A DNA stretch of 64,000 bases from an uncultured delta proteobacterium (lineage in GTDB: Bacteria > Desulfobacterota > BSN033 > UBA1163): contig CAWHBU010000007.1 of the NCBI GenBank assembly GCA_963827685.1, forward strand, positions 160,001 to 224,000, written 5' to 3'. The notes under the pieces are model-generated. The model searched no databases and was not told where the DNA came from. It worked only from the letters and a program-made list of their open reading frames with translations. The position numbers and the translations under genes were made by a program. Below are positions 1 through 64,000 of the stretch, piece after piece (positions within the stretch are counted from its first letter, which is position 1; each line of letters starts with the position of its first letter).

Positions 1-694
1 GTGGTCGGGGTCACACCTTCGTCCTGATCAACAATCTTGGTCTGTTTCTTGGAGACTTTCACCTCCACCGGAAACATGTAGCGTTTCTGGAAGGCCCTGT
101 CATTCGCCAAAGCCATAAGATACTGCTCGTAGCGCCTCAGGACCACCGCATCACACTCCTCCTTTGTGATCCCCACTTCCCTTGCTACGTTCTCAGCGGT
201 CCTTAGCATCTTGGTCCGTGTTCTGGGGTCTCCCTCGAAGTTGTCCATCATCCAGTTTTCGCTCTCCACCTCACCTCCAGGGCCGAGGGGTTGGGCCACA
301 CCGTATGGGCCCCGTTCGAGCAACGGTCGGTCATCAGCCCAAAGGCCACATTGAGCGAACCATGATCAATGGCGAGTGCGGCGAGTTGGAGAATCGTCGT
401 GGAAGTTGAGCAGGCCTGGTGGATGAAGACCGCGGGCACGTGTTTCTGATCATCCAGCAGGGTGGCGGCAGACCAGGTGTGGCCGTAAAACAGGTGGTGT
501 TGCGGAATGGTGATCCCGAAGTAAACGTACTCGATAATGGTAGGATCAATCTTTTTCTTCTACAGAAACCAGTTGCGGGCTGTCTTGCCCCCGATCTCGA
601 TTGCGTTCTCATTCTGCAGGCTCCCCTGCCAGCGGCAGAACGGGCTCGAATAGTAGCCGTTGTAAGGGATATACACGTTCTCAAAAGTATCCAT
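1..694 (-). pseudogene. Thiolase (acetyl-CoA acyltransferase) N-terminal part, disrupted; runs off window start
   Basis: Manual translation from ATG 694 (RBS GGAGG): MDTFENVYIPYNGYYSSPFCRWQGSLQ...IHQACSTS (catalytic Cys)...ENWMMDNF...TAENVAREVGITKEECD. In-frame TAG at 560-562 and a 1-base frameshift at the G-run 287-290. Confidence 0.8.
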
Positions 695-772
695 AAGACT
701 TCCTCCTCATATGTTAGCTAGAAAATAAAGTTCACGTCTAACGCTCACGGCAACGATGCCCGTATCATTCAA

Positions 773-855
773 GAACGATGAACGTTAAACGATGAACGAT
801 GAACAGTAATATTCTCTTTTTTTGTTCATAGTTCATTGTCCATCGTTCATTGTTC
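773..855. repeat. Inverted heptamer arrays (GAACGAT)n ... (ATCGTTC)n forming a long hairpin
   Basis: GAACGATGAACG...GATGAACGATGAAC followed by GTTCATAGTTCATTG...CATCGTTCATTGTTC. Confidence 0.7.
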
Positions 856-883
856 AAAACGGGCTCCCTAACCGTAACCTTTA

Positions 884-928
884 CCTCCCTTCGTCCCCCC
901 TTAAATTAAGGGGGGAATAGAGAGGGGG
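884..928. repeat. REP-like palindrome
   Basis: TCCCCCCTTAAATTAAGGGGGGA core with CCTCCCT/AGAGGG flanks. Confidence 0.55.
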
Positions 929-945
929 TAGCAGGAAGGACGAAA

Positions 946-1436
946 CTAAAATACGAACAGGTCGAGTCCGCCCATCATGTTCATCACAGCGCCGGTCATA
1001 TACTTACCCCCTGCCGATGTCAGAAAGGCTACGGCATCGGCAATTTCCTGAGGGTCGGCAGGTCTTCCGACGGCTGTTTTCTTTTCAACCTTCTCACGTA
1101 CTGGCGGGGGGAGGAGGTCATAGCCGTCCGTTGCGGATATTCCGACGGCAACGCAGTTTGCAGTGATATTGAAGCGGGCCTCCTCAAGGGCTGTGGACTT
1201 CGCCAGGGCAATCAGTCCTCCCTTTGCAGCGCCGTAGCTCGTCTGGCCATAACCACCGATGACTCCGGCCACAGAGGTGATGTTGATAATGCGGCCCCAC
1301 TTGTTGGCGCACATATCTGCCCATGCCTCTTTGATACAATAAAAGGCGGAGTTGAGACATATCTTGACCTCGTCATCCCATTCTTCGATGGTGGTCTTGG
1401 CAATCGAAATATTGTGGCCCATGAGTGCGGCATTGA
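946..1436 (-). pseudogene. SDR/3-oxoacyl-ACP reductase-like gene, 5'-truncated
   Basis: GRIINITS, YGAAK catalytic motif, NITANCV and GRPADPQEIA are present. The N-terminal TGxxxGxG Rossmann part is absent and replaced by antisense IS630 sequence. Confidence 0.8.
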
Positions 1437-1978
1437 CTCCTTTGATCGCCTTGTGGATCAGGTGATGACACAACTCCCTTACAGAGATGCAAGAAAAGTG
1501 TTTTGGATCGTTGATAATGGATCTTCTCATCGGGGTTCCAAATCTGCAAACCGTTTGCAGGAGAAATATACCAATCTCGTCCTTATCCATGCTCCCGTCC
1601 ATGCCAGCTGGCTTAACCAGATCGAGATCTACTTTTCGATACTCCAAAGAAAAGCTCTTACACCGAATGATTTCTCCTCACTTCAGGCTCTTGAGGAGCG
1701 CCTTTTGAACTTCCAGAAGTACTATGAAGAAATTGCATATCCTTTCGAGTGGAAATTTATCCGGAAAGATCTGGATCGTCTTATGTGAAGCTCCCCGGCC
1801 ACAGGCCGGGGCTTCCCGAAAAGGAAATATCGTTTTAATTGTGCCCCTTGACCCCGCCTACAAGGCGGGGCTTGCGGGGCACTTGCCGGCCAAAAATAAA
1901 AACACCGTGGGCCGAACCATATCGGCTCGCCGCATAGCATAAAAATACGTTAGCGAATTTATGAACCAGGGTACTTAG
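1428..1978 (+). mobile_element. IS630-family remnant (3' part of transposase and right end)
   Basis: ORF 1414-1788 has WIVDNGSSH and HASWLNQIEIYFSILQRK (IS630 DDE). The tail resumes after the hairpin insert (KIKTPWAEPYRLAA*) and the element ends ...GGGTACTTAG. Confidence 0.75.
1785..1893 (+). repeat. Two-hairpin mini-element family F1, copy 1 (inserted in IS630 transposase tail)
   Basis: GTGAAGC-hairpin-GCTTCCCG..AAGG...ATTGTGC-hairpin-GCAC.TGCCGGCCAA; closely similar to 46421-46550. Confidence 0.8.
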
Positions 1979-2093
1979 CCCGAACTTAGCTTATAGTCAG
2001 CCCCTCCCCCTACTTATTGCGACACAGTCTCTCAGGGGAGAGGGAAGAAGTGAGGGGGATATTTGAAATATTCTTGCTTAGAGATCTTAATCG

Positions 2094-4115
2094 TTACTTA
2101 TGGACAAAGGAGGCGTTGACTTTTGCGCCATGTTTCATGAAATTATCGATTCCAATCTTCCTGTCCTCTGTAGCGAAACATTCGCCAAAGATCTTAGCCT
2201 CAAGTTTCAACCCATCCGAAAGGGTCATTTTTGCCCCCTCTAAAATCGCCTTTTGAAGAAGTGAATCAATCTTTCGGCTCAAATGTCCAATATCGACCTC
2301 TGGAAGCTTCGAAGGGACAGGAATGGGGCCTTTGGGGATTGAAGGAACCTTCACTTTTCCAGAAAGAATATTCTTTACCCAATTCATACCAGCCTCGATG
2401 ATATCGCCCTCCACTTCTTCCTGGATCAAGCCGATCTCTTTGGCCTGAGCTGAGGAAATGGGGTTCGAGTTTCGAAGGATGGGCCAGGCTTTTTCTAATC
2501 CTATCCATCTTGGAAGCCTCTGAGTTCCACCCGCTCCGGGGATGAAGCCGAGCTTTGGCTCGGGTTGACCCACTAAAACCTTCTGTCCTTTTTTGGCAAT
2601 CCGGGCAGTGCAGGCCATGGCTATTTCATTGCCGCCGCCAAAGGCCAGCCCATTCATGGCGCAGACCACAGGTTTGCCCAAACTTTCGATCAGATCAAGG
2701 ACAGAATAGTTTTTGAGGCATCCCTCTTCTCCTTCCTTGGCCGTTTTTTGAGAAGCCAGCATTCCAATGTCTGCACCCGAGACAAAGGCCCTTGTTCCGA
2801 AGCCGGTCAGAACCGCACCTTTGATCTTTGGATCTCTCTGGATGTCGAGGAAGTTCTCTTTCAACTGTTCAAAAACGTCCTCATTGAGTGCATTGAGAAC
2901 TTTTGGCCTTCGAATCTTAACGATGGCGACATCACCTTTATCTTCTCTGAAAACCACAGGAATCTTCCAGGGCTTGCCGATGGCCGCCTGCTTCTTGAGG
3001 ATCTCAGCCACTTTAAACCCAGGATTTTCTTTGGCATAATTTTCTACCAATTCGAGAGACTTCTTTATTCCAACCTGGTTCATCATTTGAAAAGGAGGAG
3101 TCATGACCAGCCCATTTTCCACTCCCAAATCCAGATCGGCGATATTACTGATCCCGCTCCCCACGATTTCACAAGCGATCCCGAAAAAAGCCCCCATCAC
3201 CCGGCTTGAAATAGCTTCGTAGACTTGTTGGCTGTACTCTACCTTCTCACCTTTTCCAGCCGTTTCCCAAGGGACCCCGGATTTCACCCGGTCGTCTAAT
3301 ATCTTCGGGGAACGGAACCAAGGCATAATGACCGACGTATAGATCTGAAGCCCATGCTGTGTGAGCGGATTTCCGCCGGTGAGATTATGACCGGTGAAAG
3401 GACCGATGCCCATTCCGAGGGTTTTTTGAATAACGGCATCGATCTCCTTGATGGTGCCAAGCCCCTTCTCCGCTAACAAGGCAGCAGCAAGGAAGATTCC
3501 TTCAAAGAAAGGATTCACGGCAAAGCCGAAACGACTCCCGACCCGGATCGGGGCCTTACCGGTGAATTCGTAAAGTTTCATCGAATACTCAACCGACGCG
3601 GGATTCGTCTCCTTCATAGGAACGATTTCAAGTAGGATGTTTCTCTCCGCAGGGAAAAAATAATGGAGCACCAGGCATCGGGACTTATCCTTCACCTTCG
3701 AAAAGATATCTTCGGGGGTCATGTGGGAAGAGTTTGAGGCGAAAATCGCCGTTTTTGGACAGATCTCTTCAAGCCGGGCGAAAACCTTATGCTTATCTTC
3801 CAGCGTCTCATAGACAGCCTCCAATATCAAATCGGCACCGGTCAACTTTCCGTAATCCAGGGTGAATTCGATATTCCGGAAGATGGCGTCCGCTTCTTCT
3901 TTCTTATAGATTTTTTTCTCTATAGCCTTATTCACTTTTGATTCAGTTTTCTTTGAACCCGAATCAAGGGCTGCCTGGGCAATATCAACGACAACAACAG
4001 GCACACCGTAAGGATATAGGTTTTGGCTGAAATGAAGCGCAATATCAGGGCCGATATTGCCCGATCCAATGACACCAATCTTTCGAATCGTCCGACCAAA
4101 CATTGTAAATGCCAT
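2094..4115 (-). CDS. 3-hydroxyacyl-CoA dehydrogenase / enoyl-CoA hydratase fusion (HAD N-terminal, ECH C-terminal)
   Basis: GVIGSGNIG Rossmann, EAVYE, ASNSS, HYFFP; then crotonase motifs AFVSGADI, GGGNEIAMAC, GQPEPKLGFIPGAGG. Confidence 0.9.
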   Translation of the reverse strand: MAFTMFGRTIRKIGVIGSGNIGPDIALHFSQNLYPYGVPVVVVDIAQAALDSGSKKTESKVNKAIEKKIYKKEEADAIFRNIEFTLDYGKLTGADLILEAVYETLEDKHKVFARLEEICPKTAIFASNSSHMTPEDIFSKVKDKSRCLVLHYFFPAERNILLEIVPMKETNPASVEYSMKLYEFTGKAPIRVGSRFGFAVNPFFEGIFLAAALLAEKGLGTIKEIDAVIQKTLGMGIGPFTGHNLTGGNPLTQHGLQIYTSVIMPWFRSPKILDDRVKSGVPWETAGKGEKVEYSQQVYEAISSRVMGAFFGIACEIVGSGISNIADLDLGVENGLVMTPPFQMMNQVGIKKSLELVENYAKENPGFKVAEILKKQAAIGKPWKIPVVFREDKGDVAIVKIRRPKVLNALNEDVFEQLKENFLDIQRDPKIKGAVLTGFGTRAFVSGADIGMLASQKTAKEGEEGCLKNYSVLDLIESLGKPVVCAMNGLAFGGGNEIAMACTARIAKKGQKVLVGQPEPKLGFIPGAGGTQRLPRWIGLEKAWPILRNSNPISSAQAKEIGLIQEEVEGDIIEAGMNWVKNILSGKVKVPSIPKGPIPVPSKLPEVDIGHLSRKIDSLLQKAILEGAKMTLSDGLKLEAKIFGECFATEDRKIGIDNFMKHGAKVNASFVHK

Positions 4116-4168
4116 GAGAATCCTCCCTTCGTGTCTTCAAAAGAAGATCAGAATTCATCACTTGTTAG

Positions 4169-4303
4169 TTAGTCCATAATAGTGGAGACGCTGGAGACAA
4201 ATCCCTCCTTACCTCCCTTTACAAAAGGGAGGAATTCCCCTCTTTGGTAAAGAGGGATTAAAGGACATTTTCTGAAGAAAATATCTGCTCAATTATGGAC
4301 TCC
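4169..4303. mobile_element. MITE-like element with terminal inverted repeats and internal hairpins
   Basis: AGTCCATAAT ... ATTATGGACT TIRs, flanked both sides by TTAG (4165-4168, 4304-4307). Internal hairpins CCTCCCTTT-AAAGGGAGG and CCCTCTTT-AAAGAGGG. Confidence 0.65.
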
Positions 4304-4397
4304 TTAGTAACATCATGATGACAGGTGCCTTTGAAGAGGTGACCCTAACGACTCATCGGAACGTCGAGCGGTTAAGATCGTTCCTCTCATCTTTGAT

Positions 4398-4895
4398 TTA
4401 CTTCGTTACAGGCTCGAAGGCGAAGAAAACCCTTTCCGCCGTGATGGTGCCTGCTTTTCCTTTTTCAACGGGGATGGCAGGAACTTCGAACACGACAAAC
4501 TGTACTTCATCACCCGGCTTCAGTGTGCCCGCCGGACAGTTGATGACTCTGCTGAGCAACCTCCTGAGAGGATCTACCCCCAAATCGATCACAGCATGAA
4601 TAAGAGGGGCTTGAAATCCCAGAGGAACACCCTTTTCTTCTGCCGAGCAGACAACGACCTTGCCTCTCTTCGGCAGATCGATGTACTCAAGATTTTCGGA
4701 GTAGCACTTCGGACAGATGACTCTCGGAGGGTAAGCCACATGATTGCAGTCCTTACACTTCGTTGTAGTTAATCTGCCCTGTTTCAGGTTCTCATAAAAG
4801 GGCCATACCCTGTTAAACTCTTTTGCCTCGACAGGCCACATATCCATAGTGGTCGGGTAGAGACCTTCCAATACCGGAATTCCTAAGACTGGCAT
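4398..4895 (-). CDS. DUF35 Zn-ribbon/OB-fold protein (thiolase partner, ChsH2/BbsA-like)
   Basis: CKDC...YPPRVICPKC Zn ribbon followed by OB-fold; directly downstream of thiolase. Confidence 0.85.
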   Translation of the reverse strand: MPVLGIPVLEGLYPTTMDMWPVEAKEFNRVWPFYENLKQGRLTTTKCKDCNHVAYPPRVICPKCYSENLEYIDLPKRGKVVVCSAEEKGVPLGFQAPLIHAVIDLGVDPLRRLLSRVINCPAGTLKPGDEVQFVVFEVPAIPVEKGKAGTITAERVFFAFEPVTK

Positions 4896-4905
4896 ATGAT
4901 CCTCC

Positions 4906-6090
4906 TTATTTCACCGGTTCTCTTCCATAGACGATGATGGTATGTTCCGCGTTTGCCCCGCTCAGGTTGTGGGTCAGAGCAATATCGGCATTCTTCACCT
5001 GGTGTCGCGCACGCCCCTGCAGCTGTTTCATAATCTCAATCCCCTGCCGGATACCTGTTGCCCCAAAGGGATGACCCACGGCTAAGAGTCCGCCGTCTGT
5101 ATTGACGGGAACCTTTCCGCCAATCTCTATCTGTTTGGAGCCGCAGAAATCTCCTCCCTCGCCTTTCTTACAGAAACCAAGTTCTTCCACTTCGATGACC
5201 TCGGAGATGGAAAAACAGTCATGGGTCTGAGCCACCTTAATGTCACTGGCCGAAACCTTCGCCCTCTTGTAGGCCTTTTCTGCGGCGATTCTCGTATGCT
5301 TCCAATCAGCAAGATGGGCGCCTGGGAAATTGGCCGAAACGCTGTTCAGCGATACCTGAGCAGTACCCCTCAGGTAGACCAGAGGCCTATCCGTGTACTG
5401 CTTGGCTATTTCCTCGGTGGTCACAATACAGGCCGCCGCGCCATCCGTGATCGGGCAGCAATCATAGAGTGTCAGGGGCGGGACGACCACCGGTGCGTTC
5501 ATCGCCTCTTCCAGTGTCAGTCCTTTTTGCATCTGGGCCAACGGGTTGGTCGCTGCATAGTTGTAGTTTGCCACGGAGACAGCGGCCAACTGTTCTTTTT
5601 TTGTACCGTAATGCATAAAGTGTTCGGTGGCTGTTAAGGCGAAGAAGGGCGGCGGGAGTCCCATCCCGTGGACGCCGTCCCAATCATGATCAACGGATGC
5701 CAGCTCGCTATAAAAGACTTCCCATTTCTGGGGCGTGTAGAGCTTTTCCCCGCCTGCGACCATCACGATATCGGCATTTCCCGATTCAACAAGTGCCTTT
5801 GCCAGAATGATACCGGTGCTTCCTCCGGCGCACAACACATCCACTCTCGCACATATCGACGTGGGGGTCAAACCGAGTCTCTCTGCGATCACCGGAGCGG
5901 TGTTTACCTGAAAGGAACATCTCCCCGCAAACGAGGTCGCCACGATGAGACCGTCGATGTCCTTAGGTTTTAATCCGGGGATGTCATCGAGGCACGCTTT
6001 GGCCGCTTCCTGAAACAGGTCAACCAAGTGGGCTTCTCGAATTCCCCACTTGTTCTGACCGCCTCCAATAATGCATGCATGTCTTGCCAT
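4906..6090 (-). CDS. SCP-x/archaeal-type thiolase
   Basis: LCAGG (catalytic Cys), DCCPITDGAAA, HDCFS, NTDGGLLAVGHPFGATG, THNLSG. Confidence 0.9.
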   Translation of the reverse strand: MARHACIIGGGQNKWGIREAHLVDLFQEAAKACLDDIPGLKPKDIDGLIVATSFAGRCSFQVNTAPVIAERLGLTPTSICARVDVLCAGGSTGIILAKALVESGNADIVMVAGGEKLYTPQKWEVFYSELASVDHDWDGVHGMGLPPPFFALTATEHFMHYGTKKEQLAAVSVANYNYAATNPLAQMQKGLTLEEAMNAPVVVPPLTLYDCCPITDGAAACIVTTEEIAKQYTDRPLVYLRGTAQVSLNSVSANFPGAHLADWKHTRIAAEKAYKRAKVSASDIKVAQTHDCFSISEVIEVEELGFCKKGEGGDFCGSKQIEIGGKVPVNTDGGLLAVGHPFGATGIRQGIEIMKQLQGRARHQVKNADIALTHNLSGANAEHTIIVYGREPVK

Positions 6091-6133
6091 ACCATCCTCC
6101 TTAAGGTTTCTCCAAATAGAGTCGTGGTGGAAT

Positions 6134-6586
6134 TCAAACCACCTCTTTAAGTTTTTCCTGTAGTCTCTTGGTGAATTCCTTTTCGATATCCTTTGCCATT
6201 CCCTTCATGACTCTGTCGCCAAACATGGCAAGCTTCCCTACGATGTTGACGTCCACCTTATAGATAACCTCCACATGACCCGGCGACACTTCTTTCAAAT
6301 CCACAACACCCTTCTGCTTAAAATGACCGAGCTTCGTCGCATCCTCGCCTTCCCCCTCGATCTCGATATGGGATGGCTTTTCAACCTTGGTGATCCTGTT
6401 GACGGATTTCGCCTTCACTGAAACGGGACCGACTTTCTGCTTTATGACACACTCATAGGTGGTGTCATCGATCAGCTTGACGGATTCTGCACCCGGCAGA
6501 CAAGTCAAAATGGTCTCCGGTTTCATCAGAAAATCAAACAACTTATCGATCGGTGCGGTTAATGTAAAACCTCCCTCTATGATCAT
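6134..6586 (-). CDS. CoxG/SRPBCC family protein
   Basis: CLPGAESV, KVGPV, DVNIVGKLAMFGDR; adjacent to Mo-hydroxylase genes. Confidence 0.85.
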   Translation of the reverse strand: MIIEGGFTLTAPIDKLFDFLMKPETILTCLPGAESVKLIDDTTYECVIKQKVGPVSVKAKSVNRITKVEKPSHIEIEGEGEDATKLGHFKQKGVVDLKEVSPGHVEVIYKVDVNIVGKLAMFGDRVMKGMAKDIEKEFTKRLQEKLKEVV

Positions 6587-6617
6587 GAAAAAAAACCTCC
6601 TGCTCTTTCAATTTGGC

Positions 6618-6845
6618 TTACAAAGAACCCTGTACCTTCTCGATGAGCTCGGCCAGGGTGATATAGCTCTTATTTCCAGGGGTTGTCGCCTGCTCGATCA
6701 TAAGATCGATAAATGTGAACCCCCGCGTCTTGCCCTGTTCGTCAACCCATGCCTTATGGGGTTTATCGCCCGTTCCGAACATGTGTCTTGCGACCTGTAG
6801 ACTGGCGCTCCATTCTTTTTTACAAACAGGACATTTAAAGCTCAT
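6618..6845 (-). CDS. Small C2H2-like zinc-finger protein, unknown function
   Basis: CPVC-x12-H-x8-H; RBS GGAGG upstream; in operon. Confidence 0.7.
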   Translation of the reverse strand: MSFKCPVCKKEWSASLQVARHMFGTGDKPHKAWVDEQGKTRGFTFIDLMIEQATTPGNKSYITLAELIEKVQGSL

Positions 6846-6863
6846 GGAATCCCTCCTTGTTCA

Positions 6864-6959
6864 CCCCGTAAGAAATAATGGCCCCGCTGTTCTGCGGCGG
6901 GGTTAGATTTTTGAAAAATTCCAGCGACGTTTAATGCCCCATTGGGATTTCTAACGGGG
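6864..6959. mobile_element. Mini-element with CCCCGT(T)AGAAAT / ATTTCTAACGGGG inverted ends
   Basis: The same inverted ends occur at 30034-30096. Confidence 0.6.
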
Positions 6960-6960
6960 C

Positions 6961-9300
6961 TCACTTCCCTTTTTTCCCCTTTTCTTTTTTGTCTTTTTCT
7001 TTTTTTTCTTTCTCTTTCTCTTCCTTTTCCTTCAGAGCTTTCACAATCATTTCAGGCAGTATGGGATTTTCCTTTATCTGCACGCCGAAAGCATGAAAAA
7101 CGGCGTTGCCAATGGCTGCAGCGGTGGGGTTGGTCAGGCCTTCGCCGGCCTCCTTCGCACCGTAGGGTCCCTCCGGCTCGTACGTGTCAATTTCGGCGAC
7201 GGGGACTTCGGGCATCTCTGTGGCACGGATGACTTTGTAGTCCACCAAGTTCGGGTTCATCATCTTGCCGTCCTCAAAGGGCATGTGTTCAAGGTAACCG
7301 TAACCGGCCGCCATGGAGAAAGCCCCCTCGAGCTGACCGATGAGGCCGAGATGGTTGATGGGCTGGCCGCAGTCATGGGCCGTCAGGCTATCGACGAGCT
7401 TGATCTTGCCCGTTTCCTTGTCAATTTCCACCTCCACTCCCTGCAACATATAGCTGTAGGCAGGAGAGATCATGCCTTTTCCGTGAGGCGTGTAATAACC
7501 TCTGCCCGTGATCCTCTGCCCGTCTTTACCGCGGAGAGCCTTTTTGACCAGATCAAAGTAGTCAAAACCCCTTTCCGGGCGGGCAACACTGTGGACCCAT
7601 CTGTTTTTGATGTCGAGGTCGTAGATGATATTAAAACCCGATTGTGCGTAAGCGAATTCAAGAAGCTGTTTCTTTGCATCTTCTGCCGCCATCTTCACGG
7701 CATTGCCCGCCATCAGGGTTTGTCGGGAGCCCCAGGCCCCCAGGTCAGCCGGGCAATGCTCCGTATCACCCGAGTGCACCTTGATGTCCTCCATTTTAAC
7801 ACCCAATGTCTCGGCACAGATAATGGCGAGGGTGGTATTGGAACCCTGCCCCATATCCTGAGCACCCACGTACAGTTCTACGGTTCCATCGTAATTGATG
7901 GTGACCACCGCCGAGGAGAAGGCATAGGGAGTATCGAACCAGTTGAAGATGCCGCCGGACATGAAGCCGCAGGCCGAGACCCCGATGGCTCTATTGGGAG
8001 GCAATTGACCTTTATCCTTGACCCATTTTTGGATCGTGTCGAAACACTGATTCAGGCCGCAGCTTGAGATGGTTGCCTGGCCCGGAACTTCGTAACCTTC
8101 ATAATGGCCGTTCTTCCGCCTCATCTCAATCGGATCAAGGCCTAAGTCCGCGGCGATCCATTCAATCTGCTGCTCTGAACAGAACATGGCCTGGGGGGCG
8201 CCAAAGCCGCGCATGGCCGTAGACGGAAGCGTGTTGGTATAGACCCTGTAGCCATCATACCGATATCCCTTCCACCTATAAGGGAAGGAGTGGAAGAAAC
8301 CGGTGAGGTAAAGGGCTGTTGCACCCATGCCGGTGTAGGCACCGCCGTTGGTGAAAACTTTGGCTTCCCGAGCACAGAAGGTCCCGTCCTTTTTCACGCC
8401 GGTTCGGACATAGTAATACATCGGGGTCCGACGCTTCGTAGCGCTAAATTCTTCTTCTCTCGTGAAGACGATCTTGACCGGTCTGCAGAGTTTCATGGAG
8501 AGCACGGCACTACAGAAGATTGCCCCGTCAAGCTCGAATTTGCCCCCGAAACCGCCCCCTACGTAATGAGAGATGACACGTATGTTCCCCTCTTTCAAAC
8601 CCAACACGCCGGCAAGGAGCGCCTGCATGTAATAAGGGGCCTGAGTAGAATGGTAAGCCGTGAGCTTTCCATCAGGAGTGTAGCTCGACACTGCCGACCG
8701 GGTCTCCATGCACATATGGGCCTGACCGCCGCATTTGAACCAGTCTTCCCGAACGTAGTCCGCTTCTTCAAAGGCCGCCTCCACGTCGCCCCACTCGATA
8801 TGCCGGGTCACGTTGATGTTACGCTCAAAGCCTTCATGGATTTCAGGGGCCTCTTTCTTAATGGCCTCCATCGGCTCGAAAACCGCAGGAAGCACTTCAT
8901 ATTCCACATCAATCAGATTAAGGGCTTGTTCCGCGATCTCCTCGGTCAACGCGGCCACGGCGGCAACCGGTTCGCCGATATAACGTACCTTTTCGACGGT
9001 GAGTATCTGCTCATCGCAGAGATCTTGGTAGCGCCGCCAGATCCCCTGCTTGACCCCAAGGGTGTCCTTGCCTGTCACCACTCCGATCACACCGGGAAAC
9101 TCCAGGGCCTTGTTGGCGTCGATGTTCAGGATTTTGGCATGGGGATGCGGACTGCGCAGAATCTTACCGTAGAGCATGCCGGGTAGTTTTACGTCGAAGG
9201 TATAGATTGCCCGGCCTGTCACCTTCGCAATTCCGTCCACATTGTGAACGTGGGTATTGATGATCGTGAATTTATTCTTAGCCGGACTCGTGCTTGTCAT
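6961..9300 (-). CDS. Xanthine-dehydrogenase-family molybdopterin subunit, 4-hydroxybenzoyl-CoA reductase alpha-like
   Basis: KVTGRAIY, LRSPHPHA, TQAPYY, GGGFGGK, AMRGFG, GQGSNT, GSRQT, GPYGAKEAGEG. Confidence 0.85.
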   Translation of the reverse strand: MTSTSPAKNKFTIINTHVHNVDGIAKVTGRAIYTFDVKLPGMLYGKILRSPHPHAKILNIDANKALEFPGVIGVVTGKDTLGVKQGIWRRYQDLCDEQILTVEKVRYIGEPVAAVAALTEEIAEQALNLIDVEYEVLPAVFEPMEAIKKEAPEIHEGFERNINVTRHIEWGDVEAAFEEADYVREDWFKCGGQAHMCMETRSAVSSYTPDGKLTAYHSTQAPYYMQALLAGVLGLKEGNIRVISHYVGGGFGGKFELDGAIFCSAVLSMKLCRPVKIVFTREEEFSATKRRTPMYYYVRTGVKKDGTFCAREAKVFTNGGAYTGMGATALYLTGFFHSFPYRWKGYRYDGYRVYTNTLPSTAMRGFGAPQAMFCSEQQIEWIAADLGLDPIEMRRKNGHYEGYEVPGQATISSCGLNQCFDTIQKWVKDKGQLPPNRAIGVSACGFMSGGIFNWFDTPYAFSSAVVTINYDGTVELYVGAQDMGQGSNTTLAIICAETLGVKMEDIKVHSGDTEHCPADLGAWGSRQTLMAGNAVKMAAEDAKKQLLEFAYAQSGFNIIYDLDIKNRWVHSVARPERGFDYFDLVKKALRGKDGQRITGRGYYTPHGKGMISPAYSYMLQGVEVEIDKETGKIKLVDSLTAHDCGQPINHLGLIGQLEGAFSMAAGYGYLEHMPFEDGKMMNPNLVDYKVIRATEMPEVPVAEIDTYEPEGPYGAKEAGEGLTNPTAAAIGNAVFHAFGVQIKENPILPEMIVKALKEKEEKEKEKKEKDKKEKGKKGK

Positions 9301-9782
9301 TATCCCACCTCCCTGTAATCACCTTTTGCCACCGCCTCAATCGCCCGGACAATGCTGTTGTAGCCTGTGCAACGGCAGATATTTCCTTCGATCCCCTCTC
9401 TGATCTCCTCCTTGGTGGGAGCTGGGTTTTCTTTCAAGAGTGCCTCACATGACATCAGCATACCCGAGGTACAGAAGCCGCACTGGTAAGAACCATGGTC
9501 GAGGAAGGCCTTCTGGATCGGTGCCAGCTTGCCGTTCTTCTCAAGCCCCTCCACCGTTGTGATATGCCTTCCCTCTGCTTGCACTGCAAGAACGGAGCAC
9601 GATTTGACCGCCATACCATCGATCAGCACTGTGCAGGCCCCGCAGGAGACCGTATCGCAGCCCCTCTTGGTTCCGGTCAGACCAATATGGTCTCGGATGA
9701 CCTCCACAAGAAGGGTTTTTGGATTTATGGTAAGCTCATGTTTTTGGCCATTCACCGTCAATGTTAGTAGACGCTTTTCCAT
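9300..9782 (-). CDS. 2x[2Fe-2S] small subunit (CoxS/HcrC-like)
   Basis: GCDTVSCGAC...SC and QCGFC...CRCTGY. Confidence 0.92.
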   Translation of the reverse strand: MEKRLLTLTVNGQKHELTINPKTLLVEVIRDHIGLTGTKRGCDTVSCGACTVLIDGMAVKSCSVLAVQAEGRHITTVEGLEKNGKLAPIQKAFLDHGSYQCGFCTSGMLMSCEALLKENPAPTKEEIREGIEGNICRCTGYNSIVRAIEAVAKGDYREVG

Positions 9783-9845
9783 GTTGTCAGACCCTCCTTT
9801 ACTTTAACCTCAACGTTGCAGAAAAACATCAAAACATACTCGGTG

Positions 9846-9991
9846 GGGACACTGACAAAGCCTTGTAGCGGAACCTTTTGAATGCTAACCACCATGGCTC
9901 ATCGACTCAGATGGACTTCACTCTTGCTGAGGTCCTCAATAACCCTCTAAATTCTAATAAAACCCGCATTACAAGGCTTTGGAAGTGGCCC
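9846..9991. mobile_element. MITE-like element between M and S subunit genes
   Basis: GGGACACTGACAAAGCCTTGTAGCGG ... CCGCATTACAAGGCTTTGGAAGTGGCCC imperfect TIRs. Confidence 0.6.
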
Positions 9992-10023
9992 GCCGGGTCT
10001 GCCTAATGCAACTGTTATGTTAA

Positions 10024-10893
10024 CTAAGCAGCCTGTTCCCACGCCCGCTTTACCATGCGTTTTGTCAGGACTTTGATCAGATGACGTCTATACTCTTCAG
10101 AGGCATGGATATCGGAAACGGGATCGGCTTCGCCGGCAGCGGCCTCCCCTGCTTCTTCGAGAAGCTTATCAGCAAGCTTTTTACCCTTCAGCACTTGCTC
10201 CGCATTCTTTGCCCGAATCGGGATGACCCCTGCATTGCCGAGCACGATCCGCGCCTCCTGGCAGGCCCCGCTCTGGTCTACCGTCACCGTTGAGGCGACT
10301 CCAACGATTCCCTGGTCATTTCCGATGAGGTTGAATTTCGTGTAGGCCGTTGCCGTCCGCGACCGAACAGGGGGGACCTGAACCTCCACCATCAGCTCAT
10401 CGTTGTTCATGGCGTTTTCGAAGAAGCCGGTGTAGAATTCCTCGAGGGGCATGACCCTGCTCCCTTTGGAGGAGGCCAGCTTGATCTTCGCATTCAACGC
10501 GATGAGAGAGGGTGCAAGATCACCCGCCTGGGCATCGCCATGGGCGAGGTTGCCGGCGATACTCCCCCAGTTACGAATCTGGATGGAGGCAACCTTCTTT
10601 TCTATGTCAACGAGAATGGGACATTTCTGTTTGATCAGCTCTGATTTTTCGATGCTTCGGTGGGTCGTGGTCGCGCCTATTTTAAGACCTTCTTTTTCGT
10701 CGTAGGTAATGTAGCTCAACTCATCCAGCCCTTTAATATCGATCAAGTAGTCCGTCACGACCATCCCCTGCCGCATCACGACGAGCAAGGATTGCCCGCC
10801 GCAGATAATTTTGCACTCTTCCTTGTGGTCAGCGAGCATGGACAGTGCTTCCTGAAGCGTGCTGGGTTTAAGGTAAGCAAAATCGTGGATCAT
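10024..10893 (-). CDS. FAD-binding medium subunit (CoxM-like)
   Basis: GGQSLL, LIDIKGL, IRNWGSIAGNLAHGD, DIHASEEYRRHL; 289 aa with no Cys-rich insertion. Confidence 0.9.
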   Translation of the reverse strand: MIHDFAYLKPSTLQEALSMLADHKEECKIICGGQSLLVVMRQGMVVTDYLIDIKGLDELSYITYDEKEGLKIGATTTHRSIEKSELIKQKCPILVDIEKKVASIQIRNWGSIAGNLAHGDAQAGDLAPSLIALNAKIKLASSKGSRVMPLEEFYTGFFENAMNNDELMVEVQVPPVRSRTATAYTKFNLIGNDQGIVGVASTVTVDQSGACQEARIVLGNAGVIPIRAKNAEQVLKGKKLADKLLEEAGEAAAGEADPVSDIHASEEYRRHLIKVLTKRMVKRAWEQAA

Positions 10894-11174
10894 GCTTCTC
10901 TCCTTTCCTTAAGTCCTGCAAAATCCTCGTTTTCTATCAGATCCTCCACATTAGAAATCACCGAGGAGCTGAGCGAAATATCAGTCGGCATCCCAAAGGT
11001 CTTATCGTGGCTTCCATCAGAGTTCCGGTACTCCACAATCGAGTATCGAGTCATCTCCCATTCAGATCCACGAAGCGCTTTCGCAAAACAGAGATAGAAG
11101 TGTCTCCCCCTGAAAATGGGACACTCTGTACACACCTGGTGTGTAAAAGGACAAGCCATTGCTATTTTTGCCAT
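10890..11174 (-). CDS. Small Cys-rich hypothetical protein
   Basis: CPF-x4-C-x2-C-x6-H-x3-C; stop overlaps start of M subunit (ATGA). Confidence 0.65.
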   Translation of the reverse strand: MAKIAMACPFTHQVCTECPIFRGRHFYLCFAKALRGSEWEMTRYSIVEYRNSDGSHDKTFGMPTDISLSSSVISNVEDLIENEDFAGLKERREA

Positions 11175-11470
11175 ACCTTTTCCTTAGCCCACGAATCCCT
11201 ACGTTCAATATCCTGAAACCATTTTTTGCTCACTGCGCCCGCTCTTTGCGGTGGGCCAATTAGGGCGAACTCTTGAAAATCATAATAAGAAGAAATCTCA
11301 TATAAAACCTGGTTCAATATCATTGAAAGAGCGAGAGGTTTCACGAGACCATCAATTATAACTTTGGCTAAAAAATCGCCTCCTGTCAAGATAACAAGAT
11401 AATTTGTTGAAAAAACGTTCTGAAAGAAATAAAGGTCGTTCATTATATTGAACGCATCCTCGTATCGATT

Positions 11471-11638
11471 GAAGCTTCCCTCCCATCCCGTTAGGACGGG
11501 ACAGGCACGGCGGGGCCGTTCGACAGATCTCACGGCCCTGAGCATGTCGAAGGGCTTCCCGGCAAGGTATTATCGTTCATATTGTGCCCCTTTACCCCGC
11601 CTATCCCCCTTTGGCGGGACGGGGCACGTTCCGGCCAA
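11471..11638 (+). repeat. Mini-element family F1, copy 2 (with nested hairpins)
   Basis: GAAGC...GGCTTCCCGGCAAGG...ATATTGTGCCCC...GGGGCACGTTCCGGCCAA. Confidence 0.7.
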
Positions 11639-11688
11639 AGGGCGACTGTTTTTCCCGCAGGGAGAAAAGTCCTCGCCCTTTTTTAAAC

Positions 11689-13305
11689 TTACCGCTTGGG
11701 GATGGGTAGCTCCTTGGGACTCTTCCAATCTTTGAGCGGCTTCATCCACTCTGCCCTCTCTACAAACTCGTCATGGGCTAAAGGTACCGGCGGGTGGCAA
11801 ACCCAAAGCGGATCAAATTCATTCTTTACCTTCAGGAGCCACTCATGATAGTTCGGTCCATACATCGGCCCTGTTAAGTACAGGGGTTGGTGAGGTCCTA
11901 AAAGGGAGGTATAATAACGTCCCTTGATATTCATCTTCGATGTCTCCAAATAGAAGTGGTCCACACCGGTCGTATCCTCATCCTGATCCCAGTAGATAAG
12001 AAATTCAGAATAACCCTGATGTCCCAGCTCGAAGCTCTGGAACCAGCCGGGGTCGCCATAATCCGGCATCAGGGGAGGCGTATATTTTTTCTTCAGTTCC
12101 GCATAACTCTCCCCGTGCACGGTAGCCTGCGAAAGCGTCTCGATCACATAGTCCACTGAAACATACGACCCACACATCAACCACATCCCAGCGGAATCGG
12201 CATTCTTGATCCAGGATTCATCCGAAGGCTTGGTCCGCTGAGCAATGCCGCCTAACTCCTTCATGATGTCATTTAAGACATTCTCATCGTACTTCATCTG
12301 CTCCTCAGAGGTAAACCCAATCAGCAAGACTCGCACGATATGGAAGTTTTTGATCGTATCCTCATTCTCTTTGCCCCATAGATTCCAGAATTCCTCCTTG
12401 CATTCTGCCTTCGCAATGGCCCGCCAGAAGAGGGGGACCTTGGTAACTGCACCTGCAATTTCTGCCTTCCCTATCTCAAACATCGCTTTGATCTGGGTGG
12501 CCTTATTGGGCACCTGGAAATTAATCCATTTGACCCGCTTCTCCGGAAGTTTCAGTCCGGTGTTCGGTGAAATACCGGTGGGTTCAAGTCGTTCCGGTTG
12601 AAAAGGAAGTATTTTGATAGCCATTTTCGTAACAATACCGAGACAGCCCCGCAAGCCCGTGAAGCCTCTCAGAAGACCTCTTAAGTCAGGACCCGGTCCG
12701 TCACCCCAGAAAGGGTCGCTACCGTTTGCCAGAGACCCCATTCTCACCACCTCGCCATCGGGTAGAACAAGCTCCGTGCCAAGGATACGCCTGTGGGGCA
12801 ACCCGATCCGGTGACTTAATGGGGACCAGCCGTCACCGATCAGATTGGCGATGGCTGATGCCTGCGCCCCGCCTCCACCGATAATGACATAAGCCCCTCT
12901 CTTCATGGCCTCTTCTTGAATTGGCGAGTAGACAACCCCAGGGCCGACCACGATATAAAAGTGTTTTTCGTCTATCTCAAAGTCGTTCATCCGTTTCAGG
13001 TCGATCAGCAACTCATTTTCCACATGGCAGTGCGAACGGGGCCCGTAGAAACCCGTGCTGTAGGGCACATATGGTACCTTGTAGCGGTTACAGATCTTCA
13101 CGATCTTCTGGACCTCTTCCGTCGTCCTCGGCAGGATGACGGCGCCGGGGATTTTGGTCATCACCCGCTCGTACCCAAGGCCGGACTCGTATCCGCCGGG
13201 CCCTGACCGGTAGCCTTCGCAGATGGCCGGATCATCGGAGATATACCGTGAACCAACCGTCGATTCCAATGCGCTATATGCCTCTTGATGTATACTCATG
13301 GTCAC
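11689..13305 (-). CDS. FAD-binding oxidoreductase, VAO/PCMH-type fold
   Basis: PGAVILPRTTEEVQKIV, LIDLKRMN, ELVLPDGEVVRMGS, GPGPDLRG, GIVTKM, KNEFDP. Confidence 0.85.
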   Translation of the reverse strand: MTMSIHQEAYSALESTVGSRYISDDPAICEGYRSGPGGYESGLGYERVMTKIPGAVILPRTTEEVQKIVKICNRYKVPYVPYSTGFYGPRSHCHVENELLIDLKRMNDFEIDEKHFYIVVGPGVVYSPIQEEAMKRGAYVIIGGGGAQASAIANLIGDGWSPLSHRIGLPHRRILGTELVLPDGEVVRMGSLANGSDPFWGDGPGPDLRGLLRGFTGLRGCLGIVTKMAIKILPFQPERLEPTGISPNTGLKLPEKRVKWINFQVPNKATQIKAMFEIGKAEIAGAVTKVPLFWRAIAKAECKEEFWNLWGKENEDTIKNFHIVRVLLIGFTSEEQMKYDENVLNDIMKELGGIAQRTKPSDESWIKNADSAGMWLMCGSYVSVDYVIETLSQATVHGESYAELKKKYTPPLMPDYGDPGWFQSFELGHQGYSEFLIYWDQDEDTTGVDHFYLETSKMNIKGRYYTSLLGPHQPLYLTGPMYGPNYHEWLLKVKNEFDPLWVCHPPVPLAHDEFVERAEWMKPLKDWKSPKELPIPKR

Positions 13306-13311
13306 CCTCCT

Positions 13312-14628
13312 TTACATTCCGACTGAAGCAAGAATGATCTCTGATATATCCATTACCTTCACGTTGTCCCCGTTCTCCTTGACGGCCTTGGAAAAATTGC
13401 TTTTGCACCAGGGGCAGGCGGAAACGAGAACTTCGGCGCTCACCTCTCTGACCTCTTCCAGCCGATGCTTTGCAGAAAATGAAGCGAGTTCCGGAAAGGC
13501 CTCCTGGGTGCCCCTCCCCGCTCCACAGCAAAAGGCATTTTCCCTGGTCCTTGGCATTTCAACAAACGTGGCGCCAGGGATGGCATTCAATATGTTTCTT
13601 GTTGCCGTGTACAACCCGGATGTGCCGCGCCGCCTCTTGAGGGGCGGATCCACGGTACCCATCCAACCCCGCTCACCGCTATAGGGCGTCCAGGGGTCAG
13701 CAAGCCTGCTCACGCCGCATGAATCGTGGTAGGTGAAACGAATGTCAACAGGTTTCTTCAATTTGAGACTGCCACGTTGAATGGCCTCATCGGCTAATTC
13801 GATCAGGTGTATGACCTTGAAACCGAGATTGGATGTGGCGATGTTAAGCATCTTCGGATAATCCACCTTCCACATCCGGTAACCTTCGGCGCAGCTCGTT
13901 ACCAATGTCTTTGCCCCTGCGGCTCGCACCGCCTCAACATTGCGTTTGGCAAGCTCTTTGGCTTCATCGATCATACCGACGGAATAGAGCGTATTGCCAC
14001 AGCACCATTCGTCCGGCATGAGCATAAACTTGTTGCCCGAGGCATTCAACACCTTTGCCGTAGCGCGAGCGATGTCAGGGTTGACATAAGAGGCTGAACA
14101 TCCGACAAAGTAGAGCAAGTCTGCCTTCTCTGCAACCTGAATGTCTTTGGTTAACCACTTTTTCCTGTTTTCATGGGGCGATCCGAACTGGTTATGTTTC
14201 TCGGCAATGTTTTTTGCAATCCTCTTATGGGCGGGCATGGGACCTGCCCCATCTTTGACCGCTTTTATCCTTAACGCCTCAAGTGTCAACCCTATTTCCA
14301 GGTCAAGATTACGCTTGCAGCCCACATCGCAGGCCCCACACAGTGGATCAGCGTAGATGATCTCCAGGAGTTTATCGGTCCATTTCAGCTTTCCTTCTGC
14401 AATGGCGGTCCCGATCCTCATCTTCCCAAAGGCGCCGTAAGAGTCAAAGTCATTCCAGGTGTTGCTGGGGCACCGGGTGGAGAATTTCACCCCGGGCATA
14501 TAGGTATGTTCGACCCAGTAGCAGCCCTTACACTTGATGCACCGGCTCATGTCGTACACAAAATTATCTAAATTGGTCACATCCAAACTAATTTTCTTTT
14601 TTGGCGTATCGTAACGATCTTTTGGCAT
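13312..14628 (-). CDS. Fe-S oxidoreductase with CCG domains (GlcF/HdrD-like)
   Basis: CIKCKGC...CP, LCGACDVGC, FVGC, WCCG, YHDSC, FCCGAG, SACPWC. Confidence 0.88.
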   Translation of the reverse strand: MPKDRYDTPKKKISLDVTNLDNFVYDMSRCIKCKGCYWVEHTYMPGVKFSTRCPSNTWNDFDSYGAFGKMRIGTAIAEGKLKWTDKLLEIIYADPLCGACDVGCKRNLDLEIGLTLEALRIKAVKDGAGPMPAHKRIAKNIAEKHNQFGSPHENRKKWLTKDIQVAEKADLLYFVGCSASYVNPDIARATAKVLNASGNKFMLMPDEWCCGNTLYSVGMIDEAKELAKRNVEAVRAAGAKTLVTSCAEGYRMWKVDYPKMLNIATSNLGFKVIHLIELADEAIQRGSLKLKKPVDIRFTYHDSCGVSRLADPWTPYSGERGWMGTVDPPLKRRRGTSGLYTATRNILNAIPGATFVEMPRTRENAFCCGAGRGTQEAFPELASFSAKHRLEEVREVSAEVLVSACPWCKSNFSKAVKENGDNVKVMDISEIILASVGM

Positions 14629-14638
14629 CTTGTCCTCC

Positions 14639-16097
14639 TTAGAAGCACAGATTTCCAGGGTTCATGATATTCTTGGGATCAAACACACCCTTGACCCGTT
14701 TCAATGTCATGGTATAGTTTGCCGCGCGATCATATACCATCGACGCCAGTTCTCCGTATGGCCTTGTAAAAAAAGCTCCTTCATTCATCATGCTGGTGGC
14801 CGCCTCACGATATAAATCAGCCACCAGGGTCTCTTTCGGCCGCATTCGCCGGGTCATAGAAAAAGCTGAACTCAACCTGACAGGCACGGTTATGTTCGAT
14901 GGGCTGGATATAGCTCCCGATATCATTGACAGGGTAACCGTATTGAGCAGCCACAAACGCCATGATATCGATAAACATCGGTGCCTGCTCAGGTTTGGTA
15001 ATGAAGAAGAGGTTCTGGCACCCACCTTTCACGCGGTTTTTCCAGTAGGGAACCTCCGTGGGCCAGGGCGCCCTCAGCATGGGTAACAGCTTTCTCCCCA
15101 ACCCTGGGAAACCAGGAAGGTTGTCTGTAAGAGCCACCTTGGAAAACTCGTTCTTCAATACTTCTTTGAGGAAATTTTCCTCATACGCGATCTTCTCTTC
15201 AGGTCTTCTCAGAAGCCCGCTGATCACCAAAACGAGCGTCCATGGCGGGAGCTGCGAACGGAGCTTCTCGAAATCTCCAGGCGTCTTCTCCGCAACGATC
15301 GCAGCAAGGTCGATGTGATTCAGAAGAAGGCATTCCTGGCCTATTCTCCGCGGCAGAATCCTGTAGAGGAAGTCTAAAGCATACGGCAGATCGTCTATGG
15401 GTGCAAAGTAAACCTTATCTATCTTCGGGATCGACTCCATCTTCAAGCTCATCCAGGTGACAATACCCATGGTCCCCTGGGCCCCCTGAACAAACCGGTA
15501 AAAATCGAGGCCGGGTCCGGACGGGCTTGCCCCTCTCGATTTCGAATCAGGAAAACCATTGACGCTGGCAGAGCCGCACCTGAAAATTTCACCCGTCGGC
15601 CAGACCACCTCAACGGACTGCATGGGTTCACCGTAGTCATAGACGGTATTGGTCGGCACCTCCCGTTCAAGAGTGTCGGTCAGCACGGAGCGGTCCCCAC
15701 ATGGCAGCAGCGGCATGATGACTCGCATCCCCTTTTTCTCCAACTCGCTCGTCAGTTGCTTCCAGGTCACGCCGGCTTCAAACCGTACCAGACGATTATC
15801 TGTATCCATTTCCAAAATCTTGTTCATCCTGGTGAGATCAACCACGATTCCGCCTTGTTTGGGTATGGTGCATCCGTAGAAGTGGACTTTCGAGCTAACA
15901 GGAACGATGGGGATATTCTTTTCACCACACCATTTTACAATTTTCCCTACCTCTTCTGAGTTCCCCGGCCATACTACGGCATCGGCCATTCCCGGAGGAA
16001 GAAGGCTCTGATCCCGGGAATACTTCAAAAGATCATCCTTTGAGTCACTGACATTGCCCTTTCCCACAATCTTCCCCAATTCATCCTTCGCTTTCAT
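14639..16097 (-). CDS. FAD-binding oxidoreductase, VAO/PCMH-type; frameshift near 14828 (pseudogene or sequence error)
   Basis: 426-aa ORF (DAVVWP, VDLTRMNKI, GPGLDF, GAQGTMGIVT) continues in another frame as LVADLYREAA...FFTRPYG...KGVFDPKNIMNPGNLCF. Confidence 0.8.
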
Positions 16098-16199
16098 TTT
16101 CCCTCCTTCTTCTTAAGCTTCGTTTCTGCCATTTCTCCTTGCTCAATTTTTTTGCCATGGTGTGCCGCGGTCACCATTCAAATATACCATACCATATCT

Positions 16200-16312
16200 G
16201 AAAAAAAAGTCAATACATAAAATATCAATAATAATACTGTCAATACATTTATTTTCTTGTGTGCAGGCCAGCAAATTGATATAATATTTAATTTATATTA
16301 TTGAAACATTAC
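16200..16312. promoter_or_regulatory. Divergent AT-rich promoter region, likely MarR operator
   Basis: Direct repeats GTCAATACAT (16209, 16239) and inverted TCAATAATA/TATTATTGA between divergent genes. Confidence 0.45.
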
Positions 16313-16329
16313 TCTGTTGAGGTGAGGAG

Positions 16330-16791
16330 ATGGAAAGAATGACCTATCGAAGCGACCAAAACCTTGATGAGAATATCATGATGGCAGTGGTGAGAGCCGC
16401 AGAGACTTTTAAGAGAATGGTATCTGCGATTTTTCGGAAGTACGACCTCTCTTTCCCGCAGTACAATATCCTGAGGGTCCTGGATGCTTCAAAGGACGGC
16501 CAAAGCAGAATCACCGACGTCAGCCGAATCATGCTCGTCCCGGGTGCCAACATGACCGGATTAGCCAAGAGGTTGGAAAAGAACGGCTTTATCGCCAGAA
16601 AATCCGATCCCAGTGATGAGCGGGTAACCGTACTCGAGATTATGCCAAAAGGAAAAAAGGTGCTGGTAAACATAGAAAAGGAACGCGACGATTACCTGCA
16701 TGCGATGTTAAAGGGTTTTCCCGAACAGGAAAAGCGCGAGATTCTGGAAAAGGTTAAGCGACTGATCAAGAACAGCAGGGAGATAGCGTAA
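16330..16791 (+). CDS. MarR-family transcriptional regulator
   Basis: LSFPQYNILRVL, MTGLAKRLEKNGFI, DPSDERV wHTH. Confidence 0.9.
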   Translation: MERMTYRSDQNLDENIMMAVVRAAETFKRMVSAIFRKYDLSFPQYNILRVLDASKDGQSRITDVSRIMLVPGANMTGLAKRLEKNGFIARKSDPSDERVTVLEIMPKGKKVLVNIEKERDDYLHAMLKGFPEQEKREILEKVKRLIKNSREIA

Positions 16792-16849
16792 GGACTTCTA
16801 TCTCTGTTGCAGAAGAAGATTCGGTAGGTAGGGGAGTTTAGAAAAGGGA

Positions 16850-18022
16850 ATGAATAGTAAGGATTATTCCTCCAATCGGGCGCTCAAGTTCACGGAATCG
16901 GTCATTCGTGAGATGACCCGCGTCTGTCTCGCCCATCAGGGTGTCAACCTGGCACAAGGGTTTCCTGATTTTCCGGCCCCGGCAGAGATTAAGGAAGCGG
17001 CCGTGAAGGCCATTCGAGCGGATTTGAACCAGTATGCCATTACCTGGGGAGAGCCAAATCTTCGTCAAGCCATTGCCGAAAAATTTGCTTGGTATAACGG
17101 CGTCACCATAGACCCTGAAAGAGAGATAACGGTCTGTTGCGGATCAACGGAAGCCATGATCTCTTCCCTGATGGCCATCGTCAATTCTGGCGAAGAGGTC
17201 ATTGTGTTCGAGCCTTTTTACGAGAACTATGGTCCGGATACCATCCTCTGTGATGCCAAGCCGCGATTCATCACGCTCCACGAACCGGACTGGCATTTTG
17301 ACGAGCAGGAATTGACCCGAGCCTTCACCAATAAGACCAAAGCCATCATCATCAACACACCCAATAACCCCACCGGCAAAGTCTTCTCTCGTGAGGAATT
17401 GCAATTCATCGCCGACCTTTGCTTGAAATGGGGTGTGATCGCAGTGACCGACGAGATTTACGAGCACATTCTCTACGATGGAGCCCAACATATCAGTATC
17501 GCCTCTCTGCCCGGCATGCGAGATCAAACCATCACCGTCAACTCCATCTCTAAAACGTATAGCCTGACAGGATGGCGCGTGGGCTGGGCCATTGCTCCGG
17601 CTTCGCTGACGGCTTCCATCCGCAAGGTTCATGATTTTTTGACTGTGGGAGCACCGCATCCTCTGCAAGAGGCTGCTGCCGTAGCGCTAAGGATTGGTCG
17701 AGGCTATTATGAAAATTTGGCGAAAGCATACCATGAGAGGAGGAATTTTTTCCTCCCTGTGTTACAGGAGGTTGGTTTTGGCGTTTTCCCTCCCCGCGGA
17801 GCTTATTATATCATGACCGATATCAGTCCCTTTCGCTTTTCGGACGATGTAAAATTTGCTCTGTATCTGGTGGAGAAATGGGGCGTGGCCACTGTTCCGG
17901 GCAGTAGCTTCTACAGCCGTCCTTCTTTGGGAGCGACCAAGATTCGTTTCTGTTTTCCAAAGAGAATGGAAACCCTTCAAGAGGCCGCTGAGAAATTAAG
18001 GAAGTTCAAAACAGAAAAATGA
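16850..18022 (+). CDS. PLP-dependent class I/II aminotransferase (YbdL-like)
   Basis: NLAQGFPDF, NTPNNPTG, DEIYE, SISKTYSLTGWRVG. Confidence 0.9.
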   Translation: MNSKDYSSNRALKFTESVIREMTRVCLAHQGVNLAQGFPDFPAPAEIKEAAVKAIRADLNQYAITWGEPNLRQAIAEKFAWYNGVTIDPEREITVCCGSTEAMISSLMAIVNSGEEVIVFEPFYENYGPDTILCDAKPRFITLHEPDWHFDEQELTRAFTNKTKAIIINTPNNPTGKVFSREELQFIADLCLKWGVIAVTDEIYEHILYDGAQHISIASLPGMRDQTITVNSISKTYSLTGWRVGWAIAPASLTASIRKVHDFLTVGAPHPLQEAAAVALRIGRGYYENLAKAYHERRNFFLPVLQEVGFGVFPPRGAYYIMTDISPFRFSDDVKFALYLVEKWGVATVPGSSFYSRPSLGATKIRFCFPKRMETLQEAAEKLRKFKTEK

Positions 18023-18239
18023 TAAAAATAGTTTTTAGGTTAGGGCTAGGAAGCCCGTTTGGTTTAGGGTAAAAGGGTTCAGGGTAAAAGTTTGAAGACC
18101 AAAACCATAACCCTTCGACAAAACCGGCGTCCTTACCCAAACTCTTAAACGAATTGTTTCTTATCATCTAACTATAGTACCTAACTATTTTTTCATGAAG
18201 GATGCGTCATCCGCAAACGATGAAAATTCAACCCATCTC

Positions 18240-18327
18240 CCCTCCCCCTTGACGGGGGAGGGTGAGGGTGGGGGTAAACACGCCGTACTCCCCCTGACCC
18301 TGTCCCTCTCCCACCAGGGGAGAGGGG
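18240..18327. repeat. REP-like hairpin pair
   Basis: CCCTCCCCCTTGACGGGGGAGGG and CCCTCTCCCACCAGGGGAGAGGG; a related sequence lies at 2001-2058. Confidence 0.6.
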
Positions 18328-18382
18328 AATAATTGTATTTATTTTCTAAATAAGGAAGGTAACCACGCTATACGGTGGGTAT

Positions 18383-18413
18383 AAAAAAGGGCGGTCACTT
18401 CGACCGCCCTTTC
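18383..18413 (-). terminator. Rho-independent terminator of SOD gene
   Basis: AAAGGGCGGTC-loop-GACCGCCCTTT with T-run on minus strand. Confidence 0.7.
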
Positions 18414-18444
18414 GGGCCTTCCACGAGCCTTTACTAAGACCTCC

Positions 18445-19023
18445 CTATTTGATACGTCCTTCCACGACCTCCCATTTGATATTTTTAAAGAAGGCCGTAA
18501 TATAATCCGCCCTTTTCAATCCATAATCAATCATAAAGGCATGTTCGAAAACATCCATGATCAATAACGGATTGCAGCCTGCTGGATGCCCGACGTCATG
18601 CTCATTGATCCACTGGTTGATCAATTTCCCGCTTGCGGGATCCTGGTAGAGGATAGCCCATCCGACGCCCCGCATCGCGCCCACTCCTTTAAAATCGGCC
18701 TCCCAATTTTCGTAGCTTCCAAATTCTTCAGCCAACTTCTTCCCGAGTTTGCCGGACTTATTCAATGCTCCATTGCCCCCTAAATTCTCAAAGTAGAACT
18801 CATGGAGCCGCATACCATTAAACTCCCAGCCTAACCGACGCTTTAACTCGGCATATTCAGGAGTTCCAATCTTCCCTCCCTTTGCCATTTCTGAAAGGGA
18901 ATCCAAGACCTTATTGGTATTAGTCACATACCCCTGATAGAGAGTAAAATGGTTTTTCAATAAGGTCTCGCTAAATCCCTCCATTCCAATAAGCTTATTG
19001 TAATCTTTTGCCGTGTATGCCAT
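18445..19023 (-). CDS. Fe/Mn superoxide dismutase (ChrC-like subtype)
   Basis: HFTLYQGYV, NGMRLHEFYF, DVFEHAFMIDY; start MAYTAK after AGGAGG. Confidence 0.88.
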   Translation of the reverse strand: MAYTAKDYNKLIGMEGFSETLLKNHFTLYQGYVTNTNKVLDSLSEMAKGGKIGTPEYAELKRRLGWEFNGMRLHEFYFENLGGNGALNKSGKLGKKLAEEFGSYENWEADFKGVGAMRGVGWAILYQDPASGKLINQWINEHDVGHPAGCNPLLIMDVFEHAFMIDYGLKRADYITAFFKNIKWEVVEGRIK

Positions 19024-19254
19024 GTCTCTCCTCCTTTCAATGATATATAATTTCATCATAACAAAAAAAATCTCAGTTTCAAGGAAATTTTTGAGGGGAT
19101 TTCTAAAAAAGGGTAGAAATCCCTGATTTCACCGATTATGAAACGATTACACAGATAGGAAGGCATTGAAAAATGAGGTAAATCTGCGTAATCATCTCTT
19201 AAAATCTGTGTGATCAAAAGAGCGTGTAGTAATTTTTCAAAGCTCGCTGGGAAC

Positions 19255-19283
19255 TTGACAAATTCAAAAGACGTAATTATTTT
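19255..19283 (+). promoter_or_regulatory. Putative sigma70 promoter of hsp20
   Basis: TTGACA-17 bp-TATTTT. Confidence 0.45.
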
Positions 19284-19317
19284 TTATTTAGAAATCAGAA
19301 GAAAGGAGTGATGAAGT

Positions 19318-19788
19318 ATGGCATGGGAATTAACTACTTGGAAGCCCTTTAGGGAGTTGGCCCCTTTTAGGGAATTTGAGAGGATGAGGAGGGATATGGA
19401 CCGGTTTTGGGACTCCTTCTTAGAAGGCGGATTAAGAAGGAAAACCGAGGACGGCGGGGAATGGCTTCCTTCTCTCGATGTCGCCGAGACAAAAAATGAG
19501 CTGGTGGTGAAAGCCGAAGTTCCTGGAATGGACCCCAAAAATATCGATATCTCCCTTTCTGATGGGTTGCTCACCATTAAAGGTGAAAAGAAAGAGGAAA
19601 AAGAAGAAAAAGAGGCCGATTATCACCTTGTCGAGAGAAGTTATGGAGCCTTTACGCGTTCGATTCGCCTTCCTGCGGAAGTGCAGGGCGACAAGATCAA
19701 TGCTTCTTACAAGAACGGTGTTTTGAAAATCACCCTTCCAAAATCTGAGGAAGCCAAGAAGAAAGAAATCAAGATCAAGGTTGAATAA
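19318..19788 (+). CDS. Hsp20/alpha-crystallin small heat shock protein
   Basis: PSLDVAET, AEVPGM, ERSYGAFTRSIRLP, YKNGVLKITLPK. Confidence 0.95.
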   Translation: MAWELTTWKPFRELAPFREFERMRRDMDRFWDSFLEGGLRRKTEDGGEWLPSLDVAETKNELVVKAEVPGMDPKNIDISLSDGLLTIKGEKKEEKEEKEADYHLVERSYGAFTRSIRLPAEVQGDKINASYKNGVLKITLPKSEEAKKKEIKIKVE

Positions 19789-19814
19789 ACTTGGATTTTA
19801 CACCAGTGAAATAA

Positions 19815-19840
19815 GAAAGGCGTCCGAAAGGACGCCTTTC
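19815..19840 (+). terminator. Terminator hairpin after hsp20
   Basis: GAAAGGCGTCC-GAAA-GGACGCCTTTC. Confidence 0.7.
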
Positions 19841-20258
19841 CTCAATTTAGCCAACCCTCTTTCCTATCCCCATCCCTTATCCCGAAATCCGCAATCTGCA
19901 TTCTGCAATCTATTATTATACTATCTCCTTATATCCTCATATAAATATCTGTGATCCGCTATGCCCCATGCGCTCTGCGTGCATTTGGAATCGGCCAACT
20001 TTTTTATCGGTGACACTACGATTGCGAACTCAAGGATAATGATTTGACCCCATTCCGCCGTCCCAGCGATGAGTCCTATTCCTTCGAGTCAATCTTGGTC
20101 AATGATTCTTGAGAACGTCAGATGGTCCTAAAAAGGAAAGTAGGTTATAATAGAGGCAAAATATGAGGTGAAAAGCAGAATAAAAGTTGCTTTCAGAACG
20201 ATATACAACCAAATTCCAATCCCCATGATCTCACAGGGACAATTTTGGGGAGCTTAAT

Positions 20259-20441
20259 GTGAAATGCGATCGATGTAACGGGATGATGATTCATGAGGAG
20301 TTTTTCGGTTCAAATGGTCCCTTCTTTAGCTGGCGGTGCTTAATTTGTGGAGAGGTTGTCGATCAGACGATCATAGAAAATCGGGATCATCAGAGCCACG
20401 GCGGGGAGTGGGACAGAAGAGGCAAGAAATCGAAGAGATAA
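20259..20441 (+). CDS. Small Zn-ribbon hypothetical protein
   Basis: CDRCNG...WRCLICGEVVD; GTG start with GGAG upstream. Confidence 0.65.
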   Translation: MKCDRCNGMMIHEEFFGSNGPFFSWRCLICGEVVDQTIIENRDHQSHGGEWDRRGKKSKR

Positions 20442-20564
20442 TCCCATCTCAACCCTCCCAATCATTTTTCCATTAACCCATTAACTCATTTACGCGTTAA
20501 CTCGTCTACGGTTAGGAATGGGCCAACTTTTTTATGGATGCCACCGGCAATTCATTTCTTACTC

Positions 20565-20987
20565 TCATGAAACATACTCCAAAAACTCTTGTGGAGAAAC
20601 AACCTTGCATGAAATTCCATTGGCTTTCAGTTTGTCGTGCGAAATACTAAGCAAGTCCTTGTCTCCTGTGACCAGGAATTCGGCTCCTGTCTCTTTACAC
20701 AAAGAGAGATAATGATCATCCTTGGGATCCCTTGATAAAACCACATGAGTTGAAATAGAAATGTGCTTCGCCAAACTTAACAATTGTTGGATTTTCTCCC
20801 GGAGAAATAGAATTTGGTCATTTGAAAGTTTTTTCGAAAGTCCCAAAATGACTCCTTGGAGCTCTCGTTCGATAGTGTCAGAAAGATAGACCTCATGATC
20901 TTCCAATGCCCGAACAACAGCCTCTAAGGGTTTTCCCCCAAAGGCAGCCGAGATGATTACGTTGGCATCGATAACGACTTTAGCCAT
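20565..20987 (-). CDS. PIN-domain toxin of type II TA pair
   Basis: VVIDANVIISA, RDPKDD, LVTGDKDLL; overlaps antitoxin stop. Confidence 0.88.
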   Translation of the reverse strand: MAKVVIDANVIISAAFGGKPLEAVVRALEDHEVYLSDTIERELQGVILGLSKKLSNDQILFLREKIQQLLSLAKHISISTHVVLSRDPKDDHYLSLCKETGAEFLVTGDKDLLSISHDKLKANGISCKVVSPQEFLEYVS

Positions 20988-21213
20988 AGATTTCCCGCCT
21001 GGCACGGTCGAGGGCTTTGAGGGCTTCCTTTTTTGAGATCCCAGCTTCTGCCAGGACCCTTCCAATTTCAAGAAGGATAATCTCTCCACTGTCTTTCTGG
21101 ACAGGGGTTAGGCGGGCAATCGGTTTCTTACGTTTCATGACAACGATCTCGTTGCCTCCATTTAAATATTTGACCACATCCTGTTTGAACTCCCTGACAC
21201 CTACGAATTTCAT
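20980..21213 (-). CDS. Phd/YefM-like antitoxin
   Basis: MKFVGVREFK...EIVVMKRKKPIARLTP. Confidence 0.8.
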   Translation of the reverse strand: MKFVGVREFKQDVVKYLNGGNEIVVMKRKKPIARLTPVQKDSGEIILLEIGRVLAEAGISKKEALKALDRARREIYG

Positions 21214-21334
21214 TTTCCTCACCTCCGAAAATAATGTTACCACAAATGTGGGAATAATGCAAAAGGTCTTTGATGGAGTGCCTGGAGTGGTGTCGGTCAG
21301 TTTCTACGGAGGCAAGAATCTTTATTGAAAAGTA

Positions 21335-21421
21335 GAAGCACTTAAAAAAGTGTGCTTCCCGGAGAGGTAATTATCATTCCATATTGTGCGCTCGGCAGCG
21401 CACCTTCCGGCCAGTCAGGCG
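21335..21421 (+). repeat. Mini-element family F1, copy 3 (compact variant)
   Basis: GAAGCAC..GTGCTTCCCGGAGAGG...ATATTGTGCGCT-CGGC-AGCGCACCTTCCGGCCA. Confidence 0.65.
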
Positions 21422-21464
21422 TTATGGTTTTTCTTTGAGCTTTCAACTTTAAACTTTGAGCTTT

Positions 21465-21650
21465 ACGCTATGCTCTATGCGCCATGCCCTTTGCGGTTTT
21501 TGTTTTGATGAGCCTTTTTATAGATGATTCATTCTCCCCAACACCGCGTCTCCCTATCTCCTCGTCTCCCAAGCATCTTCTTATTGTCACCCTATCTCCC
21601 TATCTCGCCATCTTTCTTTTGGAGAGGGCCAACTTTCTTATGGATGAGCC
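21465..21650 (+). repeat. About 170-bp direct repeat, copy 1 (copy 2 at 25277-25450), ending in motif A
   Basis: TGCCCTTTGCGGTTTTTGTTTTGATGAGCCTTTT...ATTCTCCCCAACACCGCGTCTCCCTATCT shared. Confidence 0.8.
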
Positions 21651-21723
21651 CGTAGCTTCTGTAGCTTTTGCATAAACCAGACACCCTAAGTCTTCATCCA
21701 ACGACCACCCCCTCCGCCTTCAT

Positions 21724-22116
<393 letters not shown>

Positions 22117-22155
22117 TTAAACTATCAAGTTCTTTTCTCCGAACTCCAGACTTAA

Positions 22156-23466
22156 TTAAAAAGAATATCCTACTTCGCCATGCTGACTGGTATCCAGACC
22201 ACTGATCTCATGCTCTTCACTCACTCTCAAGCCCATGGCCCAATCAAGGACCTTCAATATGATCCATGTTACCACAAAGGAATAAACCCATACTGAAACG
22301 ACGCTGAGTGCCTGAATCCCAATCAGCGAAGGATTGCCAAAGAGTAAGCCGTCATTTCCTGCTGAATTAATTGCCCTTGCTGCAAACAAGCCGGTGGCCA
22401 ATACCCCCCATGTGCTTCCTACTCCATGAACAGCGACGACATCGAGAGAATCATCGTATCCGAATTTGGTCTTCAGGTTGAGGGCATAATAGCATAACAC
22501 ACCCGCAACCAGTCCAATGATGATCGCTGAAATGGGCCCCACGAATCCTGAGGCAGGTGTGATGGTCGCCAGTCCTGCTACGGCACCCGATGCCGCACCA
22601 AGAACGGTTGGGTTACCCCTGTCTGCCCATTCAGCGATCATCCACGAAAGAGCTGCGGAGGCTGCGGAAAATTGAGTCGCTACAAAAGCAGACGTGGCAA
22701 GCGAACCCGATGTTAGGGCACTCCCGCCATTGAAACCAAACCAGCCAAACCAGAGAATCCCTGCACCCAGAAGGGTCATCGTCAGATTGTGAGGAGGCAT
22801 GTCTTCTTTACCGTAACCTTTTCTTTTTCCCACGACCAGAGCCGCCGCTAAGGAGGCAACTCCAGCGCTGATATGGACGACCAGCCCCCCTGCGAAATCA
22901 AGCCCGCCAAGATTTTTGATCCAACCCCCCACTCCCCAGACCCAATGTGCAAGGGGGTCATAGACAAATGTTGACCAGAGGATGAGGAAGACAAGATAGG
23001 TCTTAAATTTAAATCTTTCAGCAAATGCGCCAGTAATCAGGGCGGGTGTGATCACAGCAAACATCATCTGAAAGATCATAAAAGCCTGATGGGGAACTGT
23101 GGCAGAATAGCCAGGGAACGGATCAAGTCCCACACCTCTGAGTCCTATCCAATCAAGATTTCCAATCACATGACCCACATCAGGTCCAAACGCGAGACTG
23201 TATCCGTAGAAAGCCCACTGGATAGTGATCACTCCCAGTGCAATAAAACTTTGCATGATCGTCCCCAGGACATTTTTTGATCTCACCAAACCTCCGTAGA
23301 AAAGGGCAAGCCCAGGCATCATCAACATCACCAGGGCGGCGGAGATGAGAAGCCAGGCAATATCTCCCGAATCCATTTTGGGGAGTGAGGGGGCCGGTGC
23401 CTCGGCAAAAGCAACCCCGGCGATGAACAGGCTCATCAACAACGACAGGAATAGGATTTTTTTCAT
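22156..23466 (-). CDS. amtB: Ammonium transporter
   Basis: PGLALFYGGL, FQMMFA, DFAGGLVVH, WFGWFGFNGGS, DDSLDVVAVHG; start MKKILF after GGAGG. Confidence 0.95.
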   Translation of the reverse strand: MKKILFLSLLMSLFIAGVAFAEAPAPSLPKMDSGDIAWLLISAALVMLMMPGLALFYGGLVRSKNVLGTIMQSFIALGVITIQWAFYGYSLAFGPDVGHVIGNLDWIGLRGVGLDPFPGYSATVPHQAFMIFQMMFAVITPALITGAFAERFKFKTYLVFLILWSTFVYDPLAHWVWGVGGWIKNLGGLDFAGGLVVHISAGVASLAAALVVGKRKGYGKEDMPPHNLTMTLLGAGILWFGWFGFNGGSALTSGSLATSAFVATQFSAASAALSWMIAEWADRGNPTVLGAASGAVAGLATITPASGFVGPISAIIIGLVAGVLCYYALNLKTKFGYDDSLDVVAVHGVGSTWGVLATGLFAARAINSAGNDGLLFGNPSLIGIQALSVVSVWVYSFVVTWIILKVLDWAMGLRVSEEHEISGLDTSQHGEVGYSF

Positions 23467-23555
23467 TACACGCCTCCTATGAAAAATTGCGGAATAAACC
23501 ATCAAATACCTTCCATGCCACCTTATTGTCAAGAGCCCCCGATGTCGCGTATCAA

Positions 23556-25176
23556 CGGGCTGTTGCCCAAATGATACTTGCAACGATTATACATTCGAGC
23601 TATAAGCATGGCAGCACAAATCTGGAATGGAGATATTGCCATGATGGGACAACAGACAGGAATTCAGCCGAAGATCTTCTATCATCATATGAACCTGGAA
23701 CAAAGGATTCCCCGGACACACCTTCTGAGAAGGATTCAAGAGCAGATTGACTTTAACTTCATCTATGCAGAGGTCAGAGACACCTATGGGGGCAACGGGA
23801 ATGTGTCCATTCCCCCTCCTGTAATCCTGAAGATGATGTTGCTGTTAGTTCTTTACAATGTTCGATCGGAACGAGAGTTAATGGAAACGATCCCCATGCG
23901 TTTAGACTGGCTATGGTTTTTAGGGTACGACATAGACAGTGAGGTGCCGGATCACAGTGTTTTGAGTAAAGCCAGGGCGCGGTGGGGAGTGGAAGCGTTT
24001 AGGGGGTTCTTTGAGCGAATGGTGTGGCAATGTGTGGAGGCGGGGTTAGTGGACGGCAGAAAGATCTTTGTGGATTCGAGCCTGGTGGATGCGGATGCAT
24101 CGAACAACTCCGTGATCGACACGCGATCGTTGAAGGTTCAACTCCAGGAGGGCTACAAGAAGCTGGAAGCACGATTAGAGGAAAAGAGCGAGAGCACGGA
24201 TTCCTCCAGGAGATACGTTAAAGAGAACAGCCGATACATTTCAACGACCGATCCGGATGCATCGATAGTGAATCGTGGCAAGCCCAAACTCTCCTATCAG
24301 GTTCATCGGGCAGTGGATGAGCGGAGTGAAGTGATCACGGCGATCGAAACGACAACAGGAGATGTCAATGAAGCGCATGAGATGATTCCTCTGATAGAGA
24401 GCCACCGTTTAAATACAGGGATCAATGCGGATACGGTGGTGGCCGACAGCAAATACGGGACGATCGAGAACTTTTTGGCCTGTCATGATAGAGGAGTAGA
24501 GGCCCACATGCCGGACTTGAGGGAAATTTCATTGAAGCGTACAGAAAAGCAGAATATCTTTGGGGAAGAGCGGTTTGAGTATGATCGGGAGAGTGACACC
24601 TATCGTTGTCCGGCTGGGCATCGGTTGAAGCCTAGATCATTACATATGAGTCGGCAAAGTAGAGATTACGCTGCACCCAAGAAGATTTGTGCAGCATGTG
24701 ACTTAAGAGAGCAGTGTACTAGAAACAGATCAGGTCGGACAATTAAGCGACATCTGAGGCAGGAAGATCTAGACAGGATGCGAGAAGCGAGTCGATCGGC
24801 CAAAGCGAAGCGGGATATCAAAGTGAGGCAGCATTTGATGGAGCGTTCCTATGCCAGAGGGACGCGGTATGGATATGACCGGGCACGATGGAGAGGGCTT
24901 TGGCGGGTGCAGATACAGGAATACCTGATCTCTGCTGTCCAGAACATTGAGGTTTTGCTTAGGTACGGATCTTACCTAAAGAGAAGTCCATCGGTGATGA
25001 TGGAGCAGATCAAAGGGGCTGTGACAAGGGAGATAAGGTCCTTTTCAGATTTTAAGGAGCTAATGAACTCAAAAATTGGCCGAATGGTGCTATTTGGTTT
25101 TACTTACCCTCGGCTATCATTCATGGAAACTCAAACTGTCAGATATTTTTGAATTGGGCTTTTGAGCAACAGCCCG
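23556..25176 (+). mobile_element. IS1182-family insertion sequence, complete, 4-bp TSD TCAA
   Basis: TIRs CGGGCTGTTGCCCAAA / TTTGAGCAACAGCCCG; TCAA at 23552-23555 and 25177-25180. Confidence 0.88.
23641..25152 (+). CDS. IS1182-family transposase
   Basis: HLLRRI, VPDHSVLS, FVDSS, STTDPDA, ADSKYG, CPAG...CxxC...C, MERSYA. Confidence 0.9.
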   Translation: MMGQQTGIQPKIFYHHMNLEQRIPRTHLLRRIQEQIDFNFIYAEVRDTYGGNGNVSIPPPVILKMMLLLVLYNVRSERELMETIPMRLDWLWFLGYDIDSEVPDHSVLSKARARWGVEAFRGFFERMVWQCVEAGLVDGRKIFVDSSLVDADASNNSVIDTRSLKVQLQEGYKKLEARLEEKSESTDSSRRYVKENSRYISTTDPDASIVNRGKPKLSYQVHRAVDERSEVITAIETTTGDVNEAHEMIPLIESHRLNTGINADTVVADSKYGTIENFLACHDRGVEAHMPDLREISLKRTEKQNIFGEERFEYDRESDTYRCPAGHRLKPRSLHMSRQSRDYAAPKKICAACDLREQCTRNRSGRTIKRHLRQEDLDRMREASRSAKAKRDIKVRQHLMERSYARGTRYGYDRARWRGLWRVQIQEYLISAVQNIEVLLRYGSYLKRSPSVMMEQIKGAVTREIRSFSDFKELMNSKIGRMVLFGFTYPRLSFMETQTVRYF

Positions 25177-25276
25177 TCAAGATCAGGCACCTATGCGAGG
25201 CAAAACCTGGAGGAAAATTGTCCCGTGTCAAGGGGCTGACCCCAGGCCACATTCCTAAATTCCTTTTATCACTCCT

Positions 25277-25450
25277 TACGCTATGCGCTTTGCCCTTTGC
25301 GGTTTTTGTTTTGATGAGCCTTTTCATGGATGATTTATTCTCCCCAACACCGCGTCTCCCTATCTTCCCATCATCTTCTTATTGTCTCCCTATCCCCTCA
25401 TCTCCCCATCTTCATTTTAATGGGAATGGGCCAACTTTTTTGTGGATGAG
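25277..25450 (+). repeat. About 170-bp direct repeat, copy 2
   Basis: Matches 21465-21650. Confidence 0.8.
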
Positions 25451-25591
25451 AATCGTATTCGCTCTGCGATTTTGACGTTCAAATTGGGGTTCTAAACCTG
25501 AAATCAGCCTCCTTTTTTTAGAAATGACTAATTCGATCAGGCGGCTAACTTTGTCCGATCCCAGCCCCGCCTACTTAAGTTGTTTTAGAAC

Positions 25592-26797
25592 CTACGTTAT
25601 ATATTCTTTTAGGTGAAGGGTCCCCTCCGTTTCGGGCCATTTCCCATCTCCTTTGCGTCCCCTTGTTTGAGCAGTTAGAATCTCTCGGCCGAAATGATCT
25701 CGCAGCCATTTTTTCAAGCCCGGAATCTCTTCCATCTCTCTTATCGACCGGGGATTTTTCAAAGCGAGACCATTGATCAAGGCGTTGTTCAAAAGGATTC
25801 CAGGCTCCATCCCTAAGTTTTTTGCCCGCATATCCCGCCAGGTTTTTAGTGCTTTGACCCTTTTGCGTAAGAGGGGTGACAAATCCGGCTTTGCCTCCCG
25901 GGGGTACACCGGAAGATCTTCATCGGGAATGGCCATGGCCCGGTGAATTTCCTGCAGCAGGCGTGTCCCATATCTGTCGATTTGCTTCCGGCTCAGGACT
26001 TTTCCCGTTTCCAATTCTTCAAGGCGCAAAGGTTTTTTCATGGCCAATTCCAGGAGGGGTTCGTTGCGGAGCACCTTGAAGGGGGGAAGATCCGACTTCT
26101 GGGCCTGGGCCTCTCGGAATTCCAGCAAAGCCTCCAGAACCGCAAGACTCCTGGGATCCAGGAGAAAAGCCCCTTTCACTTTTAGGTAAAGCGGGTCATG
26201 GCTGGGGAGAGTGAATCGGACCTTACTCAGAAATAGGCATTCTTCCTCCATCCAGGATAATCGGCTCTTCTCTTCCAGTTCCTTTTCCAGCATACGGGCT
26301 AAGGGAATCAGGTACATGCCGTCCATCGCTGCGTATTCCACCATCTCCGGGGAAAGGGGTCTTTGGGACCAATCGGCCCGCTGATATTTCTTATTCAGCT
26401 CCACATGGACCCGACTTCGCAGCAACGCTTCCAGGCCGCTCTCCCGGAGGCCCAGAAATTTACAGGCCAACTGTGTATCGAAGAGGTTCTCGACCTCGAG
26501 CCGAAAGTCCCGGTACAGGGAACGGATATCATAATCCGCCCCGTGGAATACTTTGCGGATGCGGGGATTGGAGAAAACGGGGTGTAAAGCGGAAAGATCC
26601 CTTAGCGCCAAAGGATCAATGACATAAGAGGCGGATTCCGTAGCGATCTGTATGAGGCATACCTTTTCGAAGTAGTGGTACAAAGAGTCCGCTTCCAGGT
26701 CAACCCCGATGATTTTGGCCTGACCCAGAATCCGGGCAGCCCCTTCCAATTGCGGAAGGGTCTCGATCCATTCATAGGAAAATTTATTTCCATCCAT
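25592..26797 (-). CDS. rnd: Ribonuclease D (DEDDy exonuclease + HRDC domains)
   Basis: GVDLEAD, CLIQI, FHGADYD, FDTQLA, ADWSQRPL, YAAMD. Confidence 0.9.
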   Translation of the reverse strand: MDGNKFSYEWIETLPQLEGAARILGQAKIIGVDLEADSLYHYFEKVCLIQIATESASYVIDPLALRDLSALHPVFSNPRIRKVFHGADYDIRSLYRDFRLEVENLFDTQLACKFLGLRESGLEALLRSRVHVELNKKYQRADWSQRPLSPEMVEYAAMDGMYLIPLARMLEKELEEKSRLSWMEEECLFLSKVRFTLPSHDPLYLKVKGAFLLDPRSLAVLEALLEFREAQAQKSDLPPFKVLRNEPLLELAMKKPLRLEELETGKVLSRKQIDRYGTRLLQEIHRAMAIPDEDLPVYPREAKPDLSPLLRKRVKALKTWRDMRAKNLGMEPGILLNNALINGLALKNPRSIREMEEIPGLKKWLRDHFGREILTAQTRGRKGDGKWPETEGTLHLKEYIT

Positions 26798-26909
26798 CCT
26801 CTTACGCGCCTTCTTCCATCATGGTTTTGGTCTTACCGCTCTACTGTGAGGCCCGCCTCCATTTATTTAAATAATCTTGTTAATTTTTGCGGGCCTGACC
26901 CCACATTCC

Positions 26910-27101
26910 TTACAGTATTTTTTTAACCCGACCAATTTCACCACTTTCCAAGCGGACTTTAATACCATGGGGGTGAGTAGGAGATTTCGTCAGAATGTCT
27001 TTCACTATACCTTCGGTTAGCTTCCCAGAATGCTGGTCTTTCTTTAATACAATTAAAACCTGTAAGCCTGCTTTCACATCTGCACGATTTGTACCGTCCA
27101 T
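26910..27101 (-). CDS. YwbE-family (DUF2196) small protein
   Basis: IVLKKDQHSGKLTEGIVKDILTKSPTHPHGIKVRLESGEIGRV. Confidence 0.85.
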   Translation of the reverse strand: MDGTNRADVKAGLQVLIVLKKDQHSGKLTEGIVKDILTKSPTHPHGIKVRLESGEIGRVKKIL

Positions 27102-27357
27102 GCTTCCACTTTCATTAAAAACTATTTTAACCTCAAATTTGCAGCCCTAAGCCCCAAATTGCCTATATTTTTCTCCAAGAAATTTACCAATGGAAAAAAT
27201 GGAGATTTGACCCCTATCCTTCCTGACGCCATGCCCCAAGCTCCATGCGCCATGCAGTGTATTAATCGAATTGGGCCAACTTTTTTATGGATGACACCTC
27301 TTGACTGCACGCTCTGCACGAACGTCCCTATAGTTTTTCTGACACCGAAGCTTTTTT

Positions 27358-28071
27358 TTAATATAATCTATCCTGGATATTGTCAATCAGCTTATTAAAA
27401 TAATTTGGCACTTTGGTTTCAAAAGTCATCTGCTCGCCGCTGGTGGGGTGTTTGAAAGAAATCGATTTGGAATGAAGCGCTAAACGCCTGTACCCATTCT
27501 TGGTTTTACCATATTTACGATCGCCTACGATCGGATGTCCCTTATCAGCCATATGTACGCGTATCTGATTCTTCCTGCCGGTCAAGAGATTAATCTCCAG
27601 CAGACTAAACTGCTTGGTCTCTTTAAGCACCTTATAAGCAGTATGTGCCAGTTTGCCTTTTGTGACATCCGTTGTGGAATAGACGACATAAGCCTTGTTC
27701 TCAGACAGGTATGAGGTAATAATTCCCTCTTTTTGGGCCAACTGACCATAAACCACCGCAACATATTTCTTTTCCGTGCCTTTCCACTGAGCCTGCAAAT
27801 GGTACTTAACTTCTTCGCTTTTTGCAAATATCAGTACGCCGGATGTCCACTGGTCCAGCCTATGAACAATGAAAATTCGGTTTCGCGACTTTAGAGAGCC
27901 TTTGCGTACATAATCGGTTAGAATGTAGTAAGCCGTCTTGAATTTATTAGTCTCCGTCCCCACTGTCAATAGCCCCGCAGGCTTATCTACCACCAAGATA
28001 TCTCTATCTTCGTAGAGTATTTCTAACCCTCTTGGCAGATGTTTGCTGGTCGAACGTTTTTTCTTAAGCAT
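27358..28071 (-). CDS. RluA-family pseudouridine synthase, copy 1
   Basis: VDKPAGLL, VHRLD..TSG, TGRKNQIRVH, HPIVGDRKYG. Confidence 0.92.
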   Translation of the reverse strand: MLKKKRSTSKHLPRGLEILYEDRDILVVDKPAGLLTVGTETNKFKTAYYILTDYVRKGSLKSRNRIFIVHRLDQWTSGVLIFAKSEEVKYHLQAQWKGTEKKYVAVVYGQLAQKEGIITSYLSENKAYVVYSTTDVTKGKLAHTAYKVLKETKQFSLLEINLLTGRKNQIRVHMADKGHPIVGDRKYGKTKNGYRRLALHSKSISFKHPTSGEQMTFETKVPNYFNKLIDNIQDRLY

Positions 28072-28304
28072 ACTGAGTACTCTTCTATCTTGTGCAAGTT
28101 TACTTGTGCAGGTTATAGCCTATTGCCACATTGCTATCGAGTCACAAAGCATGAGGAGTAATAAAGGGGACGGTTCTATTTATTTAGATTCTTTTGCAAT
28201 ATTGCAAGCCTGACCCCACATTCTTACATCATCTTCACTTTTTATGGATGACACCACTAATCTATTATGTAGATTAAATCGATGATTTGTGATATTATTA
28301 ATTT

Positions 28305-28508
28305 GTGAACAGGAAGCCTTTGATTCAAGCAAATCCTTATCTAAAAGATCCTGCAAACCGGCAAAGACTACTCTCCATAGCGGTTTCTTCTTCTACAGCC
28401 ATTGAAGGAATTCATAGAGTATTGCCAGAAGCTATCCGTTTTCGTCCCATAGCAGCCAAATCCGTTATACTTCGTGAACCCGTCGTGTCCTACGGATCAC
28501 GGCGCTGA
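28305..28508 (+). CDS. Small hypothetical protein
   Basis: KPLIQANPYLKDP...SSSTAIEGI; sits between motif A copies. Confidence 0.5.
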   Translation: MNRKPLIQANPYLKDPANRQRLLSIAVSSSTAIEGIHRVLPEAIRFRPIAAKSVILREPVVSYGSRR

Positions 28509-28660
28509 AGACTCTCTCCATGGGCTTATAGTCTCGATCCAAAGCCGATGCATCATGATGTCCACCCTTTTTCATTATGAATCATCTTTCTCCGCTGTTG
28601 TCTCATTTTCCCCCGCGTTCCGAATTCCGCACTCCACATTCCGAAATCCGCAATTGGAGC

Positions 28661-28769
28661 GGCCAACTTTTTTATGGATGACCTAAATCCCTTTTAAGAT
28701 TCTTATAATTTTATGGACGCCCCCTCTGATCTCTATCAAGCAAAGTGTATAATGTAGCTTTGACCCCAA
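28661..28769 (+). repeat. Gene-less A-to-B unit, duplicated at 30374-30482
   Basis: Near-identical about 109-bp sequence from GGCCAAC to TTTGACCCCAA. Confidence 0.85.
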
Positions 28770-28808
28770 AGCCCCGCCACATAGTTTTTCTGACACCGAA
28801 GCTTTTTT

Positions 28809-29522
28809 CTAATATAATCTACCCTGGATATTATCAATCAGCTTATTAAAATAATTTGGCACTTTGGTTTCAAAAGTCATCTGCTCGCCGCTGGTGGGGT
28901 GTTTGAAGGAAATCGATTTGGAATGAAGCGCTAAACGCCTGTACCCATCCTTGGTTTTACCATATTTACGATCGCCTACGATCGGATGTCCCTTATCAGC
29001 CATATGTACACGTATCTGATTCTTCCTGCCGGTCAAAAGATTAATCTCCAGCAGACTAAACTGCTTGGTCTCTTTAAGCACCTTATAAACAGTATGTGCC
29101 AGTTTGCCTTTTGTGACATCAGTTGTGGAATAGACGACATAAGCCTTGTTCTCAGACAGGTATGAGGTAATCATTCCCTCTTTTTGGGCCAACTGACCAT
29201 AAACCACCGCAACATATTTCTTTTCCGTGTCTTTCCACTGAGCCTGCAAATGTAACTTAACTTCTTCGCTTTTTGCAAATATCAGTACGCCGGATGTCCA
29301 CTGGTCCAGCCTATGAACAATGAAAATTCGGTTTCGCGACTTTAGACAGCCTTTGCGTACATAATCGGTTAGAATGTAGTAAGCCGTCTTGAATTTATTA
29401 GTCTCCGTCCCCACTGTCAATAGCCCCGCAGGCTTATCTACCACCAAGATATCTCTATCTTCGTAGAGTATTTCTAACCCTCTTGGCAGATGTTTGCTGG
29501 TCGAATGTTTTTTCTTAAGCAT
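28809..29522 (-). CDS. RluA-family pseudouridine synthase, copy 2
   Basis: Same motifs; 8 aa differences from copy 1 by manual comparison. Confidence 0.92.
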   Translation of the reverse strand: MLKKKHSTSKHLPRGLEILYEDRDILVVDKPAGLLTVGTETNKFKTAYYILTDYVRKGCLKSRNRIFIVHRLDQWTSGVLIFAKSEEVKLHLQAQWKDTEKKYVAVVYGQLAQKEGMITSYLSENKAYVVYSTTDVTKGKLAHTVYKVLKETKQFSLLEINLLTGRKNQIRVHMADKGHPIVGDRKYGKTKDGYRRLALHSKSISFKHPTSGEQMTFETKVPNYFNKLIDNIQGRLY

Positions 29523-29664
29523 ACTGAGTACTCTTCTATCTTGTGCAAGTTTACTTGTGCAGGTTATAGCCTATTGCCACATTGCTATCGAGTCACAAAG
29601 CATGAGGAGTAATAAAGGGGACGGTTCTATTTATTAAGATTCTTTTGTAATATTGCAAGCCTGA

Positions 29665-29930
29665 TTCCAGATCTTGTTGAGCTTTTAGCCCCGTTTCCTT
29701 TTCCTCCATGAGTTGAGAGCAGAGATTGGAGCAGGAAGTAAAAGAACTATAGCCACAAATGGCGCTGCCTACGAAAGGCCTTTGATAAAAGCATTTGCAG
29801 CCATACTTTGAAAAGCAATCGACGGCAATATGAATCTTAGGAACAAAAATGCAATGCCGGACACTAAAACACTTACCCACCAGGGGCATTCAACAAGTAA
29901 ATTGAGTATAGATTCATCTTTTCGCGCCAT
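29665..29930 (-). pseudogene. Truncated membrane-anchored protein resembling N-terminus of Mrr-like restriction endonucleases
   Basis: MARKDESILNLLVECPWWVSV...GLS*AAPFVAIVLLLPAPISALNSWRKRK; internal TAG; cut off at the RluA copy 2 boundary. Confidence 0.55.
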
Positions 29931-29996
29931 CAACTGCCTCTCAATTTCTAAACATTGAGACGTACACCTAGTTTTTAAGAACTTGACTGAAAAATG

Positions 29997-30149
29997 GAAG
30001 CACCTAAGAGAATTGTGCTCCCCGGAAAGGGTCACCCCGTTAGAAATTCCAGTCGTTACGACTCCAAACAGAGCGGGGCATTATTTCTAACGGGGTAAAT
30101 ATCTTTTCATATTGTGCGCCCGGCAGCGCACTTGCCGCCCAGTCAGGCG
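29997..30149 (+). repeat. Mini-element family F1, copy 4, with nested CCCCGTTAGAAAT element (30034-30096)
   Basis: GAAGCAC..GTGCTCCCCGGAAAGG [insert] ATATTGTGCGC..GCGCACTTGCCGCCCAGTCAGGCG; tail shared with copy 3. Confidence 0.65.
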
Positions 30150-30373
30150 CTTTGCATCTCTTGACTACAAAATTCAGTCAACGACTACTCAACGATTCTA
30201 AGACTCAATGACCCAATGACCGATTTATTCTTGATGCCGTACCCCCTACCCTTTCTGCGCTGCCCTCGCGCAAAATCATCGAGCAGTTTCTTTCTTCAAT
30301 CTGAAATCTGCAAACTGAAATCGCGACTCAGCATAAATTCCGCATTCGGCAATTCGCATTCCGCAATGGAATA

Positions 30374-30482
30374 GGCCAACTTTTTTGTGGATGACCTAAA
30401 TCCCTTTTAAGATTCTTATAATTTTATGGACGCCCCCTCTGATCTCTATCAAGCAAAGTGTATAATGTAGCTTTGACCCCAA
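30374..30482 (+). repeat. Gene-less A-to-B unit, copy 2
   Basis: Matches 28661-28769. Confidence 0.85.
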
Positions 30483-30606
30483 GGTCCCCTCCAATAGCCT
30501 ATTGACTCATCGCCCGAATTACCGGCCAACTTTTTTACGGATGACACCAGAGATCAATTTCTAAAAGCTTAACTTGTTGAATGTTGCGAAGTCCTTTTTG
30601 GTTAGC

Positions 30607-31404
30607 CTATTGGATCTTTTTTACTCTTTCCACTATTTTGGGCAGGATGTCTCCGGTTTTTCCTTGAATGAGATAATCTGAAATTCTTCTAGTCAAAGGA
30701 GTGGGCTCGGCATTTACTTCAACGATGATTGTGCCCGGATTAGCTATCTGTGGTAAACTGGCAAAAGGATAAACGACAGCCGAGGTCCCACAAATTAGCA
30801 TTAAATCGCATTTCCAAGCCTCTCTTTGACTTCCTTCAAGAACGTCACTTGGAATGGGTTCCCCGAAGGAAACGACATCACCTTTGATCACTCCTCCACA
30901 TTGGCAATAAGGAGGAAGCTTCCCCTCCATTCTAATTTTCTCTAAACTGAGTTCATCTTTGCTGAACCTTCTATTACATACGACACACCTTAACTTATTA
31001 ATGCCTCCATGGTACTCAATCGTTTTCTTGCTCCCTGCCTTTTCATGTAATCCATCTATATTTTGGGTAATGACGCATTTTAATATTCCCATTTTCTCGA
31101 GTTCGGCTAAAGCGTCATGTCCAGGATTAGGTTGAAACTTTCCAATCTCCCCAAGAATTGAGAAGAGCCTCGACACAGAGCTCTGAGGGTCCAGTCTTTC
31201 TTCCCAATATCTTGTTGGATTCGCCTTGAATTGCTCATAGACTTCATACGCCTTCATTTCAGCTTCAGGATTTTTGGTCCAAATTCCGTCTGGGCCACGG
31301 AAATCAGGGATTCCCGATTCGGTTGAAATCCCAGCACCGGTTAAAGCTATCCCGTATCTCGCCTTGATTAAATCTTGGGCTGCCCTTTGTATTAAATCTT
31401 CCAT
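30607..31404 (-). CDS. cobB: Sir2-family NAD-dependent protein deacylase
   Basis: TGAGISTESGIPDFRG, TQNIDGLH, YHG, CxxC...CxC, GTSAVVYP. Confidence 0.9.
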   Translation of the reverse strand: MEDLIQRAAQDLIKARYGIALTGAGISTESGIPDFRGPDGIWTKNPEAEMKAYEVYEQFKANPTRYWEERLDPQSSVSRLFSILGEIGKFQPNPGHDALAELEKMGILKCVITQNIDGLHEKAGSKKTIEYHGGINKLRCVVCNRRFSKDELSLEKIRMEGKLPPYCQCGGVIKGDVVSFGEPIPSDVLEGSQREAWKCDLMLICGTSAVVYPFASLPQIANPGTIIVEVNAEPTPLTRRISDYLIQGKTGDILPKIVERVKKIQ

Positions 31405-31663
31405 CTCCTATCTCCTCATCCAGCAATTTGAGCATATTTGAAAAACTAACTTGTTGAACGTTGCGGCCTGCCCCCGAAGTCTTCGCATTTTTATAGATGA
31501 TACCGGTTTGCGATAGGTCTATTTCTTAAATAACTTAACTACGTCCCCGAGGTCCGTCACTGATCTTTCGCGTCAACAAATAAGTCAACAAAAAAATAAG
31601 GACCCCTGCTATCACTGCGATGAGGGCAATAGTGTTACTTTCTATTTTTTTTCTTGAAGAAAT

Positions 31664-32308
31664 CTAAGGCCGCCATACATTGATAGGCTTCAATGCAGCA
31701 TATAGATCTTCCGTGAAAAGTCTATCCGACTCACTGGCGTCCGCGGCGCCGGATGGGTGATTGTGCGCCATGATCACCATGCTTGCGTTCGCCTGCAACG
31801 CCCGCGCCACAATCAATCGGATCTGTGGCCTGGCTTGGTCAACCGACCCGACAGCAAGCAAAGCGTCTTCAAGTAAAGTCCCGCGCCGATTCAGGAACAA
31901 AGCCCTAAAATGCTCCTCGGGAAGTCCCTGTAATCGTGATTGCAGGTATTCCGCAGCTGCATGTGTATTCTTTAGTGACAGCCGATATCGCACATCTGGG
32001 AGTGATATGCGCCGGCCAATCTCCATGGCCGCCGCCAACTGCGCTGCCTTTGCAGCTTTCAAACCCCTAACTTCCAGTAGGGCCGAAAGCGGAATCCCAG
32101 CCACTGCTCGGAGGGAACCAAATCTCCTAAGGATTTGCCGCGCCAATTCAACGGCACTCGTACCCTTGACGCCCACGCGGAGAAGGATCGCCACAAGTTC
32201 AGCGTCTGTCAAAGCTTGCGCCCCTTGGCGTAACAGCCGCTCCCGTGGCCGTTCATTCTCCGGCCAAGCCACAATGCCTTTTGACTTATTTTTTGCTAAT
32301 TTAGACAT
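31664..32308 (-). CDS. radC: RadC/JAB-domain protein, C-terminus apparently truncated
   Basis: ERPRERL, LTDAELVAILLR, AHNHPSG...SESD; ends before the usual LDHII strand. Confidence 0.8.
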   Translation of the reverse strand: MSKLAKNKSKGIVAWPENERPRERLLRQGAQALTDAELVAILLRVGVKGTSAVELARQILRRFGSLRAVAGIPLSALLEVRGLKAAKAAQLAAAMEIGRRISLPDVRYRLSLKNTHAAAEYLQSRLQGLPEEHFRALFLNRRGTLLEDALLAVGSVDQARPQIRLIVARALQANASMVIMAHNHPSGAADASESDRLFTEDLYAALKPINVWRP

Positions 32309-32494
32309 TTCAACTTGCCTGTAGGGGTCCGGGGGACGTTGTTCAATTCTTTCACTAATTTTCCCTTCGGATATCTCATCCACCCTCACCCTCTTTACCG
32401 TAAGGCGCAAGGCGTAAGTCATAAGACGCAAACAACAAAAAAGCCCATTCTTTTTTAGAACAGGCTTAAGTTTGACGCAAAATCAGTGCCCATA

Positions 32495-32875
32495 TTATTC
32501 CAACCCGATAGGCAAATTCCTATATCTGGCAGATGTCTCATCAATCGTGACGACGACCCCTTCTTCTAACTCCTTCTCCATAGTGGATACGACTTCAATA
32601 ATACGAGATGTAACAAGATCAGGTCTTGGATTCTCAAGACGAAGGTTTATGAGGCTTGGCTTTCCATATCCGCTTAATGCCAAGATTGCAGAAAAATCAA
32701 GATCTTGTGTAATGACTACCTTGTTTTGCTGTTGTGCATAGATAAGAATGTCTATGTCTTTGCTCCCTCTGTCCATTACCTCGGAAACCCGAACAATATT
32801 CCACCCGTTTTTTCTCAACTGTTCAACGGTCAAAGGAGAGATATTCATATCGGTGAGGAATTCAAGCCTAGGCAC
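32495..32875 (-). CDS. DUF5615 PIN-like toxin
   Basis: FLTDMNIS, DIDIL, VITQDLDF; overlaps DUF433 gene. Confidence 0.85.
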   Translation of the reverse strand: MPRLEFLTDMNISPLTVEQLRKNGWNIVRVSEVMDRGSKDIDILIYAQQQNKVVITQDLDFSAILALSGYGKPSLINLRLENPRPDLVTSRIIEVVSTMEKELEEGVVVTIDETSARYRNLPIGLE

Positions 32876-33113
32876 CTGCGACTCCTTTTATTGGAATCGG
32901 TTTTGCCTTCTCTGAAGAGAGCCAAGCCGCGTACTTTAAGGCTTGAACGACGTCCTCTTCTTCAAGTTCTGGATAAACCTTCAAAATTTCTCGCGTTGTC
33001 ATCCCACTGGCAACGAGTTTGAGGATAACTGAAACGGTTATCCTCATTCCTCGAATAGTGGGTTGCCCGAGGCAAACCTCTGGATCAATGGTTATCCGAT
33101 CGAGTTCTTTCAT
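32868..33113 (-). CDS. DUF433 antitoxin
   Basis: RITIDPEVCLGQPTIRGMRITV...YPELEEEDV. Confidence 0.9.
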   Translation of the reverse strand: MKELDRITIDPEVCLGQPTIRGMRITVSVILKLVASGMTTREILKVYPELEEEDVVQALKYAAWLSSEKAKPIPIKGVAGA

Positions 33114-33312
33114 AGGTTTAATCTCCTAATCTTTTTGTTATTATATACACCAAATTACAAAAAATAGAAATAACAATGCAGGATAGGAGCGAAATCTCAT
33201 TCCCCCTCACCTTTCAATTGCTACCAACTTCTCGTATAGAGCATAGCGCAGAGCGCATAGCGTTGGCTCTCGATCGCAAGCGTAAAGCGCAAGGCGTAAG
33301 CCGTAAGACACA

Positions 33313-33486
33313 AAAACAAAAAAGCCCATTCCATTAATACCGTGATTCGTGGCCCCCTCAACCCACCGGGGCCGAAAACGGCGTGTTCCGTGTCCGTAAA
33401 TCATTGAAAAACAAAAAGCCCATCCCATTAATACAGTGATTCGTGACCCCCTCTACTCACTGGGGCCGAAGACGGCGTGATTCGTG
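33313..33486 (+). repeat. Tandem duplication of about 95-bp unit beginning with motif C (AAAACAAAAAGCCCATTCC)
   Basis: Units at 33313 and 33408 share CCATTAATAC.GTGATTCGTG.CCCCCTC...GGGGCCGAA.ACGGCGTG. Motif C also occurs at 32434 and 34151. Confidence 0.75.
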
Positions 33487-33526
33487 AATCGCAAATAAAA
33501 CCAAAACGCAAGACATGAGGTAACAC

Positions 33527-34081
33527 CTAACTTTTCCTCTTCATTTTTGTGACATAAGGAACTTTAGGCTCTTCTACCAGAAAACCTATTCGTTTCTTTG
33601 GCGGTTCGGGCTCTGGCGGTGCCATTAACTGGCGGATAGCATCGAAAACTATTTTGAACTGGGCATCGTATTTCTTTTCCAGGGCATCCAGCCTCCTGGC
33701 CAAATCTGTGTGCTGTGATATAATCTCCCGGAGTTTTGCAAAGGTCCGCATGATCTGGATATTGACCTGCACAGCCCTGGGACTGTTCAAAACACTGGAT
33801 AGCATGGCCACACCGTGCTCTGTAAAGGCATAAGGGAGTGCCCCGCCAAAATACTTCTTGTGTGGTATCACATTTTGTGATACCAAGCGCTCCGCCTCAG
33901 CACTATTAAGCTGAAACATAAAATCTTCAGGAAACCTACTGATATTTCTCTTGACTGCCTGATTTAACACCCTTGTTTCAACCTCATAGAGTTCAGCCAA
34001 GTGCGTACTTAACATAACCTTTTGCCCACGAATCAATAAAATTCGCCGCTCAATGACCCCTAAAGGAACAAGTGTCTCCAC
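33527..34081 (-). CDS. ORF6N-domain DNA-binding protein
   Basis: [46 protein letters not shown]. Confidence 0.9.
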
Positions 34082-34169
34082 TTAGCCACCTCGAGGATAT
34101 CACAAATTGTGATCACCTTTAGCTTATCAAATATCTAAGGCCATACCAGGAAAACAAAAAGCCCACTTC

Positions 34170-34573
34170 CACTCCACAATTGAACCGGCAATTTTCTGCT
34201 TGGTTTTAACCGTCAATAATTGCCATTGTTTCTTGTTCTGCAGAACAGCAGTCAATTGTGGAGCTGCTGCCTCCACAATCTATGGATAGGTTAAGTAGAA
34301 TTGCCGGTACCTGTAAAGTTCACGACGATCACACCGGGAAAGACCAAGTTTCCTGAGAGTTTCGGAAAGATCATCCATGAGCCTTTCACCCTATTTGGCA
34401 CGATCCACTCCTAAACGCTCATATCGTTCAATGTAATAGCCGATAGCCCAGTTTCTCAGCGTCAGGCTGATATTGACCGCTTTGCTTGCTTGAGCCGAAA
34501 AAAGATCATGGGCCTTCCGTATAGATAAGACCAATTCGGCAAAAGTTAAATTTGTTTTCTTCTGCGTGCTCAT
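34170..34573 (-). pseudogene. DUF1016/YhcG-like nuclease N-terminal fragment
   Basis: AVNISLTLRNWAIGYYI...RAK*GERL...LYRYRQFYLTYP*IV; two TAG stops; truncated at motif C. Confidence 0.7.
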
Positions 34574-34863
34574 AAATATTCTGCTTTCAGCTTGGTTTTG
34601 CATTCAGGACAGCAGAACGTGTTTTCGTTTACCTTTATAAAACGCAGCCCAGTATCCTTAACGGCATGGTCCTTCTTATGATAGGTAAACAGGCTGCCAT
34701 CAAAGGCAACGTCTTCTATCAAGCCGCAGGTACATTCCAGTAATTCTCTATCATGAGTGAATAGACCGATTGCTTCTGCCTGTTCTTTTACCTTCACAAG
34801 CCTTCTTACCAATGGCTTCAGGTCGGACAGGGAGGAACCATCATCATGGGTTTTTTCACTCAT
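34570..34863 (-). CDS. Hypothetical Cys-containing protein
   Basis: RELLECTCGLIEDV...FCCPEC; overlaps next start (ATGA). Confidence 0.6.
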   Translation of the reverse strand: MSEKTHDDGSSLSDLKPLVRRLVKVKEQAEAIGLFTHDRELLECTCGLIEDVAFDGSLFTYHKKDHAVKDTGLRFIKVNENTFCCPECKTKLKAEYL

Positions 34864-34961
34864 TCCTTCACCTCCAGCCTCACAAGTGGAACAGGGACGG
34901 TGGTTCTAAAACAACTTAGGTCCGAGGGACCAGGTCGAATTCTGTCACTTGTTTTTCCCTT

Positions 34962-35150
34962 TCAGAAGCCTCGTTCCCCATCACCTTTCAATTGTTCCGG
35001 AGTGCGCTCCTGTAACCACAGCTTGCAGACATTCTTCCAACCTATCCTGCGCCATTTTTTAAAAACCGCCTTCAACTCGTTCAAGTCGTTTGCTTCCAGA
35101 AGATCTCTCTGGGCAGCTTTAAAATCTTCAAGAGATGCAATGGCCGGCAT
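34962..35150 (-). CDS. Small hypothetical protein
   Basis: GAGG RBS; helical 62 aa FKKWRRIGWKNVCKLWL. Confidence 0.6.
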   Translation of the reverse strand: MPAIASLEDFKAAQRDLLEANDLNELKAVFKKWRRIGWKNVCKLWLQERTPEQLKGDGERGF

Positions 35151-35182
35151 GGTCTACCTCAAAATACCGCAGAGCGCATAGC

Positions 35183-35444
35183 GCATAGCGTAAATTCTTT
35201 ATCGTGAGGCGCGAGGCGTAAGTCGTAGAAGGGAAAGAATTTAAAAAGTACAATTCCAAACCTTGTTCAACGAAGCCAGCGCTCGATCGGCGTTTTCAAA
35301 AATTCCCCCACTGGAATTCCTTGCTCTCCGACCAAGAGCTGACGTTTTACCCGAAAGGCTTTCGATAAGGCTTCCATCCCGAGAAGACGGCCCACCGTAT
35401 AACAAATTACTCAATATGCTGAGTATTATTACTCAACGTAATTA
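35183..35444. repeat. About 270-bp direct repeat copy 1 (interrupted at its end by IS630)
   Basis: Matches 37952-38223; remaining bases resume at 36550-36561. Confidence 0.85.
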
Positions 35445-36549
35445 ATACAAACGCATTAAGTAATGTTACATAGCCTACGAATCTTTTGACAAGACCATGA
35501 GCGAGTTGTTTTACAAACGACAGACCAAAGATTATCAAGGTTTTCAAACCAACGGTTGGTGGTGGATTCATAGCGAACACTGCGCCAAATCCGTTCTTGC
35601 ACGTTTAATCCCGGTTGATACGGGGGTAAATATTCGATATGGAGCCTCGGATGTTTTTTAAGAAATTGTTCGATGGGATCGCCTCTGTGCCAGCGGGCCC
35701 TGTCGACATAAAGCCAAATGGTATATTCTTTAAACCTTCCATAGAGGTGGCGCAAAAGTTTGAGAAACCCTTCTCTATCCCCCCGTTTTGTCTGAATCAT
35801 GCCATAGCGTCCAAGCAAAGGATTGACCCACCCAGAGATATTCAAACGGATACGATGCTGGCTGGTCGTGGGAATCTTAAGACGCTTTCCTTTTTTCGCC
35901 CAGCCCCGGCTAAGCCTGGGGTGCATCGTAAAGCCTGTCTCATCCTGGAATACAATTGTCTCTTTTGGCCCCAGGGACTCAAGTTTTTTTTAAAGCCCGC
36001 TGGAACTTTCGGGCTTCTTGGCTTTGTGCTTGAAGATAAGAATAACTCGCTCTCTTTAACCGATAACCCAAATGATGCATCCAGCGTTGGGCTTGCCGCA
36101 CCTTCAGGTTTATCCCGAAAGACCGTTTCAGATGAATCGCAACCGTTGGCCCATCCCATTGAGTCCGGTTTAAACCAAATTCCCGCGGAGACTTCTCTAA
36201 GTGTCCCTCCAGCACCCTTTGAATCTTTGTCTCTAACCGTGGAGGCCTTCCCGATCTTGGCTTGGATTTTAAGAACTCTAAGCCGTCTTTGTTCACCCCG
36301 TGAATCCATCGGCTTAAACTCATCCGGGTCAACCCTAACACCTCGGTTATCCATCCCGGACGTTGCCCTTCAAGCACCAGGAGTAAGGCGGCTATCTTTA
36401 TGCCTATCCAAGCCCCTGATATTTGTTCGGCTAATGCTAATAAATGCTCTTTATTGGCCTCTTTATGCTCTAAGATTAATGTGGGATTTTTCATGCCCAC
36501 ATATTAACATAAATAAACTGTTATGTCACTTTATTTAGGACGTTTGTAT
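35445..36549 (-). mobile_element. IS630-family insertion sequence, complete, TA duplication
   Basis: TIRs ATACAAACG / CGTTTGTAT flanked by TA; empty site visible in repeat copy 2 (CGTAATTAGTAAATTAAG). Confidence 0.88.
35456..36500 (-). CDS. IS630 transposase in two frames joined by probable programmed -1 frameshift
   Basis: HTH ORF 35979-36500 ends LKKT at an A8 run (35984-35991). The shifted frame gives FQDETGF...YVDRARWH...PGLNVQERIW. Confidence 0.85.
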
Positions 36550-36565
36550 TAGTAAATTAAGTACC

Positions 36566-36670
36566 TCAACCGTGAGCCGTGAGGCATAATCGACTAGACA
36601 GTTTTTTGGCCAGAGTGGTCTTGCCGACACCTGGTAACCCAATAATGTGAATGATGGGGAAGAGGCTCAT
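36566..36670 (-). pseudogene. Truncated P-loop kinase N-terminus
   Basis: MSLFPIIHIIGLPGVGKTTLAKKLSSRL (Walker A); TGATG overlap with upstream gene; stops after 34 aa. Confidence 0.6.
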
Positions 36671-37224
36671 CAACGGATCTCTTTCTCTATGCTTCTAAAA
36701 ACCTTTAAGAAATGCTGTCCCAATGATTTGTCAAACTCCTTCAACCACTTTTTGATATAGCCTGAATCATACCTCGGGTTTTTTAACAGAATGGATCTCA
36801 CATCCTCAAGATCCCTTGCCCTTCCGGCGATGACCTTATGGATCACGAGATCCTCAAGGGATGCAAATCTTACAGAAGTTCTACCCAGTTTGATATCTTT
36901 TGCCCTCTCAATGGCTTGCCTTTCATACGGGGAGAATGAAAAGATAAAATCAACTCGAATACCACTTCTTTTATCTATGGTAGGAAGCACCATGTTCCGC
37001 TCCACAAATTCCTTTTCCTTCTGAACAAGACTCTTGAGGCCAATGATCGGGATGATTTTCTTAACTCTATCCAATCCACCCACACCCATCCCCAAGGTGA
37101 TATCAATATCCCGGGTCAGTCTTGGCTCTCCATAAAGAAGCACAGCTTGGCCGCCTATGACCATGTAGGGAATCGAGGCCTTCTTCAACTGAAGCGCAAT
37201 CTTTTTAAGCAATCTCTCAAACAC
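36670..37224 (-). CDS. Nucleotidyltransferase-fold protein (AbiEii/DUF6036-like)
   Basis: YMVIGGQAV...EPRLTRDIDI, EDLVIHK..AGRARDLED. Confidence 0.8.
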   Translation of the reverse strand: MFERLLKKIALQLKKASIPYMVIGGQAVLLYGEPRLTRDIDITLGMGVGGLDRVKKIIPIIGLKSLVQKEKEFVERNMVLPTIDKRSGIRVDFIFSFSPYERQAIERAKDIKLGRTSVRFASLEDLVIHKVIAGRARDLEDVRSILLKNPRYDSGYIKKWLKEFDKSLGQHFLKVFRSIEKEIR

Positions 37225-37759
37225 TATTAACGACCTTTGCTATTTTCAGATCCACCTGTATTCCGTCGAGAGGGTTTTTTAATGGGATGACACCAAGAGT
37301 GACTGCTTCTTTATAGAGAGCCTCCACAATGTGGAAATTCCTCGCCGGGTCCACTTTTTCCTTTCTCAAAAAGTCATTCTCAAACTTTAGGAGCTCCCTT
37401 CGTTTGCGCACATCCTTACGCTTAACTCTATAAATGGCTTTGGCTTCGGCAACAACGGGTGGAGGCTGTTGTTTCTTACCTTGGATTTCCACATGAACGC
37501 TGGCTCCGAGGACATCTGCAACTCGGCGCAGCATGCTGAGAGAGTGACCTTTATACGAAGGTGATTCCAGACGGCTAATCTGCTGTTGAGATGTCCCAAC
37601 CCGCTTAGCCAGTTCTTTCTGAGACAACCCAGACTTTTTACGAAGGGAAACAAGTTGAATGGCAACGTCCCAAGCTTCGCCAGCCTTTATGAATTTCTGA
37701 GCAAAACCCGGATCTTTCAACCGTTCTTCAAGATAGAGGTCAAAATTAGTTTTCTTCAT
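37217..37759 (-). CDS. XRE-family HTH protein with extra C-terminal domain
   Basis: LRKKSGLSQKELAKRVGTSQQQISRLE, then about 65-aa extension. Confidence 0.8.
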   Translation of the reverse strand: MKKTNFDLYLEERLKDPGFAQKFIKAGEAWDVAIQLVSLRKKSGLSQKELAKRVGTSQQQISRLESPSYKGHSLSMLRRVADVLGASVHVEIQGKKQQPPPVVAEAKAIYRVKRKDVRKRRELLKFENDFLRKEKVDPARNFHIVEALYKEAVTLGVIPLKNPLDGIQVDLKIAKVVNSV

Positions 37760-37951
37760 ATCTGTATCGATAAATTCTACAGTGAATTCCATAAATAGTC
37801 AACATCAAATTTGATGTAATTAAATCCACGCGGTGTCGACCCGGGGGTGCGTAGTTGAATTCTTTCACATATTTCACCTTTGACAGATCTCATCCGCCCT
37901 CACCTTTCACATACCAACATAACGCATAGAGCATAGCGCAAAGCGCAGAGG

Positions 37952-38223
37952 GCATAGCGTAAATTCTTTATCGTGAAGCGCGAGGCGTAAGTCGTAGAAG
38001 GGAAAGAATTTAAAAAGTCCAATTCCAAACCTTGTTCAGCTAAGCCAGCGCTCAATCGACGTTTTCAAGAATTCCCCCACTGGAATTCCTTGCTCTCCGA
38101 CCAAGAGTTGACGTTTTACCCGAAAGGCTTTCGAGAAGGCTTCCATCCCGAGAAGACGTCCCACCGTATAACAAATTACTCAATATGCTGAGTATTATTA
38201 CTCAACGTAATTAGTAAATTAAG
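37952..38223. repeat. About 270-bp direct repeat copy 2
   Basis: Matches 35183-35444; contains TACTCA-n-TGAGTA palindromes. Confidence 0.85.
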
Positions 38224-38264
38224 CAACGGTTTTTTTCCAAAAAGAAGCATTCTCTATAGTGTAT

Positions 38265-38302
38265 CCTCCTGCGTCCCGCTTTGCGGGACTACGGAGGACA
38301 GG
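38265..38302. repeat. REP-like hairpin
   Basis: CCTCC..GTCCCGC-TTT-GCGGGAC..GGAGG. Confidence 0.55.
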
Positions 38303-38565
38303 TAGCGTCCGCCTTCGCCAAGGGGCTACTGACAAACTCAACTCCATATTCTGAAATCAAAACCTGACGGGGTATGTTTTTAACACCGAATAGCCTGTAT
38401 ACTTCTACCTTCTATCGAACTTTTTCAATTTAGTCAATCCCGCTCCAGATTCTTTACCCTTTGGGGCGCCTTTTTATTTCTAACTACCTCCTCTCTCAAA
38501 CTGATCAAAAGAAGCCATGCCCTCCCTTGAAAACAGATCGTCCCGCATGTTACTTTTAGTGAGTC

Positions 38566-39822
38566 ATGAAACTGCGAGTGGGTGCCAATTGGGATATTGC
38601 ATTCCTGGATGCAGTGAAAGGGACATCGGTGGATGCCCTCTTCGGCAAACTTCCTTTCGATATTGTCGGCGGGGCGAGACCCGGTTTTGTTCTTCCCCAG
38701 ATCAAGCGAACGGATGTGGAAGCCTATATCAAGGCTTGTCACGATCGAGGGTTGGAGTTTAGCTATCTCCTCAATGCTCCTTGCCTTGGAAACCTCCAGT
38801 ATTCGAAAAAAGGCTATGGGCAGCTCGTCGAGCTTCTGGAATGGATTGACCGTGCTGGCGCCGATTCGGTCACGGTGGGTATGCCTTACCTTGTGGATCT
38901 GGCGAGAAAACGTTTTCCCCGCCTCAAAGTGAAAATCTCCACCACCGCCCGGGTCAATACGGTGAGAAAGGCCCTTCAATATGAAGACATGGGTGTGGAG
39001 GAAATTATCGTTGATGAGCACATCAACCGTGAGTTCAAAACCTTAGAGGCCATCCGGAAAACGGTAAAATGTAATTTGGAATTGATCCTCAATAATATCT
39101 GCCTCTGGCAATGCCCTTATAATTACGAACACGTCAACCACGACGGCCATGCCTCGAGGGAAGGAGAAGAGGACGAGTATTGTTATCTTCAATATCCGGG
39201 TTATCTCTGCCTTTACAGAAAATTGATGGACCCGGTGGAGCTTCTGAAATCGCCTTGGATCAGGCCGGAGGATATTCCCCACTATGAGGCAATCGGTTAC
39301 GATCACTTCAAAATCACAGAGCGCTTCAAACGCACCCCTCTTCTTCTCGAGCATGTCGTGGCCTATGAAAATCGCCGCTATGATGGAAACCTCTTAGATC
39401 TCTTCACCCTTCCCAGAAGGGGGGCGTTCACCCCCATTCATCTGGAATATTTTATCCAGCCGAAACATGTCAACATCATGAAGATCTCTGAACTGGAAAA
39501 GGTCTTCGACTTAGAGGTGAGGGAATTGATTCAACTGGACAACCAGAAGCTAAAAGGTTTTATTGAGCATTTCAAGACGAAGGATTGTAATCAGACCTCT
39601 TGCTCAAGCTGCCGATATTGCGAAACCGTCTTCGAAAAAGTGGCGGTGGTGAAAAAAGAGGAAGTGGAGCGGGCGGCTCAAAAAGTGAGAAATTTTTCTG
39701 AAAAACTTGTTTCCGGAGAAATTTTTGAAATCCCGCGGTCTCATCTTTTTTTCCGCATCCCGTTGGCCAAACGGTTGCTGAAGTATCTTGTGAAGCGGCA
39801 ACTCATCACAAGTCCAAAATGA
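38566..39822 (+). CDS. U32 peptidase-family Fe-S protein
   Basis: YIKACHDRGLEFSYLLN, GADSVTV, VKISTTARV, NNICLWQCP, WIRPED, DHFKITER, C-terminal CxxxxCxxCxxC. Confidence 0.8.
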   Translation: MKLRVGANWDIAFLDAVKGTSVDALFGKLPFDIVGGARPGFVLPQIKRTDVEAYIKACHDRGLEFSYLLNAPCLGNLQYSKKGYGQLVELLEWIDRAGADSVTVGMPYLVDLARKRFPRLKVKISTTARVNTVRKALQYEDMGVEEIIVDEHINREFKTLEAIRKTVKCNLELILNNICLWQCPYNYEHVNHDGHASREGEEDEYCYLQYPGYLCLYRKLMDPVELLKSPWIRPEDIPHYEAIGYDHFKITERFKRTPLLLEHVVAYENRRYDGNLLDLFTLPRRGAFTPIHLEYFIQPKHVNIMKISELEKVFDLEVRELIQLDNQKLKGFIEHFKTKDCNQTSCSSCRYCETVFEKVAVVKKEEVERAAQKVRNFSEKLVSGEIFEIPRSHLFFRIPLAKRLLKYLVKRQLITSPK

Positions 39823-39893
39823 CAAATTCCAAAACATAAACGTCGAATGATTGGTGCGCCCCCATTTATTGGGGGCGAGACCGATCAGATCAA

Positions 39894-39916
39894 GGCAGGC
39901 ATAGAGGCCTGCCCTA
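39894..39916 (-). repeat. GTAG-type REP between convergent genes
   Basis: Reverse complement reads GTAGGGCAGGCCTCTATGCCTGCC. Confidence 0.5.
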
Positions 39917-39954
39917 CAAAAGAATAATTGATGAAATGGGATGTGTGACTATTT

Positions 39955-40380
39955 TTAATTCACTGAAAATATTTTTGTCAGGTGGGTCAATTGAAGGGGG
40001 TGTTTCAACAAGCCTTCGATCTTGAGGTTCCCGCCAAGAAGCTTTTTCAGGATATCCCTTCCAGTTTTATCAAGATAGTTAGGAAGGCCCATAAAGATGT
40101 TAATGAGACTGAGAGCTAAGATCGCATCGTGATCAGCGATGATCTTTAGGTCAGCTTTTCCAACGACGCCACCGTATATCATCAGCTCCCCACCTCTGAA
40201 AGCAAGGGTGACTGTGATATCAATATCCCTCGCTACAATCACAACATTCGAATGGAGGGCCTCGAAGCTCGATAGTTTTTGAGGGTTCTGCTCCAGATTT
40301 TGACGAAGGAGGTTAAATAGCATCTCCGCAAGGCCCACATCCTTCGCGCCGTCATCGAGGATGATCACAGGTTTTATCAT
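39955..40380 (-). CDS. SCP2-like sterol/lipid-binding domain protein
   Basis: VTLAFRGGEL...ADLKIIAD...LLGGNLKIEG. Confidence 0.65.
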   Translation of the reverse strand: MIKPVIILDDGAKDVGLAEMLFNLLRQNLEQNPQKLSSFEALHSNVVIVARDIDITVTLAFRGGELMIYGGVVGKADLKIIADHDAILALSLINIFMGLPNYLDKTGRDILKKLLGGNLKIEGLLKHPLQLTHLTKIFSVN

Positions 40381-40389
40381 TTTGATTGC

Positions 40390-41556
40390 TCACCAGGCGT
40401 CCTGATAGACCTTGAGAACCTCAGACGAATCGCAAATGAACTTTGGGTTATAGACAATAGCTCCATCAGAGAGAGCAATTTCAGAACATTCATTGAGTCC
40501 CTCTTGGGGAACTCCAACTTCCCTCAGTTTTTGAGGAAGACCTAACCTCTTGGTGAAATCTGTGATCGTGTCTGCCAGGACACATCCTGCCTCATCCTGT
40601 GAAACCCTTTCGATGTTTACACCCATAGCTGAAAGTATATTCAGATAAACATCACCGCACGCATCGGCATTGTATCTCAGGCATGGAGGAAGAAGAATGC
40701 TATTTGCCAGTCCATGGTGGACCTTGAATTTTGCCCCGACAGTATGGGCCAGGGCATGAACGATTCCCACCTGGGCATTAGAAAATGCAATCCCTGCCAT
40801 GTTTGCCGCAATAAGCATCTGTCCCCTGGCCATCATGTCCTTACCATTGTCGACAGCTTTGGGGAGAAACTCTTTAACGAGCCTGATGGCATGGAGAGCA
40901 ATTCCATCAGCCATGGGTTCCCTCTGCAAAGAATGGACTGCTTCAATGGCGTGGCACATGGCATCCATTCCCGTTGCCGCGGTCAGTCCTGGAGGCAACC
41001 CTTCTGTTATTTTGGGATCGAGGATGGCCACGTTGGGAAGGATATTGTAATCACCGAAGAGCAGCTTCCTCCCCTGGTCATGATCCTTGATCACCGCTAT
41101 ATAAGTCACTTCGCTTCCGGTCCCTGCGGTCGTCGGAATCACGATATGGGGCGTCTGCGGTCTGCTGAGGACTTGAAATCCGGCATAGTCCTGAAGTTTT
41201 CCCCCTTCTTTCAAAAGGATGGCCATTCCCTTGGCTGTATCGATGGCACTCCCGCCGCCTACACTAACGAGACAATCCGCAGCCAATTCCTTTCCGACCT
41301 TCGCTCCCTGATTGACGATATGGAGACCGGAATCGGGTTCCACGTCTGAGAATATCCCTACACATAAGCTCCCCAGAGCCTTTTTTATCTTTTCCGGAAT
41401 ATTCGTATTTTTAACAAGATCTTTATCTGTAACGATAAGAACCTTCTTGCATTTAAGGTTCTCTGCTTCAATGGCCACTTCGAGAGCAGTATTTTCGCCG
41501 AAGACTATCTTGGTAGGACTCCAGAAAACGAAATTGAGGTTGGCATCGTAGGGCAT
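40390..41556 (-). CDS. Iron-containing alcohol dehydrogenase
   Basis: GGGSAIDTAK, PTTAGTGSE, DAMCHAIE, HALAH, HHG. Confidence 0.92.
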   Translation of the reverse strand: MPYDANLNFVFWSPTKIVFGENTALEVAIEAENLKCKKVLIVTDKDLVKNTNIPEKIKKALGSLCVGIFSDVEPDSGLHIVNQGAKVGKELAADCLVSVGGGSAIDTAKGMAILLKEGGKLQDYAGFQVLSRPQTPHIVIPTTAGTGSEVTYIAVIKDHDQGRKLLFGDYNILPNVAILDPKITEGLPPGLTAATGMDAMCHAIEAVHSLQREPMADGIALHAIRLVKEFLPKAVDNGKDMMARGQMLIAANMAGIAFSNAQVGIVHALAHTVGAKFKVHHGLANSILLPPCLRYNADACGDVYLNILSAMGVNIERVSQDEAGCVLADTITDFTKRLGLPQKLREVGVPQEGLNECSEIALSDGAIVYNPKFICDSSEVLKVYQDAW

Positions 41557-41601
41557 TATTCGGTCCTCCTCTCCAACAGGTCGAAATTTTCTCTAGGGGG
41601 C

Positions 41602-42027
41602 TCATGACTCATCCAGGAATTTCGTCTCAATTCTGGTGGTGCATTCGACGAGTTCCTGGGAGGCCTTCACAAAGCGAACGATGGTTGGCAAATCTCCTTT
41701 TAACTTGAGTTTTCCTTGCATCATCCCTTTTACCGGCTCCAGCTCTTTCTTTATGACTTGTTTCCATCTGGCGTAATCGCCAATGATACAGAAAGGTGCC
41801 TTCTGGGCTTCTTCAAGACCAACTTTTTTTGCCTCCCTGCAAACCCCCTGATGGAGGTCGAGCCACATACCGAAGTCTTCGTTTATGCCGATTTCTGGCT
41901 TGGCTGAAATGACCAATGCCACGGGCCCGGCGGTCCAGGTGGCAGCCGCCTTTTTATAGCCCTCACTGAGGTTGATCTGTTTTTTGTATTCCTCTACCCA
42001 CTCTTCGCTTGGAAATGTTAGGACCAT
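41602..42027 (-). CDS. SCP2 sterol-binding domain protein
   Basis: FPSEEW, LDLHQGVC, LEPVKGMMQGKLKLKGD. Confidence 0.8.
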   Translation of the reverse strand: MVLTFPSEEWVEEYKKQINLSEGYKKAAATWTAGPVALVISAKPEIGINEDFGMWLDLHQGVCREAKKVGLEEAQKAPFCIIGDYARWKQVIKKELEPVKGMMQGKLKLKGDLPTIVRFVKASQELVECTTRIETKFLDES

Positions 42028-42058
42028 GACATACCTCCTTCACTATGTGATTTACCTT

Positions 42059-43921
42059 TTACCCATGTAACTTCTTTGCCAACTCATCAAGCCCTGCCTT
42101 GATCAAAACCTCTTTCTTGGGTTTCCCATCCCGGTCCAGGCCTCTGAGTTCATAATATTCTCTCAGTAATTTCTCGACATCAGGAACGGAACCGACCGCA
42201 CTTCCCTCTTTCAACGGCATAAGAATTCTTTTGGGAAGCCTGTCGTCCTTGGCGCTCACCCCCATCATATTTCCAAGTCCTCTCTTCAAAAGCCATGTCC
42301 TTTCTCCGCAAGAAAGAAGATCTTTCAATGTAAAATCGAATCCAGTCGTCACCCGTACTATCTCTGCCAGCTCATTCGCTGAATACGTCCATGCGACGTA
42401 TTCGCAGATCGCCAGGGAGTTACAGGGAAGGCCAAGGTCTTCGCAAAGTATTACCATCTCGGCTTTCCCTTCGCTTGTTTGACCTATATAATTTTCTTGA
42501 AAGCCGGCTTCTAGATAGGTACTGATCCCCTGTTCTACGCCGAGACTGAGGTGCATGAGGTGACAACCCCCTCTAATGGATGTCATGTAAGCGAGACCCA
42601 TGCCGTGGAAACCCCGTGGATCATGCATTGGAACCTCTAACCCTTTCACCTCAACGCTGAATTCCTCTGCACCTCTACCCAACTTCTTGGCTGCTTCCCT
42701 CGTCCCCTCTGACAGAACTGCTCCAATCCCCTCTCTCTTAGCTATCTGGTGGAGCAACTCGATAGTCCCGGCCATATTCCCCCACGTGAGTTCAATCCCG
42801 CCCGTATCCTTTTTGGTGATCAGTCCCTTCTCAAAGGCTTCCATGGCAAAGGCAACCGTAGCCCCGCAACTGATGGTGTCCATGCCGTATCGATTGCACC
42901 ACTCATTGGCCTTGATCACCCCCGCAAGATCATAGTTCATGACCAGAGTCCCGAAGGTGCAACAGGTCTCGTATTCAGGCCCCGGCCCCTCGTCAGTCTT
43001 GAAAGGTCCATCATCAACCTTGACCATCCTTTTGCAAGCAATCGGGCAAAAAGAGCAAGCATGATTTTTCGTGAGATACTTTTCGGTCAGCGAGGGGCCA
43101 CCGAGATTCGCGGAGAGCTCAAAGTCTTCCCCGACCATCCAGTTTTTTATGGGAACATCGCCCGTCATCATACCCAGATCCATTCCGGCATCTGATCCCA
43201 TAGATCGAAGAGACTGGGCGACCATCGCATTGCGGGACTTTTCGATTAAAAGCTTTCTCAGAGTGGCATATTCCTCCGGATGAGAGATCTCTACTTTTTG
43301 GGTGCCCTTAACAACAATGGCCTTCAATCTCTTTGAGCCCATCAAGGCACCCATCCCTGTTCTTCCGATGAAATCTCCCTTGTCGTTACAGATCGCTGCG
43401 AACTTGACCAGATTTTCTCCAGCCGGACCGATCGATAGAACCTTTGACCTTTTCTCCTTCCCATGCCGTTCCTTGAGCAAATCGGTAAGGGTGTAGTTAT
43501 CCATACCCCAGAGATCACGTGCATCCCTGAGTTCAACCTTATCATCCTCGATGCTGAGATAAACGGGCTTGGGTGACATTCCTTTAAAGATGATCCCGTC
43601 AATTCCGGCGAACTTCAGCTCCGGTCCAAAATTGCCGCCGCATGTCCCCTCCCCCCAGATTCCTGTCAGAGGAGACTTCCCACAAACGGCGAACCTCGAT
43701 GTCCCTGGGAACTGCGTTCCTACGACAGGGCCGGTCATGACAATGAGGGGATTTTCAGACGACAATGGATCAACCCCGGGATCGAAGGAATCAAAGAAGA
43801 TTTTGGCTGCCAATCCGCTTCCACCTACAAATTTCTTCTGATCATCTTCTTTGATTGATCTGGTTTCGATTTTCCCAGAGCTGAGATCGATCTCCAATAT
43901 CTTCTCCCTATATCCTCCCAC
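42059..43921 (-). CDS. aor: Tungsten-dependent aldehyde:ferredoxin oxidoreductase family protein
   Basis: KSPLTG, IGPAGE, GRTGMGALMGSKRLKA, CSFCPIAC, PEYET, GMDTIS, RGGCH, DDRLPKR; GTG start after AGGAG. Confidence 0.9.
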   Translation of the reverse strand: MGGYREKILEIDLSSGKIETRSIKEDDQKKFVGGSGLAAKIFFDSFDPGVDPLSSENPLIVMTGPVVGTQFPGTSRFAVCGKSPLTGIWGEGTCGGNFGPELKFAGIDGIIFKGMSPKPVYLSIEDDKVELRDARDLWGMDNYTLTDLLKERHGKEKRSKVLSIGPAGENLVKFAAICNDKGDFIGRTGMGALMGSKRLKAIVVKGTQKVEISHPEEYATLRKLLIEKSRNAMVAQSLRSMGSDAGMDLGMMTGDVPIKNWMVGEDFELSANLGGPSLTEKYLTKNHACSFCPIACKRMVKVDDGPFKTDEGPGPEYETCCTFGTLVMNYDLAGVIKANEWCNRYGMDTISCGATVAFAMEAFEKGLITKKDTGGIELTWGNMAGTIELLHQIAKREGIGAVLSEGTREAAKKLGRGAEEFSVEVKGLEVPMHDPRGFHGMGLAYMTSIRGGCHLMHLSLGVEQGISTYLEAGFQENYIGQTSEGKAEMVILCEDLGLPCNSLAICEYVAWTYSANELAEIVRVTTGFDFTLKDLLSCGERTWLLKRGLGNMMGVSAKDDRLPKRILMPLKEGSAVGSVPDVEKLLREYYELRGLDRDGKPKKEVLIKAGLDELAKKLHG

Positions 43922-44036
43922 AAAGCATCTCCTTTCTCTAACAAAAAAAGGGATACATCCCATTTTATAATTCGATTTTTATACGGTTGCCCTTATAATC
44001 CTTGTCCTCCAACAAAAATGGTATATGTCCCTTTTT

Positions 44037-44600
44037 TTAGCGGCCATACTTACCGGTGATGGAGGCCGAACCAATCACCTTGCCCTCGATCGCCTTTTTA
44101 AAGGCCGAAAGAGAAGTATCTGCTCCGAGATCGAGCTTCTCCACATTGAGCGCATAAAGGGTCACCACATACGGATGGTCACCTGTTCCCTTGGGAGGTT
44201 GTGGCCCACCATACCCAACATCTCCGAAAGAGTTTTTCAGCTCAACAGATCCCTTGGGTATTTTCCTTTGGGAGGCCCCTTCCTCGACAGTGGTCACTTG
44301 TGGCGGAATATTAATGACCAGCCAGTGCACCCAATTTTGAGCAACCGGGTGTGGGTCGACGATTGCGAGACAAAAAGATTTGGTTCCCGCAGGACCATTC
44401 TTCCACGCCAAAGGGAATGAAATATTCTTCCCTCCTGCTCCTGGCATGACATACTGGATCGGAATTTTCTCTCCATCCTTGAATGCAGAAGATGAGATTT
44501 CCATGGTTTCGCCTCCTAAAGCATCTTGTTGGACAACCCACAAAGAGACAACAATAGCTAACAATAAAATGCAATCTCGAAAGATTCTTCGGTCTATCAT
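44037..44600 (-). CDS. YbhB/YbcL (PEBP/Raf kinase inhibitor-like) exported protein
   Basis: Signal peptide; ISSSAF, VDPH, WVHW, YGGPQPP..HPY. Confidence 0.88.
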   Translation of the reverse strand: MIDRRIFRDCILLLAIVVSLWVVQQDALGGETMEISSSAFKDGEKIPIQYVMPGAGGKNISFPLAWKNGPAGTKSFCLAIVDPHPVAQNWVHWLVINIPPQVTTVEEGASQRKIPKGSVELKNSFGDVGYGGPQPPKGTGDHPYVVTLYALNVEKLDLGADTSLSAFKKAIEGKVIGSASITGKYGR

Positions 44601-44673
44601 ATCCGCTCTCCTCTTAGGGTTGTTTCCATTTTACCTGGAAATCGCTTGACCGGTCAATGATATTCTTTGGGGA

Positions 44674-46103
44674 TGTCAAGCCAAAATAGAAATGTCCTCT
44701 TCTTACCAAAATAGAAATGTCCTATTCTTCAGATTTGAGATTCTAAGAGTTTTTCTCTGTTATAGGGATGTTTCCTAATCTTGAACTTCCTCCAAGGATG
44801 ATCAGCCGGAGGAATGTAAGTCTTCCTCCTTCTCACAATAGCCGGCTGTTTCTTCTCTCTTAGTGGTCTCTCAGTGATCTCTTTAAATCTCAAAGCTCGA
44901 CCTTTATGGGTCATGACCATTGATCCGTCGATTCGATCCTGAACCATCACCTTGGAGGCCTTGATCGTATCCTCAACCTGATAGAGCTTCCTGTTATGAG
45001 CCACCGTAAAGTCATTTCTCAGTGCTCGCTCTGTCTTAATGCATAAGATCGCATCCAGATCCACCCCCTTAGGTAAGGGCCTGTGGAAATCGTCTTTCTC
45101 CTGGGGCCAAACAGAGAACCTCTTGTTATAGAGAGGAAGATATTCCTCTAAGAACTGATTGCCTTCCTCAATCGTCCTGATCCCTCTTAAACGCATCTCC
45201 TTGACCAGCCTGTCCTGAAGGGTCCGAAAGAGTCGTTCAATCCGCCCCTTGGCCTGCGGCGAATGGGCATGACTGACCTCTACCCCCAACTCTTTTAAGG
45301 CCCTCTCAAACTCACTTAACGGCCCCACGTCATTTAACTCGTCCTCGATCGTTGGCTTGGCCGTCGACTTATAGGTCGAATGCTTATCCAAATACACCTT
45401 CATCGGTAAACCGTTTTTCTTGATATAACGCTTGAAGCTATCCATCGCCGGGATCGTCCCCTCATACTCATAGAACCTCCCAAAGGCTTCCCCGGTAGCA
45501 TCGTCAATATAGCTCATCAGAACACAGGGGCCACCTCTGTCCTCAAACCAAGCGTGATGGGACCCGTCCATCTGTACCATCTCGCCGTAATGATGCTTCC
45601 GCTCCCTCCACTGACGATGCCTCCCTCTCTTGCGGCTCTTCTTCCAATCCCCCGCCTCGATGAGCCACCTCCGTAAGGTCTCATCACTGATCTCTATCCT
45701 ACCCCTTTCCAGAAGCTTCTCCGAGGCCAGGGTCGGCCCAAAACCCTTGTACTGTGCCCGGTAAAGTCGGATCACCCTGTCCTTAATCTTATAGGGTATC
45801 CTCCGGTTTGATGGCCTCCCTCTCGATTTGTGTATGACTCCCCTGTTCCCTTCATTCCTGATCCGCTTCACGATCCTCCGAATTTGCCTACCACTCAAGG
45901 AAAGAATCTCTGCTGCCTCTACCCGCTTGATGACCCTCTCCAGGACCTTCTGGATGACATGTAACCGCTTTAACTCTCCCTGACGTACCATGATCATGTC
46001 CTCTCCTGCCATCATGCCCTCCTCTGAAAAAGGGCATCTTAGCATGTCGAAAAGAGGACATTTCTAAATTGGTCAATTAGGACATTATCATTTTGGGATT
46101 ACA
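44674..46103 (-). mobile_element. IS1202/ISNCY-type insertion sequence with 16-bp target duplication
   Basis: TGT...ACA ends with repeated AATGTCC/GGACATT boxes; TGATATTCTTTGGGGA at 44658-44673 and 46104-46119. Confidence 0.85.
44729..46015 (-). CDS. IS1202/ISNCY transposase
   Basis: GEMVQMDGSHHAW, IDDAT, YLDKHS, SPQAKGRIERLF.TLQDRL, PPADHPWR. Confidence 0.9.
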   Translation of the reverse strand: MMAGEDMIMVRQGELKRLHVIQKVLERVIKRVEAAEILSLSGRQIRRIVKRIRNEGNRGVIHKSRGRPSNRRIPYKIKDRVIRLYRAQYKGFGPTLASEKLLERGRIEISDETLRRWLIEAGDWKKSRKRGRHRQWRERKHHYGEMVQMDGSHHAWFEDRGGPCVLMSYIDDATGEAFGRFYEYEGTIPAMDSFKRYIKKNGLPMKVYLDKHSTYKSTAKPTIEDELNDVGPLSEFERALKELGVEVSHAHSPQAKGRIERLFRTLQDRLVKEMRLRGIRTIEEGNQFLEEYLPLYNKRFSVWPQEKDDFHRPLPKGVDLDAILCIKTERALRNDFTVAHNRKLYQVEDTIKASKVMVQDRIDGSMVMTHKGRALRFKEITERPLREKKQPAIVRRRKTYIPPADHPWRKFKIRKHPYNREKLLESQI

Positions 46104-46420
46104 TGATATTCTTTGGGGATATTCTTTGGGGTTCTAAAAACTCTAACCACCGAAAATGGAGTCGCGGAGGGTTCCGTGGAACTCCATGAAAATTCTCCGA
46201 CAACTTGCATTATATTTAAGGAAGGGGGGAAGCGACCTCGAAGGAATGACCTGATCAGGAGCCTTTTCCGCGGGGGAATGTTTCCTCCTACGGGGGAATA
46301 TTTCTCAAGGATTATTAGTGTTCAAGTGAGGGTGTGATTCATTGATATTTGAACAGAAAATTATTGGGTTGGCTACTTCTTATCTTATAGCAGAAGTTAG
46401 AAGATCAATTTACGGAGAAA

Positions 46421-46550
46421 GTGAAGCTCCCCGCCCACAGGGCGGGGCTTCCCGGCAAGGTAATTTCATTTTATATTGTGCCCCTTCCTGCCTGCCGGTA
46501 GGCAGGGACCCCGCCTACAAGGCGGGGCTTGCGGGGCACGTTCCGGCCAA
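46421..46550 (+). repeat. Mini-element family F1, copy 5 (nested CCTGCCTGCCGGTAGGCAGG)
   Basis: Matches 1785-1893 plus a 20-bp palindrome insert. Confidence 0.8.
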
Positions 46551-46668
46551 CTATTGTTTAAGATACGATCATCTCTTAAAATAGGGGGGCGAGGCAGGCC
46601 TCATTTAACCCAAAGGGTTATTAATAAAATTTGTGACATTCTGAAAGAAGTCTGATAGAATTTGTTTA

Positions 46669-47436
46669 ATGATGTTTATCAGAAAGTTGGGTGCACTATC
46701 ACTGATGGGTTTGCGAAGAACAGGGCGCTTGGGTCTTTTCCTTGCCAAGACATTTTTCTTTGCGGTAACCCCTCCTTTGAATTTTTCACAACTTCTCAAA
46801 CAAATTCAATTTATCGGATTTCAATCCGCTCTCGTCATTTTTCTGACAGGAGCCTTCACGGGGATGGTCCTCGGTCTTCAGGGGTTTTACACACTGAACC
46901 GATTCGGCTCGGCTGCGCTCTTAGGGCCGATGGTTGCCCTCTCCCTCATTAAAGAGCTTGGACCTGTCCTGTCCGGATTAATGGTTACGGGAAGGGCCGG
47001 CTCTGCGATGACCGCTGAAATAGGGATCATGCGAATCACGGAACAGATCGATGCGATCGAGTTGATGGGTCTCAACCCTCTTCGGTATCTCGTCGTTCCA
47101 AAATTTTTGGCGGGCATTTTAGCCCTGCCTCTGCTCACTGCCATTTTCGATGTCGTCGGCATCTTCGGAGGCTATCTCATCGGCGTGAAGCTTCTCGGCA
47201 TCGGCGAAGGTACCTACTTCGGCGAAATGACCAATTACGTCCGCATCCAGGATGTCACAGAGGGGATCTATAAGTCTCTTAGCTTTGGAGTACTGATTAC
47301 CTGGGTCTCCTGTTATAAAGGGTACTATGTCGGATTCGGGGCCGAGGGCGTCAGCAAGGCCACTACCCAAGCTGTCGTCCTCTCATCGGTGTTGATCCTC
47401 TTCTGGGATTATATTCTAACTTCTGCTCTGTTTTGA
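46669..47436 (+). CDS. mlaE: MlaE-family lipid ABC permease
   Basis: KELGPVL, GRAGSAMTAEIG.M..TEQIDA, GAEGVSKATT. Confidence 0.92.
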   Translation: MMFIRKLGALSLMGLRRTGRLGLFLAKTFFFAVTPPLNFSQLLKQIQFIGFQSALVIFLTGAFTGMVLGLQGFYTLNRFGSAALLGPMVALSLIKELGPVLSGLMVTGRAGSAMTAEIGIMRITEQIDAIELMGLNPLRYLVVPKFLAGILALPLLTAIFDVVGIFGGYLIGVKLLGIGEGTYFGEMTNYVRIQDVTEGIYKSLSFGVLITWVSCYKGYYVGFGAEGVSKATTQAVVLSSVLILFWDYILTSALF

Positions 47437-47443
47437 GGACTGT

Positions 47444-48229
47444 ATGATCAAAATGGAAAACCTGTATAAGTCCTTTGAAGACCTCGAGGTGCTTAAGGGG
47501 GTATCGCTTCAAGTGGAGAGGGGTGAGATTCTCGCTCTGATCGGAGGAAGCGGTCATGGCAAAACCGTTATTCTGAAACATGTCGCAGGATTGATGAAAC
47601 CGGATCGAGGGCACGTTTATATTGATGGAAAAGATGTCTTCAGCCTGAGAGGGGATGAACTCGAACAGTTGAGAAGCCACTTGGGTTTTCTCTTTCAAAG
47701 TGGTGCCTTGTTTTCCTCCTTAACCGTTTTTGACAATGTGGCCTTCCCTCTGAGAGAAAAGACCCATTCAAGCAAAGAGGAAATTAGGGAAAAGGTACTC
47801 AATGTTTTGGAACAGGTCGGTTTGAGAGGCGCAGAGGACAAGTATCCGGCCCAGATCAGCGGAGGGATGATCAAACGTACTGCCCTGGCCCGTTCCCTGG
47901 TGAGGCATCCTGGGATCATGCTCTTTGATGAACCCACCACGGGGCTGGATCCCGTGATTGCCCACACGATTCTCGACCTCATCAAATCGATTCACAAAGA
48001 TCTTGGCTTCACAGGAATGATTGTTAGCCATGAGTTATCGAGAGTATTTCAAATCGTTCAAAAAGTGGCGATGCTCCATGATGGGATTATTCTGTTCGTG
48101 GGGACACCCGAGGAGATCATGGCATCCAGAGACCCTGTCGTTCGGCAATTCATCACGGAAGCATTGAGGATCCCATCGGGTGCCATGAGGGACTTCCATC
48201 AGGAGGGGAAGTTCGATGAGAAACGATGA
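47444..48229 (+). CDS. mlaF: MlaF-family ABC ATPase
   Basis: GGSGHGKT, FQSGALF, ISGGM, FDEPTTGLDP, SH. Confidence 0.92.
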   Translation: MIKMENLYKSFEDLEVLKGVSLQVERGEILALIGGSGHGKTVILKHVAGLMKPDRGHVYIDGKDVFSLRGDELEQLRSHLGFLFQSGALFSSLTVFDNVAFPLREKTHSSKEEIREKVLNVLEQVGLRGAEDKYPAQISGGMIKRTALARSLVRHPGIMLFDEPTTGLDPVIAHTILDLIKSIHKDLGFTGMIVSHELSRVFQIVQKVAMLHDGIILFVGTPEEIMASRDPVVRQFITEALRIPSGAMRDFHQEGKFDEKR

Positions 48230-48274
48230 AGCCATTCAGCGATCATGGAGTCGAGGAACGTCAAGGGGGGAACG

Positions 48275-48715
48275 ATGAAAAAGTTTGATCTTGAGCTTGC
48301 GGTTGGATTATTTATCATTGCAGGAATCCTCTGTTTGGGCTACCTCTCCATCAAACTTGGGAAAATGGAGATTATGGGAGAAAGAGGATATGAAATCTAT
48401 GGGGTGTTTTCCAACATCGGAGGTCTCAAAGTCGGCTCCTCCGTTGAAATCGCAGGAGTAAATGTCGGGCGCGTTAAAAGCATCACGTTAAATAATTATC
48501 AAGCTCATGTTGTCTTGAATTTTCCTAAGGCCTTAGGAATCCAGGAAGACGCCATCGCTTCCGTCAAGACCAGGGGCCTGGTCGGGGAAAAGTATATCGA
48601 AATCACGCCGGGTGGATCAGAGCAGGTTATTAAACCAGGAGGCCGAATTCGGGAAACCCAGCCGGCCATCGATATGGAAGAATTGATTTCTAAGTTTGTC
48701 TTTGGGAAAATTTAG
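48275..48715 (+). CDS. mlaD: MlaD MCE-domain protein
   Basis: ELAVGLF, FSNIGGLKVGSSVEIAGV, TRGLVGEKYI. Confidence 0.92.
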   Translation: MKKFDLELAVGLFIIAGILCLGYLSIKLGKMEIMGERGYEIYGVFSNIGGLKVGSSVEIAGVNVGRVKSITLNNYQAHVVLNFPKALGIQEDAIASVKTRGLVGEKYIEITPGGSEQVIKPGGRIRETQPAIDMEELISKFVFGKI

Positions 48716-48737
48716 AGGATTTACCGAGGAGGTCTTT

Positions 48738-49343
48738 ATGAGCCCAACCTATCTTATCCGGGGTATATTATCCCTCTTTATCGTTGGGGCGATGGCTGTC
48801 CCCGTGCTGGCAGCGGATCCAATGGAAGAGATTAGACAGACGACGGACAAGATTCTCTCCATTGTCACCAATCCAGCTTTTAAAGCGCCCTCCAAGACTG
48901 AAGAGAAGGAGAAACTCATTCGCCAGGCAGAAGACGAGCGATTCGATTGGGAGGAGATAGCCCGCCGATCTCTGGCAACCCATTGGGCAGAGAGAACGGC
49001 CGAGGAGAGGAAAGAGTTCATCCGTCTCTTTGCGGACTTGCTGGAACGAACGTACATGAGGAAAGTGGAGGACTACTCCGGAGAGAAGGTCCTCTATGAG
49101 GGGGAAACCCAAGAAGGGGATTATGCCGCCGTCAAAGTCAAAATCGTCACCAAAAGGAACGATAAAGACATTGCCGTCGAGTACCGTCTCAAGAAAGAGG
49201 GAAATAACTGGCTCATCTATGATGTCTCGATTGAGGGCGTAAGCCTGGTCAACAATTACCGGACACAATTTAACAGCATCATATTGCAATCCTCTTACGA
49301 GAATCTGGTCAAGAGGCTGAGAGAAAAAGTCGAACTAAAGTAG
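48738..49343 (+). CDS. mlaC: MlaC/HpnM-like periplasmic lipid shuttle
   Basis: FDWEEIARRSL, WLIYDVSIEGVSLVNNYRTQF. Confidence 0.88.
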   Translation: MSPTYLIRGILSLFIVGAMAVPVLAADPMEEIRQTTDKILSIVTNPAFKAPSKTEEKEKLIRQAEDERFDWEEIARRSLATHWAERTAEERKEFIRLFADLLERTYMRKVEDYSGEKVLYEGETQEGDYAAVKVKIVTKRNDKDIAVEYRLKKEGNNWLIYDVSIEGVSLVNNYRTQFNSIILQSSYENLVKRLREKVELK

Positions 49344-49415
49344 GACTTCATTGAATCAGCTTGTTAGTGAAACGAGAGAGAAAAGACATCGTCATTTCAG
49401 AGTGAAGGTGAAGGG

Positions 49416-50324
49416 ATGAAGATTCTTTGCCGGCTCTGCATACTTTCAGCGCTATGTCTCATCCTGTTTCCCGGTCCGTGTGCTGGATCTCCTCCCTCTG
49501 AGGCTTCCGTTTCCATATCGCCTTCGGACGAAGCCAATCCGATGGCAATAGCCATCGAACCTCTTGAACCTTTAAGTGAGGCAAAGCCGTCAGAATCTTC
49601 TTATCCCGTTGAGCCTTCCTTTTCTACGAATCAGGAAGATGAGCCGACTCAGATCACCGATGAAAATAAACCATCAGAACCCTCCGAGCTTGAAGAACCT
49701 GTGGCAGGCATTGCGGATCCCCTGGAACCCGTTAATCGCGCCTTTTTCCACTTTAATGACAAACTTTATTTCTGGGTTTTTAAACCCGTTGCCACCGGAT
49801 ACAAGGCTGTCATCCCCGAGGATGGAAGAATTGGGGTACATAACTTTTTCTCCAATGTAACGACCCCTGTCCGCCTGGTCAACTGCCTGCTCCAGGCCAA
49901 ATTCAAGGGTGCCGGCAATGAAACGGTTCGTTTTGTTTTGAATACGACCCTTGGCATAGGCGGTTTTTTAGACCCGGCCAAGAAGACATTCAGAATTGAA
50001 AAACAGGAAGCGGATTTTGGTCAAACCCTCGGAATCTGGGGAATTGGACCGGCTTTCTACATCAATTGGCCCGTACTGGGCCCGTCTAATGTGCGAGACA
50101 CAGTTGGCTATGTCGGAGACCTTTTCTTCGATCCGCGAACCTATCTGGCCGCCCAATTTCTGGTGGCTGAGATTGTCAATACAGGTTCATGGGCATTGGA
50201 TAAGGTTAACGAAACCTCTCTGACGCTTGGCGAATACGAGAATTTAAAAAAGGCCGCCCTCGACCCCTATATCGCTTTAAGAGAGGCTTACCAACAATAC
50301 CGGCGGAATAAGATTGGGAAATGA
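49416..50324 (+). CDS. mlaA: MlaA/VacJ protein with Pro/Ser/Glu-rich N-terminal linker
   Basis: DPLEPVNR, NTTLGIGG, DFGQTLG, GPSNVRD, DPYIALR. Confidence 0.9.
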   Translation: MKILCRLCILSALCLILFPGPCAGSPPSEASVSISPSDEANPMAIAIEPLEPLSEAKPSESSYPVEPSFSTNQEDEPTQITDENKPSEPSELEEPVAGIADPLEPVNRAFFHFNDKLYFWVFKPVATGYKAVIPEDGRIGVHNFFSNVTTPVRLVNCLLQAKFKGAGNETVRFVLNTTLGIGGFLDPAKKTFRIEKQEADFGQTLGIWGIGPAFYINWPVLGPSNVRDTVGYVGDLFFDPRTYLAAQFLVAEIVNTGSWALDKVNETSLTLGEYENLKKAALDPYIALREAYQQYRRNKIGK

Positions 50325-50456
50325 AGAGCCAAACCGAAAAGTCCTTGATTCAGAATCTCAGAAACACCTCGAAGGTAACCTTGGTTCGATTCGAGGCCTC
50401 TTGAAGACCTTCGGTGGATCACTCCCATTTGACAGCAACCCGCGCTGTCTCTCGCG

Positions 50457-51458
50457 CTAACGGTGATCGCGGAGATACCCGTTCTCTCGAAACCAATATA
50501 CTGCGTCGCGCAAAGCCTCCTCAACAGGCCGTGGATTAAATCCCAAAAAGCGCCTTGCCTTTTCTATTGAAAAAAACATCCTTTTCCTTGCCAATCGCAC
50601 CCCATTGAGTGTGACGCGCGGCTCTCTCCTGCTCACAATGCGGGCCCAGGCCTCAGACATACATGCGATGGGAAAGACGAGAGGATGGGGCAAACAGATT
50701 TTCGGAGGATTCTGGCCGGTGAGGGTCGCGATGGCACAGAGAATCTCTTTCAGCGTCATATTGCACGCTCCCAGGATGTATCGGTCACCCACTTTGCCAT
50801 GCTCCAAAGCGAGGAGATGACCGATCGCCACATCATCCACATGGACCAAGTTGAGACCTGTATCCACATAGGCGGGCATACGGCCAGAGGCTGCATCAAC
50901 AATGATCCGGCCGGTGGGTGTAGGTTTGATGTCCCGAGGACCGACGGGGGTTGAGGGATTGACAATGATGACAGGAAGACCTTGCTCATCGGCGAGGCGC
51001 TTCACCTCCGCTTCAGCCATGAACTTCGAGCGTTTGTAATGACCAATCATGTCTTTGAGCGACACAGGCGTGTCTTCATCAGCAGGACTCCCGTTCAGAG
51101 TGAACCCAAGGGTTGCCACACTGCTCGTATAGACAACACGCTTGATTCCAGCATTCATGGCGGCAAACATGATATGGCGCGTTCCAATGACATTGGTCTC
51201 ATACATTTCGCCGGGCTTGGGAACCCACAACCGGTAGTCCGCCGCTACATGAAACAGTGTGGAACAGTCCACCATCGCACGATCGAGTGACCGACGATCC
51301 GTGACATCGCCGGTGACGATCTCCACGGGCAAACCGGCAAGGTTGCGGCGATCACTTTTGGGTCTGACCAGAGCCCGGATGTGGTGACCGGCCGCAAGGA
51401 GTTGACGCAATACCGCAGACCCGACGAAACCGGAGGCGCCCGTGATCAAAGTCTTCAT
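50457..51458 (-). CDS. hpnA: Hopanoid-associated sugar epimerase
   Basis: TGASGFVG, HVAADYRLW, HYKRSK, TPVGPRDIKPTPTG. Confidence 0.9.
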   Translation of the reverse strand: MKTLITGASGFVGSAVLRQLLAAGHHIRALVRPKSDRRNLAGLPVEIVTGDVTDRRSLDRAMVDCSTLFHVAADYRLWVPKPGEMYETNVIGTRHIMFAAMNAGIKRVVYTSSVATLGFTLNGSPADEDTPVSLKDMIGHYKRSKFMAEAEVKRLADEQGLPVIIVNPSTPVGPRDIKPTPTGRIIVDAASGRMPAYVDTGLNLVHVDDVAIGHLLALEHGKVGDRYILGACNMTLKEILCAIATLTGQNPPKICLPHPLVFPIACMSEAWARIVSRREPRVTLNGVRLARKRMFFSIEKARRFLGFNPRPVEEALRDAVYWFRENGYLRDHR

Positions 51459-51596
51459 AGTCTCCCTTCGAGGAGATCCTCCTCTCTCACTGTCTTGGTA
51501 CATGCGCCGCAGATCATATAGATTCCGCTCGCTACACCCTAACTCAGTGGAGACGGCAAATCCATCAGTGGGTGGGAATACCTCTCCTTTGATTCA

Positions 51597-52309
51597 CTAT
51601 GGTGGAATGAGCAGATGGCTTCCTGCAAAGCGCACTACCTTTGCCAGTGTGACTTGTGCCGTGCGGAAATTCCAGCCGAGGCGGATCATCGGAAAGAGTT
51701 CCAAAGGGTGTTCCGCAAGCTTTTTCAGGAGTGTGAGGAATCTTATTCGCCCAAATTCATCCACAGCCGCTAAAGAGGTTTCAGGAATGGCCATATCAAA
51801 TGGATCGGCGATGGCACGAATGGCCATAAACGGGGCGTGCGCTTCCTGAGCCACCTTGGCCACAGCCCCACTCTCCATGTCCACTGCCATCGCGCCAGTG
51901 CGTTCAAACAAAACTCTCTTTTCCGTGGAGCTTCTCAACACCGTGCCACTTTCAGCTAAGGGGCCTTGGTGAAGATCAACACAGCCTTTCAGTCGATTGA
52001 GCAAACGTCCATGCCAGGTTGGGTCAGTGGAATAGAGAGACTGATCAGTGTCGATGACCAAGCTTGGGAGAACCAGACTGCCAGAAGAAAGAGTTGGGAC
52101 GAGCCCCCGGCGCTTCCCCAGCTCAGGAGGGCAGTTGCCCCGTGTTCCAGTAAATTCTTGGCAGCTCCCCCTGCCCTTCGTGGGCCAATACCGGAGAGCT
52201 GGATCACTGTTCCTTCTGGAAGGCGAATCAACTCATTTGTGGCGAAGGTTTTTCTTACCAAGCTCCGGGCTTCAACCGCCGTCGCTACGACAATCCCTAA
52301 GTGTCTCAA
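51597..52309 (-). CDS. hpnG: Hopanoid-associated phosphorylase; frameshift at C-run 52104-52108
   Basis: GIGP...LSWGSAGG, then in another frame AVDMESGAVA, IRAIADP; directly downstream of shc. Confidence 0.75.
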
Positions 52310-54246
52310 ACTGATTTCCTACTTCGCAGGTTGCGATAGCGTGCCAACGCCCATAAGGGGAAGTATTTCGCGTACCCGTGATACTTCAGAAAGAAAACCC
52401 GAGGGAAACCCGGCGCGGTGAACCACTCATCTTTCCATAGACCATCGGCCTGTTGTGTCCGCATGAGGTACTCGGCACCCCGGCGCAACTCAGTCGAATC
52501 GACCTCCCCCGCAGCCATAAGACCAAGCATCGCCCAGGCCGTCTGGAACGGGGTGCTGGCGTAACCCTGTCCCGCCCGCTCCGGATGAAAATAAGTGTCG
52601 CAGTCCTCACCCCAGCCGCCATCAGGCCGTTGTACACTTTTCATCCAAGCGACTGCACGATGAATGGGTGCTTGATCTGGGTGGTGGCCTGTTTTTTCAA
52701 GGGCAGCGAGCACTGACCACGTGCCGTAGATATAATTGGCACCCCAGCGACCGAACCAGGAACCATTTTTCTCCTGTTCCTTCCGTAGATAATCAAGGCA
52801 TGCCTTGAGCTCGCGGTCGTGATGGCCGAGTTGAGCCAGCAGGGTTGCACAGCGAGCACTCACATCGCTGGTTGGCGGATCGAGGAGAGCTTGGTGATCC
52901 GCAAACGGGATTTCATTAAGATAATAATAGGTGTTGTCAGCATCGTACGCAGCAAACCCTCCGTTTCTTGACTGCATGCCGCAAATCCAATCGATGGCAC
53001 GTTGGATCGATTCGTCGTAGCGCTTTGGGTCAGTCTGAATCATTGCCCAGGCGACCGCGGAGGTATCGTCGAGATCGGGATAGTATGAATTGTTAAACTG
53101 AAAAGCCCATCCACCGCCCTTGAGGTCCGGACGGTTCTCACACCAATCACCCGGCCCATCAAGTAATTGTCGATCTTTGAGCCACTCCAAAGCACGTAGG
53201 ATATTTTCTGCGGTCATACTACTGGATTCTTCCTGCAGTGCCAGGCAGGAAAGAGCGGTATCCCAGACAGGTGATACACACGGCTGACAATAGGCTGTAT
53301 TGCCACCGATGACAAGGAGGTTCTTTAACGCCCCCTTGGTAGTCACCCGGTAAGGGTGCTCAGACGGATATCCCAGGCAAGCCAGGGCCTCGTGTGCATT
53401 GACCATAGCCGGAAAGATCCCGCCAAGACCATCGATCCCGTTCAGTCGTTCGATGAACCACTCTCCCGCTTTTTCCACTGCTGACCGTCGAACGCTCTTG
53501 GGAATAAAGGGTTCCATAAAACGTCCCATCCTGTCGAGCAGCAAGAAGACACGGTTAAGGCGGGAGCGGACGGGAAAGTAATGTTTTTCTTTCTCAGGTG
53601 GAGTGCAGAAGAGCTCGCGCATGTGGATCTGCTTGGGATTTTTGGCCTTTGGCTTTAGACTGCATAAAATAGATAACGGAATAGCTACGGTTCGCGACCA
53701 GTAAGAGACCTTGCTGATGTGGAAAGGGAACCAGCGAGGCAACAGGATGAGCTCAACAGGTATGAAAGGGACACCGCGCCAAGGAATTTGGCCGAAAAGT
53801 GCAAGGGTGATGCGAGTGAACACATTCGATCGCGCTGCGCCACCATGGGCAAGGATAGCTTCGCACGCTTTCACCATGTGGGGCGCATCAGGGCTATCCC
53901 CAGCCAATTTTAAAGCATAGTAAGTTTTTACAGAAGAGCTCATGTCGAACTGTCCGCCATAAAATAGCGGCCAGCCCCCGTGATCACCCTGGTGCCCACG
54001 GAGATAGACGGCTATTTTAGCCTGAAGATCCTCGTCGATTTCATCCATGTAGTGCATCATCAAGATGTATTCGGCCGGAATCGTGCAGTCCGCCTCCAAC
54101 TCAAAGCACCAATAGCCATCTGGATGCTGCAAGGCGAGCAGAGCCTCGCGGGCCCGTAAAATGGCCTGCTCAAGCCTCTCCCTAAAAAAAGAGTCTGCCA
54201 GATAGGAAATCTCTTCCTTTTTTTCGTAATTCAATTGCGGGGACAT
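52306..54246 (-). CDS. shc: Squalene-hopene cyclase
   Basis: YPDLDDT (DxDD), QW repeats, SPVWDT, GRWG.NY.YGT, PGFPRVF. Confidence 0.96.
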   Translation of the reverse strand: MSPQLNYEKKEEISYLADSFFRERLEQAILRAREALLALQHPDGYWCFELEADCTIPAEYILMMHYMDEIDEDLQAKIAVYLRGHQGDHGGWPLFYGGQFDMSSSVKTYYALKLAGDSPDAPHMVKACEAILAHGGAARSNVFTRITLALFGQIPWRGVPFIPVELILLPRWFPFHISKVSYWSRTVAIPLSILCSLKPKAKNPKQIHMRELFCTPPEKEKHYFPVRSRLNRVFLLLDRMGRFMEPFIPKSVRRSAVEKAGEWFIERLNGIDGLGGIFPAMVNAHEALACLGYPSEHPYRVTTKGALKNLLVIGGNTAYCQPCVSPVWDTALSCLALQEESSSMTAENILRALEWLKDRQLLDGPGDWCENRPDLKGGGWAFQFNNSYYPDLDDTSAVAWAMIQTDPKRYDESIQRAIDWICGMQSRNGGFAAYDADNTYYYLNEIPFADHQALLDPPTSDVSARCATLLAQLGHHDRELKACLDYLRKEQEKNGSWFGRWGANYIYGTWSVLAALEKTGHHPDQAPIHRAVAWMKSVQRPDGGWGEDCDTYFHPERAGQGYASTPFQTAWAMLGLMAAGEVDSTELRRGAEYLMRTQQADGLWKDEWFTAPGFPRVFFLKYHGYAKYFPLWALARYRNLRSRKSV

Positions 54247-54700
54247 AAGTTCAACGGCACTGAATTGACTTTAGGATAAATTAGCACGCCTTCAGCTACA
54301 ATGCAACTCAAAAATGATGAAGGCGAAACCGTTGGAAATATCTCAAGGGCTTTTCTGGTAAACATAACGATAGAATTCTAATCGTTGGCAATGTCAATTG
54401 TCACCTCTGGATCCACATCCTGGGAAGGTGCATCAAGGAGGCAGCTTTCCTCTATGAAGCAGGCAAGATAGGCAGGCCACACCGAATACCAACAGGTTGG
54501 CCAAGCAATGAAAGGCCTTTTTGGAAAAGACAACCTGGGTTCCATTTGAACCGTTCATGAAGAACTTCACTGGATGATCCACATTTGATCACTTTTTTCA
54601 TCCCAGAAACCCTTTCAGAAACCAACCACTGTCGGTGAAACTCACCTTCTCTCTTGTTTTTTACGGCGTATTTTTTTATCATAAAACGTCTTACGTCAAA

Positions 54701-54812
54701 TTGATACTTCGACGGCGCCAAACCCGATCCTTTAGGACAGGGTGAGGAGCGCTGCTCAGTATCAACCCTGAGTAAACCCCGGGCTTTAGACCGGGGAAAG
54801 TCGAAGGGTTGA
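54701..54812. repeat. Composite hairpin element (IS200/IS605-end-like)
   Basis: TCAACCCT...AGGGTTGA enclosing CCCCGG-CTTTAG-CCGGGG; second ACCC..CCTTTAGG..GGGT hairpin. Confidence 0.5.
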
Positions 54813-54831
54813 TTTCTTTGGACCGCTTGCG

Positions 54832-57486
54832 ATGATAGAACGGGCTCGAACTTATTCAACACGTCTTTTCGGAGCGTGGGCAGATTTCATCGGCCATCAT
54901 TCCGCCCTTGTCCTTTTTCTCTCCGTCCTTGCAACGGTTGGGGTGCTGATCTATACGGTGAACCATTTTCGGATTGATACGGAACTGGCGGATATGATCT
55001 CCGAAAAGCTTCCCTATCGCAAACTGGAGAAAGAGTTCCAAAACGCCTTTCCTCAATTCAAGGAAACCATTGTGGTCGTTATCGACGCCGATACCCCTGA
55101 GACCGCCCGCCTTCAGAGACAAAAATTGGCCGAACGCTTAAAGAAGGAGACGGGCTTATTCAAAGGGGTTTACACGCCAGGAAGTGGGGAATTCTTTGAG
55201 AGAAATGGTCTCCTCTATCTGACCGTAAAGGACCTCGAAGCCCTTTCTGAAAACCTCGCAAGTGCCCAGCCTTTGCTCGGACTCATTTCAAAGGATCTAA
55301 CCCTCCGGGGTCTCTTCTCCGTCGTCGAAAGGATTGTGAACCAAGAAGGGGATATCGAGCAGAAGACAAAGCTCGTACCCTTCTTGGATCACCTAGCCCA
55401 AACAGTTGAAAGTTCAACTTCAAACCGGCCGAGACCACTTTCCTGGCAGGAACTCATTCTGGGGAAAGAGGCGGCGGGAGAGGCAAGCCGTCAGTTTATA
55501 ATCCTTGATCCTGTTCTTGACCACGCTACGCTTTCCGGAGGAGAGGCTGGCATCGAAGCAATTTATCGTATCAGGGACGAGCTCGGCCTTCATGAAGCCA
55601 ATGGGGTGACGGTCCGGCTGACAGGGGACGTTGTTCTCAATTATGAAAATCTGGTTGCGGTGAACAGAGGAATGGGATTAACGACTCTCATATCCTTCCT
55701 CCTCGTGGCCGTCGCCCTTGTGATCGGCCTGGGTTCTGGCAGGCTTGTCTTCGCCAGCCTTGTGACCCTTCTCATGGGTTTCATTTGGACCCTCGGGTTT
55801 GCCATTGCCTTTGTAGGTCGTCTCAATCTCATTTCTGTCGCCTTCGGGGTGCTTTTCATAGGCCTTGGCATTGATTACGGCATCCAATACTGTATCCGGT
55901 ATCGGGAGCTGATCGCATCGGGTCTCGGACACCACGGGGCGATTGTCCAAACGGCAACGGGATTGGGCCTTGGCCTGCGGCTTTGCACCGTTGCCGCGGC
56001 CATCGGTTTTTACTCCTTTTTGCCAACCCCTTATACCGGCGTTTCAGAACTGGGGCTCATCGCCGGTACAGGAATGTTCATCAACCTCTTTGCTACCCTT
56101 ACCGTACTCCCTGCACTCCTTACCCTGCTTCCCCTTAGGAAGGCAAGCATAAGAGAATTCACTCCTGACAGGCCCGTATACCGGGTGCTCTACAAACATG
56201 CTAAGGCGATCGTGCTCGGCGCGATCGTGATTGGGATAGGGGCTGCCTTCCTCGTACCCAAACTTTATTTCGACTATAATCCCCTCAATCTCTATGATCC
56301 GCATTCCGAGGCGGTTTTGACGATTAAGGAACTTTTCAAAAATGAAAGGACCTCTCCGTGGACAATCTCCATCCTTGCAGGAAATGCCAAAGAGGCAGAG
56401 GAGATGGCAGGCAGGTTAAAAGGTCTTAAAGAAGTCAAAGAGGCAATCACGATTGCCAGCTTCGTTCCTGAAGATCAGTCGAGCAAACTGGCGATCCTCT
56501 CCGACATTGCCCTTTTTATGCCGCCAGGACTGCAAACGCTGAAACCAGAAAAGTTGAGTTATGAAAAGAACGTAGCGTCTTTAGAAAGTTTGGAAACCTC
56601 CCTGAAGAAGGTCCTCTCCACGGCTCCAAAAGAGAATGGCGACTATGCCACCCCTGTCAGCCGCCTCCATCGTTCCCTGGAAGGGTTCAGAAGAACTCTT
56701 CGTCATCCGGGAAATGGGAAGGAAGCATTTGATAAGCTTGAGCAGAGTGTTCTTTCCAACTTGCCTGTCCTCTTTCATGAGCTCGAGACGTCTCTTCGGG
56801 CACATGCTGTGAAAGAATCGGATTTGCCCCGTGAATTACGTTCCCGGTATGTGGCACCGGACGGACGTTATCGTGTCGAGGTCTTCCCCCGAGAGAATAT
56901 CTTGGAGACCGACTCTTTGAAAAGTTTCGTTGAAGCGGTGAGTGCCTTGGCCCCGAATTCAACGGATACGCCTGTAACGATACAGGAAGCAGGGAATGCA
57001 GTTGTCCGTTCCTTTCTTCTGGCGACTCTGTATGCTCTTTTGGCGATCACTCTCTACATGCTGATCGAGATCAGAAGTGCCTCAGATACCTTCCTCGTCC
57101 TTTTACCGCTCACGCTTTCGCTGCTGATGACAGGGGCTACCTCCGTCATCCTCGATATCCCTTTCAATTTTGCAAACGTCATAGTAATCCCCCTTCTTCT
57201 GGGCAGCGGTGTGGAGGGTATCTATCTCATCCACCGTTTCCGCACGGACCCGCCATCGAGTGGTAACATGCTGGAAACGAGCACGGCGAGGGCTCTCTTT
57301 TTCAGTACCCTGACGACCATCCTGAGCTTCAGCGCTCTCTCTTTTTCCCCCCACCGCGGCATGGCCAGTATGGGAAAGCTTCTCACCATCTGCATCGGTT
57401 CCCTCATGATCACCACGCTCGTTTTTCTACCTGCGGTGTTGAAATTTGTAAAAACCACAGAAAGAAATCCGAGTCGCAAGGAATAG
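54832..57486 (+). CDS. hpnN: Hopanoid transporter, MMPL/RND family
   Basis: FFERNGLLYL, LFIGLGIDYGI, GVSELGLIAG, DYNPLNL, FNFANVI, HRGMASMG. Confidence 0.92.
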   Translation: MIERARTYSTRLFGAWADFIGHHSALVLFLSVLATVGVLIYTVNHFRIDTELADMISEKLPYRKLEKEFQNAFPQFKETIVVVIDADTPETARLQRQKLAERLKKETGLFKGVYTPGSGEFFERNGLLYLTVKDLEALSENLASAQPLLGLISKDLTLRGLFSVVERIVNQEGDIEQKTKLVPFLDHLAQTVESSTSNRPRPLSWQELILGKEAAGEASRQFIILDPVLDHATLSGGEAGIEAIYRIRDELGLHEANGVTVRLTGDVVLNYENLVAVNRGMGLTTLISFLLVAVALVIGLGSGRLVFASLVTLLMGFIWTLGFAIAFVGRLNLISVAFGVLFIGLGIDYGIQYCIRYRELIASGLGHHGAIVQTATGLGLGLRLCTVAAAIGFYSFLPTPYTGVSELGLIAGTGMFINLFATLTVLPALLTLLPLRKASIREFTPDRPVYRVLYKHAKAIVLGAIVIGIGAAFLVPKLYFDYNPLNLYDPHSEAVLTIKELFKNERTSPWTISILAGNAKEAEEMAGRLKGLKEVKEAITIASFVPEDQSSKLAILSDIALFMPPGLQTLKPEKLSYEKNVASLESLETSLKKVLSTAPKENGDYATPVSRLHRSLEGFRRTLRHPGNGKEAFDKLEQSVLSNLPVLFHELETSLRAHAVKESDLPRELRSRYVAPDGRYRVEVFPRENILETDSLKSFVEAVSALAPNSTDTPVTIQEAGNAVVRSFLLATLYALLAITLYMLIEIRSASDTFLVLLPLTLSLLMTGATSVILDIPFNFANVIVIPLLLGSGVEGIYLIHRFRTDPPSSGNMLETSTARALFFSTLTTILSFSALSFSPHRGMASMGKLLTICIGSLMITTLVFLPAVLKFVKTTERNPSRKE

Positions 57487-57659
57487 CACGCCTTCAGAAG
57501 AAATGGCCTCTCCCCCTTCATCGAGGTTGCCCGATTGCAAATCACCTGGAAAAAGAATAAGATTGGTTCAAGTCACCCAGTTCAGTTTATTTTTTTGAAA
57601 AAACCCTCGGCGAAAGAATTGAGGAATAATCAGAGAAAGTAGACACCCTGCTCCAATGG

Positions 57660-58849
57660 GTGCAGGAACAAAGGCTAATTGTGCAACTCTTTGGGTCTCT
57701 TTTGCAGTGGATCTGTTTGGTTCCCACGATCGCGGGATCTATTTATTTGATTCTATGCCTGCTTGCGGTCTTGCGCTTCCGGACCCAGCCCGATGTTCGC
57801 CCGAGTACTCCTTTTCTCAATGGCCTCCGGTCACCATTCTGAAGCCCGTGCGGGGCCTTGAGAAAAACCAGGAGCATAATCTGCGTAGCGCCTGCCTGCA
57901 GGATTACCCAGAGTTTCAGGTCGTTTTCTCAATTCAAGACCCCGACGATCCGGTCCTCCCCCTGCTGAAAAAAATCGAACTGGAGTTTGGTTCGAAAAAA
58001 GTATCCGTGGTTATCGGAGATCGCCAGGTCGGTCCCAATGGAAAGATTAACAACCTTCTCGGTGCCCTACCCCGTGCGCATTACGATATCCTGGTCATCA
58101 GCGACAGTGACGTATACTTGAAACATGATTATCTGAAAGCGATCATTGCTCCTCTGGCTGATCCCAACGTAGGATGTGTCTGTACACTTTATAAAGCGAC
58201 CTGCGCGGATCGATGGTACGAGAAAATGGAGCTGCTGACCTTCAACGCCGATTTCATTCCCAGCGTGATCTTTGCCCATGTCACCGGATCTGCAAAGTTT
58301 TGTCTGGGATCTTCGATGGCATTGCGGCGGTCTTCCTTGAATGAACTAGGTGGCCTGGAAACTTTATCTGACTACCTCGTAGAAGACTATGAGATCGGCC
58401 GGAGACTCTGGACTTCCGGAAAGAAGATCGCTATTGTGCGCTACTTCGTCGACATCGTAGTGGATCTTAAGAATCCATTTCAGTGGTGGAATCATCAGAT
58501 CTTTTGGGATCAGAAAACCCGCGCAGCACAACCCGCGGGTTTTTTTGCCACCCTACTGATTCGTTCTGTTCCCTTTGCACTTTTTTTTGCAGCGTCCCGT
58601 TCGGGAGATGCTGTCGGGCTGGTGGTCTTGGGAGGAGCCATTGGGCTTCGCCTGGCAATCGCCGCGGTCATTCTGGGATGGGGCCTTCGAGATAGGGAGG
58701 GGTTAAAAAGTCTTGCGCTTCTCCCATTAAGAGATCTAACAGATCTTGTTTCTTGGTTGTTGGCCATTACGAAAAAGAGGGTCATTTGGCGCGGTTCAGA
58801 GTTTAATTTGATCCGTGGACGTTTGGTGCCTCGGGAGAACCCATCATGA
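57660..58849 (+). CDS. hpnI: Bacteriohopanetetrol glucosamine glycosyltransferase; frameshift near 57790
   Basis: N-terminal TM helix in ORF 57660-57842 joins PVTILKPVRG, GPNGKINNL, ISDSD, LVEDY, WRG in the other frame. Confidence 0.8.
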
Positions 58850-59694
58850 AAAAGCTCATCATTACCGGGGATGACTTTGGTCTTTCGCGGTCGGTGAACG
58901 AAGCGATCGAAGAGGCCCATCGACGAGGTTATCTCACAGGCGCGAGCTTGATGGTGGGGGGGAAAGCCGCAACAGATGCCGTGGACCGAGCAAGGCGATT
59001 TCCTTCCCTGAAGATTGGCCTACATCTGGTGCTGGTGGACGGATTCTCCGTCTTACCTCCTGAAACCATTCCAAATCTCGTAGACCAAAGAGGTAGACTT
59101 CCAGCTCATCTCATCGGGGCAGGAATGAATTTCTTTTTTCGGCTGAAGGTGAGGCAGCAGTTGGAGGCGGAAATCCGTGCACAGTTTGAAGCGTTCCAAA
59201 AGACCGGACTTTTACTCGACCACGTCAATGCCCATCATCACATGCACCTCCATCCGACCGTATCGGGGCTCATCTTGATGGTTGGAAGGGATTACGGAAT
59301 GAGAACCGTACGACTGCCTTATGAGCCTCCTTTACCTTCATGGCGAGCGTCGAGGAATGGACTTCTACGGAGGACGGGCACTTGCCTTCTCCTGTCGCCT
59401 TGGGTTTCTCTTTTAAAGAAAAGGTTCAAGCGTGCGGGGGTGCACTCGAATGATTTTGTTTTTGGCATGAACGACAGCGGTCGCATGAATTTAGATCTGG
59501 TCCTTCGTCTTCTCAGGCAGCTTCCTTCAGGAGTGACAGAAATCTATTTCCATCCTGTCGTTCCCGAGGCGGGCGGACGAGGAAAAGGCAGTCGCCCTCA
59601 GGACGATTTAGAAGCCCTGAAAAGTCTTGAGGTACGAGAGGCACTTCTCACCTCGGGTATCCAACTGATTGCGTTCAGTGACCTTCAGGAATAA
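58846..59694 (+). CDS. hpnK: YdjC-family deacetylase
   Basis: ITGDDFG, GLHLVL, DHVNAHHHMHLHP, EIYFHP. Confidence 0.9.
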   Translation: MKKLIITGDDFGLSRSVNEAIEEAHRRGYLTGASLMVGGKAATDAVDRARRFPSLKIGLHLVLVDGFSVLPPETIPNLVDQRGRLPAHLIGAGMNFFFRLKVRQQLEAEIRAQFEAFQKTGLLLDHVNAHHHMHLHPTVSGLILMVGRDYGMRTVRLPYEPPLPSWRASRNGLLRRTGTCLLLSPWVSLLKKRFKRAGVHSNDFVFGMNDSGRMNLDLVLRLLRQLPSGVTEIYFHPVVPEAGGRGKGSRPQDDLEALKSLEVREALLTSGIQLIAFSDLQE

Positions 59695-59708
59695 TATCGA
59701 AATCCAAA

Positions 59709-59832
59709 GTGAAGCTCTCCGACCAGAAGCCGGGGCTTCCCGGGCACGCAGTGGCGAGCGGGACGCGAGCAAAGGAAATATCGTTTAAATTGTGCCCCTT
59801 CCTGGCTGCCGGTAGGCAGGGAGCGCACCCGG
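59709..59832 (+). repeat. Mini-element family F1, copy 6 (degenerate)
   Basis: GTGAAGCTC...GGGGCTTCCCGG...AAAGGAAATATCGTTT.AATTGTGCCCCTT plus GCCGGTAGGCAGG insert. Confidence 0.65.
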
Positions 59833-59870
59833 ATCATCGACTGTCTGTTGCAGCCTAATTAGATAAAGGC

Positions 59871-60239
59871 TCAAGGCAGGGAGGTTAAAGCGACTCCGAG
59901 GCAGACAAGAAGAATTCCCCCCCAGCGCTGGAAGGTGACGGTCTCCTTCAAGAAAAACTTCGCTCCAAGGGTGCTGAAAACATAGACCAATGATTTGGCG
60001 GGAAAAACAAGACTTAAGTCAGCCCAGGAGAGAACGATCAAAAATGAGAAGAAGGTGACGGCAACAAAAAAAATGCCGGAAAGAAAGCTTTTATTAGTGA
60101 TCACCCTCCCCCCAATGGCCAGAAGGGCTTTCAGATTGAGGGTGGAGATCTCACCCACTTGCTTCATTCCTCTGGTTAGGAAGACATCCCCTGCTGAATC
60201 GGCCAACACGATGATGGCAATCAGAATCGCGGTTCTCAT
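59871..60239 (-). CDS. Small EamA/SMR-like 4-TM protein (ArnE/F-like)
   Basis: GDVFLTRGMK, LSWADLS.VFP, FLKETV...RW.G. Confidence 0.8.
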   Translation of the reverse strand: MRTAILIAIIVLADSAGDVFLTRGMKQVGEISTLNLKALLAIGGRVITNKSFLSGIFFVAVTFFSFLIVLSWADLSLVFPAKSLVYVFSTLGAKFFLKETVTFQRWGGILLVCLGVALTSLP

Positions 60240-60670
60240 CGCCCCCCACTTCTCAGAATCTCTTTGCTTTCGTGGTAGGCCTTTTGCCTCTCGGATCGCA
60301 AAATCAGGATGACGCCGATGGAAATCAATAGAACCCCCGTCCATCTCGTCAGAGAAACGACTTCATGGAGGAAGTGGTTGGCAAACACCACATTCACCAC
60401 GACTTCTGCGGAAACAGCGGGCACAACAAAGCTTAAATCGGCCCATGAAAGGGCGGAGGCAAAAAGAATAAAAGAAACGATTAAGAGAGCTGTTCCAAAC
60501 CAAAGGGTAGGACTTTCAACGGCCTGGGGATATAGAACTAACCAATTGTTACTCCCGATCTCCTTCATCCGCATGCTGAGGAAAACGTTTCCGGCCGCCT
60601 GAGCAAATATGGCCGGAATCAACACAAGAATGGTTTTCCTCAAGGAAGTTCCTCTGGCAGTCGACGTCAT
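60236..60670 (-). CDS. Small EamA/SMR-like 4-TM protein, paralog
   Basis: GNVFLS.RMK, LSWADLSFVVP, FLHEVV..RW.G. Confidence 0.8.
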   Translation of the reverse strand: MTSTARGTSLRKTILVLIPAIFAQAAGNVFLSMRMKEIGSNNWLVLYPQAVESPTLWFGTALLIVSFILFASALSWADLSFVVPAVSAEVVVNVVFANHFLHEVVSLTRWTGVLLISIGVILILRSERQKAYHESKEILRSGGR

Positions 60671-60766
60671 GGGTGGTCACCGTCCCGCCTCTCGAACCTT
60701 CGATCTTTTCCATTTTTTCTGGTACCTATCCAGTCACAGCGGAAATGTCTCCAGTGATTCATCCGG

Positions 60767-62203
60767 TCATACCTCTGTTTTAGCAGAATGAATAAAACCC
60801 TTTCTCTTCGCGCGAAGTCTCAAGAACTCTTTCCCTTCCTGGTATAACCGCCGGCGTTCGTTTCCGTCAAATAAAGCCCGGCGAACGATCCGAAAGATGA
60901 TCCTGGGACGAAAATAATAACGGGCGTAAAGGTCTTCTACGGCTTTCAGGATCTCCCCTTTACTCAAATCCGGATATTGGAAGTTGGGCAGCTGATGTCC
61001 TTGGTCATCAGTCATCTCCGCGGAAATGAAATAGCCGTGATCTTGCAAGTATTGATAAAAATCCGTTCCCGGATAGGGGTGAGACATGGAGACCTGAATC
61101 GTCTCCGGGTCAAGCTTCATGGCAAACCGTATGGTTCTTTCGATCGTCTCACGAGTTTCGCCAGGAAGGCCCATTTGAAAATCTCCGTGAACCTTGAATC
61201 CCAAGCGTCTGCAATGCTTCATGAAGGCCAGGGCCTGCTCGACCGTTGCCCCTTTTTTGATGTTTTTTAGAATTGCCGGGTCCCCGGATTCAAAACCAAC
61301 GATCAAAAGGCGGCAGCCGGCCTCTTTCATCGCCTGGAGGGTTTCAAAGTCGGTTGTCGCCCGCGCATTACAGGACCAAGTGAACTGAAGGGGCTTCAGT
61401 TTCTGGCAAAGATCAAGAACCCGGGATTTGCCTATGGTGAAGGTGTCATCGTCAAAAAATATTTCCTTGACCTCGGGGAACAACTCCTGGGCTCGCCTCA
61501 CCTCCGCAACCACATTATCGCTGCTGCGCGTACGCCAGCGATGGCTACACATGGTTTGCGGCCAGAGGCAAAAGGCACATAGCGCCGGGCACCCCCGAGA
61601 CGTGTAAAAGGAGAGATAAGGGTGATGCAAAAAAGGGATATTATACTTAGTAATATCGAGATCGCGTTTAAAGATCTCCACCACAAAGGGCAGGGCATCG
61701 AGATCCTCAATCAAGGGGCGATCCGGGTTATGAAAAATGAGGCCATTTTTTCGGAAGCTGATGCCGACAATTTCTTCGAGTTTTTTCCCCCAGGCAAATT
61801 CGGCAACCGCATAGTCAAACTCTTTTCTTGCCACGAAGTCGATGGCCGGTGAAGCCTTGAGACTCTCCTCGGGCAGGACCGTAACGTGCGGACCGACAAA
61901 TGCGATTTTCGTCTCGGGTTCGGCTTCCTTTATTCTCTCAGCCAGACGGACATCGCTTTGAAATCCAGCAGTTGAAGTGAAGATGACCACGAAATCATAA
62001 CCGGTGGCAATGCGAACCGTCTCTTCCGGTTTGAACCCATGGGAAGGAGCATCAAGAAGATGACTGTCTCGAATCAAACCGGCGGGATAGGCGAGCCAAG
62101 TGGGATACCAGAAGGAGTGGATCTCTCGCCTTGCCGGGTAACGGGAACCGGCCCCACCGTCGAACTTCTCGAAAGACGGAGGATTCAAAAGCAGTGTTTT
62201 CAT
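60767..62203 (-). CDS. hpnJ: Hopanoid radical SAM protein
   Basis: FDGGAGSRY, FWYPTWLA, RGCPALCAFCLWPQT, FFDDDTF. Confidence 0.92.
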   Translation of the reverse strand: MKTLLLNPPSFEKFDGGAGSRYPARREIHSFWYPTWLAYPAGLIRDSHLLDAPSHGFKPEETVRIATGYDFVVIFTSTAGFQSDVRLAERIKEAEPETKIAFVGPHVTVLPEESLKASPAIDFVARKEFDYAVAEFAWGKKLEEIVGISFRKNGLIFHNPDRPLIEDLDALPFVVEIFKRDLDITKYNIPFLHHPYLSFYTSRGCPALCAFCLWPQTMCSHRWRTRSSDNVVAEVRRAQELFPEVKEIFFDDDTFTIGKSRVLDLCQKLKPLQFTWSCNARATTDFETLQAMKEAGCRLLIVGFESGDPAILKNIKKGATVEQALAFMKHCRRLGFKVHGDFQMGLPGETRETIERTIRFAMKLDPETIQVSMSHPYPGTDFYQYLQDHGYFISAEMTDDQGHQLPNFQYPDLSKGEILKAVEDLYARYYFRPRIIFRIVRRALFDGNERRRLYQEGKEFLRLRAKRKGFIHSAKTEV

Positions 62204-62265
62204 CCTTCAATCCTTTTCACTGAGATACTCGCGTGTTACCTCCCAGGTATCGTGAAGCCGTCCTA

Positions 62266-62486
62266 TCATGGAGCCCCACGGGCAAAGCCCGTGGTACCTC
62301 CATGAAATACCCGCCTACGCCCATGGACGCTGAAACGCTTCGGTGCGCAAGTGCAAGGGCTTCGGCGGGTTATCCGCCGGTAGCGGAATCCGCCGTAGCA
62401 TTAACCTAGGGGCACAGGAATGACTAAGCCGCGGAGTCCGCATTCATCCACGGGCAAAGCCCGTGGTCTTCTGCGTAGGCGGATAA
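62266..62486. mobile_element. Non-autonomous element with two identical subterminal hairpins (IS200/IS605-like)
   Basis: CCACGGGCAAAGCCCGTGG at 62276 and 62448 with nested hairpins between. Confidence 0.6.
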
Positions 62487-62675
62487 AACACCGTGCCATT
62501 CTTTTCCCTCTGATCTCTACCAAAGGCCACGGTTCCTGTTCTCCTTGACCTGCTTCTTCGTTCCCCTTCCTTAACGGCAAGCAGGCTCCCGTGCTCACAA
62601 GTAAATATCAGATTTCGAAGTCTGTTTGTCAATATTTTTCGATTCTTCTCTCATAAAAAATATATCTGATTGCAC

Positions 62676-62705
62676 TTGACAACTATTTTCATAGACGATT
62701 ATCAT
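62676..62705 (+). promoter_or_regulatory. Putative sigma70 promoter of ispH-hpnH
   Basis: TTGACA-18 bp-TATCAT. Confidence 0.4.
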
Positions 62706-62734
62706 TTTAGATATATTCAAATTTGGATTAACGA

Positions 62735-63664
62735 ATGCAAGTGGTCCTCGCTCAACCCCGTGGATTCTGTGCAGGCGTGGTTCGCGCCATCAAGATTGTG
62801 GAGCGTGCCCTCGAGATTTACGGCACAACTGTTTACGTGTTGCATGAGATTGTCCATAATCACCACGTCGTCAAAGATTTGAAAAACCAGGGTGCCTCAT
62901 TTATTGAAACGCTCGATGACGTTCCTGCGGGTGCGGTGACCATCTTCAGTGCCCACGGTGTATCCACAGCCGTGGTTAAAGAGGCGGAAAAGAGAAATTT
63001 GAAGATCATCGATGCCACTTGTCCATTGGTTACCAAGGTTCATCTCCAGGCCCAGCGGTACAGCCGCCAAGGTTTCGAGATCATCATTATCGGTCATCCC
63101 GGCCATCCAGAGGTAGAGGCCACCCGGGGCTGGGTGGAAGGGCCAGTTTACGTCCTTTCGAGGAAAGATGAAGTGGAAAGGCTAAAGGTCAGAAACCCGA
63201 ATCGCCTGGCCTATGTCACTCAAACGACGCTCAGCCTTGACGACACCCGTGAAGTGATCGATGCCTTAAAAGGCCGGTGGCACAACATTCAGGGTCCTGA
63301 GTTGAGTGATATCTGTTATGCGACACAAAGCCGGCAGAACGCGGTCCGGCAACTGGCAAAAGACATAGGCTTATTATTAGTGGTCGGGGCCCGTAACAGT
63401 TCCAATTCGAATCGTCTGCGTGAGGTAGGTGAACATAGCGGCTTGCCTGCTTATTTGATTGAGGATATTGATGATCTCAACCCTGCTTGGTTCTCGGAAA
63501 AGACCAGGGTCGGCATTACTGCCGGAACCTCTGCCCCCGAGGAAATGGTGCAAAAGGTTCTAAAAAGATTGCATGCCTATGGTGTAAGCCTGGTGAACGA
63601 GATGGCGGGTGAGCCTGAAAAAATGATTTTTCGCCTGCCGGATTCCCTATTCCCTCAAAGTTAG
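62735..63664 (+). CDS. ispH: 4-hydroxy-3-methylbut-2-enyl diphosphate reductase
   Basis: PRGFCAGV, EIVHN, SAHGV, DATCPLV, QTTLS, ICYAT, SSNS. Confidence 0.95.
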   Translation: MQVVLAQPRGFCAGVVRAIKIVERALEIYGTTVYVLHEIVHNHHVVKDLKNQGASFIETLDDVPAGAVTIFSAHGVSTAVVKEAEKRNLKIIDATCPLVTKVHLQAQRYSRQGFEIIIIGHPGHPEVEATRGWVEGPVYVLSRKDEVERLKVRNPNRLAYVTQTTLSLDDTREVIDALKGRWHNIQGPELSDICYATQSRQNAVRQLAKDIGLLLVVGARNSSNSNRLREVGEHSGLPAYLIEDIDDLNPAWFSEKTRVGITAGTSAPEEMVQKVLKRLHAYGVSLVNEMAGEPEKMIFRLPDSLFPQS

Positions 63665-63679
63665 TGGCGGGAAACTACC

Positions 63680-64000
63680 ATGGGTGTACCCTTCATTCAA
63701 CAATATCGTATTTCGAGTTATTTGATCGACCAGAAGCTTCACGGAAGGCGACGCTATCCACTGGTGTTGATGCTGGAACCCTTGTTTCGCTGCAACCTGG
63801 AGTGTGCCGGCTGTGGTAAGATCGATTATCCCGAAGAGATTCTCAATCGACGTCTGAGTCTCAATGAGTGCCTTTCTGCGTCCGATGAATGCGGTGTGCC
63901 CGTTGTGGCGATTTCTGGAGGAGAGCCTCTGATCCATGAGGAGATGCCTTACATTGTCTCGGGTCTCATAAAAAGGAAAAAGTTTGTCTATCTCTGTACC
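63680..64000 (+). CDS. hpnH: Adenosyl-hopene transferase radical SAM, partial (runs off window end)
   Basis: Manual translation MGVPFIQQ...YPLVLMLEPLFRCNLECAGCGKIDYP...SGGEPLIH. Confidence 0.92.
   Translation, partial: MGVPFIQQYRISSYLIDQKLHGRRRYPLVLMLEPLFRCNLECAGCGKIDYPEEILNRRLSLNECLSASDECGVPVVAISGGEPLIHEEMPYIVSGLIKRKKFVYLCT

Follow-up and report, generated by a model that had tools for sequence, protein, structure and literature searches.

The interval between 19.9 and 31.6 kb of the analysed window (64,000 nucleotides from the genome of an uncultured delta proteobacterium, a member of the Syntrophales) is one of four arrays of this genome in which accessory modules are separated by a polar, non-palindromic and unstructured 25-bp repeat, designated here motif A. 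Among the modules are toxin-antitoxin pairs, second copies of the amtB-glnK, rluA, RNase D and sirtuin genes, and pieces that carry no ORF. These arrays are not integrons and motif A is not an attC site. Our preferred reading, which is tentative and may well be wrong, is an integron-like accretion system in which the site is unstructured and the gene of the enzyme lies elsewhere. An earlier note on the same DNA had described a cassette array delimited by two oriented motifs, A and B, and had proposed gene capture by an enzyme acting in trans; the observation is real, and the interpretation as a whole is partly supported.

Table 1. Features of the array and of the island that contains it (window positions)
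Feature	Position	Strand	Remark
Accessory island	19900..38450		hsp20 (19318-19788, +) to U32 peptidase gene (38566-39822, +)
A-array half of island	19.9-31.6 kb		
Other half of island	31.6-38.4 kb		RadC, toxin-antitoxin pairs, ORF6N, IS, AbiEii-like pair (Pfam)
Motif A, degenerate	19993..20013	-	2 mismatches to 21-mer; array end adjoining hsp20
Zinc-ribbon-like small ORF, 60 aa	20259..20441	+	opposes array polarity; between two A copies
Motif A	20521..20541	-	24 nt past stop of PIN gene (20565-21089, -)
Motif A	21627..21647	-	77 nt past glnK
glnK and amtB	21724-22062 and 22156-23583	-	one module
IS1182/IS5-like insertion sequence	23552..25176	+	transposase 23578-25152 (Pfam)
Motif A	25429..25449	-	143 nt past RNase D-like gene (25592-26797, -)
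Motif B, sister copy	26875-26908		
DUF2196 gene	26910-27101	-	
Motif A, exact	27274..27294	-	64 nt past rluA copy 1; upstream of DUF2196
rluA module copy 1	27330..28213	-	duplicated at 28781-29664, 98% identity
rluA copy 1 gene	27358-28071	-	
Motif B	28190..28223	-	gene strand GGGGTCAGGCTTGCAAT; upstream of rluA copy 1
Motif A, partial	28239..28258	-	without GTTGGCC end; profile search
Motif A, exact core	28661..28681	-	closes ~110-nt ORF-less element 28661-28771
Motif B, sister copy	29641-29674		
Motif A	30374..30394	-	closes second ~110-nt ORF-less element
Motif A	30524..30544	-	63 nt past SIR2 gene (30607-31404, -)

Sequence, polarity and distribution of motif A

Read on the gene strand, motif A is GGTG-TCATCCATAAAAAAGTTGGCC. 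With up to 3 mismatches allowed, the 25-mer of the earlier reader matches the window 6 times, each time on the + strand, and 100 shuffles gave none; its 21-mer core has 8 sites and a profile search adds one partial copy (Table 1), giving a total of 8-10 on one strand within 19.9-30.6 kb, in agreement with the earlier count of about 10 copies confined to 19.9-31.5 kb. In the whole genome the core has 41 matches at up to 3 mismatches, of which about 8 are singletons, and four clusters can be recognized: C1 260.6-266.0 kb, C4 503.3-536.1 kb, C5 55.4-70.2 kb and C7 180.0-190.6 kb, the last being the array of the window. All 31 neighbour pairs lying within 12 kb of each other have the same strand, while random placement (2000 trials) gave on average 3.5 such pairs and never more than 11. 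The clustering for which both motifs were to be tested holds for A, in a single orientation, and not for B (see below).

The array-like layout with fixed polarity and mostly co-oriented cargo was borne out: at 156 sites, the upstream gene shares the strand of A in 124 cases and is opposite in 32 (20%), and the downstream gene shares it in 113 and is opposite in 42. The polarity of A does not depend on the orientation of neighbouring genes; it is unchanged around the small + ORF of Table 1, and in C4 the copies at 510.3 and 519.2 kb enclose a block of opposite-strand ORFs, ABC-transporter-like by eye. Among 196 unique copies, positions 0-20 hold 1.3-2.0 bits each and the flanks less than 0.6 bits. 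Dyad symmetry is absent from the motif, which differs in this from most recombinase core sites, and none of the arrays contains an inverted copy.

Motif A is present in 14/14 genomes of the genus and 20/24 of the family, and in 0/16 more distant relatives outside the family; it is conserved across at least four genera. Exact copies were found in 85 genome stretches and at least 120 metagenome stretches.

Cargo and the island

Pfam confirmed the list of unrelated genes given earlier: hsp20, PIN, P-II/glnK, ammonium transporter, IS transposase, the RNase D-like gene (3'-5' exonuclease and HRDC), DUF2196, two PseudoU_synth_2 and SIR2, with U32 in the flank. The 60-aa ORF has no Pfam match; a contig of RNA run X15 spans 20213-20446 and gives no strand for it. 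The duplicated rluA unit begins within a motif of B type and extends to 28 nt past the stop codon. The ~110-nt ORF-less element has a B-type head, GGGGTCAAAGC, and recurs at 30374-30486 as well as in C1, C4 and C5. The related ends noticed at the junctions are also genuine; the rluA duplication and the inverted pair 25566-25597 / 34897-34928 (81% complementary) belong to further repeat families. The insertion sequence is not part of the array design: it sits within B-like sequence with a TTGA target duplication, has at least 13 near-identical copies, and its empty site occurs in the relative G011 and in one metagenome contig each of runs X1 and X4 (joint 23551->25177).

The comparison from hsp20 to U32 that had been suggested for detecting gain and loss of cargo covered 8 relatives. 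The two flanks are 4 nt to 4.8 kb apart in 6/8 relatives, where the island is missing, and in the other 2 different content follows hsp20; no A site occurs at these stretches in any of the 8. The island is strain- or species-specific. Gene modules are common to several arrays and genomes, in differing order. The glnK-amtB module recurs in G011 with 96-98% identity and with A again following; a YtfJ module that in G011 stands beside PIN-TA and glnK-amtB belongs to the C4 array in the present genome, and another G011 module resides in C1. Modules of the two genomes are 84-98% identical, the adjacent core block 76-86% and glpK 90%.

Breakpoints and tails

The 12 families of sequence upstream of A and the 8 tail families combine freely. 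Whether cargo gains and losses break exactly at the motifs had been posed as a test, and they do not always do so. Among the 6 indels that could be resolved, 2 start directly at the 3' edge of A or 5 nt beyond it and 1 falls at a B-type GGGK|CAAAG repeat; the other 3 lie elsewhere, 1 inside a heptamer tail, 1 in a CTGAC..GCGCTGCC repeat module and 1 at no motif. Divergence at the two edges of A is also seen in contigs from other metagenomes, with loose ends at positions 27298, 27301 and 28683 and with joints, mostly short-sided and weak, at 27273-27276 and 28660-28667. Variants of the A core are weakly associated with tail family (p 0.0075 and 0.03) and show no association with upstream family, so that A and its tail may form a single small element and not simply a site of crossover.

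Motif B and the search for an enzyme

Motif B is separate from A. It forms the inverted termini of a Y1(HUH)+HTH transposon and of miniature elements derived from it. The B-type sites of the window, those of Table 1 (also matched at 28217 and 29668) and the TTTGACCCC type sites at 27216, 28769 and 30482, are on one strand as was first reported. Genome-wide, the B core has 40 matches (22 on +, 18 on -) that are not confined to arrays, are dispersed in both orientations and often form inverted doublets ~80-130 nt apart. The proposal that A and B are the two ends of one cassette must be abandoned. The GGGG(T)CA-type ends of Y1/HUH genes named in the earlier note do apply to B, a Y1_Tnp+HTH gene being bounded by inverted GGGGTCAGGTCTT ends, and do not apply to A. 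Motif B also serves as target of the IS1182-like element. The first seven bases of A, GGTGTCA, are also those at the ends of the Y1-HTH element and of the B family.

In agreement with the absence of a recombinase from the original view, none was found near the array, and 211 loci (1.09 Mb) around exact A copies contained a single tyrosine recombinase, the IntI of G011. The commonest ORF clusters near A are toxin-antitoxin genes and cargo, and the ends of the four arrays of this genome have nothing in common. Neither a serine recombinase nor a Tn3 transposase was detected in the genome; an IS91-type Y2 gene was not detected either, in a search where the control genomes also gave no signal. The candidate host dif lies where the GC skew switches (C2:737718-737745); A has only the outer GTGTC of its left arm in common with it, the right arm being unmatched.

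A forward B-type end lies at most 80 nt (20-70 nt) upstream of 73 of 402 unique A copies, about one fifth, and a reverse one upstream of 1; because of this the Y1-HTH protein is the sole named candidate enzyme, and a weak one. The family occurs in 36/41 relatives, with several copies per genome, and these include 3/4 A-negative family members and other families. The HUH or tyrosine enzyme acting in trans that had been envisaged as possible is not supported: no enzyme could be tied to A.

Proposed accretion and alternative explanations

We infer that A is a recombination site, and likewise the position of the crossover and the enzyme. Motif A would be a DNA site for a sequence-specific breaking-and-joining enzyme from elsewhere in the genome, other than an integron integrase working on folded attC. 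New modules would be inserted beside an A already present, and with each of them an A would be brought in or restored, so that arrays would grow by accretion with one polarity; modules might move between arrays and between species, and later homologous recombination and slippage among companion repeats (heptamer tails after A, B-type ends and other short modules) would scramble the junctions. Clustering, polarity, conservation, mobility, reassortment and the breakpoints at the edge of A argue for accretion, together with the pairing with B and the G-rich strand, which is the A-forward strand in 4/4 arrays. It is weakened by the lack of a linked recombinase and of dyad symmetry, by the 3/6 indels in other repeats, by the A-core variants that track the tail family and by the presence of Y1-HTH in A-negative genomes.

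Plain homologous recombination is a serious rival, since some indel breakpoints fall in non-A repeats. According to this possible, though rather doubtful, explanation A with its tail, B ends and short modules are mosaic non-autonomous intergenic repeats like BOX, NIME and REP that have accumulated in accessory islands; modules are gained, lost and exchanged by RecA-type recombination or slippage between the repeats after DNA uptake, and no A-specific enzyme is needed. The 3/6 indels inside non-A repeats are what homologous recombination would give, and a few tail families are spread across genomes (57, 39 and 12 members), the core variants correlating with them; no recombinase is linked to A. 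Furthermore, two metagenome contigs differ in the presence of a 78-nt tail unit that has a degenerate A-like end of its own, and the same two modules are adjacent in two species with a wholly different spacer after A (~130 nt against ~400 nt). However, this explanation does not account for why 21-25 bp are near-invariant across genera while the surroundings turn over, why A is restricted to few arrays when B doublets are dispersed, and why polarity is strict even beside inverted genes. Moreover, no terminal inverted repeat was found around A, and a clear target duplication is lacking, an 8-bp repeat beside the glpK singleton being one possible case.

It is unlikely, in our estimation, that A is a polar cis-acting element to which a host protein or RNA binds in DNA or in read-through transcripts, with a possible role as terminator substitute, insulator, processing site, silencer nucleation or replication-polar site. 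Such an element would make modules tolerable or expressible, and the arrays would be the places where such modules pile up. The median distance from the upstream stop codon to A is 84 nt and from A to the next start 225 nt; hairpin terminators on the gene strand are absent from the intergenic regions of the A half of the island, whereas the other half has canonical ones (e.g. 32467-32441). The A stretches are unstructured with A-forward on the G-rich strand, and the conservation pattern fits a monomeric binding site. Unlike a 3'-UTR element, however, A keeps the array polarity beside opposite-strand genes and also closes ORF-less elements, and Rfam contains no family matching it.

That A is the terminal repeat of an IS or MITE family, a possibility named earlier among those that would overturn the array, is very improbable. 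The genome is rich in IS elements, and A begins like the Y1-HTH and B ends; but inverted copies are wanting with 31/31 pairs co-oriented, no transposase abuts A in the 211 loci, where the RAYT-like genes (6 loci) are flanked by B rather than A, the ~337-nt insertion containing the glpK singleton is not a repeated unit, and plasmid, phage and viral collections gave no matches.

Toxin-antitoxin cargo is typical of chromosomal integrons, and the GTTGGCC end of A is one base off the GTTRRRY core. Full-length IntI is present in 12/41 relatives, a truncated one in this genome (C3:782913-783335, 191 bits, model positions 197-315), and in G011 an A-array begins 5.6 kb from intI; that gene is, however, convergent with the array, with core genes between, and IntI presence does not track A across relatives. 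The 150 nt to each side of A contain no complementary GGCCAAC partner; with up to 1 mismatch it occurs upstream at 1/32 sites and downstream at 2/32, compared with 17% of random 150-nt windows. A naive search for R''/R' palindromes, which found a textbook 58-nt attC beside intI in the relative G013, gave 0 in the window, the array of G011 and the whole genome. Nine A-bearing stretches fold like their shuffles (z -0.56 to +1.60), whereas the G013 attC has z about -6 on both strands. An ordinary cassette array without integrase (CALIN), in which A would be the R'-L' half that stays conserved in a divergent attC, can in practice be dismissed on these partner, palindrome and folding results, all of which agree with the earlier statement that the motifs are not attC.

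Comparison with known systems

Motif B, and not A, resembles REP/RAYT systems and REPIN doublets in the Y1 (HUH) gene between inverted repeat copies and in the dispersed inverted doublets; unlike RAYT, its linked protein has a C-terminal HTH and is multicopy, closer to a transposon than to a domesticated single-copy RAYT.

The mosaic repeats of Neisseria are of inverted-repeat type, are spread over the chromosome and are prophage targets too. In these intergenic mosaic elements repeat-bounded short blocks lie downstream of genes (PMC1797815, PMC3898611). They resemble A-arrays in having mosaic short modules bounded by a conserved repeat of ~20 bp, thought to aid recombinational exchange; unlike A, the repeats are not set out in polar arrays with whole gene modules between them.

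In the sfx sites of the Rci shufflon, conservation is limited to the spacer and one arm, a precedent for a tyrosine-recombinase site that is asymmetric. Shufflon sites are inverted, lie within the 3' end of one gene adjoining rci and give inversions, not accretion, whereas A sites are direct in arrays and have no adjoining recombinase.

The sites of dif modules alternate in orientation, whereas A sites are all direct. In Acinetobacter plasmids these modules are flanked by Xer sites and moved by host XerC/XerD (PMC6449649, PMC13141974, PMC7399989). The likeness lies in small accessory or toxin-antitoxin modules, a short conserved site between them and a recombinase elsewhere, and the difference in sites that resemble host dif.

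From integrons the A-arrays differ in their 25-bp unstructured non-palindrome, as opposed to an imperfectly palindromic attC of 57-141 nt with R''/R' cores, in the failure of A in the attC tests, in an IntI that is truncated here and does not track A, and in that several modules appear to be whole operons (amtB-glnK, the ABC-transporter-like block) or self-promoted, promoter and transporter being judged by eye. With sedentary chromosomal integrons and CALINs they share an array free of any recombinase, in which unrelated and mostly co-oriented modules each precede a conserved site that always points one way. The cargo likewise includes toxin-antitoxin genes, some units lack an ORF, occasional units are inverted, and the same modules occur in different arrays and genomes.

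Motif A and its polar arrays

The oriented repeat between accessory genes that the earlier note had called motif A is real: six matches with at most three mismatches were found in the window, all on the plus strand, and none in shuffled sequence. The sites bearing the 21-base core and a further partial copy are listed in the table with the other features; on the gene (minus) strand A reads GGTG-TCATCCATAAAAAAGTTGGCC. In the genome under study (G000; 5.23 Mb, 14 contigs) 41 copies were counted with up to three mismatches, arranged in four clusters with about eight singletons outside them. Neighbouring copies no more than 12 kb apart lay on the same strand in 31 of 31 pairs; with 41 sites placed at random, such pairs numbered 3.5 on average and 11 at most over 2000 trials. 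Unrelated cassettes separated by at least two co-oriented sites, one of the marks of an integron or CALIN array, are thus present.

Where the flank was long enough (156 sites), the closest gene upstream was on the strand of A at 124 and on the opposite strand at 32, with a median distance of 84 nt from the upstream stop codon to A and of 225 nt from A to the next start. The array direction is kept beside a plus-strand ORF of the window, and likewise on both sides of a block of opposite-strand ORFs in the C4 array, which by eye looks like an ABC-transporter operon. In all four arrays the strand on which A reads forward is the one richer in G in the surrounding DNA; with four arrays this fits both the gene orientation and a mechanism working on one template strand.

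Features and resolved indels (positions in the window unless a contig, C, or a fetched locus, L, is named)
Feature	Position	Observation
A sites with 21-base core	19993-30544	8 sites
Partial A	28239-28258	added by profile search
A cluster	C1 260.6-266.0 kb	
A cluster	C4 503.3-536.1 kb	
A cluster	C5 55.4-70.2 kb	
A cluster	C7	the window (C7:160001-224000)
Plus-strand ORF	20259-20441	
Tails	19860-19990, 21440-21620, 25270-25420, 28590-28660, 30290-30370	gene-strand side after A
glnK-amtB	21724-23583	second copy of chromosomal pair C2:1158634-1160405 (78% identity)
IS1182/IS5-like element	23552-25176	inserted in B-like sequence with TTGA duplication
About 50-nt element	30034-30083	CCCCGTTAGAAAT inverted ends; repeat family in array spacers, about 15 other genomic places
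Right half of island	~31.6-38.45 kb	RadC, toxin-antitoxin pairs, ORF6N, IS, AbiEii-like pair; ordinary hairpin terminators
281-nt direct repeat	35164-35444, 37933-38213	95% identity; flanks the 1.1-kb repeat, brackets the AbiEii-like/HTH pair
1.1-kb repeat	35440-36553	12 genome copies at >99% identity; 299-aa ORF without Pfam match
Y1_Tnp+HTH gene with its inverted ends	C4:98146-99093 (L257 546-1494)	protein of 283 aa
GGGGTCAGGTCTT ends of this gene	L257 546-573 / 1467-1494	28 nt, inverted, 89% complementary
B doublet	L257 3508-3532 / 3610-3634	inverted
IS200-type element, example	C1:267551-268097	
Candidate dif	C2:737718-737745	GTGTCTGATAA-GATATA-TTATGTTAACT
Integrase fragment	C3:782913-783335	C-terminal 141 aa, 191 bits
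Reverse transcriptase gene	C4:393178-394272	sole one in G000
Group II intron	L193:166-2043	about 90 nt upstream of A
attC control, G013	L020:18553-18610	58 nt
Indel 1		5-kb block; begins exactly after A
Indel 2		78-nt tail unit; begins 5 nt after A
Indel 3		1-kb block; bounded by B-type GGGK|CAAAG repeats
Indel 4		4.2-kb block; breaks inside similar heptamer tails
Indel 5		2.2-kb block; breaks inside another repeat module
Indel 6		no motif at break

The island and its moving modules

The cargo that had been read from the sequence (a PIN toxin-antitoxin pair, amtB-glnK, rnd, ywbE, two rluA genes and a sirtuin) was borne out by Pfam. Both flanks of the island, aminotransferase-SOD-hsp20 on one side and the U32 peptidase gene on the other, keep their synteny in relatives. 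Of the eight relatives fetched, six have these flanks 4 nt to 4.8 kb apart, in the remaining two different DNA follows hsp20, and no A copy was found in the hsp20/U32 stretches of any of the eight; consequently the 18.6 kb between them (about 19.9-38.45 kb) are specific to this lineage. A punctuates only the left half of the island, to about 31.6 kb. The 1.1-kb repeat of the right half may be an uncharacterized IS.

An array of the relative G011, another species of the genus, sits on a 13.6-kb contig and contains modules of three G000 arrays: its YtfJ-like module has a counterpart in the C4 array with 92% identity, another module matches the C1 array at 92%, and its PIN pair (84%) and glnK-amtB (96-98%) are those of the window in the same order. 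Since the core genes adjoining the G011 array are 76-86% identical to those of G000 (glpK 90%), the similarity of the modules equals or, often, exceeds that of the core. The homology of the YtfJ pair begins some 28 nt ahead of the start codon, runs through the gene and ends at the end of A. The spacer after A between glnK and the PIN pair is unrelated in the two genomes (about 130 nt versus about 400 nt), though the neighbours are the same. An rluA module of 884 nt occurs twice in the window (98% identity), and the DNA differs on both sides of the two copies.

Conservation and distribution of A

With up to two mismatches, A was present in every genus genome searched (14 of 14), in 20 of 24 family genomes and in none of 16 that belong to other families within the class and phylum; the reversed pattern, used as control, had no match in the genus, family and outgroup genomes searched. 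In relatives, too, the copies run on one strand of a contig. Positions 0-20 of 196 unique copies carry 1.3-2.0 bits each with sharp profile edges, the preceding GGTG 0.6-0.9 bits, and there is almost no information farther out.

An exact 20-mer of A was found in 85 stretches (one genome per species scanned), nearly all from metagenome-assembled genomes labelled Thermodesulfobacteriota, Syntrophales, Syntrophaceae or 'delta proteobacterium', and in at least 120 metagenome stretches; the viral contigs, plasmids and phages scanned had none. A few bins are labelled otherwise (Chloroflexia, Gammaproteobacteria, Anaerolineae, Nitrospiraceae, Pseudomonadota; loci L045, L067, L072, L077 and others), and these may be mis-binned Syntrophales contigs or reflect transfer beyond the family. 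A search of the literature on integron-like cassettes in Syntrophales returned nothing relevant to this lineage, a motif sequence not being searchable as words.

Tails and breakpoints

On the gene strand each A is followed, in all arrays, by a tail of short imperfect tandem repeats of 7-8 nt, with units such as GCGGAAT, GCGCATA, GGGAGAT and GAGTTAA, and the tails belong to a few families common to several genomes. Twelve upstream and eight downstream tail families were distinguished, and the two sets combine freely. Variants of the A core show a weak association with tail family (p 0.0075 and 0.03) but none with upstream family.

The earlier note had asked whether gains and losses of cargo break exactly at the motifs. 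Of six indels resolved by comparing genomes, two begin at or 5 nt after A and one is bounded by B-type repeats; the others break at other repeats or at no motif. A search of small indels for an insertion of A plus tail with target duplication gave one case, which had no clean duplication. Compared with the relative G009, the glpK singleton is an insertion of 337 nt, composed of A, a tail and unique DNA in which a sigma-70-like promoter was spotted by eye; an 8-bp direct repeat is possible there, and the inserted unit has no other copy. Four sequencing runs were also compared, all as short assembled contigs, whose uncovered stretches, depth differences and RNA-run cover are uninformative on absence, level and strand. 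Most contig joints at A have sides of less than 30 letters, so that the joints, perhaps belonging to repeats of other organisms, give a weak sign that A has other flanks.

Motif B and the Y1-HTH element

The core of motif B, GGGGTCAGGTCTTGCAAT, has 40 matches in G000 (22 plus, 18 minus), frequently paired as inverted doublets with a spacing of about 80-130 nt, including on C4 and C6. On C4 a gene for a Y1_Tnp (HUH) protein with a C-terminal HTH is bracketed by inverted GGGGTCAGGTCTT ends, a Y1 gene on the metagenome contig L158 likewise has inverted B ends, and doublets of the GGGGTCAGGTCTT end of about 125 nt occur near the C4 gene and elsewhere. Inverted ends around a Y1 gene, dispersed copies and doublets are features of REP/RAYT elements or Y1 transposon ends; B accordingly forms the end of a Y1-HTH transposon, or of a RAYT-like element, from which the doublets derive as miniature versions. 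The association of GGGG(T)CA-type ends with HUH genes, which the earlier note had brought up, was right as far as B is concerned. A Shedu-like fragment and a DUF2513 gene adjoin the Y1_Tnp+HTH gene.

The Y1-HTH family reaches up to 11 matches in the genome of a relative, which argues for a transposon, and occurs in 36 of 41 relatives, including A-negative genomes and families, so it is not specific to A. There is nevertheless one connection between A and B: a forward B-type end lies 20-70 nt upstream of 73 of 402 unique A copies, and a reverse one at 1 of 402. B-like sequences are also targets: the IS1182/IS5-like element of the window, with at least 13 near-identical copies in G000, is polymorphic at this place, the empty site being present in G011 and in two metagenome runs.

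Search for an enzyme acting on A

Clustering of ORFs around A (95, then 211 loci) and at the four array ends recovered only cargo and toxin-antitoxin genes as recurrent. The 1.09 Mb around exact copies at the 211 loci contained one tyrosine recombinase (IntI, at 1 of 211), one reverse transcriptase and two IS1182-like transposases; RAYT-like genes were present in six A loci, and their flanks are B. G000 itself encodes XerC, XerD, several phage-type and IS-borne tyrosine recombinases and many DDE elements. None of four phage-type integrase loci fetched is near an A copy, and neither a serine recombinase nor a Tn3 transposase was found in it. The search for an IS91 Y2 gene in G000 was also negative, but control genomes were equally silent, which makes this a weak blank.

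An IS200-type Y1 element of 546 nt has 18 identical copies in G000 and three of a second type, one copy lying 1.6 kb from the C1 array; it appears to have been active recently. It was rejected as a source of A or B, its ends being GC-rich subterminal hairpins unrelated to either. The reading of A as a Xer site was rejected after a candidate dif had been located exactly on the sign change of the GC skew (+0.062 before, -0.061 after): the sites of Xer-dependent dif modules (IMEX) are 28 bp long (11-6-11) and resemble the host dif, most of all in its XerD arm, and A does not; it agrees with this candidate in our alignment at 6 of 11 positions of the left arm and 4 of 11 of the right, and has only five outer bases in common with the left arm. 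A role of a reverse transcriptase, suggested by a constant 3' end with a simple-repeat tail, was dropped: a group II intron beside A, on one metagenome contig, has an inconsistent relation to it, and the reverse transcriptase gene is far from any array. Sigma-54 or sigma-70 promoters were dismissed for A and B on spacing, judged by eye; a promoter scan gave 30 sites against 28.7 in shuffles.

Comparison of A with attC

An attC site was taken as an imperfect palindrome with RYYYAAC (R'') and GTTRRRY (R') cores 45-140 nt apart, folding as single strand. A GGCCAAC partner of A within 150 nt was found with at most one mismatch upstream of 1 and downstream of 2 of 32 sites, and in 17% of random 150-nt windows. 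Complementary RYYYAAC...GTTRRRY pairs were absent from the window, the G011 array and the whole G000 genome; the same scan detected a textbook attC beside a full-length intI in the relative G013. Nine A-bearing stretches folded no better than shuffles on either strand (z -0.56 to +1.60), and the G013 control had z of about -6 on both strands. On partner search, palindrome scan and folding a classical attC was rejected, in agreement with the earlier note, which had set these motifs apart from attC. Rfam had no match in the window between 15 and 40 kb at E up to 1, and on three fetched loci (L193, L019, L092) only the group II intron of L193.

Full-length IntI (TIGR02249) was found neither in G000 nor adjacent to its arrays; the integrase of G000 is a C-terminal fragment among housekeeping genes, on a contig other than that of the window. 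A full-length intI is present in 12 of 41 relatives, and its presence does not track A. The G011 array is the only one found near intI; the two are convergent, with core genes between them.

Discussion

The architecture described here is integron-like, the system is no integron and A is no IS end. The reading that we favour, at less than even confidence, is that A is a DNA-level site of a sequence-specific enzyme encoded elsewhere, since its polarity is independent of the genes, its 21-25 bp are near-invariant across genera, it is confined to a few arrays and reassortment takes place on both of its sides.

Alternatively, and in our judgement rather doubtfully, A could be one of several mosaic repeats shuffled by ordinary recombination. 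Such shuffling is favoured by the resolved indels, half of which have their breaks in other repeats, and by the lack of any enzyme linked to A, and the same two observations keep in contention an unlikely third explanation, in which A is a polar cis-acting element. A terminal repeat of an IS or MITE was rejected and is very improbable, there being no inverted copies, no abutting transposase and no repeated inserted unit, and a classical integron is practically excluded.

It is conceivable, although we consider it doubtful, that this uncultured Syntrophales family harbours a second, integron-independent cassette system, with an unstructured asymmetric site of 25 bp, an enzyme whose gene lies outside the arrays, polar arrays of genes and operons and exchange across species. 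The enzyme could be the HUH Y1-HTH protein, working on the template of the lagging strand, or an unrecognized recombinase. Should a dedicated enzyme exist, it would open a new way of capturing genes and provide a new DNA tool with sequence specificity; should there be none, the arrays would be a clear case of a short conserved repeat organizing accessory DNA by ordinary recombination. Either way, motif A is a ready marker for such islands, whose hosts are abundant anaerobes of wetlands, peat and sediments.

To our knowledge, integrons are the sole well-understood system by which cassettes of single genes are stored up in arrays of one polarity. Integron detection tools search for folded attC sites; the A-arrays have an integron-like architecture and a similar cargo spectrum, yet their site would be invisible to tools of this kind. 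The nearest known systems to the arrays are the chromosomal integrons and CALINs and the dif modules of Acinetobacter, and the nearest to motif B are the REP/RAYT-type elements.
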